Shown here: piece by piece, positions 1-61,848 of the stretch | Numbering within the stretch: position 1 is the stretch's first letter | Layout of the letters: each line of letters begins with the position of its first letter | Assembly (NCBI GenBank): GCA_040753955.1 | Contig: JBFMDQ010000005.1 | Coordinates: 1 to 61,848, forward strand | Length of the DNA: 61,848 nt | Source of the DNA: Nitrospirota bacterium | Lineage (GTDB): Bacteria; Nitrospirota; Thermodesulfovibrionia; Thermodesulfovibrionales; SM23-35 | Direction: 5' to 3' | Notes under the pieces: model-generated | Seen by the model: the letters and a program-made list of their open reading frames with translations, nothing else | The model's database searches: none | What the model was told of the DNA's origin: nothing | Made by a program: the position numbers and the translations under genes

Positions 1-33
1 TTTTTTCGCTTTCTTTGATAAACTCTTTCTCAT
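1..33 (-). CDS. 5' end of a gene running off the window edge (MRKSLSKKAKK...)
   Basis: ATG at 33-31, open to position 1; AGGAG 10 nt upstream on the minus strand. Confidence 0.35.
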   Translation of the reverse strand, partial: MRKSLSKKAKK

Positions 34-113
34 GGGTATAATTCTCCTTTCTCCCTTTTAGGGATTCTCTTAAACCATTGAGAATTATACCCCAAATCAT
101 ATTTGCATAATCC

Positions 114-641
114 ATGTTACACTATCCGCTTGAGAAGGAGAGGAAGATCGAAGTAGCTGAAGGTAATCTGAAAGCTGTACTTATTGGCACCGTAACTTGT
201 GCTGATCTTTCCGCAGCTTTTGCTATCGTCCGGGAGCACGGTTTGGCCGTCTTCGGCACCACAACGGGTAAGCTGCTGCGAGAGCTGGCGCGGCTAGCCC
301 CGGAATACCCGGTACCCATCCGAACCAAATTTTTAGTTCGCTTTTACTTCTGCGCTCCTACATGCGCGCTGCCGCACGTGGCAGTCGCCGCAGGATGGCT
401 AGCTGGCTTTTGGACAGAGGTCCCGGAAGAGGCGAGCCTGGCAGTTGTAAAAGAGTCCTTCCAGAAAGTCTTCGGTCTTCCTTGGGAGAAGGTGGTGGTT
501 GGCAAGGAGCGTGAGAGGCTTTTTCGCTTCTGGGAGGGCTACGTGGCCGTCGCGGCGCTTAAGTCCCACTCGGAGGTAACCGTAGCCCGGATCAGGGAGG
601 AAAACCCAGAGGTGCTGGTGCTGGAACTGCTGCTAGGCTGA
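114..641 (+). CDS. Hypothetical protein, GC-rich, probably foreign
   Basis: 175-aa ORF; visibly more GC-rich than the flanking genes; no recognisable domain. Confidence 0.5.
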   Translation: MLHYPLEKERKIEVAEGNLKAVLIGTVTCADLSAAFAIVREHGLAVFGTTTGKLLRELARLAPEYPVPIRTKFLVRFYFCAPTCALPHVAVAAGWLAGFWTEVPEEASLAVVKESFQKVFGLPWEKVVVGKERERLFRFWEGYVAVAALKSHSEVTVARIREENPEVLVLELLLG

Positions 642-642
642 A

Positions 643-744
643 AAAATAAGCGATGTTATTGATGATAGATTGGAGGAACAGAGGGTCAAACCTTCAAAAA
701 TCATTTTTGAAGAGATGCCCGCAACAGCAGATAACAGAGTTTGA
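643..744 (+). pseudogene. Startless 3' gene remnant (KISDVIDDRLEEQRVKPSKIIFEEMPATADNRV*) ending inside the palindromic repeat
   Basis: Open frame 643-744 with no start codon (TAG at 634-636 in the same frame); stop overlaps repeat copy 1. Confidence 0.35.
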
Positions 745-775
745 GGCCAACTTCAAAGGCTACGCCCTTCTCAAG
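718..775. repeat. attC-like palindromic repeat family, copy 1 (5' part)
   Basis: 720-772 aligns with 44357-44412; CCCGCAAC..CAGATAACA also at 1271-1290; internal TTGAG/CTCAA and AAGG/CCTT stems. Confidence 0.7.
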
Positions 776-850
776 TTTTTTATTGGTAAACAAAATTAGC
801 CTTTATTTAGGTAAAATAGGTCAAAAGATTAAAAAAATACGGAGGAGTTT

Positions 851-1045
851 ATGAAATACAAAGTAAATCTTAAAAAAACTGATGAAGGTTATGCCGTGTG
901 GGTTCCTGGTCTGCCGGGGTGTTGGTCACAGGGACAAACAGAGGAGGAAGCTTTAGAGAATATTAAAGATGCCATACAAGCATATCTTGAAACTGTTGAG
1001 GATTTAAGCAAAAACAAGGAGTCTCGTTATGTAGAAGTAGGATAA
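851..1045 (+). CDS. hicB: Type II TA antitoxin, HicB family (short, no DNA-binding domain)
   Basis: Y.VWVPGLPGCWSQGQTEEEALENIKDAI signature; GGAGGAG RBS at 841-847; adjacent to hicA. Confidence 0.9.
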   Translation: MKYKVNLKKTDEGYAVWVPGLPGCWSQGQTEEEALENIKDAIQAYLETVEDLSKNKESRYVEVG

Positions 1046-1048
1046 ATT

Positions 1049-1261
1049 ATGCCTAAGTTACCAGGTATAAACCACCAACGAGCTGTTAAAGCTTTTGAAA
1101 AGGCAGGTTTTTGGATTGCAAGAGAGGGGAAACATGTAACAATGACAAATGGAGAGCAAATTATTACTATCCCATGGGCAAATCCAGTTGACGCCTTTAC
1201 GATGGCAGGTATTGTAAAAGATGCAGGTCTCACCATTGAGGAATTCAAGAAACTCTTATAA
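1049..1261 (+). CDS. hicA: Type II TA toxin, HicA family
   Basis: 70 aa; AFEKAGF...REGKH motif with conserved His; ends AGLTIEEFKKLL. Confidence 0.9.
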   Translation: MPKLPGINHQRAVKAFEKAGFWIAREGKHVTMTNGEQIITIPWANPVDAFTMAGIVKDAGLTIEEFKKLL

Positions 1262-1270
1262 GCAACCCTG

Positions 1271-1468
1271 CCCGCAACGGACAGATAACACGTTGCATGT
1301 GTAAAATAAAAAATGCTATGCACTTCACATGCAAGGAAACGATACCCAAAATGACGCTTCGCTTGAACGCCTTTATAGATAGCATTTGTAACATGCATTA
1401 TAAATGTTAGTTATGGTAGACAGGTGCAAGTAATTAAGCAGAGGACGGCGTTCACATTTTGGGTATCG
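1271..1468. repeat. Long multi-palindromic element, repeat family copy 2
   Basis: Inverted pairs TTGCATGTG 1293-1301/1326-1334, AAATGCTAT 1311-1319/1379-1387, CGATACCCAAAATG 1340-1353/1455-1468, TGAACGCC 1363-1370/1447-1454; 1336-1410 recurs at 44421-44492. Confidence 0.85.
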
Positions 1469-1511
1469 GGCTGCCATTGCAGGTAGGAAAGAAGAATTAA
1501 ATCGACCTTTC

Positions 1512-1541
1512 TTGACTTTAGCACATGCTGATTTATAAAAT
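1512..1541 (+). promoter_or_regulatory. Putative sigma70 promoter for tRNA-Gly
   Basis: TTGACT 1512-1517, then TATAAA (16-bp spacer) or TAAAAT (18-bp spacer). Confidence 0.5.
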
Positions 1542-1549
1542 TTTGTATT

Positions 1550-1622
1550 GCGGGCGTAACTCAGGTGGTAGAGTGTCAGCTTCCCAAGCTGAAGGTCGCG
1601 GGTTCAAATCCCGTCGCCCGCT
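1550..1622 (+). tRNA. tRNA-Gly (CCC)
   Basis: Acceptor GCGGGCG/CGCCCGC, anticodon arm TCAGC-TTCCCAA-GCTGA, T-loop GGTTCAAATCC; followed by TCA, so CCA is not encoded. Confidence 0.95.
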
Positions 1623-1724
1623 TCAATATTATTGATACTTTATACAATCCTATGTATCATTCATTTGTATCATTATTTAGACTGCCTGAACCACTTATTT
1701 AAATAAAACAAATAATTTATCAGT

Positions 1725-1754
1725 TTGACAATTTAAAAGATAATCTCTTATTAT
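1725..1754 (+). promoter_or_regulatory. Putative sigma70 promoter for the small-peptide/YeiH operon
   Basis: TTGACA 1725-1730, 18 bp, TATTAT 1749-1754. Confidence 0.45.
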
Positions 1755-1781
1755 AGTAATAATTGTCTAAGAGGTCTATTT

Positions 1782-1901
1782 ATGAAAAAAGAAAATAAGC
1801 GTGTCAGATTTACAATTGAGGATGATTGGTTTTCCTTTTTTATTGGCGTTATCCTCGGATTATTAGTTTTATTCGGCATCATCAAATATATCCCTTGGTA
1901 A
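1782..1901 (+). CDS. 39-aa single-TM membrane peptide (MKKENKRVRFTIEDDWFSFFIGVILGLLVLFGIIKYIPW), absent from the ORF track
   Basis: Hand translation; AAGAGG RBS at 1769-1774; hydrophobic core; 27 bp upstream of YeiH. Confidence 0.75.
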   Translation: MKKENKRVRFTIEDDWFSFFIGVILGLLVLFGIIKYIPW

Positions 1902-1928
1902 TAATCTGATCTAAAGGAGACATAGTAT

Positions 1929-2990
1929 ATGCCAAAAATTCCGCCAGATAAATATGAAACATGGGGTAGCTATATCAAGGCACTAATGCCCGGAGTAATT
2001 TATTGTATCATTTTAGGGATTTTATCTTGGTACTTAGAGAAAGTTGCTTATGCACAGTGGGGGAAAAATATTCCTTTAAATTATGTTTTTATTGCCATTA
2101 TTCTTGGAATTGTAACGAGAAACCTCTTCAAGATAGGTGAAACATTTATAGAGGGAATCAATTTTAGTTCCAAAGTCTTTCTATATATTGGCGTTGTTTT
2201 AATAGGCGCTAAGCTGAATATTGCTCAAATCTTGAAAGTAGGAAGCGGTGCTCTTCTAATGGTCTCCTTTTCTATAACACTAATGGTTCTTTTATCTGGC
2301 TGGATCTCCAATAGATATCAATTGGGACATCGGGTAGGCCATTTGGTTGGGACGGGAATCGGAATCTGCGGTGTCTCAGCAGTTATTGCAACAGCTCCTG
2401 CCATCAAGGCAACCGAAAAAGAGATAATTATAGCAATTGGCGCATCACTTCTAACAGATGTTATGTGTCTTTTTGCCATTCCTCTGATTGGCCATTACTT
2501 TGGATGGAATGACACCTTTGTAGGCTACTTATCTGGTGTTACACCCTCGAATACAGCCCAGTGTATTGCAACAGGTTTTGCGTACAGTGAGGTTTCTGGA
2601 TATGTCGCAACAATCACCAAATCCGCCAGAAATGCTCTCATGCCAGCTCTTATCCTGGCACTCATTTATTATTACACCAAAAAGGGGTTACCTGTTGGAG
2701 AGAGGGTAAGAATCGGCATACTCTGGTCTAAATTCCCTAAATTTGTATTAGGACTGCTAGTGTTATCCGGCCTTGCAAGTTTCGGTTTGTTTACTAAGGA
2801 AATGGTTAAAACAACCACTCACATGTATCAGTGGTTGTTTTCATTTTGTTTTGTTTCAATCGGAGCTGCGGTTGACTTGAAACAATTCAAAGGGAGAGAC
2901 ATTGCCCCAATTGTTGCCGGTTTTATATTAACTTTTATTCTATTTGGATATGCATTTTTGTTTGCTGGCTATGTTCTTGGGGCAAAATAA
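1929..2990 (+). CDS. YeiH/UPF0324 putative sulfate exporter family transporter
   Basis: Multi-TM; G..IGICGVSAVIATAPAIKA motif; AAGGAG RBS. Confidence 0.85.
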   Translation: MPKIPPDKYETWGSYIKALMPGVIYCIILGILSWYLEKVAYAQWGKNIPLNYVFIAIILGIVTRNLFKIGETFIEGINFSSKVFLYIGVVLIGAKLNIAQILKVGSGALLMVSFSITLMVLLSGWISNRYQLGHRVGHLVGTGIGICGVSAVIATAPAIKATEKEIIIAIGASLLTDVMCLFAIPLIGHYFGWNDTFVGYLSGVTPSNTAQCIATGFAYSEVSGYVATITKSARNALMPALILALIYYYTKKGLPVGERVRIGILWSKFPKFVLGLLVLSGLASFGLFTKEMVKTTTHMYQWLFSFCFVSIGAAVDLKQFKGRDIAPIVAGFILTFILFGYAFLFAGYVLGAK

Positions 2991-3053
2991 TAAGTAGAAA
3001 AACTCTGTGAATTCCACTTATTTTTTTCTGTTCATATCGGTAAATATATTTCC

Positions 3054-3620
3054 TTACCGGCGCATCAGTTTCCATACATAGTAAATCCTCTGAGCAACAG
3101 TAACGTGGGTAAGGATGAGCATTATCCATAATACAGGTACGAGCCATCCTGTTATTGTGGCGAATACTAAGAGGATAATCCTCTCGGGTCTCTCCATGAT
3201 TCCTATATGGCAAGATTCACCGAGGCCCTCTGCCCTTGCCCTTGCATAACTGATCAAGAATGCGCCTATCAAAGTCCCAAGGCTAAGAAATGCACCAGTG
3301 TGGTTTCCCTTTTCTGCAAGGTACCATGCGATTGCAATGAAGAGAAATGCATCAGAATATCTATCCAGTACAGAATCTAAGAATGCACCGAATCTCGTGG
3401 TCTTACTGTTGATTCTTGCCACGATGCCATCAAACATATCAAATAGACCACCAATGAGAATAAGAAAGCCACCGAGTTTTAAGTTATGAAGTATGACTAA
3501 GGTTGCAACACATGTCACAACAAAACCTGTCACTGTAAATATATTCGGATTTAATTGGATTCTTTTTACGATTGGGCTGAGAGGTCTGTCAAGAAAATGA
3601 CCGAATTTGGCAATTAACAC
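3054..3620 (-). CDS. CDP-alcohol phosphatidyltransferase, probable phosphatidylinositol-phosphate synthase type
   Basis: DMFDGIVAR...GAFLDSVLDRYSD signature; C-terminal MERPER; directly downstream of ino1. Confidence 0.85.
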   Translation of the reverse strand: MLIAKFGHFLDRPLSPIVKRIQLNPNIFTVTGFVVTCVATLVILHNLKLGGFLILIGGLFDMFDGIVARINSKTTRFGAFLDSVLDRYSDAFLFIAIAWYLAEKGNHTGAFLSLGTLIGAFLISYARARAEGLGESCHIGIMERPERIILLVFATITGWLVPVLWIMLILTHVTVAQRIYYVWKLMRR

Positions 3621-3623
3621 CTT

Positions 3624-4727
3624 CTACTTTTCCCTTTTCCCAGTAATAAATTCTTCTACCATGTCCCGTGCCTTTTCATCTGAGAACTGTACCAAGGGAT
3701 GTTTCATGAAATATGCGGAAGGAGATATGAGCACCCCCCCTACCCTTCTGTTCCGAGCAATCCTGCAGCATCTTATAGCATCTATAACAACCCCTGCACT
3801 GTTTGGAGAGTCTTCGACAGAAAGTCTGAGTTCAAGACTTACGGGTATGTTTCCAAAAATTCTTCCCTCTATCCTGAGAAAACATATCTTGTTGTCCATA
3901 AGCCAGGGGACATAGTCAGAAGGGCCTATGTGGATATTTTCATTTTTTAATGGACTCTGGAGTTGAGACTGAACGGCCTCTGTCTTTGATATCTTCTTAG
4001 ATTTTAATCTGTAGTGATTTAGCATATTCAAAAAATCGGTATTTCCACCTATATTTAACTGATATGTACTATCTATCTTTACGCCCCTGTCTTCAAAGAG
4101 CTTCGTCAGTGTTCGGTGAATGATCGTGGCTCCTATCTGGCTTTTAATATCGTCTCCTATAATCGGAATATTTTTCTCTTCAAAGCGCCTTGCCCAGGAT
4201 TTGTCAGATGCAATGAAGACAGGAATACAATTAATTAAACTAACACCGGTTTTCAGGCATGCCTCGGCATAAATGGCTGTTGCCTTTTCAGATCCTACAG
4301 GCAGATAGTTCAATAGTATATCGGTATCGCTTTCCCTCAAAACCTTCGCAACATCACAGGGCTTCTTTTCGGCAATAATAAATCTTCTTTCTTTTTGATA
4401 ATCTTCCATATGAGGAGATACGCCATCTAACACCTCACCCATTTCGACTGTGGCAGGATAATCTGGTAGTTTTTCATTGAATACCTTTGTACAGTTAGGT
4501 CTGGCAAAAATAGCTTCCCTTAGAGGTCTGCCTACTTTTCTCTTGTCTATATCAAAGGCTGCCACAATCTGGATATCACTTGGTCTGTACCCTCCGAGGT
4601 CATAATGCATCAGGCCGAGGGCCCTATCCGGATGGCTCTCACCTAAGGCCTTGTAATATTCAATGCCCTGGATCAGTGAGCTGGCGCAATTCCCGACCCC
4701 AGCAATCGCAATCCTTATCTCATGCAT
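3624..4727 (-). CDS. ino1: myo-inositol-1-phosphate synthase
   Basis: [33 protein letters not shown] and VEDSPNSAG motifs. Confidence 0.95.
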
Positions 4728-4731
4728 TCTC

Positions 4732-5148
4732 TTATTTCACCCTTTTCTGAGTCCTTTTGTATAAAAGCAGTATAAGGTCTTCGAGCTTTATACTGAATTC
4801 CGTTAAAAGGCTGTCTAAAGATCCCTCACAATAAAGCAGAAATCTTTTCCATATCCTCTGTATGGTGTCCTTATCCAGATCAGATGCAATTGCGACTTCC
4901 CTGTAGCTCATTCCCTTGAGAAGGTGACGGATGACTTCCTTTATCTTGGACTCTTTTGTATGTAGGCCGAAGAAGAATGTGCTGCGTCGCTCAGAAAATT
5001 TAAAATTACAGGTCTTGCATTTAAGAAGTTTCCTGCGCTCTCTTCCGTACCTGTCATAAATGACGATATTTCCAAGTCCCCTTTTTCCATGGTCACCGCA
5101 TGCCTCATTGGGACAAAAAAAATCTTCTAACTTAAGAGGAATTTCCAT
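4732..5148 (-). CDS. InsA-like Zn-ribbon plus HTH protein without a transposase domain
   Basis: FCPNEAC...[11 protein letters not shown], then [25 protein letters not shown]; ATG at 5148 preferred over the track's TTG at 5166. Confidence 0.65.
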
Positions 5149-5154
5149 ACATTC

Positions 5155-5184
5155 TTTATATATCAAAGCCCTTTTCTATGTCAA
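5155..5184 (-). promoter_or_regulatory. Putative sigma70 promoter for InsA-like-ino1-PI synthase
   Basis: Minus-strand TTGACA (5184-5179), 18 bp, TATAAA (5160-5155). Confidence 0.55.
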
Positions 5185-5221
5185 GAGTTAATCCAGCAAA
5201 ATGGGGACACTTTAGGGTATG

Positions 5222-6295
5222 CTATTGCCCGATGTTAATTCCCAGCTTTTTATAAAGTAAGGGGAAGTTCACATTCTCCATAACCAGGTCCATGCCACGA
5301 GCCACTTTAGCCTTGTCCCTCAATCTTAACCTTACAGAGAGTCTTTCCACCTTCTTGGCCACAGTATAGGTATCATCCCTTACCACTATAATAGGTATAT
5401 CTCTCTGTTCGGCCCTGGCTATAATTATCTCACTGGGATAGAGTTCACCGGTAAGGACGAGGCATTCGGTGCCGGATTCTATGGCGGATAAATGGATATC
5501 GACTCGGTCACCTCCTACAATAACCGCATTATTTTTTGTCCTTTTAAAATACTCAGTGGCCTTATCTACTTGCATAGCCCCGATTAAAAAATGCTCCACC
5601 AGATTGTTCAGCCTGTCATGGCAGCATAAAACCTTGCCCCCCAGCATCTCATTCAATTCCTCTACTGTAATGGAACCAACTAGGGAGTCATGCGGTAGTA
5701 TGCCGATGATATCCACACCCTTCCTCTTTAAAAATGGGATAATATAATCCTCTACACCTTGCTTATATTCATGAGTCACTTTATTTAATATTACCCCTAT
5801 AAAGTGATCATTAAGGTCCCTTTTTGCCTGGAGGATATAATCCACACAAAACTCACCCTCATACTTCACCACAATTACCGCCTTTGCATTGAGGCGCTTT
5901 ATTACTTTAAGGCCTGATACGCCAAGAACACTCCCGGAATATATGCTGCCATAGCCGCCAATTATCATGATGTCTTTATCTTCCGACAATCGCTGGAAGG
6001 ATCTTTCGATTCTTCCCAGAAGACCCTTAATGTCCTTTAGGTAAGCCTTGACCGTAAGCTCCTGGGTCAATACCACAGGGCATATTTCAGCTACGGGATC
6101 TTTTAGTTCGAGTACCCTGTAAATAAACCAGGCGTCCTTATCCATTAGAATATTCTCAACCTTAATAGGTAAGATACCCACAGGCTTGAAATAGCCTACC
6201 CTGAAGCCGTCTTTCTTAAACTTATGACCTACTCCCATAGAGACTAAGCTCTTGCCAGAGTACCCTGATGTGGAACCTACATATAAAGAAATCAT
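5222..6295 (-). CDS. Phosphotransacetylase N-terminal-like (AAA_26/BioD-like plus DRTGG) protein
   Basis: GSTSGYSGKS P-loop-like start, GYFKPVG, IGAMQ...IVGGDR; no PTA catalytic domain. Confidence 0.85.
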   Translation of the reverse strand: MISLYVGSTSGYSGKSLVSMGVGHKFKKDGFRVGYFKPVGILPIKVENILMDKDAWFIYRVLELKDPVAEICPVVLTQELTVKAYLKDIKGLLGRIERSFQRLSEDKDIMIIGGYGSIYSGSVLGVSGLKVIKRLNAKAVIVVKYEGEFCVDYILQAKRDLNDHFIGVILNKVTHEYKQGVEDYIIPFLKRKGVDIIGILPHDSLVGSITVEELNEMLGGKVLCCHDRLNNLVEHFLIGAMQVDKATEYFKRTKNNAVIVGGDRVDIHLSAIESGTECLVLTGELYPSEIIIARAEQRDIPIIVVRDDTYTVAKKVERLSVRLRLRDKAKVARGMDLVMENVNFPLLYKKLGINIGQ

Positions 6296-6296
6296 T

Positions 6297-8393
6297 TTAG
6301 TCCCCTCCTATGGTAAATCGTGCATCGATTGCTACCACTCCCTCTCCTCGTTTCTTAACCAAGAGTGGGTTGATCTCAGCCTCGATAATCTGAGGAAAAT
6401 CTAAAGCCATTTGCGATAAAATTAATAAGGATTTCTTAATGGCCGCGATGTCTGCCTCAGTCTCTCCTCTAACCCCCCGCAAAATGGGAAAGGTTTTGGT
6501 TTCCCGAATCATTTCACGGGCATCCTCATGGCTTAATGGTACAATCCTGAAAGAGATGTCCTTCAAGACCTCCACGTAAATCCCACCCAGTCCAAACATA
6601 ATCATATGCCCAAACTGGGCATCTTTAGTTATGCCTATGATTACCTCCTTTCCACCAAGTATCATCTCCTGAATCATCACCCCATATATAGTGGCAGTAG
6701 GCATAATGTCTTTAACACGGGTAGTAATATCAAAAAAGGCATCCTCTACCTCCTTTTTGTTATTTAGATTGATTTTGATCCCACCTATATCACTCTTATG
6801 GACAATCTGGGGTGAGATGATTTTCATGACCACAGGGTAACCCATTCCTTTAGCTGCGGCAACAGCCTCTTCAGAGGTTCTGGCCCACAAACTCTTTGGC
6901 TGCAAAAATCCGTAAGTCTTTAAAACCTCATAGACTTCTGGCTCGCTTAAACGCTCACGTTTTTCTTCCCTGACCTTTTCAAATATGTGGAGCACCTTCT
7001 CTTTTAAATCATCAAGACGGGCGTACGGCTTATCAGGCCTGTTTATCCAGACCTGATATCGACACATAGCATTTAAAGAGGAAACCGCTTCTTCTGGATA
7101 ACTGTAATTGGGAACATTGTACTTCATAAGGATCTTAGAACCGGATTCAACACTCTTTCTCCCCATAAATGAGGTAAGGATAGGTCTGTCAATTAAATTA
7201 GCAATGTTTGCTATTGCCTTGGCAGCACCTTCTACGTTCACGACTGCTGTTGGAGTCAAAAGAACTATTACTCCGTTTACCTTCTCATCTTGTACCACTG
7301 TATAAAGGGCTTTTTCATATCTCTCTGCGGTAGCATCTCCTAAAATGTCAACGGGATTATAGAATGATGCAACAGGCGGCAGGAAAGTTCTGAGTTCATC
7401 TACTGTTTCTTTATGTAAGGGAACGAGCTGGAGGTCCGACCTGTCACAGGCATCTGCTGCTATAATCCCTGGTCCGCCAGAGTTAGTTATGATGGCCACA
7501 TTTGGACCTTCAGGTAGAGGCTGATTGGCAAAAGCCAGGGCGTAATTAAAAAGTTCACCAACCGAATGTGCCCGAATAACCCCGCTTTGTTTGAAGGCAG
7601 CATCAAAGGCCGCCTCCCGGCCTGCAAGTGCTCCTGTATGGGAAGAGGCTGCTTTGGCCCCTGAGCTGGTAATACCAGATTTCAGTATAATAAGGGGCTT
7701 CTTTTTAGATACCTGGCTGGCGACCTCCATAAACCTTCTGCCGTCATTCACTCCTTCAATATATCCTAAAATAACCTTTGTATTATCATCTTCAGCTAAG
7801 GCCAGCATGATGTCTGTATCTGAGATGTCCGCCTTGTTCCCCATACTTATGAATTTTGAGAATCCTATGTCTTCAGCCAGGGCCCGATCAAGAACGGCAA
7901 TGCAAAGTGCACCGGACTGGGAGAAGAATCCGATACTTCCTTTATTCGGCATGCCAGCAGCAAAAGAGGCATTGACTCTTGAGTGGGTATCAATCACGCC
8001 CAGACAATTAGGACCTATAATCCTGACCCCTGATTCCTTTGCCCTTTTGACCAGTTCATTCTCTAACTTAGTGCCTTCTGATCCGCTCTCTCTAAATCCT
8101 GCAGTTATAATTACAGCAGCATCAATCCCCCTGTCTCCGCATTGACCAATGACTTCTGACACCTTTTGTGGAGGGACCGCCACCACTGCTAACCCAATTT
8201 CGCCGGGTACATCCAGAATGGAGGGATAAGCCCTTAGACCCAGAATTTCTGGGGCCTCAGGATTAACAGGATAGACAGCCCCCTTGTAACCATACTGAAT
8301 TATATTTTTGAGAATATCATAGCCTATTTTTCCCGGTGTCCTCGATGCCCCGATGACCGCAATAGACTTTGGATTAAAAAAATTGTTTAGCAT
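6297..8393 (-). CDS. Acetate-CoA ligase (ADP-forming), fused alpha/beta
   Basis: IGPNCLG, SQSGAL, SHTGALAG and HKSDIGG motifs. Confidence 0.9.
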   Translation of the reverse strand: MLNNFFNPKSIAVIGASRTPGKIGYDILKNIIQYGYKGAVYPVNPEAPEILGLRAYPSILDVPGEIGLAVVAVPPQKVSEVIGQCGDRGIDAAVIITAGFRESGSEGTKLENELVKRAKESGVRIIGPNCLGVIDTHSRVNASFAAGMPNKGSIGFFSQSGALCIAVLDRALAEDIGFSKFISMGNKADISDTDIMLALAEDDNTKVILGYIEGVNDGRRFMEVASQVSKKKPLIILKSGITSSGAKAASSHTGALAGREAAFDAAFKQSGVIRAHSVGELFNYALAFANQPLPEGPNVAIITNSGGPGIIAADACDRSDLQLVPLHKETVDELRTFLPPVASFYNPVDILGDATAERYEKALYTVVQDEKVNGVIVLLTPTAVVNVEGAAKAIANIANLIDRPILTSFMGRKSVESGSKILMKYNVPNYSYPEEAVSSLNAMCRYQVWINRPDKPYARLDDLKEKVLHIFEKVREEKRERLSEPEVYEVLKTYGFLQPKSLWARTSEEAVAAAKGMGYPVVMKIISPQIVHKSDIGGIKINLNNKKEVEDAFFDITTRVKDIMPTATIYGVMIQEMILGGKEVIIGITKDAQFGHMIMFGLGGIYVEVLKDISFRIVPLSHEDAREMIRETKTFPILRGVRGETEADIAAIKKSLLILSQMALDFPQIIEAEINPLLVKKRGEGVVAIDARFTIGGD

Positions 8394-8491
8394 ATATCGC
8401 AGATTTCGTAGATGAATATTTAGCGTTTCTATGAAATATATTACCCAAGGTATAGTGCATTTTAAAATATAAAATTGTCCTTTTAACCCGA

Positions 8492-9325
8492 TTAAAATCT
8501 AAACCCGGTGAGAGAGCGAATAAATGCCCTTGAATTGAGTGTTTTCGTGATCATATGTTTTATATGCATGTCCATTATATCCGAAAGCTCCGAAAGAAGC
8601 ATGTTGGAAGGCCTGATTCTCTTTATCTTCGCAATGTCCCAGGTAAGAAGATCCGAGTATAGTTTTACAACTCCTCGTGAGATTCTTACGGGTGAGTCCA
8701 TCCATTTTGCACAGGCTTTACAGAGGATACAACCCCGGGATACATAAAAACAATATCCATCTCGTTGCGAGTCGATTCTGACCTTCCCACATCTTCCACA
8801 GGCATCAAGCATAGGAGCGTATCCTGTAAGCTCAAGGAATTTTATTTTATAGTGAATTACACTCAGATCTAATCCCCCCTTCCCCCCTTTAACCCTTCTA
8901 TATCCCCCCTTACTAAGGGGGGGATTAAAGGGGGGTGAGGGGGGATTATTCTCGATATCATGCAGTGTATGTAAAAGTAAAAAGTATGCCTTTTTATTTG
9001 CCTCCCTCTCGGGAATAAATTGTATGGTGAGTTCTATTATTTCTGATACCTTGAGAAAGCAACTCAGGATATCCCTTATCAATTGGAAGGGGTGGATGAT
9101 ATCCGACTGTGTCAATCTCGGAAGACTGGCATCTTCTTTGCCCCAAAATGTAATCCTTGAGTGTGTGAGTGGCTCAAGGCTACTTCCAAATCGACTTTTT
9201 GTCTTGAGTGGACTTTTCGCAAAGGTTTTGAGAAGTCCAGAATCAGGGGTAAGAAATGAGACGATAAGATCTGCCTCGCCAAAAGGAATGGTTCTTAAGA
9301 CAATACCTTCAGTCCTGTGGAGCAT
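8492..9325 (-). CDS. recO: DNA repair protein RecO with an in-frame palindrome-derived insertion
   Basis: N-terminal OB fold (GEADLIVSFLT...G); C4 Zn motif CGRC...CKAC; insert NNPPSPPFNPPLSKGGYRRVKGGKGG. Confidence 0.92.
   Translation of the reverse strand: MLHRTEGIVLRTIPFGEADLIVSFLTPDSGLLKTFAKSPLKTKSRFGSSLEPLTHSRITFWGKEDASLPRLTQSDIIHPFQLIRDILSCFLKVSEIIELTIQFIPEREANKKAYFLLLHTLHDIENNPPSPPFNPPLSKGGYRRVKGGKGGLDLSVIHYKIKFLELTGYAPMLDACGRCGKVRIDSQRDGYCFYVSRGCILCKACAKWMDSPVRISRGVVKLYSDLLTWDIAKIKRIRPSNMLLSELSDIMDMHIKHMITKTLNSRAFIRSLTGFRF
8871..8947. repeat. C/G-tract palindrome inside recO
   Basis: Outer arms 8871-8892/8925-8947; inner hairpin CCCCCCTT-ACT-AAGGGGGG. Confidence 0.85.
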
Positions 9326-9777
9326 TACATGATATTCCCGAAGTCTTCTGGTCTGAGGTTCTTAAGCCACTCCTCGAGTTCGTCTGCACTTTTTCTTTCC
9401 ATAATGCTATCTTCTATAAATATAGGGGAATTAGCCCTCAATGCAACTGCCACAGCATCACTCGGCCTTGAATCTACCAAGGTTTCTTTCTTACCATCAC
9501 TCAGACAGACAAGGGCATAATATGTATTGTCCAGAATCTCTGTCACTATGACCTTTGTTATTCTGACCTTCAGACCGTCAATAATATTCTTTATAAGGTC
9601 ATGTGTAAGGGGTCGAGGGGTCGCGACCCTCCCTAATGCAAGCGCTATTGAATCGGCTTCTGGTTTGCCGATCCATATAGGTAGTGTCCCATCTCCATCT
9701 ATTTCCTTCAGGAGGAGGATATACATACTACTACGAGGGTCAAAAAGCAGACCTTCGACCTTCATCTGGATTAACAT
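9325..9777 (-). CDS. Bifunctional nuclease family protein (DUF151)
   Basis: LPIWIG..EA.SI, PRPLTHDL and DSRPSDAVAVALR motifs. Confidence 0.92.
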   Translation of the reverse strand: MLIQMKVEGLLFDPRSSMYILLLKEIDGDGTLPIWIGKPEADSIALALGRVATPRPLTHDLIKNIIDGLKVRITKVIVTEILDNTYYALVCLSDGKKETLVDSRPSDAVAVALRANSPIFIEDSIMERKSADELEEWLKNLRPEDFGNIM

Positions 9778-9977
9778 TTATTTATACCCCAATTCCTTCA
9801 ACAATTGTTTATCATTTCTCCAGCCTTTTTTAACCCTTACCCATAACCCAAAAAAAGACCTTTGTATTGAGGAGTTTTCTATATCAATATCAATTCTTGC
9901 AGCAGTTCCTATAGATTTTAGTATCGCCCTTACCTTATTATTATACCTTTTTGACTCTCTCTTTCAACATAAATAAT
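9778..9977 (-). pseudogene. era: Frameshifted 3' remnant of GTPase Era (KH domain)
   Basis: Minus-strand pieces IYVERESQKGIII / LKSIGTAARIDIDIE / LLNTKVF / GLWVRVKKGWRNDKQLLKELGYK* in shifting frames; stop abuts the DUF151 ATG. Confidence 0.85.
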
Positions 9978-10054
9978 ACTCCTGCTGGATATGAAGTTCA
10001 GGGGATTCAGGGTTTCGGTAGCAGTTCTCAGTGAAATGCAGCGATTAATTGGGT

Positions 10055-11254
10055 TCAAGAAAGTCTATTCACTGCCTCTCTTATCCTGTCAACGCCCTTC
10101 TTTACGTCATTTATAGGTGTTGCGTAAGACAGTCTTATGTAATCGTCATCGCCAAAGGCCTCTCCCTGCACAAGGGCAACCTTCGCTTCTTCAAGGAGAT
10201 AGAGAGATAGGTCTGATGAAGATGATATTGTTCTGTCGCCGATGGATTTGCCATAAAGCTTAGATGTGTTAGGGAAGGCATAAAAAGCCCCTGTTGGAGT
10301 AAGACAGCTCATTCCGTGGATAGAATTGAGTTCGCTGATAAGCAATCTCCTCCTCCTGTCGAATTCAGCAAGCATCATAGTGATAAAGTCTTGGGGGCCT
10401 GTGAGTGCCTCAATAGCTGCCTTCTGGGCTATGGATGTAGGATTGGATGTGGACTGACTCTGTATATTCGTCATAGCCTTTATGATCTCTCTTTGACCTG
10501 CTGCAAAACCAATCCTCCAGCCTGTCATGGCAAAAGACTTTGAGAGTCCATTTACAACTATTGTCTTTGCCTTTATCTCATTGTCGAGGGATGCAATGCT
10601 TACATGCTTAAGGCCATCATATATTAGTTTTTCATAAATCTCATCGGATATGACAAAGACTCCGTATCTGAGGACTACCTCGGCTATTTTTTCAAGTGTC
10701 TTTTTGTCATATGTAAGTCCTGTGGGATTGGATGGTGAATTCAGTATCAGTGCCTTTGTCCTCTTGGTGATATGGGATTCGACCACCTCGGGTCTGACCT
10801 TAAAGGAATCAGACTCGTATGTCTTTACAAAGACAGGAATTGCATCATTGAGCATAACCTGGTCAGGATAAGATACCCAGTAAGGCGATGGAATTAAGAC
10901 CTCATCGCCCGGATTAAGTAATGCCTGGGCGATATTATAGAGGCTGTGTTTTGCGCCACAGGAAACAATGATTTCTTCACGTGTATAATTCAGGTTATTA
11001 TCTTTCTTGAATTTCTCAATAATCGCATCCTTAAGGGGGTCTATACCTCCAACGGAGGTGTATTTTGTAAAGCCCTCTTTTATCGCCTTTATTGCAGCCT
11101 CTTTTATATTCTCGGGAGTATCAAAGTCTGGCTCTCCTACACCAAAACTAACAATGTCAACTCCCTCTGCCTTCATCGCCTTTGCCTTCGCATCTATCGA
11201 AAGAGTTGGTGATGGCTTAATCCTTTTTGCCCTCTCAGAAAGCATGGGTGTCAC
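10055..11254 (-). CDS. aspC: PLP-dependent aspartate aminotransferase, class I/II
   Basis: GVGEPDFDTP, NSPSNPTG, SDEIYE and GLSKSFAMTGWRIG motifs. Confidence 0.93.
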   Translation of the reverse strand: MTPMLSERAKRIKPSPTLSIDAKAKAMKAEGVDIVSFGVGEPDFDTPENIKEAAIKAIKEGFTKYTSVGGIDPLKDAIIEKFKKDNNLNYTREEIIVSCGAKHSLYNIAQALLNPGDEVLIPSPYWVSYPDQVMLNDAIPVFVKTYESDSFKVRPEVVESHITKRTKALILNSPSNPTGLTYDKKTLEKIAEVVLRYGVFVISDEIYEKLIYDGLKHVSIASLDNEIKAKTIVVNGLSKSFAMTGWRIGFAAGQREIIKAMTNIQSQSTSNPTSIAQKAAIEALTGPQDFITMMLAEFDRRRRLLISELNSIHGMSCLTPTGAFYAFPNTSKLYGKSIGDRTISSSSDLSLYLLEEAKVALVQGEAFGDDDYIRLSYATPINDVKKGVDRIREAVNRLS

Positions 11255-11739
11255 TACCTTAAGCCTTTAATCTTTTCCAATGTATCTATATAAATTGCTT
11301 TTTTTGTAGGATTAAGTTCTATAGCCTTAAGTGCGAGCCTTTCTGCGTCCTCAAGGTTTTCTCTCTTTATAAAATAAAGCCATGCAAGGTTATTGTAGGC
11401 ATCAGCATTCCCGGGCTCTTTTTTGATGGCTTTTTTGTAATAGAATTCTGCCTTGTCACATTCATTTTTCTGGAAATAGATGTTACCCATGTAAAGATAT
11501 GCCAGTGGAAGTTTCTTCGAAGCTCTTATATATTCCCTCAGGGCATTATCCAGTTCACCATTTTTTTCATAGGTTACACCTAAGTTAAGATGCTCTTCTG
11601 GGCTGAGAGGGTCATGAAGAACTATTATCCTTGGGAAGGTACAACCCATAAAAAATAGTAGACAGTAGACAGTAGACAGTAGACAGATTATACCCGTCAC
11701 TTTTTTATGAGCAATGTCCAGAATTTTGTTTTCTTCCAT
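11254..11739 (-). CDS. TPR-repeat lipoprotein
   Basis: Lipobox FMGC; TPR helices (HLNLGVTYE, AYNNLAWLY). Confidence 0.8.
   Translation of the reverse strand: MEENKILDIAHKKVTGIICLLSTVYCLLFFMGCTFPRIIVLHDPLSPEEHLNLGVTYEKNGELDNALREYIRASKKLPLAYLYMGNIYFQKNECDKAEFYYKKAIKKEPGNADAYNNLAWLYFIKRENLEDAERLALKAIELNPTKKAIYIDTLEKIKGLR
11657..11686. repeat. (AGTAGAC)x4 heptamer tandem in the signal peptide of the TPR lipoprotein
   Basis: Direct reading; encodes CLLSTVYCLL. Confidence 0.9.
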
Positions 11740-12287
11740 GACCGCATAAAATCTTTCTCAGACATAAACTTACCCTTGTCCCTTCCCGAGTTTACTATTA
11801 CACCATGTTCATTATATCCGATGACAACCATAAAGTGGTTCACCTGATAGAGAGAAAAGCCATAATCAATGAGGACAATGATCGGATGGCCAGACTCTAT
11901 ATTTTTCCTCAGATCCTCCAAACTGCCCTCATATTGAGTTGCCTTCAATCCCTTCCCCTGAGCATAAAGAACCATATCAATGCTTAGTGTCCCTCTTGCA
12001 GATTCACTATAGATTTCTCCGGCAATTTCATCAGGGTTTACCTTAATCCCCCAGTAGTCAAGCACTCCTGCAAGGGATGCCGGACCGCATTGATAGGTCG
12101 TCTGTGGATAAAAAGGTACATTTTCGATGATGTGGCTCTGGCTGGACTCCGGGATATTATTAACAGTGGCACAGGAAAGCAATAAAACAATAGTAACGGC
12201 TATGAAGGAAAAGGGATGAGGGATGAAGTTTCCCATTTTTCTATATTTTTGCCTTCTACCTTCTTCCTTCATCCCCAAAATATACAT
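11697..12287 (-). CDS. C39-like cysteine peptidase, PA2778-like lipoprotein (true start possibly ATG 12236)
   Basis: VPFYPQTTYQCGPASLA catalytic Cys, HFMVVIGY His; lipobox LLSC. Confidence 0.85.
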   Translation of the reverse strand: MYILGMKEEGRRQKYRKMGNFIPHPFSFIAVTIVLLLSCATVNNIPESSQSHIIENVPFYPQTTYQCGPASLAGVLDYWGIKVNPDEIAGEIYSESARGTLSIDMVLYAQGKGLKATQYEGSLEDLRKNIESGHPIIVLIDYGFSLYQVNHFMVVIGYNEHGVIVNSGRDKGKFMSEKDFMRSWKKTKFWTLLIKK

Positions 12288-12357
12288 AGAGCCAAGAAAT
12301 ATAGTAAAACCAATATGTTTTTCCTATCCTACACTTTATGTCTCCCTTTTCTCTGTA

Positions 12358-12753
12358 TTACTTCGTTACAATAACCTTATGCCCTGTAAGCTGTAACAGC
12401 AGGACAACGAGTATTGCAATCACAAGAAGTGCAATGACTACCCCGAGGACATCGTCTTTTCCGATCTTAAGGTCATCTAATTGAAGGGCGATCTGATGGA
12501 TCTGCAGGTCGCTAAGCTGGTTAAGCCTTTTTTGAATCTCATCCTGTGTAAGCCCTAACTGCTCAAGCCTTTTACTTATTGCCTTTATCTCCAGGAACTT
12601 CTGTATTTTTTCAAGGTCAGCGGTCCTGTCTATATGTGCGAGAAGGATCGTTTCTGACTTTGCGAGGCCTGCGTCCACCCCTGGTGCAATGCCTATTATG
12701 AACATCGCTATAACGAGATACCATGCCACATGCCTCATAAAGGGTATCATCAT
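12358..12753 (-). CDS. PA2779-family protein
   Basis: Signal peptide; LEQLGL...RLNQLSD..IHQIALQLDDL..G plus C-terminal TM; AGGAGGT RBS favours ATG 12753. Confidence 0.8.
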   Translation of the reverse strand: MMIPFMRHVAWYLVIAMFIIGIAPGVDAGLAKSETILLAHIDRTADLEKIQKFLEIKAISKRLEQLGLTQDEIQKRLNQLSDLQIHQIALQLDDLKIGKDDVLGVVIALLVIAILVVLLLQLTGHKVIVTK

Positions 12754-12785
12754 CTTATTCACCTCCTTTCATTTTTAAACATTTA

Positions 12786-12818
12786 CCCCGTTAGAAAACC
12801 CCACCCTTTCTAACGGGG
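12786..12818. repeat. CCCCGTTAGAAA/TTTCTAACGGGG palindrome supplying the alr stop codon
   Basis: 12-bp perfect arms 12786-12797/12807-12818; same family as 37030-37118. Confidence 0.85.
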
Positions 12819-13966
12819 TTCATATATTCCTTTCTTGAGTGGCTGCCGAGGGATGTGAGTATCTCATACGGTATTGTCCTTGCTTTACATGCAAGTTCAT
12901 GGGCGGTTATTGACTCATCTCCTTGCTGTCCAAGGATAACCACTTCATCACCTTCTCTTACATCCTCGACCTCGGTAAGGTCAACCATTGTGATATCCAT
13001 ACATACTCTCCCCACAACAGGTACGCGCCTTCCTCTAACAAGCACCTCTGCATTATTAGAAAAAACTCTGTTATAACCATCTGCGTAACCCACAGGTAGC
13101 ACACCTATTTTACTCCGTCGCTTTGTTACAAATGTCCTGCCGTAGCTTATCGGGGAATCAGGCGGAAGGTTTCTTATACAGAGGATTTTTGTCTTGACCC
13201 TCATTGCTGGTATTAGGTTTATTGGTTCTGTGTTCTGTGACTTCGGCGAGCTCAGTCGAGCCGTTCTGTGCTCTGTGCTCTGACCAATAGGAGAGTACCC
13301 ATAGAGCATGAGCCCCGGCCTCACTGCATCAAGATGGGCATCCTCAAAAGCGAGGGTTGCTGCACTGTTTGCTATATGCGAAAAGATCTTTTTATTCAAC
13401 TTCTTGAATAGAGCCTCTCTTATCTTATTAAATCTTTCGAGCTGCACAGCCGCATATGACCTATCTGAAAGGTCTGCATCCGAAAAGTGGCTCATAAGTC
13501 CAGCCAGCTCTATACCCTCCATATCTGCAATTTCAACCAGATTCTCAATTAGATGGTTACTACTCAGCCCAAGTCTTCCCATTCCTGTATCTACCTTCAC
13601 GTGAACCTTTATTGTGGTTCTCCTCCCTTTCGCTACACGTGATAGGGCCAATGCGGTAGTTATGTCATGTATGACCGGTACGAGATCGAAATCAAAAAAA
13701 CCCTCGATATCTTCGCGGTCAAAAAGGACTATTATTGGTGTAGTGATACCTGCATCTCTAAGCAGTATAGCCTCACCTGTATATGCAACTGCAAGGTAAG
13801 AGACGCCCTCTTTGATCAATCTCTTTGAAATTTCTCTGCAGCCATGACCATAAGCATCTGCCTTTACAACAGCTATTACTGCACGGTCTTTAGAAACCTT
13901 TTTAACAATCTCAAGATTGTGCGCTATTGCAGAAAGATTAATCTCTGCAATCGCTCCCCTATTCAC
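12791..13966 (-). CDS. alr: Alanine racemase with a repeat-derived insertion and C-terminus
   Basis: [14 protein letters not shown]-Lys motif; ISYG, GYADG and GRVCMD motifs. Confidence 0.96.
13226..13282. repeat. (YTCTGTG) heptamer array interrupted by a 24-bp REP-like unit, in-frame in alr
   Basis: 57 bp encoding [19 protein letters not shown]; inner ACTTCGGCGAGCTCAGTCGAGCCG at 13240-13263. Confidence 0.8.
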
Positions 13967-14186
13967 CTTCCTTTTTCTCTGCCTCTTCTTTCTTCTCTAC
14001 CTCTTCCCTTTTAGGTTTATTCTTTTTTGGTGTTACATCTATCTCGTCAGGTTCAGACATACCTTTTCTAAAATTCCTGATTGCCTGTCCTATACCCTTG
14101 CCAATCTCGGGTAATCTTGTTGCACCAAACAGAACAAGAACTATTACAAGTATGATGATTAGCTCCTGCATCCCTAAACCAAACAT
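13959..14186 (-). CDS. tatA: Twin-arginine translocase TatA/E subunit
   Basis: [33 protein letters not shown]. Confidence 0.95.
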
Positions 14187-14213
14187 ATTTTCCTCCTCTT
14201 ATAATTTGTCTTT

Positions 14214-14858
14214 TTATATTAAACGGGCTTGCTTTGCCCTCATCTCCTTCTCAAAATCTTCAAGGGTGTTTATATTTACAAAGGACCTCCCATCTGGATC
14301 TATCGCCCTCACCTCCTCTTCGCTTATATAAAGGACGTCTATTTTTTTTAGAAATTCCCCAAGGCTTCTGATACCTCTTCTTATGTTGTTTTCCATCTCC
14401 TTTACAAGCTTCTTTGAATATATACCCAAAAGTGGTTGGGGCTTATTATCGAAGATAGGAATTACAGCATCCCAGCTCTTTTTTGGTGACGAGTGACGAG
14501 TGACGAGTGACGAGTTTTCTGTGTTCGGCGTTCTGCATTTATCAACGATATATCTTATAAGTTCTGGCTTTATAAAGGGCATATCACATGCAGTAACAAA
14601 GAGCTCAGGAGCCTCCAGACTTACTAAGGCTGAAAGTATCCCTGTCATGGGTCCTCTATATCTCGCTATATCTCCAACCATCGGTACACCGAGGTAGAAA
14701 TAGCACTCGGGGTTATTGGTGCTTATAATAACACAATCAAAGATTCCATTGAGGAGTTCAATATTGGACTCAATGATCCTCCTGCCCTCTATCTCGAGAA
14801 ATCCCTTTATTACCGGGAGCCTTTTATTTTCTCCACCAGCTAAAATTAAGGCCTTCAC
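14214..14858 (-). CDS. mobA: Molybdenum cofactor guanylyltransferase with a repeat-derived insertion
   Basis: ILAGG..KR, GPMTGI, ACDMPF, PLLGIYS and FVNINTLED motifs. Confidence 0.9.
   Translation of the reverse strand: MKALILAGGENKRLPVIKGFLEIEGRRIIESNIELLNGIFDCVIISTNNPECYFYLGVPMVGDIARYRGPMTGILSALVSLEAPELFVTACDMPFIKPELIRYIVDKCRTPNTENSSLVTRHSSPKKSWDAVIPIFDNKPQPLLGIYSKKLVKEMENNIRRGIRSLGEFLKKIDVLYISEEEVRAIDPDGRSFVNINTLEDFEKEMRAKQARLI
14486..14515. repeat. (GTGACGA)x4 heptamer tandem in mobA
   Basis: Direct reading; part of the insert RTPNTENSSLVTRHSSPK. Confidence 0.9.
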
Positions 14859-15089
14859 TGTACATACCCCTCATAATGAACAACTAACTTAAAGAAAAAT
14901 TTAGCTTTTTAATAGTTTATTAAAAATTTATTCCTAATACAAGGCAAAAATCTTATTGACAAGAACGGTTTGGAGACATGAAGACTGAAGAGACTGAGTT
15001 TTCTCTTGCCCTAATATGCTATTTGTGATATTTTAGTACAGATAAGGTTAATGCACCTATTTTAGGTGGAGGTGCAAATTCAGGGTAGT

Positions 15090-15312
15090 TGCCTGCCCTG
15101 TTAGTGATGGATGAAGAGATTGATCCGGCAAATTAGGTCTTTTGGGAGCTTGCGTAAGGAGTCAGTGTGCATGCCCCGCACCAACCCTTGTTACCAGGGT
15201 AGTTTGTTATTAAGCCTTCTGACAAGGATCGGTGCGGGGAAGCCTAAAGCCTTCTTCAGGGCACCCACCTATTATATAGGCGGATCTAATTCTTCCTTTA
15301 CACGGCAGGGCG
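15090..15312 (+). ncRNA. ssrS: 6S RNA with an extended apical hairpin
   Basis: Long self-complementary rod (GAAGAGATTGATCCG / CGGATCTAATTCTTC; GCCCTG / CAGGGC); GGGAGC and GGGCACCCACC motifs; conserved position upstream of rny. Confidence 0.75.
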
Positions 15313-15325
15313 GGTTTATTTTAGC

Positions 15326-15482
15326 TATGTGGCTGGTTTTTGCAGTGTCTATGCCTTTACGGAGGATTATAAATAATTCTATGATAGAGATTAGATGGAA
15401 AATTACCTTCAAGATTAAGGATTTCTCACCTCCAATCCTGAGTTTGTCTCAGGACTTATTGAAGTCATAACCCAGCCACATA
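15326..15482. mobile_element. MITE-like element with 11-bp terminal inverted repeats
   Basis: TATGTGGCTGG 15326-15336 / CCAGCCACATA 15472-15482; internal TCCTGAG/CTCAGGA hairpin. Confidence 0.5.
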
Positions 15483-15598
15483 AGCAAAGTTCTAAAAAAG
15501 GGCTTTAGGCCTCATGAAGGAATTCCTCCCCATGGGTCGTAGACCTACGGGTCATAGACCGTTTGCAGGAGGACAGAGGAAGGAGGTTTGAAATAAAA

Positions 15599-17173
15599 AT
15601 GGTTCATACAGGATATTTACTGATAGCAGTATTTACAGGGCTTATCGTAGGATTAGTTCTGAGTCTTATCCACCGGGCAAGTCTAAAGAGTAAGAGAACC
15701 GCTATAGAAATAGAAATAGAAAAGGAAAAAATAAAGATAATTGGGGAGTCACAAAGAGAGGCTGAGAAGATTAAAAAAGAGGCACTCCTGGAGGCTAAGG
15801 ATATTGTCTATCAGGCCAAATCAGAGGTCGAAAAGGAGCTAAAGGAGAGACGTTCCGAGTTGAATCATCTCGAAAGAAGGTTAAGGCAGAAAGAGGAAAC
15901 CTTTGAGAAAAGGTTTGACCAACTTGAAAAGAGAGAACAGGAGTTATCCAAAAGAGAGAAGGATTATAACTTAAAGGAACGTATTATTCAGGAGAAGGAA
16001 GCCCGTTACAATCAGTTGATAAAAGACCAGACACGATTGTTGGAGAAGCTATCAGGGTTAGGCTCAGAAGAGGCAAAACAAGAGCTTTTAAGGAGAACAG
16101 AAGAAGAATCAAGGTTTGAGGCCGCTAAACTTATCAAAAGGATGGAGGATGAGGCAAAAGAAAGTGCAGAGAAAAAGGCGAAGGAGATAATAGGCCTTGC
16201 TGTAGAGAGGTACTCAAGTGACTATGTTGTAGATGCAACCGTAACTGCTGTAACCCTCCCTAATGATGAAATGAAAGGTAGAATAATCGGCAGGGAAGGT
16301 AGAAATATAAGGGCCCTTGAGGCTGCAACAGGTGTCGACCTGATTGTAGACGATACACCAGAGATGGTAACACTCTCCGCCTTTGATCCTGTCAGGCGTG
16401 AAATTGCAAGACTCTCTCTTGAACGGCTAATAACAGACGGGAGGATACACCCCACAAGGATCGAGGAGATAGTTGAAAAGGCAAGGAAGGAGGTTGAGAC
16501 ACACATCAGGGAGGAAGGGGAGAGGGCCGTTTTTGACCTCGGGCTTTCTGGCATACACCCTGAACTGATAAAACTCATCGGTAGGCTCAAATACAGGACA
16601 TCTTACGGTCAGAATGTCCTTCAACATTCAGGGGAGGTAGCATACTTCGCAGGTATAATGGCTGGTGAGCTTGGAGTAGATATAAAACTTGCAAAGAGGG
16701 CGGGCATTTTACATGATATCGGAAAGGCGGTAGACCGTGAAGTAGAAGGGTCACACCAGGAGATTGGTGCAAACGTAGCAAAAAAATACGGAGAGAATCA
16801 GAAGGTAATAAATGCCATATTAGTACACCATGGAGAAGGGGATCCAACCACTGTCGAGGCTGCCCTTGTGGCTGCCGCCGATGCCCTGTCGGCTGCACGC
16901 CCGGGCGCAAGAAAGGAGAGCATAGAGAGTTATCTTAAGCGCCTCGAGAAACTTGAGCAGATGGCCCTCTCCTATAAAGGGGTTGAGAAATGTTATGCAA
17001 TCCAAGCAGGGAGAGAATTAAGGATAATAGTAAAGCCTGAAGATGTGAGTGATGAAATGTCTTCTATAATGTCGAAGGAGCTCGCTAAAAAATTAGAGTC
17101 AGAGATGACATATCCAGGCCAGATAAAGGTTACCGTTATCAGGGAGTCGAGATATGTGGAATATGCCAAATAA
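15599..17173 (+). CDS. rny: Ribonuclease Y
   Basis: N-terminal TM, coiled coil, KH ([12 protein letters not shown]), HD motif (LHDIGK); AGGAGG RBS favours ATG 15599. Confidence 0.97.
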
Positions 17174-17214
17174 TGACCTCATAGCCTTAAACAAGAAATT
17201 AGGAACTCTTAACT

Positions 17215-17997
17215 ATGAAGATTCTCTTTATAGGTGACATAGTGGGCAAGGTGGGCAGGATAACGACAAAGGCGTTGCTTCCTACCATTGTTGACAGATA
17301 TAAGATAGATTTAGTAATTGCAAATGGCGAGAACTTAGCAGGTGGCTTTGGGTTGACAGACAAAACGGTCTCCGAGATCTTTAGCTATGGCGTCCATATA
17401 ATAACCACGGGAAATCATGTATGGGATAAGAAGGAGTTTGTTGCCCAGATCTCAAAGGAAAACAGGGTACTCAGGCCTTTAAACTATCCCCCGGGGGTGC
17501 CCGGTTACGGGAGTATAATTTATCCACTTCCCAATGGTGAAAAGGTAGGGGTGATTAGTATATCCGGAAGGGTCTTTATGTCAAATATAGATTGTCCCTT
17601 CAGGACTGGCAAAGAGGAAGTAGAGAAGATAGGCCTTATAACAAAAATGATTATCGTAGATTTTCATGCAGAGGCAACCTCTGAGAAGATGGCTTTTGGC
17701 TATTTTATGGATGGCAGGGTAAGCGCTGTCATCGGAACCCATACGCATGTCCAGACCGCCGACGAAAGGATATTGCCCGGTGGGACAGCCTACATAACAG
17801 ATGTAGGAATGACAGGTCCCTACAACTCTATAATTGGTATAGAAAAAGAACAGGTCATACAGCGATTTTTAACAAATATGCCTGCGCGATTTGAGACAGC
17901 CAGGGGTGAGGGTATCTTCTCTGCTGTTATTGTTGAGATTGATGATAAAACAGGAAAGACCACAGCAGTACAGAGGCTCCAGCTGAGATATCCATGA
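17215..17997 (+). CDS. ymdB: YmdB-like metallophosphoesterase (TIGR00282 type)
   Basis: GDIVG, NGEN, TGNH, DFHAEATSEK and GTHTHVQT motifs. Confidence 0.93.
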   Translation: MKILFIGDIVGKVGRITTKALLPTIVDRYKIDLVIANGENLAGGFGLTDKTVSEIFSYGVHIITTGNHVWDKKEFVAQISKENRVLRPLNYPPGVPGYGSIIYPLPNGEKVGVISISGRVFMSNIDCPFRTGKEEVEKIGLITKMIIVDFHAEATSEKMAFGYFMDGRVSAVIGTHTHVQTADERILPGGTAYITDVGMTGPYNSIIGIEKEQVIQRFLTNMPARFETARGEGIFSAVIVEIDDKTGKTTAVQRLQLRYP

Positions 17998-18007
17998 GGG
18001 TGAGGAA

Positions 18008-18451
18008 ATGGTCGTCCTAAAATATATAGCCACCCTCGGTTTCATAGGTTATCTTCCTTTTGCACCTGGGACCCTCGGCTCTTTAATCGCCTTTACTTTC
18101 TTCATTATCTTAAAGCCATCACCTTTTATTCACACCATTATATTATCTCTCCTCATACCCGTTGGCATTATATCTTCCCGTCATGCCGAAAGGCTTTTGA
18201 AAACAGAGGACAGCAGGCATATAGTTATAGATGAATTTTGTGGCTATCTCCTTTCTGTAGTCCTTGTCCCATTCAGTATAGGCTATGCCTTAACGGCCTT
18301 TTTTTTATTCAGGTTTTTCGATATACTAAAACCGTTTCCGATAAAAAAGATAGGATTCGTTCTAAGCGGGGGGGAGGGTATAATGGCAGATGATATTGTG
18401 GCGGCCATATATACAAATTTAATTCTGCAGATATGGAAGCTCATTAATTAG
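18008..18451 (+). CDS. pgpA: Phosphatidylglycerophosphatase A
   Basis: APGTLGS, IVIDEFCG, FRFFDILKPFPI and MADD motifs. Confidence 0.93.
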   Translation: MVVLKYIATLGFIGYLPFAPGTLGSLIAFTFFIILKPSPFIHTIILSLLIPVGIISSRHAERLLKTEDSRHIVIDEFCGYLLSVVLVPFSIGYALTAFFLFRFFDILKPFPIKKIGFVLSGGEGIMADDIVAAIYTNLILQIWKLIN

Positions 18452-18460
18452 AACTCTAAA

Positions 18461-19030
18461 ATGTACCTGAGGTGTTTTATAGCAATAGGAATACCTGAGC
18501 AAATAAAAGGAAATATTGGCGGGCTTATTGAAACCCTGAAAAAATACAATGCAGATGTGAAGTGGGTAACATATAAAAACCTCCATCTTACGCTCAAATT
18601 TCTCGGCAAGACACCTGAAGAGTTGTTACCTAAGATAGGTGAGTCTCTGTCTGATATAGTATTATCTTATGAGCCCTTTTGTATTAAAATATGTAATATC
18701 GGAGTGTTTCCAAACAGAAGATATCCGAGGGTGATATGGGTTGGGGTGGAAGATTCAGAGATACTTAAAAGACTTCAAAGGGGTATCGAAGATTCAATGG
18801 CATTGTTGGGTTATGAAAGGGAAGACAAAGAATTTCATCCCCATCTGACACTCGGAAGGGTACGCTCTCAGAAAGGAATGGCAGATCTGATCAATGAACT
18901 TGACAGCTTTGAGAGAAAGGACTTTGGAAGCGTAGAGGTCGGCGATATAAAACTGATGCGTAGTGAACTAAAACCTACAGGGGCTCAGTATTATTGTTTA
19001 CATGAGATACGGTTTGGGAGGGAAAAATGA
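18461..19030 (+). CDS. thpR: RNA 2',3'-cyclic phosphodiesterase (2H family)
   Basis: Two HxT motifs (LHLTLKF, PHLTLGR). Confidence 0.92.
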
Positions 19031-20025
19031 CTGATAAAGACAAGGCTAAGGCACTCGAAATGGCTATTACACAGATTGAAAAGAGTTTTGGAAAAGGTGC
19101 CATCATGCGGCTTGGCGCAGGGGGAGTCACTGAGGGCATTCAGGTAATACCTACCGGCTCTTTAGCCCTCGATATCGCAACAGGGATTGGTGGATTACCG
19201 AGAGGCAGGGTTATAGAGATATTCGGTCCTGAAGCCTCGGGGAAAACCACGCTGGCCCTAAGTGCTATTGCACAGGCACAGATAGGCGGTGGCTCTGCGG
19301 CCTTTATAGATGCGGAACATGCACTCGATATTAATTATGCACAAAAACTCGGTGTTAAAATAGAAGACCTCCTTATCTCACAGCCTGATACGGGAGAGCA
19401 GGCCCTCGAGATTGCAGAGGCCCTCGTAAGGAGCGGGGCCGTTGATATCATCGCTGTAGATTCGGTTGCTGCTCTTGTGCCCAGGGCAGAGATAGAGGGA
19501 GAGATGGGTGATTCCCTTCCAGGGCTTCAGGCAAGGCTGATGAGCCAGGCATTGAGAAAGCTCGCCGCTGCAATATCAAAATCCCTGACCACAGTAATAT
19601 TTGTCAACCAGATAAGGATGAAGATAGGTGTGATGTTCGGCAGTCCAGAGACTACCACAGGTGGAACTGCATTGAAGTTTTATTCCTCCATGAGGCTCGA
19701 CATAAGGAGGATAGATAACATTAAAGAGAATCAGGAGACCGTGGGCGGAAGGGTAAGGGTAAAGGTGGTAAAGAATAAGATGGCCCCTCCTTTCAAACAG
19801 GCTGAGTTTGATATATATTTTAATGAAGGGATTTCGAGGGTTGGAGAGATTGTTGACCTCGGTGTTGAAAGAGGCATTATCGAAAAATCAGGGGCATGGT
19901 ATAGTTACGGCGGCAACAGAGTCGGTCAGGGCCGCGAAAATGCAAAAGAGTTCTTGAAAAATAGTATAGAGGTTTCAAGAGAGATTGAGAAAAAGATTAT
20001 CGAGTCCTGTAACCTGAGGAGATAA
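19027..20025 (+). CDS. recA: Recombinase A
   Basis: [28 protein letters not shown] and [10 protein letters not shown] motifs. Confidence 0.99.
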
Positions 20026-20027
20026 TC

Positions 20028-21167
20028 ATGGATATCAATGAGCTTTTGAAGAAGGCGCACTCATTAGATGCCTCAGACCTTCATATAAAGGTTGGATCTC
20101 CGCCGATACTTAGAATCTATGGAGAAATCACCCCCCTTACGTCGGAGGAAAGGGTAAGCCCTGAAGATGCATTGAGGATAGCCTTCTCTGTTATGACACC
20201 TGAACAGGGAGAGATATTCAAAAAGAGGAATGACATCGACTTTGCCTATAGTGTCTCCGGGCTAGGAAGGTTCAGATGTAACGTCTTCATGCAGAGGGGG
20301 ACGATAGGGATTGTTTTCAGGCTCATCCCGGTGAGGATCCCCACATTCGAGGAATTGCACCTCCCTGATGTTATTAAGAGGATTTCGATGGAAGAAAGGG
20401 GCTTGATCCTTGTTACAGGGACAACCGGTAGTGGAAAAACCACAACCTTAGCTGCAATGATAGACCTGATAAATACAAATAAAACAGAACACATCGTAAC
20501 CATTGAAGACCCGATAGAATATATACACAGTGATAAAAGAAGTGTAGTCAACCAGAGGGAGATAGGAAGCGATACTGAATCCTTCAGCAAGGCATTGAGA
20601 CAGGCCCTTAGACAGGACCCTGATGTAATACTCGTTGGGGAGATGCGTGATTTCGAAACCATCCAGACAGCATTGGTAGCGGCTGAGACAGGTCATCTTG
20701 TTTTGAGCACCCTGCATACAATAGATGCTACCGAGACAATCAATAGAATTATCTCTGTATTCCCCCCTTATCAGCATAAACAGGTGAGGATACAACTTGC
20801 ATCGGTGCTAAAGGGTATTATATCTATGAGGCTCATGCCGAAGTCAGACGGCAAAGGCAGGGTTCCTGCGGTTGAGGTTCTTGTAGCTACGACGACTGTA
20901 AAAGATTGCATCCTCGATCCAGATAAAACAAAATTAATCCATGATGTAATTACACAAGGGGCGATACATTATGGCATGCAGACCTTTGACCAGTCTCTCC
21001 TTGGCCTTTTTAAGTCAGGGCTCATAACCTTTGAAGAGGCACTTAGATGGGCCACAAATCCTGACGATTTTGCCCTCAAGGTAAAAGGCATCCAGTCCAC
21101 AAGCGACCTTGCATTTGAAGAACTTTCTGAGAAGGACAAGATGAAGATTGATAGGTTTGCACGATAA
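20028..21167 (+). CDS. pilT: PilT/PilU-family type IV pilus ATPase
   Basis: GTTGSGKTT, TIEDPIE, ALRQDPDVILVGEMRD and TGHLVLSTLHT motifs. Confidence 0.88.
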   Translation: MDINELLKKAHSLDASDLHIKVGSPPILRIYGEITPLTSEERVSPEDALRIAFSVMTPEQGEIFKKRNDIDFAYSVSGLGRFRCNVFMQRGTIGIVFRLIPVRIPTFEELHLPDVIKRISMEERGLILVTGTTGSGKTTTLAAMIDLINTNKTEHIVTIEDPIEYIHSDKRSVVNQREIGSDTESFSKALRQALRQDPDVILVGEMRDFETIQTALVAAETGHLVLSTLHTIDATETINRIISVFPPYQHKQVRIQLASVLKGIISMRLMPKSDGKGRVPAVEVLVATTTVKDCILDPDKTKLIHDVITQGAIHYGMQTFDQSLLGLFKSGLITFEEALRWATNPDDFALKVKGIQSTSDLAFEELSEKDKMKIDRFAR

Positions 21168-21621
21168 GGCAAGGCAATATGCCTTGAAGCTCCTGGGCTA
21201 CAGAGGAAGAAGCAGAAAGGAACTGGAAGAAAGGCTTACAAAAAAGGGGTTCTCTGAAACTGTGGTCTCCTCTACAATAAACTATCTCAGGGATGTAGGG
21301 CTTATTGACGACAGGGCATTAGCTGAGGCGTTGAAAAGAGAGGCAATAACAACAAAACTTTTCAGTCAATATGGTGCAAGGAAATTCATGCTTACCAGGG
21401 GCATACCGAGGGAGATTGTTGATTCGATGTTCATCCCTGATGAAAAAGAAGATATTGAGAATGCTAAGAGGCTTGTAGACAAAAAACTGAGGATTATGAA
21501 GAACTATCCAGCAGAAAAGATAAAGAGAAGACTATATAATCTTCTTCTCAGGAAGGGTTACTCCTTTGAGACGATAGAGGCTGTATTAAAGGGCAAAAAA
21601 TTTAAGGAGGATTTAAGATGA
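21148..21621 (+). CDS. recX: Regulatory protein RecX
   Basis: ALKLL..R.RS.KEL.ERL; LLRKGYS; downstream of recA. Confidence 0.88.
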   Translation: MIGLHDKARQYALKLLGYRGRSRKELEERLTKKGFSETVVSSTINYLRDVGLIDDRALAEALKREAITTKLFSQYGARKFMLTRGIPREIVDSMFIPDEKEDIENAKRLVDKKLRIMKNYPAEKIKRRLYNLLLRKGYSFETIEAVLKGKKFKEDLR

Positions 21622-21953
21622 AAAATACTATTCTTTTAGCCTTAGCCTTATTACTCCTTTTAGAGGTGGGCTGTGCAAAATCAATACGATACTCGGAAGA
21701 GGAGATAAAGGGCTTTCCACCTAATATCCAGGAACATATAAAAAGGGGTGAGGTCACCCCTGGTATGACCCAGTCTCAGGTCAGGTACTCATGGGACGCC
21801 CCTAGTTCGGTAAGGATACTGGCACCTTCTGAGGATGGCAAAAGTCGCGAGGAGTGGGTCTATGAAAGATTTAAAGTTTTCAAGACCAGGCTTATCTTTA
21901 CAGATGGAAAGATTACAGAGATAATATCCAATGACCCTGGAATAAGAAAATAG
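21618..21953 (+). CDS. Hypothetical lipoprotein (SmpA/OmlA-like small domain)
   Basis: Lipobox EVGC; GMTQSQV...EEWVY pattern. Confidence 0.65.
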   Translation: MKNTILLALALLLLLEVGCAKSIRYSEEEIKGFPPNIQEHIKRGEVTPGMTQSQVRYSWDAPSSVRILAPSEDGKSREEWVYERFKVFKTRLIFTDGKITEIISNDPGIRK

Positions 21954-21957
21954 GTTT

Positions 21958-24579
21958 ATGAAGAGCAGAGAAATAAGAGCCACTTTTTTTGAGTATTTTA
22001 AATCCAAAGGTCATACGATAGTCCCAGGCTCTCCTCTTATCCCACGACATGACCCTACCCTGCTCTTCGTAAATGCTGGAATGGTCCAGTTCAAAACATT
22101 TTTTCTCGGGGTAGAAAAGAGTCCTTATAATCGCGCTGCCTCATGTCAGAAGTGCTTGAGGGCTGGTGGAAAGCATAGTGACCTTGAGAACGTGGGACAT
22201 ACTGCGAGGCATCATACATTTTTCGAGATGCTCGGCAATTTTTCCTTTGGTGATTATTTTAAGAAAGATGCGATCCTTTTTGCCTGGGAACTTTTGACTG
22301 AATGGTTTAGATTGCCGAAGGAAAGGCTTTACGTATCTGTATATGAGAAAGATGATGAGGCTGCAGAACTCTGGTCTGAGCTGATAGGACTTCCTGAAGA
22401 AAGAATAGCAAGGTTTGGTCCAAAGGATAACTTCTGGCAGATGGGGGATATAGGCCCATGTGGCCCATGTTCTGAAATAATAATAGACCAAGGTAGCAGT
22501 ATAGGATGCGGCATGCCTGATTGTGCTGTTGGATGTGAATGCGACAGATTTCTCGAACTATGGAACCTCGTGTTTATGCAATACAACAGAGATGCGTCAG
22601 GTGAGCTGACCCCACTGCCAAAACCGAGTATTGATACAGGGATGGGGCTTGAGAGGATTTCTGCAGTGCTCCAGGGTAAGATAAACAATTTTGATTCAGA
22701 TATATTCAGGTCTGTTATATCTCAGATAGAGTTTTATACTAAAACAGCCTGTGGTAAAGACAAAGAGACCGATGTCTCGATAAGGGTTATCGCAGACCAT
22801 ATACGGGCTATAGTCTTTCTCCTCTCTGAGGGACTTATGCCTTCAAATGAGGGGAGGGGTTATGTATTGAGAAGAATAATCCGCAGGGCATCAAGACATT
22901 CAAGGCTCCTTACTGTGCATGAACCGTTCCTTTATAAATTGATTGATTCTGTTATTGATGTACTGGGAGATATCTACCCTGAAATTGTGGATGAACGCGA
23001 AAGGACAGAAAAACTCCTCAAGACAGAAGAGGAACGGTTTGCGAGAACTATTGAGATGGGAATGACTATATTTGATGAGATTATATCAAGGGTGAAAAGG
23101 GATGGCACCGATGTTATACCAGGAGAAGAGATTTTCAGACTCTATGATACCTATGGTTTTCCTCTTGACCTCGCCAGAGATATTGCGATGGATGTTGGAC
23201 TAAGAATTGATGAAGAGGCCTTTCAAAGGGAGATGGAAATACAGAGGGAGAGGGCAAGGGCATCGTGGATTGGAGAAGAAGAGGCTGTAGCCTCCATTTA
23301 CAGAGAATTAATCTCAGAGATAGGAGAAACGGAATTTATTGGCTATGAAAACCTCGAATCTGAATCCTTTATAAAAGCTATTTTAAGTGATGGAAAGTTG
23401 TTGAAAGAGACATCTGAAGGTGAAGAGGTTGAAGTCTTTCTTGATAAGACCCCCTTTTATGGTGAATCAGGTGGTCAGGTTGGTGACACAGGCGATATGG
23501 CTGGGAAAAATTTCAGAGCTATTGTCCTCGACACAAAAAGGCCCCTTGATGGTTTTCATTCACATCTCATCAGGCTTAAAAAAGGTAAACTCCGGGTATG
23601 GGATAAAATAAATTGCAGAGTTGATGCTGAAAAAAGAAAGGCAACCATGAGAAATCATACAGCCACCCATCTGTTGCATGCAGCCTTGAGGTCTGTCCTT
23701 GGAGACCATCTGAAGCAGGCGGGTTCCCTTGTGTCTCCAGAAAAACTACGTTTTGACTTTACCCATTTTTCTGCCCTTGATGAAATTGAGGTACAGACCA
23801 TTGAAAACTTGGTAAATGAGAAGATATTAGAAAACCTACCTGTTGTGACATCAGTTATGGATATAAAAACAGCCATTGAATCAGGGGCTACCGCACTATT
23901 CGGAGAAAGATACGGTAAGATAGTGCGTGTCGTAAGTGTTCCTGGTTTTACCTCTGAACTGTGTGGTGGAACTCATTGCAAGGCAACAGGTGAAATAGGA
24001 TCATTTGGGATTCTCTCGGAAAGTAGCGTTGCCTCAGGTATTAGAAGGATTGAGGCATTAACAGGAAATACAGCCCTTTCTTATCTCAGGCAGAAGAAAT
24101 CTGAGTTAGATGCAATTAAGACATTATTAAAGACGGAGAAACCACTGGAGAGAGTAAAAAGGCTTCTCAATAATATGAAGTCCCTCGAAAAGGAAATTCA
24201 GAAACTAAAAACTGGCTCCAGAGATTTAATATCAGAGGCACTGAAAGAGGCAAAAGAGTTAAAGGGAATAAAGGTTGTTAAGATCAGGCAAGATGGTCTT
24301 AATCCAGAGGAACTTCGCCATTTAGCTGATAATATAAAAGATCGTCTCCAGTCTGGTATTATTGTTGTTTCGTCAGTATCCGATGGCAAGGCTGCCATTG
24401 TTTGTATGGTAACAAGGGACCTGAAGGATAGATATAACGCAGGAGAGATAATAAAAGGGATAACTAAAATTGCAGGTGGAAGTGGTGGTGGCAAGCCTGA
24501 GATGGCTCAAGGCGGCACAAAAGAGATAGAAAAACTGGATAGAGCACTTGAGTCGATTTATGATATAGTTAAAAAATAA
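21958..24579 (+). CDS. alaS: Alanine--tRNA ligase
   Basis: LLFVNAGMVQFK, RHHTFFEMLGNFSFGDYFK, NHTATHLL, ELCGGTH and GGSGGGK motifs. Confidence 0.99.
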   Translation: MKSREIRATFFEYFKSKGHTIVPGSPLIPRHDPTLLFVNAGMVQFKTFFLGVEKSPYNRAASCQKCLRAGGKHSDLENVGHTARHHTFFEMLGNFSFGDYFKKDAILFAWELLTEWFRLPKERLYVSVYEKDDEAAELWSELIGLPEERIARFGPKDNFWQMGDIGPCGPCSEIIIDQGSSIGCGMPDCAVGCECDRFLELWNLVFMQYNRDASGELTPLPKPSIDTGMGLERISAVLQGKINNFDSDIFRSVISQIEFYTKTACGKDKETDVSIRVIADHIRAIVFLLSEGLMPSNEGRGYVLRRIIRRASRHSRLLTVHEPFLYKLIDSVIDVLGDIYPEIVDERERTEKLLKTEEERFARTIEMGMTIFDEIISRVKRDGTDVIPGEEIFRLYDTYGFPLDLARDIAMDVGLRIDEEAFQREMEIQRERARASWIGEEEAVASIYRELISEIGETEFIGYENLESESFIKAILSDGKLLKETSEGEEVEVFLDKTPFYGESGGQVGDTGDMAGKNFRAIVLDTKRPLDGFHSHLIRLKKGKLRVWDKINCRVDAEKRKATMRNHTATHLLHAALRSVLGDHLKQAGSLVSPEKLRFDFTHFSALDEIEVQTIENLVNEKILENLPVVTSVMDIKTAIESGATALFGERYGKIVRVVSVPGFTSELCGGTHCKATGEIGSFGILSESSVASGIRRIEALTGNTALSYLRQKKSELDAIKTLLKTEKPLERVKRLLNNMKSLEKEIQKLKTGSRDLISEALKEAKELKGIKVVKIRQDGLNPEELRHLADNIKDRLQSGIIVVSSVSDGKAAIVCMVTRDLKDRYNAGEIIKGITKIAGGSGGGKPEMAQGGTKEIEKLDRALESIYDIVKK

Positions 24580-24635
24580 GTTAAAAGTTGAAAGTGAAAA
24601 GTTAAAAGTTTTGAAGAGGTCTTTCACTTTCAACT
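24578..24635. repeat. Heptamer array (AAGTKRA)x4 with a downstream inverted copy
   Basis: AGTTGAAAGTGAAA 24586-24599 is the exact reverse complement of 24622-24635. Confidence 0.85.
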
Positions 24636-24654
24636 ATTTTTAGAGGAGGCGATT

Positions 24655-24960
24655 ATGAGTTTATTTGATATTGTCAGGAAGGCACTTTTAGCAGGTTTTG
24701 GGGCTCAGGAGAAAGTAAGAGAGTTTATTGATGATCTTGTGAAAAAAGGTGAACTCAGCAAATCCCAGGGAGCGAAGCTCATAAAGACATGGACAGAAAA
24801 GGCAGATAAAGGTACCGAGCGGTTCACCAAAAATGTTTCTAATATGATAAACAAGACCCTCGAGAAGATGAATCTACCGACAAAAAAAGATATTCAGGAA
24901 TTAAATAAAAAGATTGAAGCCCTTTCAAAAAAGCTTGAGGAGAGTGAAAAGAAAGAATAG
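24655..24960 (+). CDS. Phasin-family / PhaF-like small coiled-coil protein
   Basis: KALLAGFG...DDLVKKGELS...MNLPTKKDIQEL pattern; GAGGAGG RBS. Confidence 0.7.
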   Translation: MSLFDIVRKALLAGFGAQEKVREFIDDLVKKGELSKSQGAKLIKTWTEKADKGTERFTKNVSNMINKTLEKMNLPTKKDIQELNKKIEALSKKLEESEKKE

Positions 24961-25048
24961 TCCGGGTATCTCCCAAATCCTCATCTGGTTTTAACAATTG
25001 GAAACCCTTCTGCTCAGCCTGTTTCACAAGTTTTATTTTCTCTTTCCA

Positions 25049-25825
25049 TCAGTGCATTATCGATCCACCATCGACCACGAGCGTCTGTCCGGTAATAAAG
25101 TCGCTTTCTTCCGAGGCAAAGAACACAATTGCCCCGAGTAAATCAGAGGGTTGCTGCCTGCGCTTGAAGCATTGCGTGGCCACTATTAAATCAGGTAATT
25201 CTCCGAATTCTCTAGCCTCGACCGCCTCTATAATAGTTTCGCTATAAGTAAACCCTGAAGCGATACAATTCACATTGATGCCATAGTCACCGAGCTCTCT
25301 AGCCATCGCCCTGGTAATGCCTATAACCGCTGCCTTTGAGGTAACGTAGTGGAGAACCATGGGCGCTCCTGCAAAAAAGACGGTTGAAGATATATTGATG
25401 ATTTTGCCCTTACCCTGCCTCTTCATCTGCGGCATGACCGCCTTTATACAGAGCCATACCCCCTTCACATTTACTGCCATCACACTGTCCCACTCCTCAA
25501 CGGTGATCTGATCAGAGGGCTGCATGACCGGCGTTTTGGTTGGACGTTTGAGCATAATAGCAGCATTGTTGACCAGGATGTCAATTTTACCGAACGTTTT
25601 GATGGTTTTCTCTGCCATCTCCAGGGTACTTTTTTCGCTTGAGACATCGGCGTGGACGGCGATAGCCGTCCCACCTCTTTCCTCGATTTCCTTAGCTGTA
25701 ACCTCGGGATCACGAATAGCAGCAACCACAATCTTTGCCCCTTCATCTGCTAAACGTAAAGCATAAGCCTTGCCCAGACCCCGGGCACTACCAGTAACAA
25801 TTGCTACCTTGTCCTTCAATTTCAT
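25049..25825 (-). CDS. SDR family oxidoreductase
   Basis: TGSARGLG, NNAA, YVTSK catalytic motif, GQTLVVDGG. Confidence 0.92.
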   Translation of the reverse strand: MKLKDKVAIVTGSARGLGKAYALRLADEGAKIVVAAIRDPEVTAKEIEERGGTAIAVHADVSSEKSTLEMAEKTIKTFGKIDILVNNAAIMLKRPTKTPVMQPSDQITVEEWDSVMAVNVKGVWLCIKAVMPQMKRQGKGKIINISSTVFFAGAPMVLHYVTSKAAVIGITRAMARELGDYGINVNCIASGFTYSETIIEAVEAREFGELPDLIVATQCFKRRQQPSDLLGAIVFFASEESDFITGQTLVVDGGSIMH

Positions 25826-25838
25826 TGTGCCCCCTGGT

Positions 25839-26055
25839 TTAGAGCCATCCTTTTTCTTTCCAGTGATTGTAAGCGATGGGCATACGTTCCGGATACATCA
25901 AAATGAATTTACGAAATAGTTTTAAAGGGCCAGTCTTCCGAGAAAAGGTTTGGAGGGGATATTTTTTCTTCGTCCTGATGGCAGTTACTAAGTTCTTTCC
26001 AATTTATTTGCTCTGGTAAGAACCTGACCTTCTTTTAAGATATCACCGTCATATT
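25839..26055 (-). pseudogene. Frameshifted 3' remnant resembling a flavodoxin-like / iron-sulfur flavoprotein C-terminus
   Basis: DGDILKEGQVLTRANK / IGKNLVTAIRTKKKYP...YNHWKEKGWL* with one frameshift; family assignment from memory of such C-termini. Confidence 0.35.
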
Positions 26056-26064
26056 TTATCGTCA

Positions 26065-26547
26065 CTAACTTTTTTTAAACTTCCAGTAAAGGATCACGAA
26101 ATAGATGAGCAATAGACTTCCGTAATTTATTATCATAAACCAGCGCGCTCCCCAATTGATTCCGTTTATATGGAATTCGGAAAGAGGGTATAGAAATTTT
26201 GTTGGGAAAAACGCTTTCGTATGGGTTGGGATATCCATGGCAATGTGAATCGGCCATGCCCATAAGAAGAGAGGTATTTCTCTCGTTAAAGTAAACACCA
26301 AACCAAAAATAAGTGTGACTATTACCAGGCTATGAGTCAGATTATAGGCCGTAAATACGTAGTTAGGGATGCTTTCTAAAGGAGGTGGGCCAAATTTCAG
26401 CTTAATACCTTTGATACATATCTGGTGAATGAAATATGGAATAAAGGGTATGAGATCCGGAAGCATCCCCGTTACAATGACTAAACTAGGTGCTTTACTT
26501 TCCCTTAGGGTGGCATAACTCCATAATCCATGGGCAAATACATCCAT
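26065..26547 (-). CDS. Membrane-bound metal-dependent hydrolase-like protein
   Basis: AHG, LPD, HSL and IHIAMDIPTH metal-ligand pattern in a hydrophobic context. Confidence 0.7.
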   Translation of the reverse strand: MDVFAHGLWSYATLRESKAPSLVIVTGMLPDLIPFIPYFIHQICIKGIKLKFGPPPLESIPNYVFTAYNLTHSLVIVTLIFGLVFTLTREIPLFLWAWPIHIAMDIPTHTKAFFPTKFLYPLSEFHINGINWGARWFMIINYGSLLLIYFVILYWKFKKS

Positions 26548-26553
26548 CCGTTA

Positions 26554-27897
26554 CTAAAGTATATATCTGCTAAGGTCCTCATCTTTTACAATCCTACTTA
26601 GCTTCTCTCTGACATATCTTCTGTCTATCAAAAGTTTCCCATTCTTTCTCTCAGGTGCCTCAAAGGAAATGTCCTCAAGGAGCTTTTCAAGTACAGTGTG
26701 TAGCCTTCTTGCACCAATATTTTCTGTCTTTTCATTTACATGTGCTGCTATATCAGCAATCTCATCAATGGCATCCTCTGAAAAATCTATTTCCACGTTT
26801 TCTGTAGAAAGCAGGGCAGTATATTGTTTAATCAAGGCATTATAAGGTTCTGTCAGTATCCTTACAAAATCATCCTTGCCAAGGGGGTCGAGCTCAACCC
26901 TTATTGGAAAACGCCCCTGTAATTCAGGGATCAGGTCAGACGGTTTGGTCATGTGAAAGGCTCCGGCTGCTATAAAAAGGATGTGCTCTGTTTTTACAGG
27001 CCCATGTTTCGTTGTGACTGTACAGCCTTCAACTATTGGCAAAAGGTCCCTCTGGACGCCCTCACGTGAAACATCAGGGCCATGCGTATACCCTCTGCTT
27101 GCTATCTTGTCTATTTCATCAATAAATACAATACCTGACTGTTCAGCCCTTTCAGCCGCCTCCTTTGTCACTTTATCCATATCAATGAGTTTATTTGCCT
27201 CTTCCTGCAGCAGGATACCCAAAGCCTCAGGAACTTTAACCTTCCTCCTCTTTGACTTTTCAGGTAAGAAACTGCCGAGCATCTCCTTAAGGTTTATCTC
27301 AAGCTCTTCAAGCCCTACATTCGAAACGACACCGAAAGGTATTATCTTTTCTTTCACCTCTATATCCATATATCTGTTGTCGAGTTTTCCCTCCCTCAGC
27401 TGTGCCCTGAGCCTCTCCCTTGTCTCCTTATACCGTTCCCTTTCTTCCTCTTCAAGCCCTATTCCCTTTATTGTTCTTGGCTGTGGTAGAAGCAAATCAA
27501 GAATACGTTCCTCCGCAAGAACCTTTGCCTTTTCCTGAACCTTTTCTACGTGTTCTGATTTAACCATGCTAATAGATATCTCCGTCAGGTCTCTTATCAT
27601 TGACTCCACATCACGACCTACATAGCCCACCTCTGTAAACTTTGATGCCTCGACCTTCACAAATGGTGCATTTGCAAGCCTAGAGAGTCTTCTTGCTATC
27701 TCGGTCTTACCCACACCTGTAGGTCCTATCATAATTATGTTCTTTGGTAAGACCTCATCTTTCAGTTCAGGAGAAAGCCTTTGCCTTCTCCACCTGTTCC
27801 TCAGAGCGATAGCAACTGCCTTCTTTGCATTATGCTGGCCTATAATGTATTTGTCGAGCTCTTCTACTATCTTTCTTGGAGTAAGGTTATCCATCAT
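26554..27897 (-). CDS. hslU: ATP-dependent protease ATPase subunit HslU
   Basis: [35 protein letters not shown] and NIGARRL motifs. Confidence 0.99.
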
Positions 27898-27898
27898 T

Positions 27899-28429
27899 TT
27901 ATGGCAGTTCCTCTATAGTTATATTTTTATTTGTATAGATGCAAATATCAGAGGTAATCCTCATAGACTTTTCCACAATCTCCCTTGCTGAAAGAGATGT
28001 ATTTTCATAAAGTGCCCTTGCCGATGCCTGGGCATAAGGGCCCCCGGAACCGATGGCTGCGACTCCATCCTCAGGCTCGATAACATCGCCTGTGCCTGAG
28101 ATTATAAAGGTATGTTCTAAATCAGCTACTATCAGAAGGGCCTCGAGCCTCCTTAAAACCTTATCAGTCCTCCAGTCTTTTGCAAGCTCAACAGCAGCCC
28201 TCGTTATATTCCCCCTATAAGATTCGAGCTTGCCTTCGAATTTTTCAAATAATGTAAGTGCATCCGCTGTTGCCCCCGAAAAACCAGTAAGGACTCTCTC
28301 GCCAAACATCTTTCTTAACTTTTTTGCATTGTGTTTAAGGATAGTATTACCCACTGTAACCTGTCCGTCTCCAGCTATCGCAACCTTTGCATTACGCCTG
28401 ACGCATAATATTGTGGTACCTTTAAACAT
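27899..28429 (-). CDS. hslV: ATP-dependent protease subunit HslV
   Basis: TTILCVRR catalytic Thr; GDGQVT; AIGSGG. Confidence 0.99.
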
Positions 28430-28467
28430 ATCCTCTCCAATATATTTATCTATATTATCTATTAAAT

Positions 28468-29367
28468 CTATGATACATCATCATGTTGATCTTTTGCAAA
28501 AGGATGTGCCCTGTCATAGATGTCTATTAAATGTGTAATATCCAGATGAGTGTATTTCTGGGTCGTGGAGAGGGATGAATGACCCAGAAGCTCTTGTATT
28601 ACCCTGAGGTCTGCACCGCTCTGAAGTAGATGGGTTGCAAATGTATGTCTCAGTGTGTGAGGTCCTATCTGTCCGTTGATACCTATCATCCTTGCATATT
28701 TAACCACTACACGTCTTGCTCCCCTTTCTGTCAACCTTGTCCCTGTTCTATTAAGAAACAAAGCCCTATTCTTACTTTTGAGTGGTATCCTCTCCACCAT
28801 ATATGATTTAATGGCATCAATCGCCTTTGAACCAACCGGCACTATCCTCTCTTTTCTACCCTTCCCCTTTACCTTTAACAACCCCTCCCTTGTGTTAATG
28901 TCATCTACATTGAGCCCTGAAAGTTCGCTTACCCTCAGACCACTTGAATATAGAAGTTCAAGGATGGCCCTGTCTCTTGCAGGTATAAACCCTGTCTCTT
29001 TAGATCTTTCAACAAGAGAAAAGACATCATCAACAGAAAGAAATCTGGGAAGGAGCTTTGGAACCTTCGGGTTTGAAACAAGTTTTGCCGGATTTGATTT
29101 TATGTAGCCCTCCCTGTGAAGGAATTTGAAAAAAGATCTTAAACTGCCAAGTCTTCTGCTTACAGTAGTCTTATTCAACCCTTGCCTAATCTGTCCTGCA
29201 ATGAAACCGCGCACATCGATCATATCTATAGTTTCTGGCTTTGTTTTTATGTATTCAAAAAACTTTTCAAGATCCTTCCTATAAGCCCTTAGGGTATGAG
29301 GTGATGCAGCCTTTTCGATCTCAAGATATCTAAGGAACTTATCAATATGGTCTTTCATATAAGTCAA
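28468..29367 (-). CDS. xerC: Tyrosine recombinase XerC
   Basis: [23 protein letters not shown] and LGH...TTQKY motifs; xerC-hslVU synteny. Confidence 0.93.
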
Positions 29368-29384
29368 TAAACCTGTCTCCGATA

Positions 29385-30311
29385 CTATTTTAGTTCTGTT
29401 AGTGTTTTATTGAGACTTTTAATATCCTCAACATTGAAGACCTTTGCCGAAGGTTCTATCCTTCTGATAAGCCCCGAGAGTACTTTCCCGGGGCCAACCT
29501 CTATAAATGTGTCTATTCCCGAATCCACGATAACCCTTATGGAATCCTCCCATAAAAGCGGATTGTTGAGCTGACGGATAAGAGATTTCTTGATGCTGTC
29601 TATATCATTCAGACACATAGCATCTGCATTATTTACAATAGGTATCAGAGGGTTCTTAAAATCTGTTTTATTGAGCAATTCTGCAAGCCTTCTTGAGGCA
29701 TTAGCCATCAACGTGCAATGAGACGGCACACTCACTGAGAGGGATACTACTCTTTTGGCCCCTTTTTCTCGGGCTAATTTCATGGCTTCTTCAACTGCTT
29801 CTTTTTCACCCGCAACTACTATCTGACCAGGAGAGTTGTAGTTGGCAGGCGATGCATAACCCGATTGTAAGGACAGGCATATTTCATCAATCTTATTTCT
29901 TTCCAAACCAAGGATTGCGGCCATGAGTCCTTTCCCCCCTGGAGCCGCTTCTTGCATGAATTGCCCTCTTTTCTCAGTAATTTTTACGGCGTCTCTAAAA
30001 GACAAAACCTCTGCTGCCACAAGGGCAGAATATTCTCCAAGGCTATGACCTGCGACAACGGATGGCTTTACCCCTTTTGATAACAAAACCCTGTTGATTG
30101 CAATGCTTACGGTAAGGATAGAGGGCTGGGTCTTGAAGGTCTTATTGAGTTCTTTCTCGGGGCCTTCAAAACAGAGTTTTGCAATATCATAGCCGGCTTC
30201 CTTCGAAGCCTCACTGAATGTATCTCTTGCCTCGACAAAATTTTCATAAATCTCTTTTCCCATTCCTACATATTGGGAACCCTGACCGGGGAAGACGAAA
30301 GCAATATTCAT
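29385..30311 (-). CDS. fabD: Malonyl-CoA:ACP transacylase
   Basis: FPGQGSQ, GHSLGEY and VPSH motifs. Confidence 0.97.
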   Translation of the reverse strand: MNIAFVFPGQGSQYVGMGKEIYENFVEARDTFSEASKEAGYDIAKLCFEGPEKELNKTFKTQPSILTVSIAINRVLLSKGVKPSVVAGHSLGEYSALVAAEVLSFRDAVKITEKRGQFMQEAAPGGKGLMAAILGLERNKIDEICLSLQSGYASPANYNSPGQIVVAGEKEAVEEAMKLAREKGAKRVVSLSVSVPSHCTLMANASRRLAELLNKTDFKNPLIPIVNNADAMCLNDIDSIKKSLIRQLNNPLLWEDSIRVIVDSGIDTFIEVGPGKVLSGLIRRIEPSAKVFNVEDIKSLNKTLTELK

Positions 30312-30335
30312 TTGAAAAAACCTTTACTCCTTTTC

Positions 30336-30433
30336 TGTCATTCCGCACTTGGTGCGGAATCCAGTCCTTCGACAAGCTCAGGATGCATGGTGAGCCTGTC
30401 AAACCATGGATTCCTGCTTTCGCAGGAATGACA
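30336..30433. repeat. Nested REP-like element
   Basis: Outer TGTCATTCC/GGAATGACA; hairpins ATTCCGCAC/GTGCGGAAT and ATTCCTGC/GCAGGAAT; inner TCGACAAGCTCA...TGAGCCTGTCAA unit. Confidence 0.85.
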
Positions 30434-30456
30434 ACGAATGAGTATCAATGACTATA

Positions 30457-31650
30457 TTATATCCTTTTAGCTTCTTTTATCTTTTTTATAAGTAAGGGGA
30501 TTATTTCATACAAATCTCCAACTATCCCATAGGTTGCGACATTAAATATGGGTGCCTCTGGATTCTTGTTTATAGCAATGATTATGTCTGATGACTGCAT
30601 GCCGACGAGATGTTGAACAGCACCTGATATCCCACAGGCGATATAAAGTTTAGGGCACACCGTTTTTCCTGTCTGACCAACTTGGTAGCTATATGAAATC
30701 CATCTTTCGTCCACAGCGGCTCTCGAAGCACCGATAGTACCACCGAGCAATCCTGCCAGCTCTTTAAGGAGCTCAAAACCTTTTGCACTTCCCAGCCCCC
30801 TACCCCCGGATACGATTATGTCTGCTTCCTGGAGATTTACTACTATATCAGAGACTTCCTTTATCGTGTCGATGACCCTTGTTCGGGAAGATATATTATC
30901 TGCCTTGATATGTATTATCTCTCCTTTTTTGCCTTTTTTATATTCTCCTCTTTTCATAACCCTTGGTCTAACTGTGGCCATCTGTGGTCTGTGATTGGTG
31001 CAGAGAATCGTAGCCATTATGTTTCCACCGAAGGCAGGGCGTACCTGCAAGAGGTTTCGTGACTCTCTGTCTATAGAGAGAGATGTACAATCTGCTGTCA
31101 AACCAGTCCTTATCTTCGCAGCAACTCTCGGGATAAAGGATCGGCCTATCGGTGTTGCACCAGCAAGAACTATCTCAGGCTTGTATGTATTTATGAGAGA
31201 AGACAGAAGTTTTGTATAGGGTTCATCATTAAACTTCTCAAAGATCGGATCATCGCAGAAAAAGACCTTATCAGCACCCCATTTTATGAGCTCTCCTGCT
31301 TCTTCTTCAGAGGCTCCGAAGAGAACAGATGAAAGTTCTACACTGAGCTCGTCAGCAAGCTTCCTGCCCGTGCCGAGAAGTTCATATGATACGGATGCAA
31401 TCTTTCCGCCTCTCTGTTCTGCAAAAACCCACACTCCTTTGTGCTCCAAAAAGTCTTGCGACTTTTTGGAGACCTCTTCTTCAATTTCTTCTATAGCACC
31501 TTCAGGGCAAACGGACAAGCATGCCTTACAGATCTGGCAGTACTCATTAATAAATGCTTTGCCTTCTCTTATTACGATTGCGTCAAATGGACATGAAGCC
31601 AGACACTCTTCGCAACCTATGCACTTATTTGTATTGACAACTATAGGCAC
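30457..31650 (-). CDS. etfA: Electron transfer flavoprotein alpha with an N-terminal 2x[4Fe-4S] ferredoxin domain
   Basis: CIGCEECLASCP and CQICKACLSVCP; GLTADCT, QVGQTGK and GISGAVQH motifs. Confidence 0.95.
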   Translation of the reverse strand: MPIVVNTNKCIGCEECLASCPFDAIVIREGKAFINEYCQICKACLSVCPEGAIEEIEEEVSKKSQDFLEHKGVWVFAEQRGGKIASVSYELLGTGRKLADELSVELSSVLFGASEEEAGELIKWGADKVFFCDDPIFEKFNDEPYTKLLSSLINTYKPEIVLAGATPIGRSFIPRVAAKIRTGLTADCTSLSIDRESRNLLQVRPAFGGNIMATILCTNHRPQMATVRPRVMKRGEYKKGKKGEIIHIKADNISSRTRVIDTIKEVSDIVVNLQEADIIVSGGRGLGSAKGFELLKELAGLLGGTIGASRAAVDERWISYSYQVGQTGKTVCPKLYIACGISGAVQHLVGMQSSDIIIAINKNPEAPIFNVATYGIVGDLYEIIPLLIKKIKEAKRI

Positions 31651-32423
31651 TTTAGTGCCTTTAGTTCCTGAATCAATGCATCAACCTGTTCTTCAGGTGT
31701 ACCTTGAAAAATCTTTTTGCCAGATCTTGCCTCAGGTGCAAATATGTTCTTCACCTGCGTTGGTGACCCTTTAAGACCAAGATTCTTCTCATCTGCATTG
31801 ATATCAGCGGGACCCCATTTTTTAACCTCAGCCTTTTTAGCAGCCATTTTACCCTTTAAAGATGGGAGTCTCGGTTCATTCAATTCCTTTACAACAGTCA
31901 GAAGAACAGGAAGCGATGATTCTACGACGTCATAACTTTCATCCATCATCCTCTGCACCCTTATATAATTCTGGGTGATGTCTTCTATCCTTCTTACGTA
32001 CGAGACATGAGGAATGTCAAGAAACCCTGCTATCTCAGGCCCAACTTGTGCAGTGTCTCCATCTATGGCCTGCTTCCCACAGATAATTATGTCAGCACCG
32101 AGTTTTTCTACAGCTTTTGATAATGTGTATGAAGTTGCCCATGTGTCAGAACCTGCAAAGGCCTTGTCTGTCAGAAGTATAGCACTATCAGCACCCATAG
32201 ATATGGCGTCACGAAGGGCAACCTCAGCCTGGGAAGGTCCCATGGTTATAACTGTGACGCCGCCTCCAACTTTTTCTCTTATCTGCAATCCTGCCTCTAT
32301 TGCATGCATGTCATAGGGATTGATGATACTCGGAACACCTTCTCTTATTAAGGTTCCCGTCTCCGGGTTGATCCTTACTTCAGCAGTATCTGGGACCTGC
32401 TTGATGCAAACGATTATTTTCAT
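31641..32423 (-). CDS. etfB: Electron transfer flavoprotein beta
   Basis: VCIKQVPD, INPYD, GSDT and GKQAIDGDTAQVGP motifs. Confidence 0.96.
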   Translation of the reverse strand: MKIIVCIKQVPDTAEVRINPETGTLIREGVPSIINPYDMHAIEAGLQIREKVGGGVTVITMGPSQAEVALRDAISMGADSAILLTDKAFAGSDTWATSYTLSKAVEKLGADIIICGKQAIDGDTAQVGPEIAGFLDIPHVSYVRRIEDITQNYIRVQRMMDESYDVVESSLPVLLTVVKELNEPRLPSLKGKMAAKKAEVKKWGPADINADEKNLGLKGSPTQVKNIFAPEARSGKKIFQGTPEEQVDALIQELKALKCL

Positions 32424-33193
32424 AAAAGATATTCCAACGAAGCTACTGCTACCTTTATTGCATTATCTTCAGCGGCTTTAAGAGCCCTTTCTGTGATCTC
32501 TTCTTTTGTAGTTCGATTGACAACCACTCCAGAAACACATCCTCCTCTGAGCCCCATGGCAGTACAAAGAGTGAGAATAGTGGATGATTCCATCTCATAA
32601 TTTAGTACGTTAAGCCTTTGCCATTCCCTCATTGAACCCTGTAAGTGTCTTGGGACGTATCGAGTGAATGAGTCATATCGCTCCTGTCCTGGATAAAATG
32701 TGTCTGATGATACAGTAATACCTACATGGTATCTTACTTCACTCTTTTTGGCAGCCTTAATAAGGGAATTAACAACTTCGTGGTTAGCTACGGCTGGATA
32801 TTCAATCGGAGCATAATGGGCTGATGCACCGTCAAGTCTGACAGAGCCAGTCGTAATTATTACATCTCCAGGTCTTATCTCTTTCTGTATTGCTCCTGTA
32901 GTTCCCACTCTGATAAATGTTTTAATTCCGAGCATCGCAAGTTCTTCTATTGCAATGGACGTTGAAGGACCCCCGATACCTGTTGAGGTTACAAGAACAG
33001 ATTTTTTATTAATAGAACATAGTGTAGTTTTGAATTCTCGTTTCCATGCAAGTTCTTCAATATCACCACCAAATTGTTTTTTAATCTTCTCAGCAATCTT
33101 TAAAACCCTGAAAGGGTCACCAGGTAATAACACAACCTTTGAATTCCCGACCTGACTTTTTTGAAGATTGAGATGGTAAGCCTTTTTCGTCAA
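32420..33193 (-). CDS. udp: Uridine phosphorylase
   Basis: YHLNL, PGDP.R, REF, STGIGGPSTSIAIEEL, RVGTTG and NYEMES motifs. Confidence 0.93.
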   Translation of the reverse strand: MTKKAYHLNLQKSQVGNSKVVLLPGDPFRVLKIAEKIKKQFGGDIEELAWKREFKTTLCSINKKSVLVTSTGIGGPSTSIAIEELAMLGIKTFIRVGTTGAIQKEIRPGDVIITTGSVRLDGASAHYAPIEYPAVANHEVVNSLIKAAKKSEVRYHVGITVSSDTFYPGQERYDSFTRYVPRHLQGSMREWQRLNVLNYEMESSTILTLCTAMGLRGGCVSGVVVNRTTKEEITERALKAAEDNAIKVAVASLEYLL

Positions 33194-33202
33194 ATTAAAA
33201 AA

Positions 33203-33934
33203 TCAATCCTCTACTTTAATGACCTTTTTCTTTGGAATCTTACGTATAAGGTCTTCAAGAGCTGAATTTAGATTCTTTTCGTCTAAGGATTCTAACGTTA
33301 CCATTACATAATAATCTTTGTTACCTACCACAGGGTAAGAGCCTATTTTTACATCTCTATGGATTTTTACCACTGTATTTAATAGCGGCGCTATTTCAGG
33401 TTCGTATTCTTTGATGTATACTTTCTTAAGCAGAAACGGCTGTTCATGAAATAGCTTCTCTATGACAAAAAACTTTTTCTCAAGATATTCTGGTATACCG
33501 GGTAGGATATATATATTTTTAAAGATTATGATCGGAAATGCAATGGCGTCATCCGTCATAAGTTCCGCACCTTCAGGAACCTCTGCTATCTTTAGCTGCT
33601 CTGGTGTTAGATTCTTACCATATCTCTTGTGGAGGAGTTTCTTTATAGAATCATCGAGAACAAGTCTTACCTTGAAAGCTTTTGCTATACCTTCAACGGT
33701 AACATCATCATGTGTCGGCCCTATCCCGCCTGATGTAAATACATAATCAAACCTTGCAGAAAATTCCTTTATTTCATTGGCTATCTCATGAACGTCATCG
33801 GGGATAATAGAAATACGGCGGACGTCGATACCGTGTAGCCTTAATTCTTTTACCATAAATTGAGAATTCATGTCCTGAACCTTTCCGGAAAGAATCTCAT
33901 CACCTATGATAATGATTCCTGCTGTCTTTGCCAT
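33203..33934 (-). CDS. CinA N-terminal / molybdopterin-binding-domain protein
   Basis: IIGDEILSG..DMN, SGGIGPTHDDVT and LPGIP motifs; no PncC domain. Confidence 0.88.
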   Translation of the reverse strand: MAKTAGIIIIGDEILSGKVQDMNSQFMVKELRLHGIDVRRISIIPDDVHEIANEIKEFSARFDYVFTSGGIGPTHDDVTVEGIAKAFKVRLVLDDSIKKLLHKRYGKNLTPEQLKIAEVPEGAELMTDDAIAFPIIIFKNIYILPGIPEYLEKKFFVIEKLFHEQPFLLKKVYIKEYEPEIAPLLNTVVKIHRDVKIGSYPVVGNKDYYVMVTLESLDEKNLNSALEDLIRKIPKKKVIKVED

Positions 33935-34028
33935 AAAAGTAACGCGTAGAATTACAAAATGGTCATTACCCCGTATTCATATTATAATTATAAAGCAAAT
34001 TCAATATTTTTAATTTTTCAGAAAGAGT

Positions 34029-34406
34029 CTACTTCGAAGTTTCTATTCTGACATGAATAGAACTCCCGAGTTTTTTTAGAGCCTCAGGAGTATCAATTAG
34101 TCTACCCACAGGGTTTACAGGGGAAACTGCCCGGGGTTCCTTTCCTTTGCTTACAGGGGTGGGACCAAAGAATATACAAAGAGCCTTGCCAGTAGGCCAT
34201 ACAGCTAGTTCTCCCACTTCCATAACATCTCTCGCATCGTGAGAAAGTTCCACCTCAATGCCACAATCTCCATAATACTCACCTCCCCATCTTGACATGC
34301 TGAATTCAAGGGGTAGTAGAGACATCAACTCTTTGGAAGAAGGAGAGTCATTAAGTTCTGCTGAAAGTTCTAATTCCCCTACCCTTATTTTTACAGGCGC
34401 TGGCAT
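34029..34406 (-). CDS. Cyclophilin-like fold protein (TM1367-like)
   Basis: LPLE...RWGGEYY...GELAVWPTGKALCIFFGPTP. Confidence 0.8.
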   Translation of the reverse strand: MPAPVKIRVGELELSAELNDSPSSKELMSLLPLEFSMSRWGGEYYGDCGIEVELSHDARDVMEVGELAVWPTGKALCIFFGPTPVSKGKEPRAVSPVNPVGRLIDTPEALKKLGSSIHVRIETSK

Positions 34407-34418
34407 AAATCCCTCTAC

Positions 34419-35321
34419 TCAGATCTCTTTAACCAGAACATAATTTGCCATCTCTGTATTTGATATCACTGCATGGCCTGTTCTTGATATAGCTATGATA
34501 CCCACCTTGATTTTAGGAGGAAACATGTTAATGCCCTTTCTGCAAGCCCTTTTGATATCCTCACCATGGAATATCATATCATACACTGTTTTTGCCAACA
34601 CCTTTTTTATAATCTCTTCACCCATTCCCGTAGTAGCCAATGCACATGCAGGACCTGCATAGAATCCGCAACCTATCATAGGCCCGTCTCCTACCCTTCC
34701 CAGCATCATTGGTGAAAAACCACCGGTCGAATTCGCCACTGCAAGGACACCTTCCTTATCTATTGCGACGGCTCCGACAGTATTGCAGAAGATCTCTTTA
34801 TAAGAAACATCATCAAAATTCCACAAAGATTCAATATCATGGCCTTTCCAAAGCGAGGCCTCTTCGCTTAATCTACCTTCTTTTATTATTTGCCTCACTC
34901 TTTTATATCTTTTTAGAACACGTTGTGAAACCTGATAAAAAGGTGCAAAGCCTCGTTTCCTTGCGAATGCCGTTGCTCCCTGACCTGATAGTGCAACGTG
35001 AGGAGTTTCCATAACGGCTTTTGCTACAAGTATCGGATTCTTTACATCTCTGATAGCGATGACTACGCCAATATTCGCGTTTGAATCCATAATAGCTGCA
35101 TCCATCTCTATTGTCTTACCATCAAGGCGCAGGACAGAGCCCCTTCCTGCATTAAATCTGCCATCATCTTCAAGGACCTGTGCTGCTTCAACTACTGCAT
35201 CTAATGAGCCTTTGCCTGCCTCAAGAAGTTCAAAGGCAGACTCGCAGGCCCTTTTACATCCATCTGAGAAGTGAGAAGGAGAACCTGCTCCACCATGAGC
35301 TACAACACCGTAGAGAATCAT
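34419..35321 (-). CDS. Isoaspartyl peptidase / L-asparaginase (Ntn hydrolase)
   Basis: HGGAG, FNAGRG, EMDAAIM, N-TVGAVA nucleophile and GRVGD motifs. Confidence 0.92.
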   Translation of the reverse strand: MILYGVVAHGGAGSPSHFSDGCKRACESAFELLEAGKGSLDAVVEAAQVLEDDGRFNAGRGSVLRLDGKTIEMDAAIMDSNANIGVVIAIRDVKNPILVAKAVMETPHVALSGQGATAFARKRGFAPFYQVSQRVLKRYKRVRQIIKEGRLSEEASLWKGHDIESLWNFDDVSYKEIFCNTVGAVAIDKEGVLAVANSTGGFSPMMLGRVGDGPMIGCGFYAGPACALATTGMGEEIIKKVLAKTVYDMIFHGEDIKRACRKGINMFPPKIKVGIIAISRTGHAVISNTEMANYVLVKEI

Positions 35322-35360
35322 TTTAACCTATACTTTCGAAGTCATTTAATATTGTTATAT

Positions 35361-35394
35361 AGGGCTCAAGGACTCGAGGGTCCTAGGATTCGAG
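35361..35394. repeat. Degenerate octamer tandem (AGGRYTCR)x4
   Basis: AGGGCTCA AGGACTCG AGGGTCCT AGGATTCG; same unit type as 43485-43516. Confidence 0.65.
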
Positions 35395-35459
35395 CAGTCA
35401 GACAAGAGCCGTAATGACAAAGTCGTAAACGAGATAGGGCATTAGATTTGCATGAATCA

Positions 35460-36650
35460 TTAATTTTCTGACCTTTTCCTCACCCCAAAACCCTTCCCCC
35501 TCAGGTCTGAGAGAATTTCCTCTAAATGTTTCTTGTTCCGTATCTCAACCATGAAAACAACTCTCGCCTTGCCTACCGGGAGGTCTCCTGCAAATCTATC
35601 GTGAACAACATCAAGGATATTCCCCCTGTGGGAAGCAATGACACCTGTCAGAGAGTGAAGGCTTCCGGGGATATCATCAACAGTTACTTCAAAAACCCCT
35701 ATCCTCCCAGTTTTTACAAGACCTTTGTGAATTATCCTGTCAACGAGTGTAAAATCTATATTGCCACCGCTGACAATAAGGACAATTCTCTTTCCAATAA
35801 ACTTCTCTCTGTTTTCTAATAGGGCTGCAAGGGGAACAGCCCCGGCACCTTCAACCACAAGTTTCTTCCTTTCCATGAAAAGGAGTATTGCCATGGCAAT
35901 GGAGTCTTCTCTCACTAAAATTATGTCATCCACATATTTATTCATAATCTCAAATGCTTTTTCTCCGATCATGCCAATCGCTATCCCATCGGCAAGAGTG
36001 GGCAATGGGGGCTTATCATAGATCTTTTTCTCCCTGAATGAAACATAGGCAGAAGTAGCGGACTCTGTCTGAACTCCAATTATCTGAGTCTTCGGCGACA
36101 AGGCCTTTACTGCAATTGAAATCCCGGATACAAGACCACCTCCTCCTACGGGGACGAATATAATGTCCACATCTCTTAAATCCTCAATTATCTCTACACC
36201 AATAGTCCCCTGACCAGCAATCACCTCTTCATCATCGAAGGCATGTATGAAAATATAATCCTCCTGGGAAAGGGCATAATCCAGTGCTTCTTTAAAACTA
36301 TCTCCATAAAGTACAACCTCTGCGCCGTAGCTCTTTGTAGCCTCTTCTTTTACAATAGGGGCTGTCACGGGCATAGCTATCTTTGCATGTATCCCGATTC
36401 TTCTTGCAGCGAAAGCAATTGCCTGCGCATGATTGCCCATAGATGCAGCTATTACTTTACCTCTGATATGAATCATCTTATTGAAGGCACCCCTGACCTT
36501 GAATGAGCCTGTCTTCTGAAGGTTTTCTGCCTTCAGATAGACCTCAGCCCCTGTCATCTTACTGAAGGAGTTGGAATAGATTAATGGAGTCTTATGGACA
36601 TGATCCCTTATATTTTCTGCTGCATTCTGGATGTCATTTATCTCTAACAC
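35460..36650 (-). CDS. ilvA: Threonine ammonia-lyase with C-terminal ACT domain
   Basis: KAENLQKTGSFKVRGA, SMGNHAQ, VPVGGGGL and SGGNID motifs. Confidence 0.93.
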   Translation of the reverse strand: MLEINDIQNAAENIRDHVHKTPLIYSNSFSKMTGAEVYLKAENLQKTGSFKVRGAFNKMIHIRGKVIAASMGNHAQAIAFAARRIGIHAKIAMPVTAPIVKEEATKSYGAEVVLYGDSFKEALDYALSQEDYIFIHAFDDEEVIAGQGTIGVEIIEDLRDVDIIFVPVGGGGLVSGISIAVKALSPKTQIIGVQTESATSAYVSFREKKIYDKPPLPTLADGIAIGMIGEKAFEIMNKYVDDIILVREDSIAMAILLFMERKKLVVEGAGAVPLAALLENREKFIGKRIVLIVSGGNIDFTLVDRIIHKGLVKTGRIGVFEVTVDDIPGSLHSLTGVIASHRGNILDVVHDRFAGDLPVGKARVVFMVEIRNKKHLEEILSDLRGKGFGVRKRSEN

Positions 36651-36890
36651 CTGCTTTTCCCCTTCTTTTTATCTTTCCTTTGATTATCATAATCGGACAC
36701 ACCATTATACCAAATCCTGTTTCTATGGATTCATGCAAATATATTTTGGGTCTCCCAAGCCTAATTCGAGGCAAGATGCCTCGACTATTTTCTAAAAGAG
36801 ATTTGGCTATTTTTGATATTCTGTGAAAATAGATCAGACACCTTGCCTGATTGAAAAATCCCTCTCTTTTCCGTTTTGAATTTTTAGGTT

Positions 36891-37158
36891 ATGATTAAAA
36901 ATACATTGCTTGAAGACCCTAATGAAGAAGAAGTGGTTAAAAAGCAGAAAGAAACCAAAATGCTCTCCAAAGAGGCATATACCACAATATGCACAAATGT
37001 AGAATGTAGGTTGAGGAGGGCAGGCTGTAGACCCCGTTGGAATTGCACACGGGGCATTGGGCTATGTGCAAAAGCGGAAGATTTTTTAATTTACCCCGGA
37101 GGAATGAATTCTAACGGGTAAAGGCTTTGAAGGCTGTCCTGGCTATGAGGGGAGGTAA
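36891..37158 (+). pseudogene. Small Cys-rich protein gene interrupted by a MITE
   Basis: Deleting 91 bp (37029-37119) restores ...ICTNVECRLRRAGCKGFEGCPGYEGR* ending at 37158. Confidence 0.7.
37030..37118. mobile_element. 89-bp MITE with a TA target duplication
   Basis: CCCGTTGGAATT / AATTCTAACGGG arms (11/12 match); TA at 37028-37029 and 37119-37120. Confidence 0.75.
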
Positions 37159-37185
37159 GGATAATTTTATAAAAGAGGATTACAG

Positions 37186-37788
37186 GTGTCCAAAATAGAC
37201 GAATTAAAAAGAAGCCTGCTGTATTCTGAAGAACTGAGAATTGAGTTAAAGAAAAATAATGACGATGAACTTTTTAAATGGTTTTTAGCGAGTATCCTCT
37301 TTGGGGCAAGAATATCTGAAACAATTGCAAAAAATACATACAAAGCCTTCGAAAAATATAATCTCCTGGAGCCGCAAAAGATATTAGAGGCGGGCTGGGA
37401 TTTCTTGGTAGATCCAATTATGAGAGAAGGAGGGTACGTCCGCTACGATTTTAAAACATCCACAAAGATCTTGAAAATTTGCGAAACCTTTATAAAGGAA
37501 TATGATGGGAGTTTGAAAAAACTGCATAACGAATCTAAAGATAAAAATGACTTGGAAAACAGATTACTGGATTTTTACGGCATCGGTCCTGTAACAATGA
37601 ATATTTTTCTGAGGGAATTAAGACCCTATTGGGAGAAGGCAGACCCAGAACCCTTGCCAATAGTCAGAAAAATAGCCCAGAAACTTGGAATAGCTTTAAA
37701 TAAGTACGGCAGGAAAAGCCCTACCTTCACAAGGATTGAGGCGGGATTGATAAGATTAAGAAGAAGTGATTTAGCTTATCCCTGCTGA
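37186..37788 (+). CDS. HhH-GPD superfamily protein (DNA glycosylase-like)
   Basis: GIGPVTMNIFLREL HhH motif; FKWFLASILFGARI and GGYVRYD; GAGG RBS before GTG. Confidence 0.75.
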   Translation: MSKIDELKRSLLYSEELRIELKKNNDDELFKWFLASILFGARISETIAKNTYKAFEKYNLLEPQKILEAGWDFLVDPIMREGGYVRYDFKTSTKILKICETFIKEYDGSLKKLHNESKDKNDLENRLLDFYGIGPVTMNIFLRELRPYWEKADPEPLPIVRKIAQKLGIALNKYGRKSPTFTRIEAGLIRLRRSDLAYPC

Positions 37789-38001
37789 CCTCTTTAGCTC
37801 TTCTAACCTCTCGTGTGTTTCTTTATGCAACTTCTTTATCGCTTCTAATCTTTCCGCCATCTCTGCTAAAAGATAACTCATTGAACTACTTTTTATCTCC
37901 CCCAATAAACCATGTTCTGATATGACATGTAGCACATCAAAAAAGGTTTCTGTAGAACTTATATGTTTGTTCATTTCATTATACCTACTCAAGTCATCCA
38001 T
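37771..38001 (-). CDS. Hypothetical 76-aa helical protein
   Basis: ORF with AAGGGGGG RBS-like element; convergent, overlapping the HhH gene by 18 bp. Confidence 0.5.
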   Translation of the reverse strand: MDDLSRYNEMNKHISSTETFFDVLHVISEHGLLGEIKSSSMSYLLAEMAERLEAIKKLHKETHERLEELKRSAGIS

Positions 38002-38029
38002 TTTGTTTTCCCCCCTTTAGTTTTGTTAT

Positions 38030-38176
38030 TAATACAAACGCATTAAATGCCTTTACATCGTCATTGCGAGCGACCAACGGGAGCGTGGCAATCTCACTTT
38101 ATAAGTAGGAGATTGCTTCGTCGCCCGCCTTTGGCGGACTCCTCGCAATGACACTTTACTTAATGCGTTTGTATTA
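38030..38176. mobile_element. 147-bp MITE with perfect 17-bp TIRs and nested REP units
   Basis: TAATACAAACGCATTAA 38030-38046 / TTAATGCGTTTGTATTA 38160-38176; inner GTCATTGCGAG/CTCGCAATGAC and GCAATCTC/GAGATTGC. Confidence 0.8.
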
Positions 38177-38218
38177 GCTTTAATTTTGATATATTCTATA
38201 CAGCAAATTAAAAATGAG

Positions 38219-38872
38219 TCAAGGAAAAAGTGTGAGATGCTTCTTAAACCACTCAGCCGCGAATCTTGCCACCTCTTCCAGCGTGCCGGGCTCTTCAAAC
38301 AAATGCGTTGCACCAGGAATAATTCTCAATTCTTTTTCAGCTTTGATCAGCTTGTATGATTGTTGATTAAGCTGGATGACTACGTCGTCGTAGCCTCCGA
38401 CTATCAGGAGAGTTGGAGCTTTAACGTGCTCAAGGGCTTGCTCTGCGAGATCTGGGCGACCGCCGCGTGAGACGATTGCACTTACTCCTATGCCAGGTTC
38501 AGTAGCTGCCAAGAGTGCTGCAGCAGCTCCTGTACTTGCCCCAAAATAGCCGATATTGAGATTTCTGGTTTGCGGCTGATCTTTGATCCATCGGGTAGCT
38601 GCTATCAAACGCTCTGCCAGCAAAGGCATATCAAAACGTTTTTCATAGAAAGTATCTTCTTCCCTGGTGAGCAGGTCAAAAAGCAGCGTGCCCAGTCCAG
38701 CTTCATGGAGCACCTGTGCCACATACTTGTTTCTCTTGCTGTGCCGGCTGCTGCCACTGCCGTGTGCAAAAATTACCAATGCCTGCGCCTCTCGAGGGAC
38801 ATCCAGAACTCCTTCGAGGACAGCGGAATCCGCAGGGATATGGACTAACTTTGAGGAGTTGTCACTAAGCAT
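38219..38872 (-). CDS. Alpha/beta hydrolase, dienelactone-hydrolase-like (the type often fused to PRTases)
   Basis: FAHGSGSSRHS, GYFGASTGA nucleophile elbow, SRGGRPDL, PGATHLFEEPG. Confidence 0.9.
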   Translation of the reverse strand: MLSDNSSKLVHIPADSAVLEGVLDVPREAQALVIFAHGSGSSRHSKRNKYVAQVLHEAGLGTLLFDLLTREEDTFYEKRFDMPLLAERLIAATRWIKDQPQTRNLNIGYFGASTGAAAALLAATEPGIGVSAIVSRGGRPDLAEQALEHVKAPTLLIVGGYDDVVIQLNQQSYKLIKAEKELRIIPGATHLFEEPGTLEEVARFAAEWFKKHLTLFP

Positions 38873-38938
38873 ACTGATCCTCTAAACAGTATTTAACCCT
38901 CAATGTGTCGAAGTTGTCAAGAATGCTAAAATTAATGT

Positions 38939-39952
38939 GTGAAGAAAGAGGCATATTTATACAATAGGCTTGATGAAGGAAAGGTTATGTGCCACACGTG
39001 TCAGAGGAGATGTGTAATCTCGGAAGGGAAAAGGGGCTGGTGTCATACGAGGCTAAATGAAGGTGGGAAACTCTTCAGCCTGATATATGGAGAGGTTTCC
39101 TCACTATCAATAAACCCAATTGAAAAAAAGCCTGTCTTTCATTTCTATCCTGGCTCGAGATGGCTCTCCCTGGGAAGTGTGGGATGTAACTTTCGCTGTC
39201 TTGGCTGCCAGAACTGGGATATAGCCCATTGGAAGGAAGGACCGATGTACACGGAACACCTATCTCCAGAGGAATTGGTTTCTAAGACGAAGGCCACTCG
39301 TTCTTTAGGTATTTCGTGGACTTTCAATGAACCGGCTTTATGGTTTGAATACACCCTTGATGGGGCAAAACTTGCAAAGGCTCAAGGACTCTATACTAAT
39401 TATGTAACTAATGGTTTTATTACAGGAGAGGCCTTTGACATGATCGCGCCCTATCTTGATGTCTATAGAGTTGATATAAAAGGCTTCTCTGACAGGACAT
39501 ATCAGAGAATCGGTCACATAGAAAAGTTTAAAGGGATCCTCGAGATAGCTGAAAAGGCGAAGGAATACGGAATGCATGTGGAGGTCGTAACGAATATTAC
39601 ACCGGGATTCAATGATGACGAGAAAGAACTCCGGGGCATTGCATCATGGGTTAAAAATATCCTCGGCCCTGAAGTTCCCTGGCATGTTACAAGGTTTTAT
39701 CCCCATCTTAAGCTCAGCCATCTGCATCCAACACCTATCTCTGAACTCGAAAAGGCATGGTCTATAGGGAAAGAGGAAGGACTCTGGTATGTCTATCTCG
39801 GAAATGTCCCAGGCCACAGGTGGGAAAATACCTATTGTCATGTCTGTGGTGAACTGCTCATAGAAAGATATGTCTTTGAGATTATAAAAAATAAGCTTAA
39901 AGATAGTAGATGCCCGAAATGTAGCACTATTATACCAGGAAAATTTTCCTGA
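38939..39952 (+). CDS. AmmeMemoRadiSam-system radical SAM enzyme (PflX-like)
   Basis: N-terminal CxxC..C..C Zn domain; IEKKPVFHFYPG; CNFRCLGC SAM motif; C-terminal CxxC pairs. Confidence 0.9.
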   Translation: MKKEAYLYNRLDEGKVMCHTCQRRCVISEGKRGWCHTRLNEGGKLFSLIYGEVSSLSINPIEKKPVFHFYPGSRWLSLGSVGCNFRCLGCQNWDIAHWKEGPMYTEHLSPEELVSKTKATRSLGISWTFNEPALWFEYTLDGAKLAKAQGLYTNYVTNGFITGEAFDMIAPYLDVYRVDIKGFSDRTYQRIGHIEKFKGILEIAEKAKEYGMHVEVVTNITPGFNDDEKELRGIASWVKNILGPEVPWHVTRFYPHLKLSHLHPTPISELEKAWSIGKEEGLWYVYLGNVPGHRWENTYCHVCGELLIERYVFEIIKNKLKDSRCPKCSTIIPGKFS

Positions 39953-39958
39953 AGTGTT

Positions 39959-40125
39959 AAATCCTAAATTCTAAACAATATCAAATGACAGAAATCCAAA
40001 GTTATGATTCAGGGTATAAGAAAAGTTTTTTACATTTGAATTTGTTTAGGATTTAGACTTCGTCGTGAGCCCTCGACCTGAGCTCGGGCCGAAGGTTCAG
40101 TCGAACGACATCAGGATTCGGAATT
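39959..40125. repeat. Inverted heptamer-type element with a nested REP-in-REP insert, supplying the hel308 stop
   Basis: CTAAATTCTAAACAA 39964-39978 / TTGTTTAGGATTTAG 40042-40056 (14/15), then GACTTCGTCG...TCAGTCGAACG. Confidence 0.7.
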
Positions 40126-42264
40126 TAAAAGAGTCTGGTTTTTTATATCCTCTGCAATGGTCTTTCCCATAGCTGGCACTTTTGCGAGCTCCTCGATTGA
40201 CGCCTCTCTGATGTTTTTAAGAGTTTTATACCCTGCATCATAGAGATTTCTTGCCCTCACCCTTCCTATACCTCGCAGGGTCACGAGTGGGAGGAGTTCT
40301 TCCCTTACGCCATATATGACTCTCGTCCTCAAAAGTGACACAGCCTTTCCCCCCGCCTTCAAACTAAAGACCCTGGCTATCTCACCAGCCGAATAAAGAA
40401 GCCAATCCGAAAGCTCCACCAATGTGCGGAGGTCGCCCGGCCCTACACCAAAATGGCCGACTATCCTGTCTTCTGGCGTCTCCAGTATCCACTGCATCAG
40501 GAGAGAAGCGGTCTTAAGCTCGGAAAGAATCTCATCTGACGGATATCTTTCATCCTCGGGGATTAAAAGCTCTTCAGCGTGGGCATAGAATACTTCGATC
40601 ATCTCCCTATAGTCCTTCTTCCTCAGTTGAAGCACCATCATATCCGGTGTATGAGCTATCATATGAAGGAGAGGCAATACCTCTTTTCCCTTAGGCTGGT
40701 GCAAAGCATCCCTGATTATTAGGCCTGTCAAAGGGTCTATATAAAGCTCTGAGACGCGATGGCCAAACCTTGTGGCTGCAAATCCCCTTTTATCGGCTAT
40801 TACCATTCCCTCGGTTGCAAGAAAATCAACTATCTTATCTGTGATGGATGTGAGGTACCCAACCCCTCTCTGATAGGCAAAAAAGGTATGTTTCAGAAAA
40901 TCTATTAACTCTGCCTTGTTTCGTGTAAAGACACCTGCTATGGATGCAAGGATGTGGGACCTGAGGGCAGACTCATTGGCAAGTTGAGAAGTTATCTTTT
41001 CAGGCCTGCCAGCAATGTAATTCTTAAATAGGTTCTGTTCGTCCCTCTTATCTCGGGCTATGAGGATGGCTTCTCCATATCTATCAAACCCGGGTCTTCC
41101 CGCCCTTCCTGACATCTGTTTTATCTCGATGACAGGGATTGGACGGATTCCGAGTCCAAATTGGTACCTCCACCAATCTCGGATAATAACCCTTCGTGAT
41201 GGCAGATTCAGTCCCATCGCAAGCGTAGTGGTAGCAGCGACGAGCTTTATTTTGTTACCTCTGAAGGCATCCTCGATAAGTCTCCTCTGTGAGGAATTAA
41301 TACCCGCATGGTGGAAGGCAACACCTTTGCTTACACATTCGGCAAGTTTTTTACATAGTCGAGTTGGCTCTGGAGATGCCTCGATAACTTGCTCTGAAAG
41401 CCTTTTAAGAGATTCCTTTTCCTGCTCCTGAAGCATATCGGCAATATCCCAGGAGGCCCTACGAGCAACTGTCTCGGTTGACCTTCTTGTGTTTACAAAG
41501 ATGAGGGCTTGTCCAGCATCTTTTATAGTCTCAATGGCGAGATTTAACACATCCAGGTAGCTCACTTTCTCTATCCACTTTACAGAACCATCATTAAAGA
41601 TTACGGCACTATTAAAATAGACTCCCTCTCTGAGGGGTACAGGCCTCCAGTCAGATTCGATGAGCTGTGCATTAAGCCATGTGGCGATCTCGGCTGCATT
41701 CGGTATAGTAGCACTTAATGCTATAAACCTAAGTCCTGGATTCATCCACCTCAAACGGGTAAGGACAGCCTCAAGGGTGGGTCCCCTGTGGGAGTCTCCA
41801 AGGAGATGGATCTCATCTGCTACGACAAGGTTCACCTCCCTTAGCCATGAGGCACGATGCCTTAAGAGAGAGTCCATTTTCTCGTTTGTTGATATGATGA
41901 GGTCAGCGTTATAAAGCCAGGGATCTGCACTGTCGTAATCACCCGTGCTCTGCACTATCCTTATACCAATGTCTCTATACTTCTTTGAGAAGTCTTCAAA
42001 TTTCTCCCTAGCGAGGGCCCTTAAAGGCACAAGGTAAATAACCTTTCCTCCTGTCTTTAAAAACATCTTGAGTGCTGCTATCTCGGCGATAAGGGTCTTG
42101 CCAGATGCAGTAGGGGCTGCCACGACAAAAGAATCTCGACCTTTCAAGAGGTCTGCCTTTATTGCCAGAACCTGGGGCGGATAAAACTCCTTAAGACCTA
42201 TAGAAGCCAGAGTCTCTATGAGCCTCTCAGACCCGCCATAGGCACCTAAATCCCTTATATTCAT
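40111..42264 (-). CDS. Archaeal-type Ski2-like SF2 helicase Hel308
   Basis: APTASGKT, DEIH, SAT, FHHAG and QMSGRAGRPG motifs; C-terminal GIGRVRAR HhH domain. Confidence 0.9.
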   Translation of the reverse strand: MNIRDLGAYGGSERLIETLASIGLKEFYPPQVLAIKADLLKGRDSFVVAAPTASGKTLIAEIAALKMFLKTGGKVIYLVPLRALAREKFEDFSKKYRDIGIRIVQSTGDYDSADPWLYNADLIISTNEKMDSLLRHRASWLREVNLVVADEIHLLGDSHRGPTLEAVLTRLRWMNPGLRFIALSATIPNAAEIATWLNAQLIESDWRPVPLREGVYFNSAVIFNDGSVKWIEKVSYLDVLNLAIETIKDAGQALIFVNTRRSTETVARRASWDIADMLQEQEKESLKRLSEQVIEASPEPTRLCKKLAECVSKGVAFHHAGINSSQRRLIEDAFRGNKIKLVAATTTLAMGLNLPSRRVIIRDWWRYQFGLGIRPIPVIEIKQMSGRAGRPGFDRYGEAILIARDKRDEQNLFKNYIAGRPEKITSQLANESALRSHILASIAGVFTRNKAELIDFLKHTFFAYQRGVGYLTSITDKIVDFLATEGMVIADKRGFAATRFGHRVSELYIDPLTGLIIRDALHQPKGKEVLPLLHMIAHTPDMMVLQLRKKDYREMIEVFYAHAEELLIPEDERYPSDEILSELKTASLLMQWILETPEDRIVGHFGVGPGDLRTLVELSDWLLYSAGEIARVFSLKAGGKAVSLLRTRVIYGVREELLPLVTLRGIGRVRARNLYDAGYKTLKNIREASIEELAKVPAMGKTIAEDIKNQTLLNSES

Positions 42265-42375
42265 AAGTAAGCTTATCTCATAGGATTAAGAAATACAATA
42301 GATTAAGCCTAATCCGAGGCAATTCGCCTTTGGCGGATTGCCTGACCCAAAGTCCAAAATTTGCTAAACTAAATA

Positions 42376-43473
42376 ATGGCACAGTGCAAGATATGTAATG
42401 CTATTTCGAACTCCATCTCAAAGGAGCTCAGCATATGCCTTAAATGTATAAGGGAAAAACCTGATGATTCCCTTCCATTTGCAATGCAGGCTCATAGGAG
42501 GAGCAGGTCTGCCTTTGGGCTTCCTGAGAATCCTCCAAAGGATCCTAAGGGAGTTCCCTGCAGAATCTGCGTGAATGAATGCAGAATTCCCGAAGATGGA
42601 ACAGGATTCTGTGGATTGAGAAAAAATGAAGGAGGAAGGCTTATAGGTGTAACGGCAATGCAGGGCAAACTTTCATGGTATTATGACCCCCTTCCAACAA
42701 ATTGTGTTGGAGACTGGGTATGCCCCGGAGGGACAGGGGCAGGCTACCCAGAATATGCTTACTCACCAGGGCCTGAGATAGGATATAAAAATCTCGCAGT
42801 ATTTTTCCATGCCTGCTCTTTCAATTGCCTTTTTTGTCAGAACTGGCATTTCAAGAGGGAAACCTTACGGCCACAGACAACTTCTGTAAGTAAACTTGTC
42901 TCAGATGTTGATAAAAAGACCTCCTGTATCTGTTATTTTGGAGGTGACCCAACACCACAACTACCATTTGCACTCAGGGCATCGAGGCTTTCCCTCGAGA
43001 AGAATAAGGGAAGAATCCTCAGGATATGCTGGGAGACAAATGGCTCCATGAATAAAGCATTCCTTGATAAGATGATAGAACTCTCTCTGAATTCTGGTGG
43101 CTGTATAAAGTTTGATCTAAAGGCATGGGATGAAAATCTCCATATAGCCCTGACAGGTACCACTAATAAAAGAACCTTGGAGAATTTCTCAAGGGTTGGC
43201 GAAAAGATCAAGGTGAGACCTATCCCTCCTCTTCTAATTGCAAGCACCCTCCTTGTGCCAGGCTACATAGATGAGAAAGAGATAAGAGGCATTGCGAAAT
43301 TCATCGCCTCAATAGATCCTGATATTCCCTATAGCCTGCTTGCCTTTTATCCCCATTTTTATATGTCGGACATGCCTTTAATAACAAAGGCCCTTGCTAT
43401 GGGATGTCTCAGGGCTGCTCAAGAAGAAGGGGTCAAAAATGTGAGGATTGGGAATGTCCACCTGCTCGTATGA
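42376..43473 (+). CDS. PflX-like radical SAM protein with N-terminal Zn fingers
   Basis: CSFNCLFC motif; CKIC...CLKC and CRICVNEC...C; WETNG, KFDLKA. Confidence 0.85.
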   Translation: MAQCKICNAISNSISKELSICLKCIREKPDDSLPFAMQAHRRSRSAFGLPENPPKDPKGVPCRICVNECRIPEDGTGFCGLRKNEGGRLIGVTAMQGKLSWYYDPLPTNCVGDWVCPGGTGAGYPEYAYSPGPEIGYKNLAVFFHACSFNCLFCQNWHFKRETLRPQTTSVSKLVSDVDKKTSCICYFGGDPTPQLPFALRASRLSLEKNKGRILRICWETNGSMNKAFLDKMIELSLNSGGCIKFDLKAWDENLHIALTGTTNKRTLENFSRVGEKIKVRPIPPLLIASTLLVPGYIDEKEIRGIAKFIASIDPDIPYSLLAFYPHFYMSDMPLITKALAMGCLRAAQEEGVKNVRIGNVHLLV

Positions 43474-43484
43474 ATAACCATGAA

Positions 43485-43567
43485 AGGGTTCGAGGATTCG
43501 AGGGTTCAAGGGTTCGAGTTTTATAAATTATTTCACTTGACCACTTGAATCCTTGACCCCCTGAACC
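43485..43567. repeat. Inverted pair of octamer arrays
   Basis: (AGGGTTCG-type)x4 at 43485-43516, then (CACTTGAC/TCCTTGAC-type)x4 at 43534-43567. Confidence 0.8.
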
Positions 43568-43581
43568 TTATTTTTGATTAA

Positions 43582-44268
43582 ATGGCTGAAATAGTAGAAG
43601 ATAAGAACCTGAGAAACAAAGTATTTGTCTTCGAAGACAGGATCCAGGCAGGCAGGAGGCTTTCAGAGTTTCTCTCAGATTATAGAGGTTCTGATTCAAT
43701 TGTACTTGCCATTCCGTCAGGAGGTATCCCTGTTGGAAAAGAGATAAAGGATGCCTTATCCCTTAATCTTGACCTGTTGATTGTTCGGAAAATCCAGATA
43801 CCCTGGAATCCTGAGGCAGGTTTTGGAGCTGTAAATCTTGATGGATATGTGATATTTAACGAGGAGCTTCTCCGTCAACTCTACCTCCCGGAAAGTGTGA
43901 TTAATACCCAGGTTGAGAAGACAAAAGAGATACTCAAGAAACGTGATGCGTTGTTCAGAAAAGGGAAGGATTTCCCCTCCTTAAAAAATAAAACGGCAAT
44001 CCTCGTAGATGATGGTCTTGCCTCAGGATATACAATGATTGCTGCTACGGAGTTCGTGAGGAAACGCAACCCCTCCAAAATCGTGATAGCCGTCCCCACA
44101 GCTTCTTATAAAACTGTCCAGAGGATCTCTCCCTTTGTGGATACCCTTTACTGTCTTAATATTAGAGAAGACCTTCCCTATGCTGTTGCCGAGGCATACA
44201 GAAACTGGTATGACCTGAGTGGTGAAGAGGTCTTTAGATTAATACAATCAGATCATTTAGTGGAGTAG
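43582..44268 (+). CDS. Phosphoribosyltransferase-fold protein
   Basis: FEDRIQAGRRL, LAIPSGGIPV and PRPP loop ILVDDGLASGYT. Confidence 0.9.
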   Translation: MAEIVEDKNLRNKVFVFEDRIQAGRRLSEFLSDYRGSDSIVLAIPSGGIPVGKEIKDALSLNLDLLIVRKIQIPWNPEAGFGAVNLDGYVIFNEELLRQLYLPESVINTQVEKTKEILKKRDALFRKGKDFPSLKNKTAILVDDGLASGYTMIAATEFVRKRNPSKIVIAVPTASYKTVQRISPFVDTLYCLNIREDLPYAVAEAYRNWYDLSGEEVFRLIQSDHLVE

Positions 44269-44356
44269 ATTGCTTTATTTCTTATGGTAAAAGAAGAAGC
44301 CAAAAAGGGTCAGACTTGTTTATTGACTTTCAGGGAGTAGAAGAAATCACCGTTAT

Positions 44357-44492
44357 CGCAACAGCCGATAGCAGAGTGCTTGAGGTTAATACACAAAGGC
44401 GACGCCCTTCTCGATCACTCGAAACGATACCCAAAATGACGCTTCGCTTGAACGCCTTTATAGGCATTTGTAACATGCATTATGAATGTTAG
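44357..44492. repeat. attC-like repeat family copy 3 (mosaic of copies 1 and 2)
   Basis: 44357-44412 matches 720-772; 44421-44492 matches 1336-1410 apart from a 3-bp indel and one substitution. Confidence 0.85.
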
Positions 44493-44532
44493 TGCTTTAA
44501 TGCTTTAATAAAATGGTCATTGCGAGGACTAA

Positions 44533-45687
44533 TTACTTCTTTGCTGCCTCTCTTATCAAAGCCTGACTTATTATATTCCTCTGTATCTGATTCGTACCTT
44601 CATAAATTTGGAGAATCTTTGCATCACGCATCATCTTCTCAACAGGATACTCTCTCATGTACCCTGAACCACCCATAACTTGGACTGCATTTGTGGTGAC
44701 ACGCATTGCCATATCTGTTGCAAAGACCTTTGCTATGGCAGATTCCTTTGATATATCCCTGGCACCGCTGTCCATGTACCGTGCAACGGAATATACGAGC
44801 GCCCTTGCCGCCTCTATTTCTGTTGCCATGTCAGCAAGTATGTGTTGAACAGCCTGAAAACTGATTACTGGATGTCCGAACTGAACACGCTGTCTGGCAA
44901 ACTTCATAGCCTCTTCAAAGGCACCCTGCGCCACTCCAACACCCTGTGCGCCAACTCCTGTTCTCGAGTTGTCGAGGGTCTTCATAGTGACAATGAAACC
45001 CATTCCTTCCCTGCTCAAGATATTTTCCTTAGGGATCCTGCAGTTGTCGAATATGAGCTCCCTCGTGGCAGACGCCCTTATGCCCATTTTCTTTTCCTTT
45101 TTACCAAAATGAAAACCGGGGGTCTCCTTTTCGACGATAAATGCAGATGCACCTCTTGCACCCTTCGATTTGTCTGTCATGACTATAACTGTATAAATCT
45201 CTGCCTCTCCTCCATTAGTAATCCACTGCTTTGTTCCATTTAATACATATTCATTACCCTCAAGCTTTGCTGTAGTCTGTATCCCGGCAGCATCACTTCC
45301 TGCATTCGCCTCAGTGAGGGCAAATGCAACGAGCCTCTTCCCTGCTGCGATATCAGGGAGGTATTTCCTCTTCTGTTCTTCAGAGCCAAAAAGAAGGATC
45401 GGGTATGTACCGAGGGCATTTGCTGCATAGGTTGTTGATACACCAAGGCATGCCCTTGACAGTTCTTCAACGGCGATACATAGTTCGAGACATCCCTTTC
45501 CAAGACCTCCATATTCTTCCGGGATGAAGAGACCAAAGAGATCTGACTGTGCAAGAACCTTCATTATCTCCCATGGGAATTCCTCTTCCTCATCAAGTTC
45601 CCCTCTCACAGGAACAACCTTTTCCTCTGCTATCTGCCTGACCAGGTCTTTAATCATCATCTGGTCTTCAGTTAAAAAATAGTCCAT
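44533..45687 (-). CDS. Acyl-CoA dehydrogenase (butyryl-CoA dehydrogenase-like)
   Basis: FALTEANAGSD, WITNG, KMGIRAS, GGSGY and IYEGTNQIQR motifs. Confidence 0.95.
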   Translation of the reverse strand: MDYFLTEDQMMIKDLVRQIAEEKVVPVRGELDEEEEFPWEIMKVLAQSDLFGLFIPEEYGGLGKGCLELCIAVEELSRACLGVSTTYAANALGTYPILLFGSEEQKRKYLPDIAAGKRLVAFALTEANAGSDAAGIQTTAKLEGNEYVLNGTKQWITNGGEAEIYTVIVMTDKSKGARGASAFIVEKETPGFHFGKKEKKMGIRASATRELIFDNCRIPKENILSREGMGFIVTMKTLDNSRTGVGAQGVGVAQGAFEEAMKFARQRVQFGHPVISFQAVQHILADMATEIEAARALVYSVARYMDSGARDISKESAIAKVFATDMAMRVTTNAVQVMGGSGYMREYPVEKMMRDAKILQIYEGTNQIQRNIISQALIREAAKK

Positions 45688-45710
45688 TACTTTCCTCCAT
45701 TAAATATAGA

Positions 45711-45755
45711 AGTGAATAGTCAGACCAAGTACTGTTCACTATTCACTATTCATTA
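45711..45755. repeat. (TTCACTA)x3 heptamer with an upstream inverted partner
   Basis: AGTGAATAGT 45711-45720 / ACTATTCACT 45738-45747. Confidence 0.75.
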
Positions 45756-45767
45756 TATACTATCTCC

Positions 45768-47141
45768 TTATGCACTTATATCGGTCGGGCCAAAAAGAAG
45801 ACTCGGGGCACCTACATTACCAAAAAACCTGAGGTCATCTCCTGATGCTTCTATATTTTCAAAAAAGGATAAGATATTCCCTGAAATTACTGCCTCCCTA
45901 ACAGGAAACTCTATTTCACCCCTTTCGACCCAGAGCCCTGAAACACCTATAGAGAATTCCCCTGAAATCGGATTAACAAAATGTATCCCCATCGCCTCGG
46001 TAACATAGAGGCATTTGCCAGATGCCCGGAAGAGCTCCCCGAGGCTCGCTACATCGGATTTCGAGACAGCCTCGATATACAGATTCGATATCCCGACAGA
46101 CGGAAGGCCTGAAAATCCGCTCTTCACGGCGTTGCCCGTTGATGAAACACCATCCTTCTTTGCTGTGTATGTATTATAGAGATACCCCTTAAGGAGACCC
46201 TCTTTTATCAGGGTCTTTTCCCTGGAAGACACGCCTTCATCGTCAACAGGCCTGCTCCCGAGTTTTCCTGAAAGAAGTCCGTTGTCAATAATGCTTATCT
46301 TTTGGCTGATAACCTTTCTGCCAATTTTCCCCGATAGGAGGGATTTCCCTTTCTGTACATTCTCTGATGATAGGGATGATGCGAATACCCCCATGAACTC
46401 AGCAGCCACTAAATTATCGAGGATCACAGGTGTCTTTTGAGCATTCATCCTCCTTGAACCTAGAAGCTGTGCAGCACGCCTTGCGGCATTCCGACCCACA
46501 TCCTCGAATGAGACTTCATCCAGGAATCTGGACCCTGCAAAATACCACCCCATCTGGCTATCAAGCCCATCTTCTGCCATCGCCATGATCTGTGCCGTGC
46601 ACGCTGTCGAGGAATATTGCCTATCTATACCCTTGGAATTCATTATTGTAATGTCTGTCTTTGAAAAAGTCCCGCGTGCCTTTCTAATATTTTTGATCCT
46701 TTCATCCTCTTCATATGCTGCCTTCTCCAGGAGGGAGACCCTTTTTACAGCCTCTTCTTCTCCTATCGAACTTATCCTCGGATCGAATATATCCACACTG
46801 CAGGAATCTGATCCTGAAACAAGTTCAGGATCGGGTAGTTCGAGGTACTCGTCCCTGTCAGCCCACCTCGCAGCCTCTACTGCATTATCCACAACAGACC
46901 TGATATCACCCATGTCTGTTGAATAAGAAAAACCAAGTCTTGTATCTTTAATAACACGCAGAGAATATCCAAAGCTGAGGGATGATTCAAGGGCATCTGC
47001 CTTCTGACCCTTTATCTCGATCGAGAGATTCTTTGAAGACTTTATATAAACCTCGGCCTCATCTGCATCTTTCTTCAGGGCTTTACTTACGAGATATTCT
47101 GCAAATTCTCTTATTGAGCTTGTCGAAATATCAGTCCTCAT
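45768..47141 (-). CDS. pmbA: TldD/PmbA family protein (PmbA/TldE-type)
   Basis: ADEAEVY, GYSLRVI, DDEGV, STGNA, NPISGEFSIG and GNVGAPS motifs; no HExxxH. Confidence 0.85.
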   Translation of the reverse strand: MRTDISTSSIREFAEYLVSKALKKDADEAEVYIKSSKNLSIEIKGQKADALESSLSFGYSLRVIKDTRLGFSYSTDMGDIRSVVDNAVEAARWADRDEYLELPDPELVSGSDSCSVDIFDPRISSIGEEEAVKRVSLLEKAAYEEDERIKNIRKARGTFSKTDITIMNSKGIDRQYSSTACTAQIMAMAEDGLDSQMGWYFAGSRFLDEVSFEDVGRNAARRAAQLLGSRRMNAQKTPVILDNLVAAEFMGVFASSLSSENVQKGKSLLSGKIGRKVISQKISIIDNGLLSGKLGSRPVDDEGVSSREKTLIKEGLLKGYLYNTYTAKKDGVSSTGNAVKSGFSGLPSVGISNLYIEAVSKSDVASLGELFRASGKCLYVTEAMGIHFVNPISGEFSIGVSGLWVERGEIEFPVREAVISGNILSFFENIEASGDDLRFFGNVGAPSLLFGPTDISA

Positions 47142-47502
47142 AGTATGTGGCAGATGAGGTCTCTGACTCCCAGACAGTTACAGCAGAGAGATGGATGTTT
47201 TCATCATTTGTTTTTTTTCTCAGGGAGTCATAAATCCATTTTGCAATGTTCTCAGAGGATGGATTTTTTTCAGTAAAGGGGAATATTTCATTCAGAATGC
47301 TGTGGTCAAGGGGGGAAATGACCTCATCGGTGAGCCTTTTGAGCTCATGAAAATCTATTGCTATATCTATCTCATTGAGCCTCTCTGCGATGACACGAAC
47401 CTGGACTTTCCAGTTATGACCATGAAGGCGTTCACACTTTCCCATGTACCCTTTCAACTGATGGGCTGCTGAGAATGTGGTCTCTACCATAAGTTCAAAC
47501 AT
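47131..47502 (-). CDS. queD: 6-carboxytetrahydropterin synthase
   Basis: FSAAH, CERLHGHNW, LDH, NPSSENIA and VWES motifs. Confidence 0.95.
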   Translation of the reverse strand: MFELMVETTFSAAHQLKGYMGKCERLHGHNWKVQVRVIAERLNEIDIAIDFHELKRLTDEVISPLDHSILNEIFPFTEKNPSSENIAKWIYDSLRKKTNDENIHLSAVTVWESETSSATYYED

Positions 47503-47556
47503 AATGAATTCCCTGACCCCTGACTCTTTACCCCTGACGGAATATTCCGATATATT

Positions 47557-48093
47557 TTACACAGACTTCTTGAATATCGCTATATAGGGAAGATTCCTAA
47601 ACTTGTTATCATAGTCCAGTCCATAGCCGACCACAAATTCGTTTAGTATCTCAAAACCCACATAATCCAGAGGAACATCTACTACCCTTCTTTCTTTTTT
47701 GTCCAGAAATACACATATCTTAAGACTCCTGGGACCCCTCGCAAGAATCCTTTCCCGTATAAGATTGAGGGTAATACCTGAATCAACTATATCCTCTACA
47801 AGAAGCACATCCCTGTCTGAAACTTCTTCTCTAAGGTCGTGATAGATCTTCACTTCTCCTGTGGTATCGGTCTTCACATAGCTTGAGGCTATTATGAAAT
47901 CAACCGTAAGAGGGACATTAATGGCCCTGACAAGGTCTGAAAAAAACATGAATGCGCCTTTGAGAATTCCCACAGCCAAAATGTTCTTGTTAGCATAATC
48001 ATTCGATATCCGCTCTGCAAGCTCTTTAACTTTGGCCTGTATCTGCTCGGTTGTAAGAAAGGGCTTACCTATGACCATTGGATCCTCCTTCAT
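47557..48093 (-). CDS. hpt: Hypoxanthine phosphoribosyltransferase
   Basis: GILKGAFMF, VEDIVDSGITL and FVVGYGLDY motifs. Confidence 0.95.
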   Translation of the reverse strand: MKEDPMVIGKPFLTTEQIQAKVKELAERISNDYANKNILAVGILKGAFMFFSDLVRAINVPLTVDFIIASSYVKTDTTGEVKIYHDLREEVSDRDVLLVEDIVDSGITLNLIRERILARGPRSLKICVFLDKKERRVVDVPLDYVGFEILNEFVVGYGLDYDNKFRNLPYIAIFKKSV

Positions 48094-48226
48094 TTAAATG
48101 CTTCAATGATAACCGTATTTAATACAAAATAGCAATCGCAGTCATCAATCAAAAGATTATCAGTCATAAGATAAAACTCCAGACTTTTGACTTGTGACTC
48201 CCGATACATTCAAGGGTGTTATAATA

Positions 48227-48235
48227 AGAAAAAAA
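48227..48235 (+). promoter_or_regulatory. Extended -10 element for addBA
   Basis: TGnTATAAT 8 nt before the ATG at 48243. Confidence 0.45.
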
Positions 48236-48242
48236 CATTGAG

Positions 48243-51026
48243 ATGTATATTAAAGTCTTTTATGCCCCCTTCCGGTACAGAGGGTCCACAGAGACCCTGC
48301 TTAAGGCATCAGTTGACAAAATAAAAGGCCCTGATTATTCAATAATCCTTTATATTGCTCCTACACCGAGAAAGGTGAGGGATGCTCAGCGGATATTTCA
48401 TAGACTTACTGGGGGCTGTTACATTCCTCCTGAGATGATGACGATTAAACAACTCTCAAAAAGGCTCTACTCTCTTTACGGAGACAGAAACGTCATATCT
48501 CAGCACCTCATACCTGTCGTAATCTCACAGATTTCTGGTAAAGGGATGGGCTTCGCATCCCTCATTGCAGATTTTATCAATGAGATTAAGCAGTATCATC
48601 CAGGTAAAGGTATCGAAACTATCAGAAAAGAGCTAAAGGCTATTTTTTATGAACTCGGTATCCCTGAAGGGGTCTCAAGCAGGGCGATGGAAGCTATAGA
48701 GATCTTTAAGGCATATCAAGAAATTCTGGAAAGACAGTCTGTTTTGGACGAAGATGATGTGATGGCAGTATGCCCTCGCCTGATTAAAGGGCATAACTGG
48801 AGCCCCGAGACCCTCATACTCGATGGATTCTACGAACTTACCAGTTCAGAAGAGGCAATACTGAAGGCACTGGTCGAGAATACAAAGGACATCCTTATCT
48901 CAATGCCCCATGATATTAATTTTTCAGAAATAACAAATAGTTACGGCAACTTTATAAAAAATAACTTTAGATCTGAAGAGGTCTATTTACCCTGCACCAC
49001 ACCCTTGGTGCGGGGTTTATCTACTGAGGAAAAGGCAATAGACCCCTTTTATTGTCCATATCCTGGAATGGAGGAAGAGGTTGAAGGAATTGCAAGATGT
49101 ATAAAGAACTACTTTATATCAGGAAAGATAAGGGATTTAGAAAAAATAATAGTCGCGTTCCCAAAATTATACGAATATTCAGACATAGTAGAACGCATCT
49201 TCAGAAGATATGGCATACCACACACTATCTCGGTTTCGAAGCCTGCTGGGAAGTCACAGCCCTTTCTTGACCTGATGGCCCTCCTTGAATCTGTTGTAGA
49301 TGATTATCCGAGACTTCCATTCTCCCGATTCCTTTCATCACCTTATTTTAGAAATATGCCTTCAGAATTCAGAGAATGGATTCCTATGCTCTGCCTCAGA
49401 TCAGGGATCATAAAGGGGAAAGACGCATGGCTCAACCTATCAAAGACAGTCAGCAGTCTTCCATCTAAAATCAAGAAAGGACTTAGGTGGGTCTTCAAGA
49501 AACTTGCGCCACTGGAATCTATAAAGAATAAAGGAAATTACAGCCAATATAGTAAAGTTATCGGTGATCTCTTGAATGACCTTGATTTTTCAGGTGTCAG
49601 TAGCCAGGAGGCAGATCTAAAGGAAAAGGCAATTAGCATATTGAAGGAGCTCTCCTTTATTGAAAATCTCACTCCTTATGACTCACGCCTTAAGTTTCAA
49701 GACTTACGCCAATTTATAGATGCCCTCAGGCATATTCTGAATGCCACAGATATGGAGATAGAAGGCACGGGTGTGCAGATTATGGGCTTTTTTGAGCTGA
49801 GAGGAATCGAGCCAGAATATCTTTACTTAGGGGGACTCAAGGAAGGAGACCTGCCATCAAAGCCTGATATTGACTACATATTGCCTGACAGTGTAAGGAC
49901 AAGGTTCGGCCTCATAAACCTGAAAAAATATCTACTCCTGCAGAGATTTATATTCTCAAGGACGATAGAATCAACAAAAAACCTCCACCTCTCCTATCCC
50001 GTAATGGAGGGGGATAGATTTTTCCTTCCCTCCCCATTACTCCCCTGGAATAGAGAGAAAAAAGAGCGGGTTTCGGGAATCTTCTCAAGAGAGGAAGAAT
50101 TATTGGGAAAGGGCAGAAGGCCTTTTGCATCATATATTACGGAGATAGAGGAGGTCGGGGAAAAGTTAATCAGAAATAAGTTTGGAGAAAACTCTTACAT
50201 CAGGGCCACTGACATAGACTCTTACAGGACCTGTCCGAGGAAGTTCTTTATAGAAAAAGTCCTCCAGCTTGAACCCCCGGAGACAAAGGAGTATAAGGTC
50301 GAGGCTATGCTCCTCGGAACCATAGTCCATGAAACAATGCAGCTTCTTTTATCAAAGCCCTTCGCTGACGTCGAAGACCTCAGGGTTAAGGCGGAAGAGA
50401 TAATGGAAGGCCTCCTCTCTGATAAACCTCTCGAAAATTACTGGAAGAAGCTGATTAAAGACACATTCCTTTCTATCCTGCCAGAAATATATGAGCTCGA
50501 GAGCAGCCTTATTGATGAGGGTTATTCATTTATGAAGGCTGAGTTTCCCGTTGAGGGCGAAATTATAAAAGGGATAAGACTTAAAGGAAAGATAGACAGA
50601 ATTGATAGAAAAATTCAAAATTCGAAATTCGAAGTTCGAAATTCGAAAGATGTTGTTGAGCTTGTTGATTACAAGACCGGGATAACTCAGATCAGGGGAT
50701 CACAAGTAATAACAAAAGGCGCTACTTTACAGTTATTCATCTACGCAGCATTGATGAAGTTGCTGGGATTTAAGGTAGAGCGTGTGGGCATCTATTCACT
50801 CAAAGACATAAACTTATCATGGATCCCGGGAAAGAGTGACAGGAGGGATGGACGGACAATAGAAGATTATATAGAGGCAACTCTCAGATTTCTTGAGGAA
50901 ACGATATTAAATATAAAGATGGGAAATTTTTCTGCATCTCCATTGAGTGAGCAGACATGCAGGAACTGTTCAGAAAGGCCATACTGTCCATATATACAAA
51001 AAACAGTTATAAGTTATAGGTTATAA
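48243..51026 (+). CDS. addB: AddB/RexB-like PD-(D/E)XK nuclease subunit with Fe-S cysteines
   Basis: YRTCPRKFF and CRNCSERPYC (4 Cys); GKIDRID...VDYKTG...QLFIY; degenerate N-terminal helicase-like domain. Confidence 0.82.
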   Translation: MYIKVFYAPFRYRGSTETLLKASVDKIKGPDYSIILYIAPTPRKVRDAQRIFHRLTGGCYIPPEMMTIKQLSKRLYSLYGDRNVISQHLIPVVISQISGKGMGFASLIADFINEIKQYHPGKGIETIRKELKAIFYELGIPEGVSSRAMEAIEIFKAYQEILERQSVLDEDDVMAVCPRLIKGHNWSPETLILDGFYELTSSEEAILKALVENTKDILISMPHDINFSEITNSYGNFIKNNFRSEEVYLPCTTPLVRGLSTEEKAIDPFYCPYPGMEEEVEGIARCIKNYFISGKIRDLEKIIVAFPKLYEYSDIVERIFRRYGIPHTISVSKPAGKSQPFLDLMALLESVVDDYPRLPFSRFLSSPYFRNMPSEFREWIPMLCLRSGIIKGKDAWLNLSKTVSSLPSKIKKGLRWVFKKLAPLESIKNKGNYSQYSKVIGDLLNDLDFSGVSSQEADLKEKAISILKELSFIENLTPYDSRLKFQDLRQFIDALRHILNATDMEIEGTGVQIMGFFELRGIEPEYLYLGGLKEGDLPSKPDIDYILPDSVRTRFGLINLKKYLLLQRFIFSRTIESTKNLHLSYPVMEGDRFFLPSPLLPWNREKKERVSGIFSREEELLGKGRRPFASYITEIEEVGEKLIRNKFGENSYIRATDIDSYRTCPRKFFIEKVLQLEPPETKEYKVEAMLLGTIVHETMQLLLSKPFADVEDLRVKAEEIMEGLLSDKPLENYWKKLIKDTFLSILPEIYELESSLIDEGYSFMKAEFPVEGEIIKGIRLKGKIDRIDRKIQNSKFEVRNSKDVVELVDYKTGITQIRGSQVITKGATLQLFIYAALMKLLGFKVERVGIYSLKDINLSWIPGKSDRRDGRTIEDYIEATLRFLEETILNIKMGNFSASPLSEQTCRNCSERPYCPYIQKTVISYRL

Positions 51027-51029
51027 GTT

Positions 51030-53867
51030 ATGGAAAAGTATCTGGATATAACAAAGAGTGTCATCATCTCATCCCCTGCTGGTTCAGGGAAGACAGAGAA
51101 GCTTGCAAGGCGATATGTCAGCCTATTGCTTGGCGGCTCTGAAATAGAAAAGATACTGGCAGTCACATTCACAGAAAAGGCTGCAGCAGAGATGAAGGAT
51201 AGGATACTTACTATCCTTGAAAAAGAGGATCCCGATTTATTCCTGAAGGTTCGAGAGAAGATGCCCCTTATGCGCATATCTACAATCCATGCCTTCTGCC
51301 TTAAGTTACTCAAACGTTTTTCAATAGAGCTCGGCCTCGATCCATCACTTGATGTAATAGATGAATTCAGTGCTTCCCTCCTCTGGTCAGAGTCTGTTTA
51401 TGAATGCCTGATAGAGGAGAAAAACAGCCCTGACCTCTTTTTTGAGATGATGAAAAACAGGGGCATAAAAGGCTGGGATGGCCTTTTCAGGCTCCTCAAT
51501 GAATTGCACAGCAGGAGACCTCATTCAGAGCTCTTTTTAAGAGAAAATCACCCTGTCGAGGGAGAGGAAGAAAAGAGGATCCTTGAGTTATATTCACGAT
51601 GTCTTAAACGATATACCGATAAAAAATTCGAGAGACATCTCATTGATTTTGATGACCTTGAGTTACTCACATACGAAGCCCTTATCAAAAACCCGGAATG
51701 GCAGAATATCCTTTATTCCTTTGACGAGCATACAGACCACATACTTGTGGATGAGTTCCAGGATACAAGCTCTCTTCAATGGAAGATTATAGACAGATTC
51801 ACAGAGGAATGGCGGTCAGGCATCGGTGCAAAAAAGGACTCGGGAAAGATACCAACCATCTTCCTCGTTGGAGATGAAAAACAGTCCATATATCTCTTCA
51901 GAGGTGCAAACGTGGGCGTATTTCAGGAGGCAAAGGAGAGATTTTCTGAATGGCTTGGAAGGGAATACTACTTCGAAGAAATAAGGGAAAACTATCGGAG
52001 CCTTCCTGAAATAACAAAATTTATCAACAGCCTTTTCGAAGGACTGATGCACCCTGATCCCGACCCTGAATCAAGTTCAGGGGATTCAGGATATGAAAGC
52101 TGGCGTACCAGGTACGCACCCTTTGAGGCAACAAGACAGGGTGATGGTCGTGTTGAGCTCATTCTCATGGAAGGTGGCGAAGGCACAAAGAAGAGTCGTG
52201 AGCAGGAGGCATCAGTTTTATCAAAGAGGATACAGTCCCTTGTTAATCACTATGAGATATTTGATGGGGACATGAAAAGGCCATGCATTTATGGTGATAT
52301 GGCAATACTTCTCAGAAGGAGAACCCATCTATCTATATTTGAGGATGCATTGAGGAGACATGGGATACCCTTCATTGTTGTAAAAGGTATCGGTTTTTAT
52401 GATGAACCAGAAGTTGCACTACTAAGAGAACTGCTTTCTCTTATTATCGATCCGATGGATGACTACAGCCTATTCTGTATCTTGAGGTCTCCTCTTTTTG
52501 GCATTGACTACAGGACGTTATTCAGACTGATTGATAAAACAGGTGACCGATCCTTGTTAGAGGAGATTCGATCAACAAAAAATAAAAAGGTCGGGGAGGC
52601 ACTCAATCTCATCTCGGGATGGATTGAAAGATCCAGATATACCCCCCTTGCAATGCTTCTTGAGGATGCACTTTCAGAAACAGGAGGCTGGCAATATTAC
52701 TGGGAAAAACAGAGGCATGCAAATATAAAAAAATTCATAAGGCTCATTGAACAATATGAGTCTCAAGGGTTTTCTACCCTTGATATCAGGGAAAAACTCA
52801 TCAAGGCAAGGCAGGGTGATGAGGCAAAGGCAAATATCAACACTGAGGGTATGAATGTTGTAAGGATAATGACCATCCATGCTGCTAAGGGGCTCCAATT
52901 TCCAATGGTATTTCTTCCATCCCTTGATGAGGATAACAGTCCCAGGACCAAATCCATTGTCATTGACGAAGAAGGTGGAAGGATTTCTATAGCATACGAG
53001 GAGGACCCTGCCAAAAGAAAGAAGATGGAATCTTTCTTGAAGAGAAAAGAAAAGGAACTCGAAGAAGAAAAGAGACTTTTCTATGTCGCTGTCACAAGGG
53101 CACAGGATTTCCTATGCATGCTTGGGGCATGGAAAAAGGAGAAAAAGGCCTCAGGACGACTTGCATATATTATTGATACCCTTGAACACCTCTCCTCCCT
53201 AAAAATCATGAATGAATCCCAGATAGATGAGATATACTTTACTTGTAACTCATCACTTAGCACTCATCAGCTGCCTTCAGAGCCATTCATGTCAGAACCG
53301 ATGTACACAGAGCCCATTTCGTATGAGCCTCCATTTAAATGGCGGGATGTCACAGAGGAGATAGATATAAGAGTAAGACATGGTGAGGAATGGGTCTTGC
53401 TTGGAAAGGTCTTTCACAAACTCTTTGAGGAACTCTCAAAAGGGCATATAGGGATTGATGACATAGAAAAAAGGGCATTAATTCTCTTGAGAGCCGAGAT
53501 ATACAACAAAAAAGAGGTAGAGAGAATGACGGAGATTATAAAAAGGGATTTTGAAAGGCTTTCAGTATCAGGATACCTCAAGGATATAGTTTTTCCCCTG
53601 AGGAACTCTCACGCAGAGCTCCCCTTTAACCTGCTGAAAGGAAAAACTATCTTCAGAGGCAGAATTGATAGGATTATCGTAAAGGATAATATTGCCCATA
53701 TATATGATTACAAGACCTTTCCTATAGGGGAAAAGGAATTATCGGAGCTCATTGATAAATACAGATTCCAGATGGATATTTACAGAGAGGCTGTAGAGAA
53801 GATATTCTTCTTGAGGACAAGGAGTTACCTGCTCTTTACCCACATGCCTTTGTTAGTAGAGGTGTAG
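51030..53867 (+). CDS. addA: AddA/RexA-like UvrD helicase-nuclease
   Basis: AGSGKT, VDEFQDT, VGDEKQSIY.FRGA, TIHAAKGLQFP, YVAVTRA; C-terminal GRIDR...DYKT nuclease. Confidence 0.88.
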   Translation: MEKYLDITKSVIISSPAGSGKTEKLARRYVSLLLGGSEIEKILAVTFTEKAAAEMKDRILTILEKEDPDLFLKVREKMPLMRISTIHAFCLKLLKRFSIELGLDPSLDVIDEFSASLLWSESVYECLIEEKNSPDLFFEMMKNRGIKGWDGLFRLLNELHSRRPHSELFLRENHPVEGEEEKRILELYSRCLKRYTDKKFERHLIDFDDLELLTYEALIKNPEWQNILYSFDEHTDHILVDEFQDTSSLQWKIIDRFTEEWRSGIGAKKDSGKIPTIFLVGDEKQSIYLFRGANVGVFQEAKERFSEWLGREYYFEEIRENYRSLPEITKFINSLFEGLMHPDPDPESSSGDSGYESWRTRYAPFEATRQGDGRVELILMEGGEGTKKSREQEASVLSKRIQSLVNHYEIFDGDMKRPCIYGDMAILLRRRTHLSIFEDALRRHGIPFIVVKGIGFYDEPEVALLRELLSLIIDPMDDYSLFCILRSPLFGIDYRTLFRLIDKTGDRSLLEEIRSTKNKKVGEALNLISGWIERSRYTPLAMLLEDALSETGGWQYYWEKQRHANIKKFIRLIEQYESQGFSTLDIREKLIKARQGDEAKANINTEGMNVVRIMTIHAAKGLQFPMVFLPSLDEDNSPRTKSIVIDEEGGRISIAYEEDPAKRKKMESFLKRKEKELEEEKRLFYVAVTRAQDFLCMLGAWKKEKKASGRLAYIIDTLEHLSSLKIMNESQIDEIYFTCNSSLSTHQLPSEPFMSEPMYTEPISYEPPFKWRDVTEEIDIRVRHGEEWVLLGKVFHKLFEELSKGHIGIDDIEKRALILLRAEIYNKKEVERMTEIIKRDFERLSVSGYLKDIVFPLRNSHAELPFNLLKGKTIFRGRIDRIIVKDNIAHIYDYKTFPIGEKELSELIDKYRFQMDIYREAVEKIFFLRTRSYLLFTHMPLLVEV

Positions 53868-53892
53868 AAGAGTCTTTCAAATTCTTCAATTT

Positions 53893-54627
53893 TTAGAGCC
53901 CAGTTCTTACCCTAATTATACCTCCTCTGGCATCATCTCCGACCCAGTATCCAACATTACCTCTGACTGCTATCTCCCCTCCCGTCATCTTTTTCCCCAC
54001 TATATGGCCTGTATTACCTCTGATCAGAATAAGACCGCCTTCCATCCTCTCTCCCACCCAGTTCCGGGTATCACCTTCAATGATTATGCGGCCGCCCTTC
54101 ATCGATCTTCCAAGATAGTTGCCCACATTTCCACTGACCAGGATCTCGCCCCCTTCCATTTCCATCCCAAGGTAGTAAGCCTTATTACCAATAATCTCCA
54201 GCCTTCCGCAACTATGTCTATAACCTAAACCTGATATGCTGGCAGGGTATTTCCTGAGATCAAGTCTGAGGACATCTTTTTCTCTGATTACATCTTTGTA
54301 TAGACCGGAGGTATAAAACCCCAACAATCCACCCCTCATGAAGTTAGACAGGACGTCATTGAAAAGTCTTTCGACCTCCAGAAGATTTACATCATATTCC
54401 TTGGCGGCACTTTTTCCGAAGTTGAATATTTTTTCTACAGTAAAGGGATCTATTTTCCAGCTCGGTATTTTTGATCCCCAGCTCACAAATTCTCTGGCAA
54501 GTTCCTCAACCTTATCGTACTTTAATCCCTCCTCATATCTGCGCCTTCTTTCCTTATTTTCTAAATCAAGAAAGTCGACCCTCAATAGGCTTGGATTTTT
54601 CTCCAGTAGCCTCTTAATGCCCTGCAT
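53893..54627 (-). CDS. Hypothetical protein with C-terminal GXGXG (FwdC/GltB-C-like) beta-helix repeats
   Basis: Repeats of G.YLG..M.GG.I.I.G; frame extends upstream to ATG 54708 through one TAG. Confidence 0.75.
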   Translation of the reverse strand: MQGIKRLLEKNPSLLRVDFLDLENKERRRRYEEGLKYDKVEELAREFVSWGSKIPSWKIDPFTVEKIFNFGKSAAKEYDVNLLEVERLFNDVLSNFMRGGLLGFYTSGLYKDVIREKDVLRLDLRKYPASISGLGYRHSCGRLEIIGNKAYYLGMEMEGGEILVSGNVGNYLGRSMKGGRIIIEGDTRNWVGERMEGGLILIRGNTGHIVGKKMTGGEIAVRGNVGYWVGDDARGGIIRVRTGL

Positions 54628-54725
54628 AAACCCTAAAGCCCTTCCCCACTGCTATGCGGGGTATGTCCTCTTCATCTTTTCAATCTCCATTTTTGTTTCT
54701 TCTTCCATCAGTTACTGAATAGGGT

Positions 54726-56057
54726 TCAAAGTCCTCTCGCGAGACTCTTAAAGAAAGGGTGGTCTACTTTGCCTGCCACATTCTTGATCTTCTCGTAATC
54801 CCCTTCCTTAAGGGCGAGATAGGCCTCTATTTGATAATCCCTGTGTTCCTCCCATCTCCTTTTTACTGACCTTAGCAGCTCATGAATGGCATAAAACTCA
54901 TCAGATGCATCCTTTTCTAACTCCCTGACCTCACCAATTTTTTCATCACTAACAGTGCTCCTGTGCCATAGGGCATAAGGCATGACCGCCATGATATGTT
55001 CCAATGTTACCTCTCTTTCGCCCATGAACCAGGCCAGAACCTTAGAGTATCTGAACAGACTCTGTTCTGCGCGGTTGGAGATATTAAAGAGATCAGCACA
55101 GAGATAATTGGTATAATGGCAGCCATGGCACCTCGAAAAATCCTTTTTTAAAACATAATGACAGTAGATTTCTTGTCCAACATAATCTAAGAAGAGTTCA
55201 GCATCTTCTGAGATTCCTGATTCTGCTATCTCCTCTTTTATCTCCTTTACTTCTTCTCCTCTCGGAATCTGCAAATCAAGCCCTCTGTCTTTCAGCCTCC
55301 TTTCCAGCTCTCCCTTAAATTCCTCAGACCTCTCATTTATATATTGAACCACCTTCTCAGCCTGCCTGGTCTCATTATTTTCTAAAATATACTCAACCAT
55401 TTCTTCTGCAAGCCTCTTGTCCCTTAAGACCTCTTCATCAATTCCCCTTCTGATGAACCTCTTTCTTATAGGATGTAGCATTCCAGTCTCTACGGCTATG
55501 TCAAACCGATCGCATAGAGGGGTAATTAATTTTGTGGTTCCCGTATCCTGATAATTTATAGTCGCAAAAAAGGATTTGGCTGGTTTGAGTATAAGAGTTT
55601 CACCCCTGTAGCTCCAGATGTTCCTATCAACCTCGTTGAGGAGCATATTTTGTTTGCCTATAGGCAGGCGATTTATCTCATCAATGATAACGACAGGCGA
55701 ATAGGGGATTATCTTCCACTTAACCACTTCCCTTCCTTCCTTCTCCAGGGCACCGAGATCCAAAGTAGCCTTCATCTTTTCCTCAGTCTGCTCTGGATGA
55801 CCATGGATGGTAGTCGATTGAACAAATTCCAAAGGGAGCCCTTTGACTAAAGATGAGATCCTCTCACTTGAGCTGGTCTTGCCGCTTCCATACCCACCAA
55901 AGATTAGCTCTTTGCCATCAAGGATTAGGTTTAGAATCCCGAATAGGGCTACAGGATCATATCTTTTATCCCCAATCTCAAAAGTCTCTTCGCCCAAGTA
56001 AAAATAGGAACCAACTGCCTCATAAAGATCCTGGATTTTCTGGCTATTGTTTTTCAT
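54726..56057 (-). CDS. MoxR-like AAA+ ATPase
   Basis: Walker A GGYGSGKT, Walker B IIDEINR, sensor FATIN, Arg finger PLCDRF. Confidence 0.85.
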   Translation of the reverse strand: MKNNSQKIQDLYEAVGSYFYLGEETFEIGDKRYDPVALFGILNLILDGKELIFGGYGSGKTSSSERISSLVKGLPLEFVQSTTIHGHPEQTEEKMKATLDLGALEKEGREVVKWKIIPYSPVVIIDEINRLPIGKQNMLLNEVDRNIWSYRGETLILKPAKSFFATINYQDTGTTKLITPLCDRFDIAVETGMLHPIRKRFIRRGIDEEVLRDKRLAEEMVEYILENNETRQAEKVVQYINERSEEFKGELERRLKDRGLDLQIPRGEEVKEIKEEIAESGISEDAELFLDYVGQEIYCHYVLKKDFSRCHGCHYTNYLCADLFNISNRAEQSLFRYSKVLAWFMGEREVTLEHIMAVMPYALWHRSTVSDEKIGEVRELEKDASDEFYAIHELLRSVKRRWEEHRDYQIEAYLALKEGDYEKIKNVAGKVDHPFFKSLARGL

Positions 56058-56235
56058 TTAGGTTTTCTATTATGTGTTTTTTTATTTAATTATAAAATAT
56101 TTTAAAATATTTTGCGCTGGAACCCTTCCATGCGGTTAAAGGCCAAGGGGTAATGACCTTCGCCGAGGCAGAACGTGGATTGACAATTAGGTGGAGCAGG
56201 ACTTTCTTTCTAATGGGGCAAAAGGTAATTTCAAC

Positions 56236-57234
56236 CTATCTCAGCATATAAAGAAGCATCAGATTAACCACATACACTAATATTATCCCTATAGAATCCC
56301 ATGCTAAAAATAATGGCTTTTTCTCTGCACGATAGGTTAAACCAATAATTGCAATTGTTGTCATTACAATGGCAGACAGGGCAGAGATTATATGGTTTGG
56401 ATTGGCAAAAGAGAGAAGAGGTCCTTTAATGAAAAAAATGTCATCGATAGCCAAAATGAAGATATTAAATATGTTACTTCCGAAGAGGTTGCCAATTGCA
56501 AGGTCTATAGCATCTATTTTTACTGCACTAAAAGATACAACTACCTCAGGAAGAGACGTAGAAAGGGCAATAAAAATATTGCCTACAAATGTCTGGCCCA
56601 GACCCGTGGTCTCTGCAATGCCTTCACCAATCTTTGGCAAAAAAGTAGCAGCACTAATTACGATAATTGCATTGATACCATAATTGATAATGGCTGTCTT
56701 TGTTTGGATATCCTTATATCTCAATTCAACAGCTTTTTCCTTTATAAGGGCAGAAATCTGTCTTCTTTCATAAGAATAGACCAATCTTATAGCAATAAAA
56801 TAAATAAATATGAAAAATAAGCTGTATGGACCGATCCAGCCTAAAGGAGAAACATATTTCCCTAAAAAGATGTTTGCGGCAACCATACTTAAAAGAAGTA
56901 TTCCAAAACCAGCAGAAAGGATATTCCCCTGATATGCCTTTGCAGATATTGGCATTATACGATATATGGCATCAAGAATAGCGATAATTAGCATATTAAA
57001 TACGCAACTTCCAAGGACATCGCCAACAGCAATGTCAGGAACATCAGCATAGGTAACAGAGCTTATTCCAGTAACGAGCTCTGGTAATGAAGTAACAGAT
57101 GCCATAAGCACCAAGCCAATCCAAGCCCTCCCAAGTCCTGTCTTTTCAGCGATGATATCGCCATACTTTGAAAGCCTTGAGCCTGAATAAAAAATCACAA
57201 GCGTGCAGACTATAAATCCAAGCCAGAGAAGCAT
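56236..57234 (-). CDS. Sodium:calcium antiporter (CaCA family)
   Basis: Two alpha repeats (ASVTSLPE...GSCVFN; LSTSLPE...GSNIFN). Confidence 0.92.
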   Translation of the reverse strand: MLLWLGFIVCTLVIFYSGSRLSKYGDIIAEKTGLGRAWIGLVLMASVTSLPELVTGISSVTYADVPDIAVGDVLGSCVFNMLIIAILDAIYRIMPISAKAYQGNILSAGFGILLLSMVAANIFLGKYVSPLGWIGPYSLFFIFIYFIAIRLVYSYERRQISALIKEKAVELRYKDIQTKTAIINYGINAIIVISAATFLPKIGEGIAETTGLGQTFVGNIFIALSTSLPEVVVSFSAVKIDAIDLAIGNLFGSNIFNIFILAIDDIFFIKGPLLSFANPNHIISALSAIVMTTIAIIGLTYRAEKKPLFLAWDSIGIILVYVVNLMLLYMLR

Positions 57235-57251
57235 GTAGACCTTTCAAAAAA

Positions 57252-59261
57252 TTATCTGTGATACTTTGTTACCAAAAATCTATCTGATTCAAGATATTCT
57301 ATGGCACGATTGATATCTTCCTTTTTGCCAATTAAAAGAAGAATATCTCCTCTCTTCAGGACAAAGTCTGGTTGTGGGTTTTGATGAACCTTATCTTCAC
57401 GCTGGACTGCAATAATAGTGATCCCTGTTTCAGTCCTGAGGCGAAGCTCCTTGATGGAATGTCCATCTACCAAGGATGCCTCCTTTATTAGATATGACTC
57501 TGTATTTATCTCCTTTAGTAATTCATATTTTTCCGCTAAATGTTTTCTGGGCAACTCTACAGTTCTAAGAATTCTGTAATTGTCTTTTCTGATATTATCT
57601 ATATGCTCTGTTATTACATTCCTTAGCATATGGTAATGATGAAGTGCTCTGGAAAATATCTCTACCGATGTCTCGAACTCTTCTGGAATCACTTCGTTGG
57701 CGCCAAGCGTTTTGAGGTCATCCACCTCAGCGACATATCTTGTTCTTACGATGATATAAATGTCAGGGTTTTCATGCCTTGCAATTGAGACTATTCTCCT
57801 TGTAGAAGCAGGATCAGATATTGCTATAACGAGGAGCCTTGCCTTTTCTATGCCCAGTTTATAAAGTATCTCTCTACTTGTCCCATCACCATAATATATC
57901 GGCTCTCCTTTTTTCTTCATCTCCCTAACGGTATCGCTGTTCAGCTCAAGCACAACATAGGGTATCTCAGCCTCTCTCAATACCTTTGCCAAATTTCTCC
58001 CATTGAGACCAAACCCAATAATTATTACATGCCGGTGCCTTTTTCTCGGAAACCTCTCTCCCTCATAACCCTTTTTGAGTATCCTCAACTTTTTTAATAA
58101 ACGCCTTTCAGCTATCCATCCTGATACAGAGGGAGCAATCTGCAGCAGAAAGGGCGTAACCATCATCGTCACAACAGAAGAAGAAAGAAATATCTGATAG
58201 AAATCATCTGTTATAAGCCCCAGTGCCTTTCCTGAAATAGCAAGCACAAAGGAAAACTCACCAATCTGAGAGATCCCGAGACCAGCATGAATGGAAGTTC
58301 TAAGAGGGCTTCCTATCACAAGGGCTGAGAACATCCCTGTAATTATCTTAAGGCTGAATATCGATACAATAATGATTGTTATCTTTAAAAGGTGATCAAA
58401 CATATACTCTATATTCATCAGCATCCCGACAGAGACAAAAAACAGTCCTATGAAGCTTTCCTTAAAGGGTAATATATCTGCTGTTGCCTGGTGTGCATAC
58501 TCTGATTCCGATATTATAAGACCTGCCAAAAATGCTCCAAGGGCAAGGGAAAGGCCGGATCTTGCGGTTAGGAGTGCGATGCCAAGGCAAAGGAGTATAA
58601 TTGTAATGATAAATAGCTCTCGATTCCTTGTATGTACAACTTGATGGAGAAGGGCAGGAACTATCCATCTCGAACTGAGAAGCACAACTGCTATAATCAA
58701 GGCTGCCTTCCCCATTTTTATTAGGACATCCATTATGTTTATACTCTCTCCTGATAATGCAGGGATAAGTAGCATAAGGGGTACAACACAGAGGTCCTGG
58801 AAGATCAGTATTCCTATCATTATTCGTCCATGTGGAGAGTCTATCTCACCTTTTTCTGCAAGCGACTTTAAGACAATTGCGGTACTACTTAATGCAATAA
58901 GAAAGCCGTAAAAGACAGATTGATTAATATTTTTTATTGCAAAATAGGCAGCAGTGGCGGATAAAATTATGGTAAGCAATACCTGTACTCCGCCACTTCC
59001 TATAACGGCCTTCTTGATCCTGACAAATTTTGCCATGGAAAACTCAATGCCTATTGTAAAAAGGAGAAGTATGACGCCAATTTCTGCAAGAATCTCTATG
59101 GAGTGAGTGTCTTTTACTATTCCGATACCATAAGGCCCTATAATAACCACAGCAACAAGGAATCCGACAAGAGATGGTATCTTAAGCTTGTGAAGTAAAA
59201 ATACCATTAAGGCAGAGGCACCAAAGACGATGACTAATGATTTTAAGAATTCATATTCCAT
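57252..59261 (-). CDS. CPA2 cation:proton antiporter with TrkA-N and TrkA-C domains (KefB/KefC-like)
   Basis: LFTIGIEFS, LSSTAIV, FQDL and SQIGEFSFV; GFGLNG Rossmann motif; C-terminal TrkA-C. Confidence 0.92.
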   Translation of the reverse strand: MEYEFLKSLVIVFGASALMVFLLHKLKIPSLVGFLVAVVIIGPYGIGIVKDTHSIEILAEIGVILLLFTIGIEFSMAKFVRIKKAVIGSGGVQVLLTIILSATAAYFAIKNINQSVFYGFLIALSSTAIVLKSLAEKGEIDSPHGRIMIGILIFQDLCVVPLMLLIPALSGESINIMDVLIKMGKAALIIAVVLLSSRWIVPALLHQVVHTRNRELFIITIILLCLGIALLTARSGLSLALGAFLAGLIISESEYAHQATADILPFKESFIGLFFVSVGMLMNIEYMFDHLLKITIIIVSIFSLKIITGMFSALVIGSPLRTSIHAGLGISQIGEFSFVLAISGKALGLITDDFYQIFLSSSVVTMMVTPFLLQIAPSVSGWIAERRLLKKLRILKKGYEGERFPRKRHRHVIIIGFGLNGRNLAKVLREAEIPYVVLELNSDTVREMKKKGEPIYYGDGTSREILYKLGIEKARLLVIAISDPASTRRIVSIARHENPDIYIIVRTRYVAEVDDLKTLGANEVIPEEFETSVEIFSRALHHYHMLRNVITEHIDNIRKDNYRILRTVELPRKHLAEKYELLKEINTESYLIKEASLVDGHSIKELRLRTETGITIIAVQREDKVHQNPQPDFVLKRGDILLLIGKKEDINRAIEYLESDRFLVTKYHR

Positions 59262-59290
59262 TACGATAAGGACTCAGGCAGTGAGTATAT

Positions 59291-59794
59291 CTACTCTGAG
59301 TGCTCGGTGATTATCCGTCCCGGACAAATAAGAGATACTCCATGATGTGTGCTAAGCATCACTCCTTCAATAATTGGCTGATTCACCTTCCCCTCTGCCT
59401 GCCACTTAACTATAAAATTAGCTCCTGGGCCGCCTCTCTTATCATATTCCTTGATGTAAATATGAGTAGATTCTAATGGCTTCAGTTTCATGGGTTTTTT
59501 AACATAGCTATCTATCATATTGCCGCTTGTATCATAATAATCTGCCTTGAGTATCGTAATAGGATATTTGGGATCTGTATTGCGGATGCTCAACATTGCA
59601 GCAAGTTCGAGTCGCACCGCTTTAGGACCGGAATAGATATTGGAATAGATAGAAACATATACAGACTCGCCATATGAAAGTTCAGCGTCAGACATCGCAT
59701 GTGCACATATTGGTAAAAAGCATACTGACAGAACAACTGTTATTATTAAAAGCCTTGTGATGCCAGACATTAATTCATATTTACATTGAAACAT
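59291..59794 (-). CDS. DUF3124-like secreted protein
   Basis: VYVSIYSNIY...LSIRNTD...YYDTSG...GGPGANFIVKW...PIIEGVM. Confidence 0.8.
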   Translation of the reverse strand: MFQCKYELMSGITRLLIITVVLSVCFLPICAHAMSDAELSYGESVYVSIYSNIYSGPKAVRLELAAMLSIRNTDPKYPITILKADYYDTSGNMIDSYVKKPMKLKPLESTHIYIKEYDKRGGPGANFIVKWQAEGKVNQPIIEGVMLSTHHGVSLICPGRIITEHSE

Positions 59795-59866
59795 AAGAAT
59801 TTCCTCCTTCCTAATTAGAATGATGTTACTATAATCATACTACAACAATTTCTGGAGATTCCAATC

Positions 59867-60565
59867 TCATAAATGACTAATGTCGTCTTTCTTTTCTTCG
59901 CCCTTTATCTTCTTCTCAAGATACTCCTTTGCAATATCTCTTCCCCCAAGACCGAACGCTATCGCAAGTGCAAGGACTACACCGCCGAAGATTATTGCAA
60001 AGGCAATAACTATCGTCCCTCTTCCAATACCAAGCTGTTCAAGCGCCATAGTTAAAGCGAGTAAAAAAATAGTCAGCTTAACAAGTCTTCCTATCAGACC
60101 CGATAACTTTATACCTGCGTTAACAGCGGCAACCAATGCAGCTCGGCCAAGAAAGTTACTTAGAAGATAGCCAAAGAAGAGAATAAGAGCAGCGACGAAA
60201 ATATTTGGTAAATAAAGAAGGAATCTTTCGAGTACTCGCTCAATAGCAGGGACGTCAAGGGAATAGAGGGATAAAATTGAGAAACTGATTATAGTCAGCC
60301 AGCCAATGAGCTTTGAAAGGATAAGAGAGATGGGTTCTTTTATTCCACCCTTTTTTAGCATCTCAAGCATCCCAGATCTCTCTGAGAATTTATCGAGTTT
60401 TATTGCTCGAAAAAATCTCAAAAATATGGTTTTGAGAATCAAGCCAAGGATAATACCTGTGATAAATATCAGGATAGAACTAAGAAGTTCCGGGAGGAAA
60501 TGTAGCACTTTTTCAAAAAACTTATCAAGTGGTTCAATTATCAGCTTCCGTAAAAAGTCACTCAT
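59867..60565 (-). CDS. Conserved TM-helix repeat protein (CmpX / MscS N-terminal-like)
   Basis: YLPNIFVAALILFFG; ALEQLGI...AFGLGGRD. Confidence 0.8.
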   Translation of the reverse strand: MSDFLRKLIIEPLDKFFEKVLHFLPELLSSILIFITGIILGLILKTIFLRFFRAIKLDKFSERSGMLEMLKKGGIKEPISLILSKLIGWLTIISFSILSLYSLDVPAIERVLERFLLYLPNIFVAALILFFGYLLSNFLGRAALVAAVNAGIKLSGLIGRLVKLTIFLLALTMALEQLGIGRGTIVIAFAIIFGGVVLALAIAFGLGGRDIAKEYLEKKIKGEEKKDDISHL

Positions 60566-60579
60566 GTATACCCCCTTTT

Positions 60580-61839
60580 TTAATCCCAGTTTGTTACTAA
60601 AAATTCTTTCTCATTTTCAAAACTTATACATAATCTCTCTATTTTTTCTTCAACCTCTAATCTACTGCTTTCCCATGTTTCTGTAATAAAAGATGCTATT
60701 TTACCAAGATAAAGAGGTGTGAGAGATTTTAAAAGATGCTCTCTATTTAAGAGCTTTTTGTGTTCAGCAATGGCAAAACTATAAATAATCTTTGCCCATA
60801 CATCATCAGGGATACAGAATTCCCTCTTATGTAGCCCCTTTACCCTCTGGAGAAAATATATAATCTCTTCTGGAAGGAATCTCTTCCACATCCCTATAAG
60901 TTCTGCCACTCCAAGCCTGAATTTATCCATCATTCGATCGAGATTGACCGAGACAGGTTCAAGACCCACGGTATACTGAAAGCCGCATGTTATTATCGGT
61001 TCTGATCTGGTTACTTTTGTCCATACATGCGAGTATGTCTCCATTAGATCAAAGGTTGCTCCCACTACCTGATAGAGCATTGAGCTCAAATCAATACCTG
61101 GATCTTTAGGATCGTGTATCTTTGCACCTAAAAATGATTGGGCAATTTTAAAATTATTAGCAATAGCAGTAGTTGTCATCCATATATCTATTCCATATCT
61201 CGCAACATCTGTCTCCCAGACATCCTTGGTTAGATAAAACTTTGCCAGTTCACCTGAAAAACCAAAATCCCCGCCTATAGGTTGTCTCACGTGTTTGCCA
61301 TACAATGCCCTGGTTAAGGGATATATGATACTGTTAGTTATTGTTCCATCATATTTATGCCTATGGTAAAGAGGGGCAACATAATCAAAATTACCATCAA
61401 TTATAGGTTTAATTAGGAGTTCAATCCACTCAGGGGTGATACTCCGCACGTCAGAGTCCATCACCGCACATGCCTTCGCATTAAGGGCATCTGCTATCTC
61501 AAATATGGTTCTGAAGGCACTTCCCTTCCCTGGAATACCGTGATAGGGAGTTGCTATCTTAAAAACAGGTTCAACCCTATGAGATAAGAGAATAGATTGG
61601 AAATCCTCAATGGTGGTATTTTTAACAATATCCATAGTTCCATCTGTAGAGCCACCATCAGAATTTAAAAGGACGGATTTCTTGTCAGGAAAATACTTTA
61701 TAAGACCTATCTGCGCAGCCCTCACTACATGGCCAATGGTTCGGGCATTGTTGTAGCTCGGAATTCCAATAAGGATGTCAACCTCTTTTATTTCGTCAAT
61801 TCGTTCCTGAACCTCTTTTCTAAAAATAATGCCTTTCAT
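60580..61839 (-). CDS. GT2 glycosyltransferase, glucosylglycerate/mannosylglycerate synthase-like
   Basis: IGIPSYNN, SDGGSTDGT, GKGSA, DSD, RQPIGGDFGFS, YGIDIW and KIHDPKDP motifs. Confidence 0.85.
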   Translation of the reverse strand: MKGIIFRKEVQERIDEIKEVDILIGIPSYNNARTIGHVVRAAQIGLIKYFPDKKSVLLNSDGGSTDGTMDIVKNTTIEDFQSILLSHRVEPVFKIATPYHGIPGKGSAFRTIFEIADALNAKACAVMDSDVRSITPEWIELLIKPIIDGNFDYVAPLYHRHKYDGTITNSIIYPLTRALYGKHVRQPIGGDFGFSGELAKFYLTKDVWETDVARYGIDIWMTTTAIANNFKIAQSFLGAKIHDPKDPGIDLSSMLYQVVGATFDLMETYSHVWTKVTRSEPIITCGFQYTVGLEPVSVNLDRMMDKFRLGVAELIGMWKRFLPEEIIYFLQRVKGLHKREFCIPDDVWAKIIYSFAIAEHKKLLNREHLLKSLTPLYLGKIASFITETWESSRLEVEEKIERLCISFENEKEFLVTNWD

Positions 61840-61848
61840 CTCGACCCG

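Follow-up and report, generated by a model that had tools for sequence, protein, structure and literature searches.

The window, a stretch of 61,848 nucleotides from a Nitrospirota metagenome-assembled genome (G000; 80 contigs, groundwater metagenome), carries a gene for a Hel308/Hjm helicase between two paralogous radical SAM genes that run on the opposite strand (Table 1). To our knowledge, textbooks present Hel308, a DNA-repair helicase, as absent from bacteria. The rest of the contig is that of a bacterium: besides a 6S RNA it encodes RNase Y, HslUV, a bacterial AlaS and XerC. The original prediction, a full-length archaeal-type Hel308 in a bacterium with a C-terminal RAR/HhH domain, is borne out on both counts.

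Table 1 Features of the hel308 locus and of the surrounding window
Feature	Position	Strand	Description
hel308	40111..42264	-	ORF with ATG start, 717 aa; Ski2-like SF2 DNA helicase, Hel308/Hjm family
RecA-like domain 1	41692..42177	-	Pfam DEAD, residues 30-191; Q31, APTASGKT, DEIH, SAT
RecA-like domain 2	41089..41385	-	Pfam Helicase_C, residues 294-392; motif V, beta-hairpin, motif VI
Winged-helix domain 3	40801..41076	-	Pfam HTH_61, residues 397-488; helical/winged helix in the AF2 model
Helical 'ratchet' domain 4	40309..40674	-	PF21280 Helicase_dom4_arc, residues 531-652, 115.6 bits; W592, E595, W621 invariant
Helix-hairpin-helix domain 5	40138..40287	-	Pfam HHH_5, residues 660-709; GRVRAR 667-672
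2.4-kb segment	39953..42375	.	hel308 and two intergenic spacers only; absent from same-genus genome G001
3' spacer of hel308	39953..40110	.	Short dispersed repeats, 30-55 bp
5' spacer	42265..42375	.	Separates the divergently oriented starts of hel308 and rSAM2; unique in G000 (blastn: itself only)
rSAM1, left flank	38939..39952	+	AmmeMemoRadiSam-type radical SAM; TIGR04337 291 bits, above cut-off; lineage-native
rSAM2, right flank	42376..43473	+	Paralogous radical SAM gene; lineage-native
RecO	8492-9325
6S RNA	15087-15320
RecA	19027-20025
RecX	21148-21621
AddB/AddA-like pair	48243-53867		Scores far below curated AddAB cut-offs

A complete Hel308/Hjm helicase

Pfam matches and an AF2 model agree on the five-domain order of the protein: two RecA-like domains are followed by a winged helix, the ratchet domain and the helix-hairpin-helix domain. 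The winged helix reaches 23 bits with HTH_61, slightly below the cut-off of 24.3, and structural alignments cover this region; a separate scan of the genome returned identical coordinates for Helicase_dom4_arc. The SF2 motor is complete, with Q31, Walker A (APTASGKT, 50-57), DEIH (150-153), SAT (184-186), motif V (T345..P355) and QMSGRAGR as motif VI (383-390). In an alignment of 46 archaeal and bacterial Hel308s, Q31, Walker A, DEIH, SAT and motif VI occupy invariant columns; the 55 such columns include Q31, T52/K56, D150/E151/H153, S184/A185, Q383/G386/R387/G389/R390, W592 and G667/R668/R672. An arginine-rich RxRAR motif in domain 5 defines the Hel308 family: here it is present with G667, R668 and R672 invariant, and R670 and A671 nearly so. 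Between motifs V and VI, strands 365-368 and 372-375 of the model form a beta-hairpin, an element whose strand-separating role is known from the A. fulgidus structure (PMC5758891).

The closest sequence relatives in the PDB, matched over the full length with E values from 3e-164 to 6e-144, are P. furiosus Hjm (2zj2, E 3e-164), A. fulgidus Hel308 (2p6r) and S. solfataricus Hel308 (2va8). The model (pLDDT 92.8) superimposes on 2zj8, 2zj2, 2p6r, 2va8 and 9b15 over about 700 columns, with TM-scores of 0.86-0.95. Length, the five domains and their order, all SF2 motifs, the hairpin, the ratchet tryptophans and the GRxRAR motif are those of the archaeal enzymes (2zj2/2zj8, 2p6r, 2va8), which are 37-43% identical to the protein and resemble it along the whole chain. 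The differences lie in the bacterial host without PCNA, the lack of a PIP-like C-terminal tail, the position in a separate bacterial subclade, and scores under the curated NCBIfam equivalog cut-offs: just under for PRK02362 (834.4 against 887 bits), and 592 against 1200 for NF040935, 695 against 1216 for PRK00254 and 528 against 891 for PRK01172. Despite these scores, the Hel308 models match from end to end. We infer that they are tuned to particular archaeal groups; the shortfall then argues against equivalogy with those groups but leaves family membership untouched. The protein is a member of the Hel308/Hjm family, with its motifs and fold intact.

A single-gene insertion on a sound bacterial contig

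The homologous contig of G001 (G001:C92) aligns to positions 38172-39947 and 42377-43480 of the window; in G001 these blocks lie about 10 bp apart, as against 2.4 kb here. Its radical SAM proteins are 92% (rSAM1) and 87% (rSAM2) identical to those of G000. A search of 40 relatives found orthologues of rSAM2, at 56-87% amino acid identity, in 16 and a fragment with internal stops in a 17th (G003). The two genes are tightly adjacent in five genomes of three families (G001, G013, G036, G010 and G026), two of which, G013 and G026, carry Hel308 elsewhere, away from the pair. hel308 is a 2.4-kb single-gene insertion that splits the radical SAM pair, and the polarity is a gain in this genome.

No integrase, transposase, other mobile-element gene or target-site duplication was seen at the junctions. 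The repeats of the 3' spacer have about ten other copies in G000, as well as copies in G001 and in other contigs of the groundwater runs. A scan of the 5' spacer saw neither a sigma-70-like promoter nor a clear Shine-Dalgarno sequence upstream of hel308. The terminator-like matches of the promoter/terminator scan fall inside the hel308 ORF and are uninformative.

Other bacterial Hel308 genes likewise stand alone: no conserved neighbours were found beyond close relatives, and each genus has the gene at a different site. They share with hel308 55-79% identity, the same architecture and an equally short C-terminus; they differ from it in location, as here the gene interrupts a conserved radical SAM pair.

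Three other accounts of the locus can be weighed against this one. The short repeats adjoining hel308 and the fragmented groundwater assembly would be in keeping with an artefact of assembly or binning, by which an archaeal or otherwise foreign fragment was joined into a bacterial contig. We consider this extremely improbable: an independent Logan contig of 3422 bp spans positions 39395-42816, and with them both junctions, with 0 differences; its depth of 174 is even with that of the flanking contigs (149-167); both flanks are collinear with G001; and the nearest homologues of the gene are bacterial. The stretch is contained in a single sequencing run, possibly that of the source sample itself and hence not an independent one. 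No RNA run is listed for it, and in two further runs (X2 and X3) the short repeats are present and the hel308 gene is absent. The contig is thus bacterial on both sides and soundly assembled, and the chimera against which the original prediction had warned is excluded. Physical adjacency might instead suggest that Hel308, the two radical SAM genes, a phosphoribosyltransferase-like gene and a hydrolase work together as a local module, and in a Brocadia locus (L027) a Hel308 fragment does lie beside an rSAM1-like gene (34% identity). Yet the pair is tightly linked without Hel308 between its genes in all five genomes named above, about 20 other bacterial Hel308 loci all lack such neighbours, and hel308 lies on the opposite strand, which makes a module very improbable. 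Nor do we expect the protein to be a defence helicase, such as Hachiman HamB or one related to it, in place of a repair enzyme, although the gene is mobile, patchy and found in variable contexts, and PADLOC HamB models match it with up to 186 bits. These matches cover the two RecA domains only, in two separate stretches, compared with 834 bits for the end-to-end Hel308 model; domains 4 and 5 are of the Hel308 type, and radical SAM genes, not HamA or another effector, are adjacent. A defence role is therefore quite improbable, if a little less so than a module.

Relatives and origin of the bacterial clade

The nearest homologues of the hel308 product come from bacteria, with 79% identity in Nitrospirota, 69-73% in Ca. 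Brocadia, Thermodesulfobacteriota and Thermodesulfovibrionales, and 55-56% in Coprothermobacterota and Syntrophaceae. The best archaeal Hel308s reach about 46-50%, and a basal sequence labelled as archaeal (P0121) 56%. At least 120 clusters (formed at 90% identity) share 60% identity or more with the product, and every named one is bacterial. The bacterial clade has a support of 100 in three trees (FastTree, IQ-TREE PMSF, and LG+F+G4 with UFBoot), and hel308 is nested deep inside it. Phyla are interleaved within the clade, Brocadia and Thermodesulfobacteriota standing among Nitrospirota; a group of Omnitrophota and Bipolaricaulota falls outside the main clade in two of the three trees. The stem of the clade measures 0.22-0.27, no longer than branches within archaeal orders. 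Its basal member P0121, whose archaeal label derives from a 5.4-kb MAG contig, bears an intein and a PIP-like tail.

As predicted, the family is typical of archaea: in 122 archaeal genomes Hel308 is present in 61/61 Thermoproteota and 60/61 Halobacteriota. It occurs in 11 of 301 genomes of the host phylum, and in two further phyla sets of 200-250 genomes each gave about one or two strong matches; overall, some 0.5-4% of genomes carry it in each bacterial phylum examined. Among 14 control genomes, only the 4 archaea have it. Because the family is near-universal in archaea and rare in bacteria, an inter-domain origin is the most economical reading. Since, in addition, the clade lies among archaeal Hel308s and mixes phyla, an old transfer from archaea to bacteria, followed by spread from bacterium to bacterium, fits best. 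A nesting of the bacterial clade within Archaea is suggested by the distribution, the short stem and P0121 and not by a rooted test: the paralogues used as outgroups (Brr2-like, ASH-like and bacterial Ski2-like) have branches 2.4-6.7 long and are not monophyletic, and we claim no root. In the LG+F+G4 tree, the Brr2-like outgroups fall inside Halobacteriota and the others on long archaeal tips.

The original prediction also held a transfer between domains to be likely, and set against it a grouping of the gene within a broad bacterial clade; such a grouping, across several phyla, is what we find. A probable archaeal origin survives as a property of the lineage, and the direct or unique import from an archaeon does not. 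A recent passage straight from an archaeon into this genome would agree with the archaeal character of the family, the absence of the gene from the sister species and its slightly raised GC content (0.469 against a mean of 0.431). It is already contradicted by dozens of bacterial homologues at 60-79% identity, where archaeal ones stay at or below about 50%, by the place of the gene deep inside the bacterial clade, by a codon usage within the host range, and by the missing PIP-like tail, which the rest of the bacterial clade lacks as well. Ranked among 883 ORFs, hel308 lies at the 95th percentile for GC, the 90th for GC3 and the 80th for codon usage, and is no compositional outlier. We regard such a passage as highly improbable, and the gene was probably acquired from another bacterium. 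At the other extreme, Hel308 could have been present in bacteria before their phyla diverged, with vertical inheritance from then on and loss from nearly all lineages. The many phyla covered by the clade, the tree without a fixed root and the 79% identity to the same-family copy of G013, not far below the 85-90% of neighbouring housekeeping genes, speak for this. Its rarity in every phylum, the interleaving of phyla, the different locus in every genus, the short stem and the separate standing of Omnitrophota and Bipolaricaulota in two trees all speak against it; we judge it unlikely, though the least so of the alternatives considered here.

The bacterial clade also differs from archaeal Hel308s at its C-terminus. 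The hel308 product ends in ...IKNQTLLNSES, 45 residues past GRVRAR, and has no PIP-like tail, defined as [QK]xx[LIVM]xx[FYW] within the last 14 residues. Such an end is found in 1 of 120 members of the bacterial clade, compared with 16/30, 9/30 and 49/148 in archaeal sets, and the tail measures 45 residues in the bacterial clade against 58-63 in the archaeal sets. By this sequence criterion, the bacterial clade is without the PCNA-binding-like tail of a third to half of archaeal copies; the peptide is frequent in archaeal Hel308s and does not define the family. A search of G000 found no PCNA.

Proposed function and comparison with other helicases

We consider it likely that hel308 encodes a working 3'-to-5' helicase of the Hel308 type, from a lineage that left Archaea once, spread among bacteria and was inserted here as a single gene. 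After an early departure from Archaea, a stand-alone gene would have moved between anaerobic bacteria of several phyla. It would have reached this genome once the sister species had diverged, landing between two co-oriented radical SAM genes, and its donor would most probably have been another bacterium from a similar community. Structures of Hel308 bound to DNA suggest a mechanism in which the enzyme would engage a fork or a 3' single-stranded tail and thread the single strand through a ring made of the RecA domains, the winged helix and the ratchet domain. The duplex would be split on the beta-hairpin (365-375), and domain 5 may act as a brake on single-stranded DNA. In the cell, its substrates might be stalled forks or recombination intermediates, which it would remodel independently of PCNA; RecA, RecO, RecG and the AddAB-like pair are putative partners.

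The coexistence with RecA, RecO and AddAB put forward by the original prediction holds in the window as far as the presence of the genes goes; the AddAB assignment is weakened by the scores of that pair. The genome search also found RecG, and no RecQ above the cut-off. RecQ is missing as well from the sister genome without Hel308. Mutual exclusion of Hel308 and RecQ is not significant (RecQ in 1/8 genomes with Hel308 and 12/33 without; Fisher p 0.40, the genomes being kin). More speculatively, the bacterial clade could be a PCNA-independent derivative that lost its PIP tail after leaving Archaea and that circulates among slow-growing anaerobes as a self-sufficient single-gene 'repair cassette', supplying a 3'-5' fork or recombination helicase where RecQ is absent; we hold this only tentatively. 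The hosts named for this reading are Thermodesulfovibrionales, anammox Brocadia and Desulfobacterota.

No new kind of enzyme or system is described here: the kind is known and its host range is unusual. The sequences are already public under generic names, other bacterial copies being labelled 'DEAD/DEAH box helicase' only. A limited literature search returned no description of a bacterial Hel308, and one may still exist. Given this locus and its relatives, the statement that bacteria lack Hel308 goes too far. At least five or six bacterial phyla contain an intact Hel308 lineage, which appears to move horizontally and to have lost the peptide linking many archaeal copies to PCNA. The locus offers a natural experiment, in which a fork helicase of archaeal/eukaryotic type is set beside bacterial SSB, RecA, RecG and AddAB, and the two genomes of one genus, G000 with Hel308 and G001 without, form a clean pair for comparison.

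Hachiman HamB, functionally likened to Hel308 (PMC12278908), and bacterial Lhr, whose core has RecA and winged-helix domains in common with it (PMC5758891), share the SF2 Ski2-like core with the hel308 product. HamB differs in its need for HamA and in its other flanking domains, and Lhr in an unrelated C-domain. An identity as Lhr was rejected: PRK09751 matches with 38.7 bits over residues 76-198 only, and domains 4 and 5 are those of Hel308. Neither the product nor its clade is close to metazoan HELQ or the helicase-like domain of DNA polymerase theta, which are only about 25% identical, have extra N-terminal or polymerase regions and oligomerise; what they share with it is the Ski2-like fold with a ratchet (sequence match E ~1e-61, TM 0.78-0.81).

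A complete Hel308 on a bacterial contig

The observation of a Hel308/Hjm helicase gene, hel308, in the window is confirmed. The gene is a single open reading frame, and its product has the complete domain layout of the family according to Pfam. The best solved relatives, P. furiosus Hjm (2zj2, E 3e-164), A. fulgidus Hel308 (2p6r) and S. solfataricus Hel308 (2va8), align with it end to end. In an alignment with 45 archaeal and bacterial relatives, the window protein matches all 55 invariant columns, which include Q31, Walker A T52/K56, DEIH 150-153, SAT 184-186, QMSGRAGR of motif VI, the ratchet-domain tryptophans and the domain-5 GRVRAR (667-672). With five Pfam domains, this motif and the end-to-end alignments, the original prediction of a full-length archaeal-type Hel308 with a RAR/HhH domain holds. 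Curated NCBIfam equivalog cut-offs are not reached (best 834 bits vs 887), presumably because the clade is distant from the archaeal groups used to tune these models.

An AlphaFold2 model built from the same 46-sequence alignment (pLDDT 92.8, pTM 0.90) superposes on every Hel308/Hjm entry with TM 0.86-0.95, with lower values for POLQ (~0.8) and Brr2, and places a beta-hairpin between motifs V and VI, at residues 365-375. From its homology to Hel308-DNA complexes of known structure, the enzyme is expected to load on 3' single-stranded DNA and to pull this strand through the ring of its domains; the beta-hairpin would split the duplex, and domain 5 would act on the strand as it emerges.

Features of the window and domains of the Hel308 protein
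Feature	Position	Strand	Remarks
6S RNA	15087-15320		81 bits
RNase Y gene	15563-17173
rSAM1	38939-39952	+	radical SAM, AmmeMemoRadiSam type
hel308 3' spacer	39953-40110
Segment between rSAM1 and rSAM2	39953-42375		2.4 kb
hel308 ORF	40111-42264	-	ATG start, 717 aa
DEAD domain	residues 30-191		Pfam
Helicase_C	residues 294-392		Pfam
HTH_61 winged helix	residues 397-488		Pfam
Archaeal helicase domain 4	residues 531-652		Pfam, 115.6 bits
HhH domain	residues 660-709		Pfam
rSAM2	42376-43473	+	radical SAM
AddB/AddA-like pair	48243-53867		927 and 945 aa
Formylmethanofuran dehydrogenase subunit C-like protein	53893-54627		244 aa
Short intergenic repeats, 30-150 bp	38027-38178, 39959-39999, 40056-40109, 43483-43519, 44367-44399

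The host genome, G000, is a 1.69-Mb MAG of 80 contigs (97.8% complete) with nearest named relatives in Nitrospirota/Thermodesulfovibrionales; the window is the whole of its contig C5. Gene content is bacterial on both flanks of hel308 (6S RNA, RNase Y, HslUV, bacterial AlaS, XerC, PilT). The same contig carries the repair genes RecA, RecX and RecO and an AddB/AddA-like pair, which bears out the originally listed company of RecA, RecO and AddAB. Both proteins of this pair are short and far under curated AddAB cut-offs (e.g. 78 bits vs 904 for AddB), and they may form a divergent helicase-nuclease pair, not canonical AddAB. The 6S RNA lies just upstream of the RNase Y gene, and the formylmethanofuran dehydrogenase subunit C-like protein (99 bits, below the 131-bit cut-off) sits in a bacterial context.

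The sole public run containing the stretch is a groundwater metagenome, which may be the source sample. A 3422-bp contig of its independent Logan assembly spans 39395-42816 with no differences and bridges both hel308 junctions, at a depth of 174 vs 149-167 on adjoining contigs. The GC content of hel308 is 0.469; ranked among 883 long ORFs of G000, its GC lies at the 95th percentile, its GC3 at the 90th and its codon usage at the 80th, so the gene is slightly GC-rich and not a compositional outlier. With the junctions bridged at even depth and composition in the host range, a chimeric contig is excluded for practical purposes.

A bacterial Hel308 lineage and its origin

The closest homologues are bacterial, not archaeal: the top one, from a Nitrospirota MAG, shares 79% identity, copies from Ca. 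Brocadia (Planctomycetota), Thermodesulfobacteriota and Thermodesulfovibrionales 69-73%, and those of Coprothermobacterota and Syntrophaceae 55-56%, vs 38-50% for archaeal Hel308s. In a collection of 5.8 billion proteins, at least 120 clusters (90% identity level) reach at least 60% identity to the window protein, and the named ones are all bacterial. Three unrooted trees were computed (FastTree, 172 rows; IQ-TREE LG+C20 PMSF, 79 rows; IQ-TREE LG+F+G4, 1000 ultrafast bootstraps, 48 rows), the available paralogues being very long-branched and not monophyletic. In all three, the bacterial sequences form a single clade with support 100. Phyla are interleaved inside it, and the Brocadia and Thermodesulfobacteriota copies are nearer the window's copy than those of two genera of its own family. 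Its basal member, P0121 (56% identity), is labelled 'Euryarchaeota archaeon', stems from a 5.4-kb contig, contains an intein and has a C-terminal end resembling a PCNA-interacting peptide (PIP). The clade always falls on the Asgard/Halobacteriota/Thermoplasmatota side, apart from Thermoproteota. A second, separate bacterial group (Omnitrophota, Bipolaricaulota/Acetothermia and unnamed intein-bearing proteins) joins it solely in the FastTree analysis.

All 61 Thermoproteota genomes and 60 of 61 Halobacteriota genomes searched have Hel308, vs only 11 of 301 in the host phylum, almost all of which belong to one order. Strong matches occur in two of 251 Desulfobacterota genomes; among 201 Planctomycetota genomes, the only one comes from the query centre itself. 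The domain-4 model matched four of 14 control genomes, the four archaea only. The bacterial clade sits on a stem of 0.22-0.27, a length not exceeding that of branches inside archaeal orders. Near-universality in the archaea sampled, rarity in the bacterial phyla sampled and this short stem suggest, indirectly, that hel308, archaeal in type, is probably of archaeal ultimate origin. To that extent the inter-domain transfer originally proposed is supported; the immediate history of the gene, placed by the trees and by its 55-79% identical homologues, is bacterial, that of a multi-phylum, horizontally moving lineage newly inserted in G000. The unusual feature is the host range, the kind of enzyme being already known. 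Among the papers searched, we found none describing this bacterial clade.

Many Hel308 representatives (P0121-P0124, P0127, P0131, P0133, P0134 and others) span 850-1400 aa, and their match to the query falls into two stretches with a break near residue 350 or 385 (motif V/VI), a pattern that fits putative inteins. In a same-order genome, the Hel308 gene (L008/L009, G028:C33:76396-78527) is broken near residue 524 into two frames that overlap, and this copy may be frameshifted or decaying. Sec63-domain Brr2-like Ski2 helicases of Halobacteriota genomes (L097, which also has NucS_N and HRDC domains, L099, L103 and L104) branch from within halobacterial Hel308 under the LG+F+G4 model, in agreement with PMC10946056.

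PCNA, RecQ and defence

A PIP-like peptide, defined as [QK]xx[LIVM]xx[FYW] within the last 14 residues, occurs in 16/30 Thermoproteota, 9/30 Halobacteriota and 49/148 representative sequences, vs 1/120 members of the bacterial clade. There the tail after GRxRAR is also shorter (median 45 residues vs 58-63); the contrast has a Fisher p of 4e-13 over sequences that are related, not independent. No PCNA is detectable in G000. From these rare peptides and short tails and the lack of detectable PCNA, the bacterial proteins look like PCNA-independent derivatives.

RecG is present in G000 and no RecQ scores above the family cut-off; G001, a genome of the same genus without Hel308, also lacks RecQ. 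Across 41 relatives, Hel308-RecQ exclusivity is not significant, and Hel308 as a RecQ substitute is a hypothesis. A defence role is not supported: the likeness to Hachiman HamB (PADLOC) is confined to the helicase core, and no HamA partner lies near hel308.

Insertion between two radical SAM genes

Both flanks of hel308 are collinear in G001, where 38172-39947 corresponds to G001:C92:15841-17616 (95%) and 42377-43480 to G001:C92 17627-18730 (88%). Only ~10 bases separate rSAM1 from rSAM2 there; in the window, the intervening segment holds hel308 alone, on the opposite strand. The tight pair, with a 5-11 bp spacer, recurs in the related genomes G013, G010, G036 and G026, two of which (G013 and G026) carry Hel308 on other contigs. 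Since the five genomes with an uninterrupted pair represent three families, this arrangement is ancestral and the window shows a gain of hel308. At the insertion, we saw neither an integrase or transposase nor a target duplication.

The linkage of rSAM1 and rSAM2, paralogues with 28% identity to each other, is kept in three or more families of the order. Beyond close relatives, we found neither these genes nor any other common neighbours at bacterial Hel308 loci, which argues against a module of Hel308 with the radical SAM genes, as does the pair without Hel308 between its genes in G001, G013, G010, G036 and G026. At L027:127-1283 (Ca. Brocadia sp. AMX1), a Hel308 fragment (residues 90-309) directly follows an rSAM1-like gene fragment (34% identity); no further locus has a neighbour of this type, and the adjacency may be a coincidence.

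The 5' spacer of hel308 is unique in G000, and the 3' spacer is pieced together from short dispersed repeats with ~10 other occurrences there. The intergenic repeats are scattered over many G000 and G001 contigs, turn up in contigs of high depth from other groundwater runs, and look REP- or MITE-like, often with palindromes.
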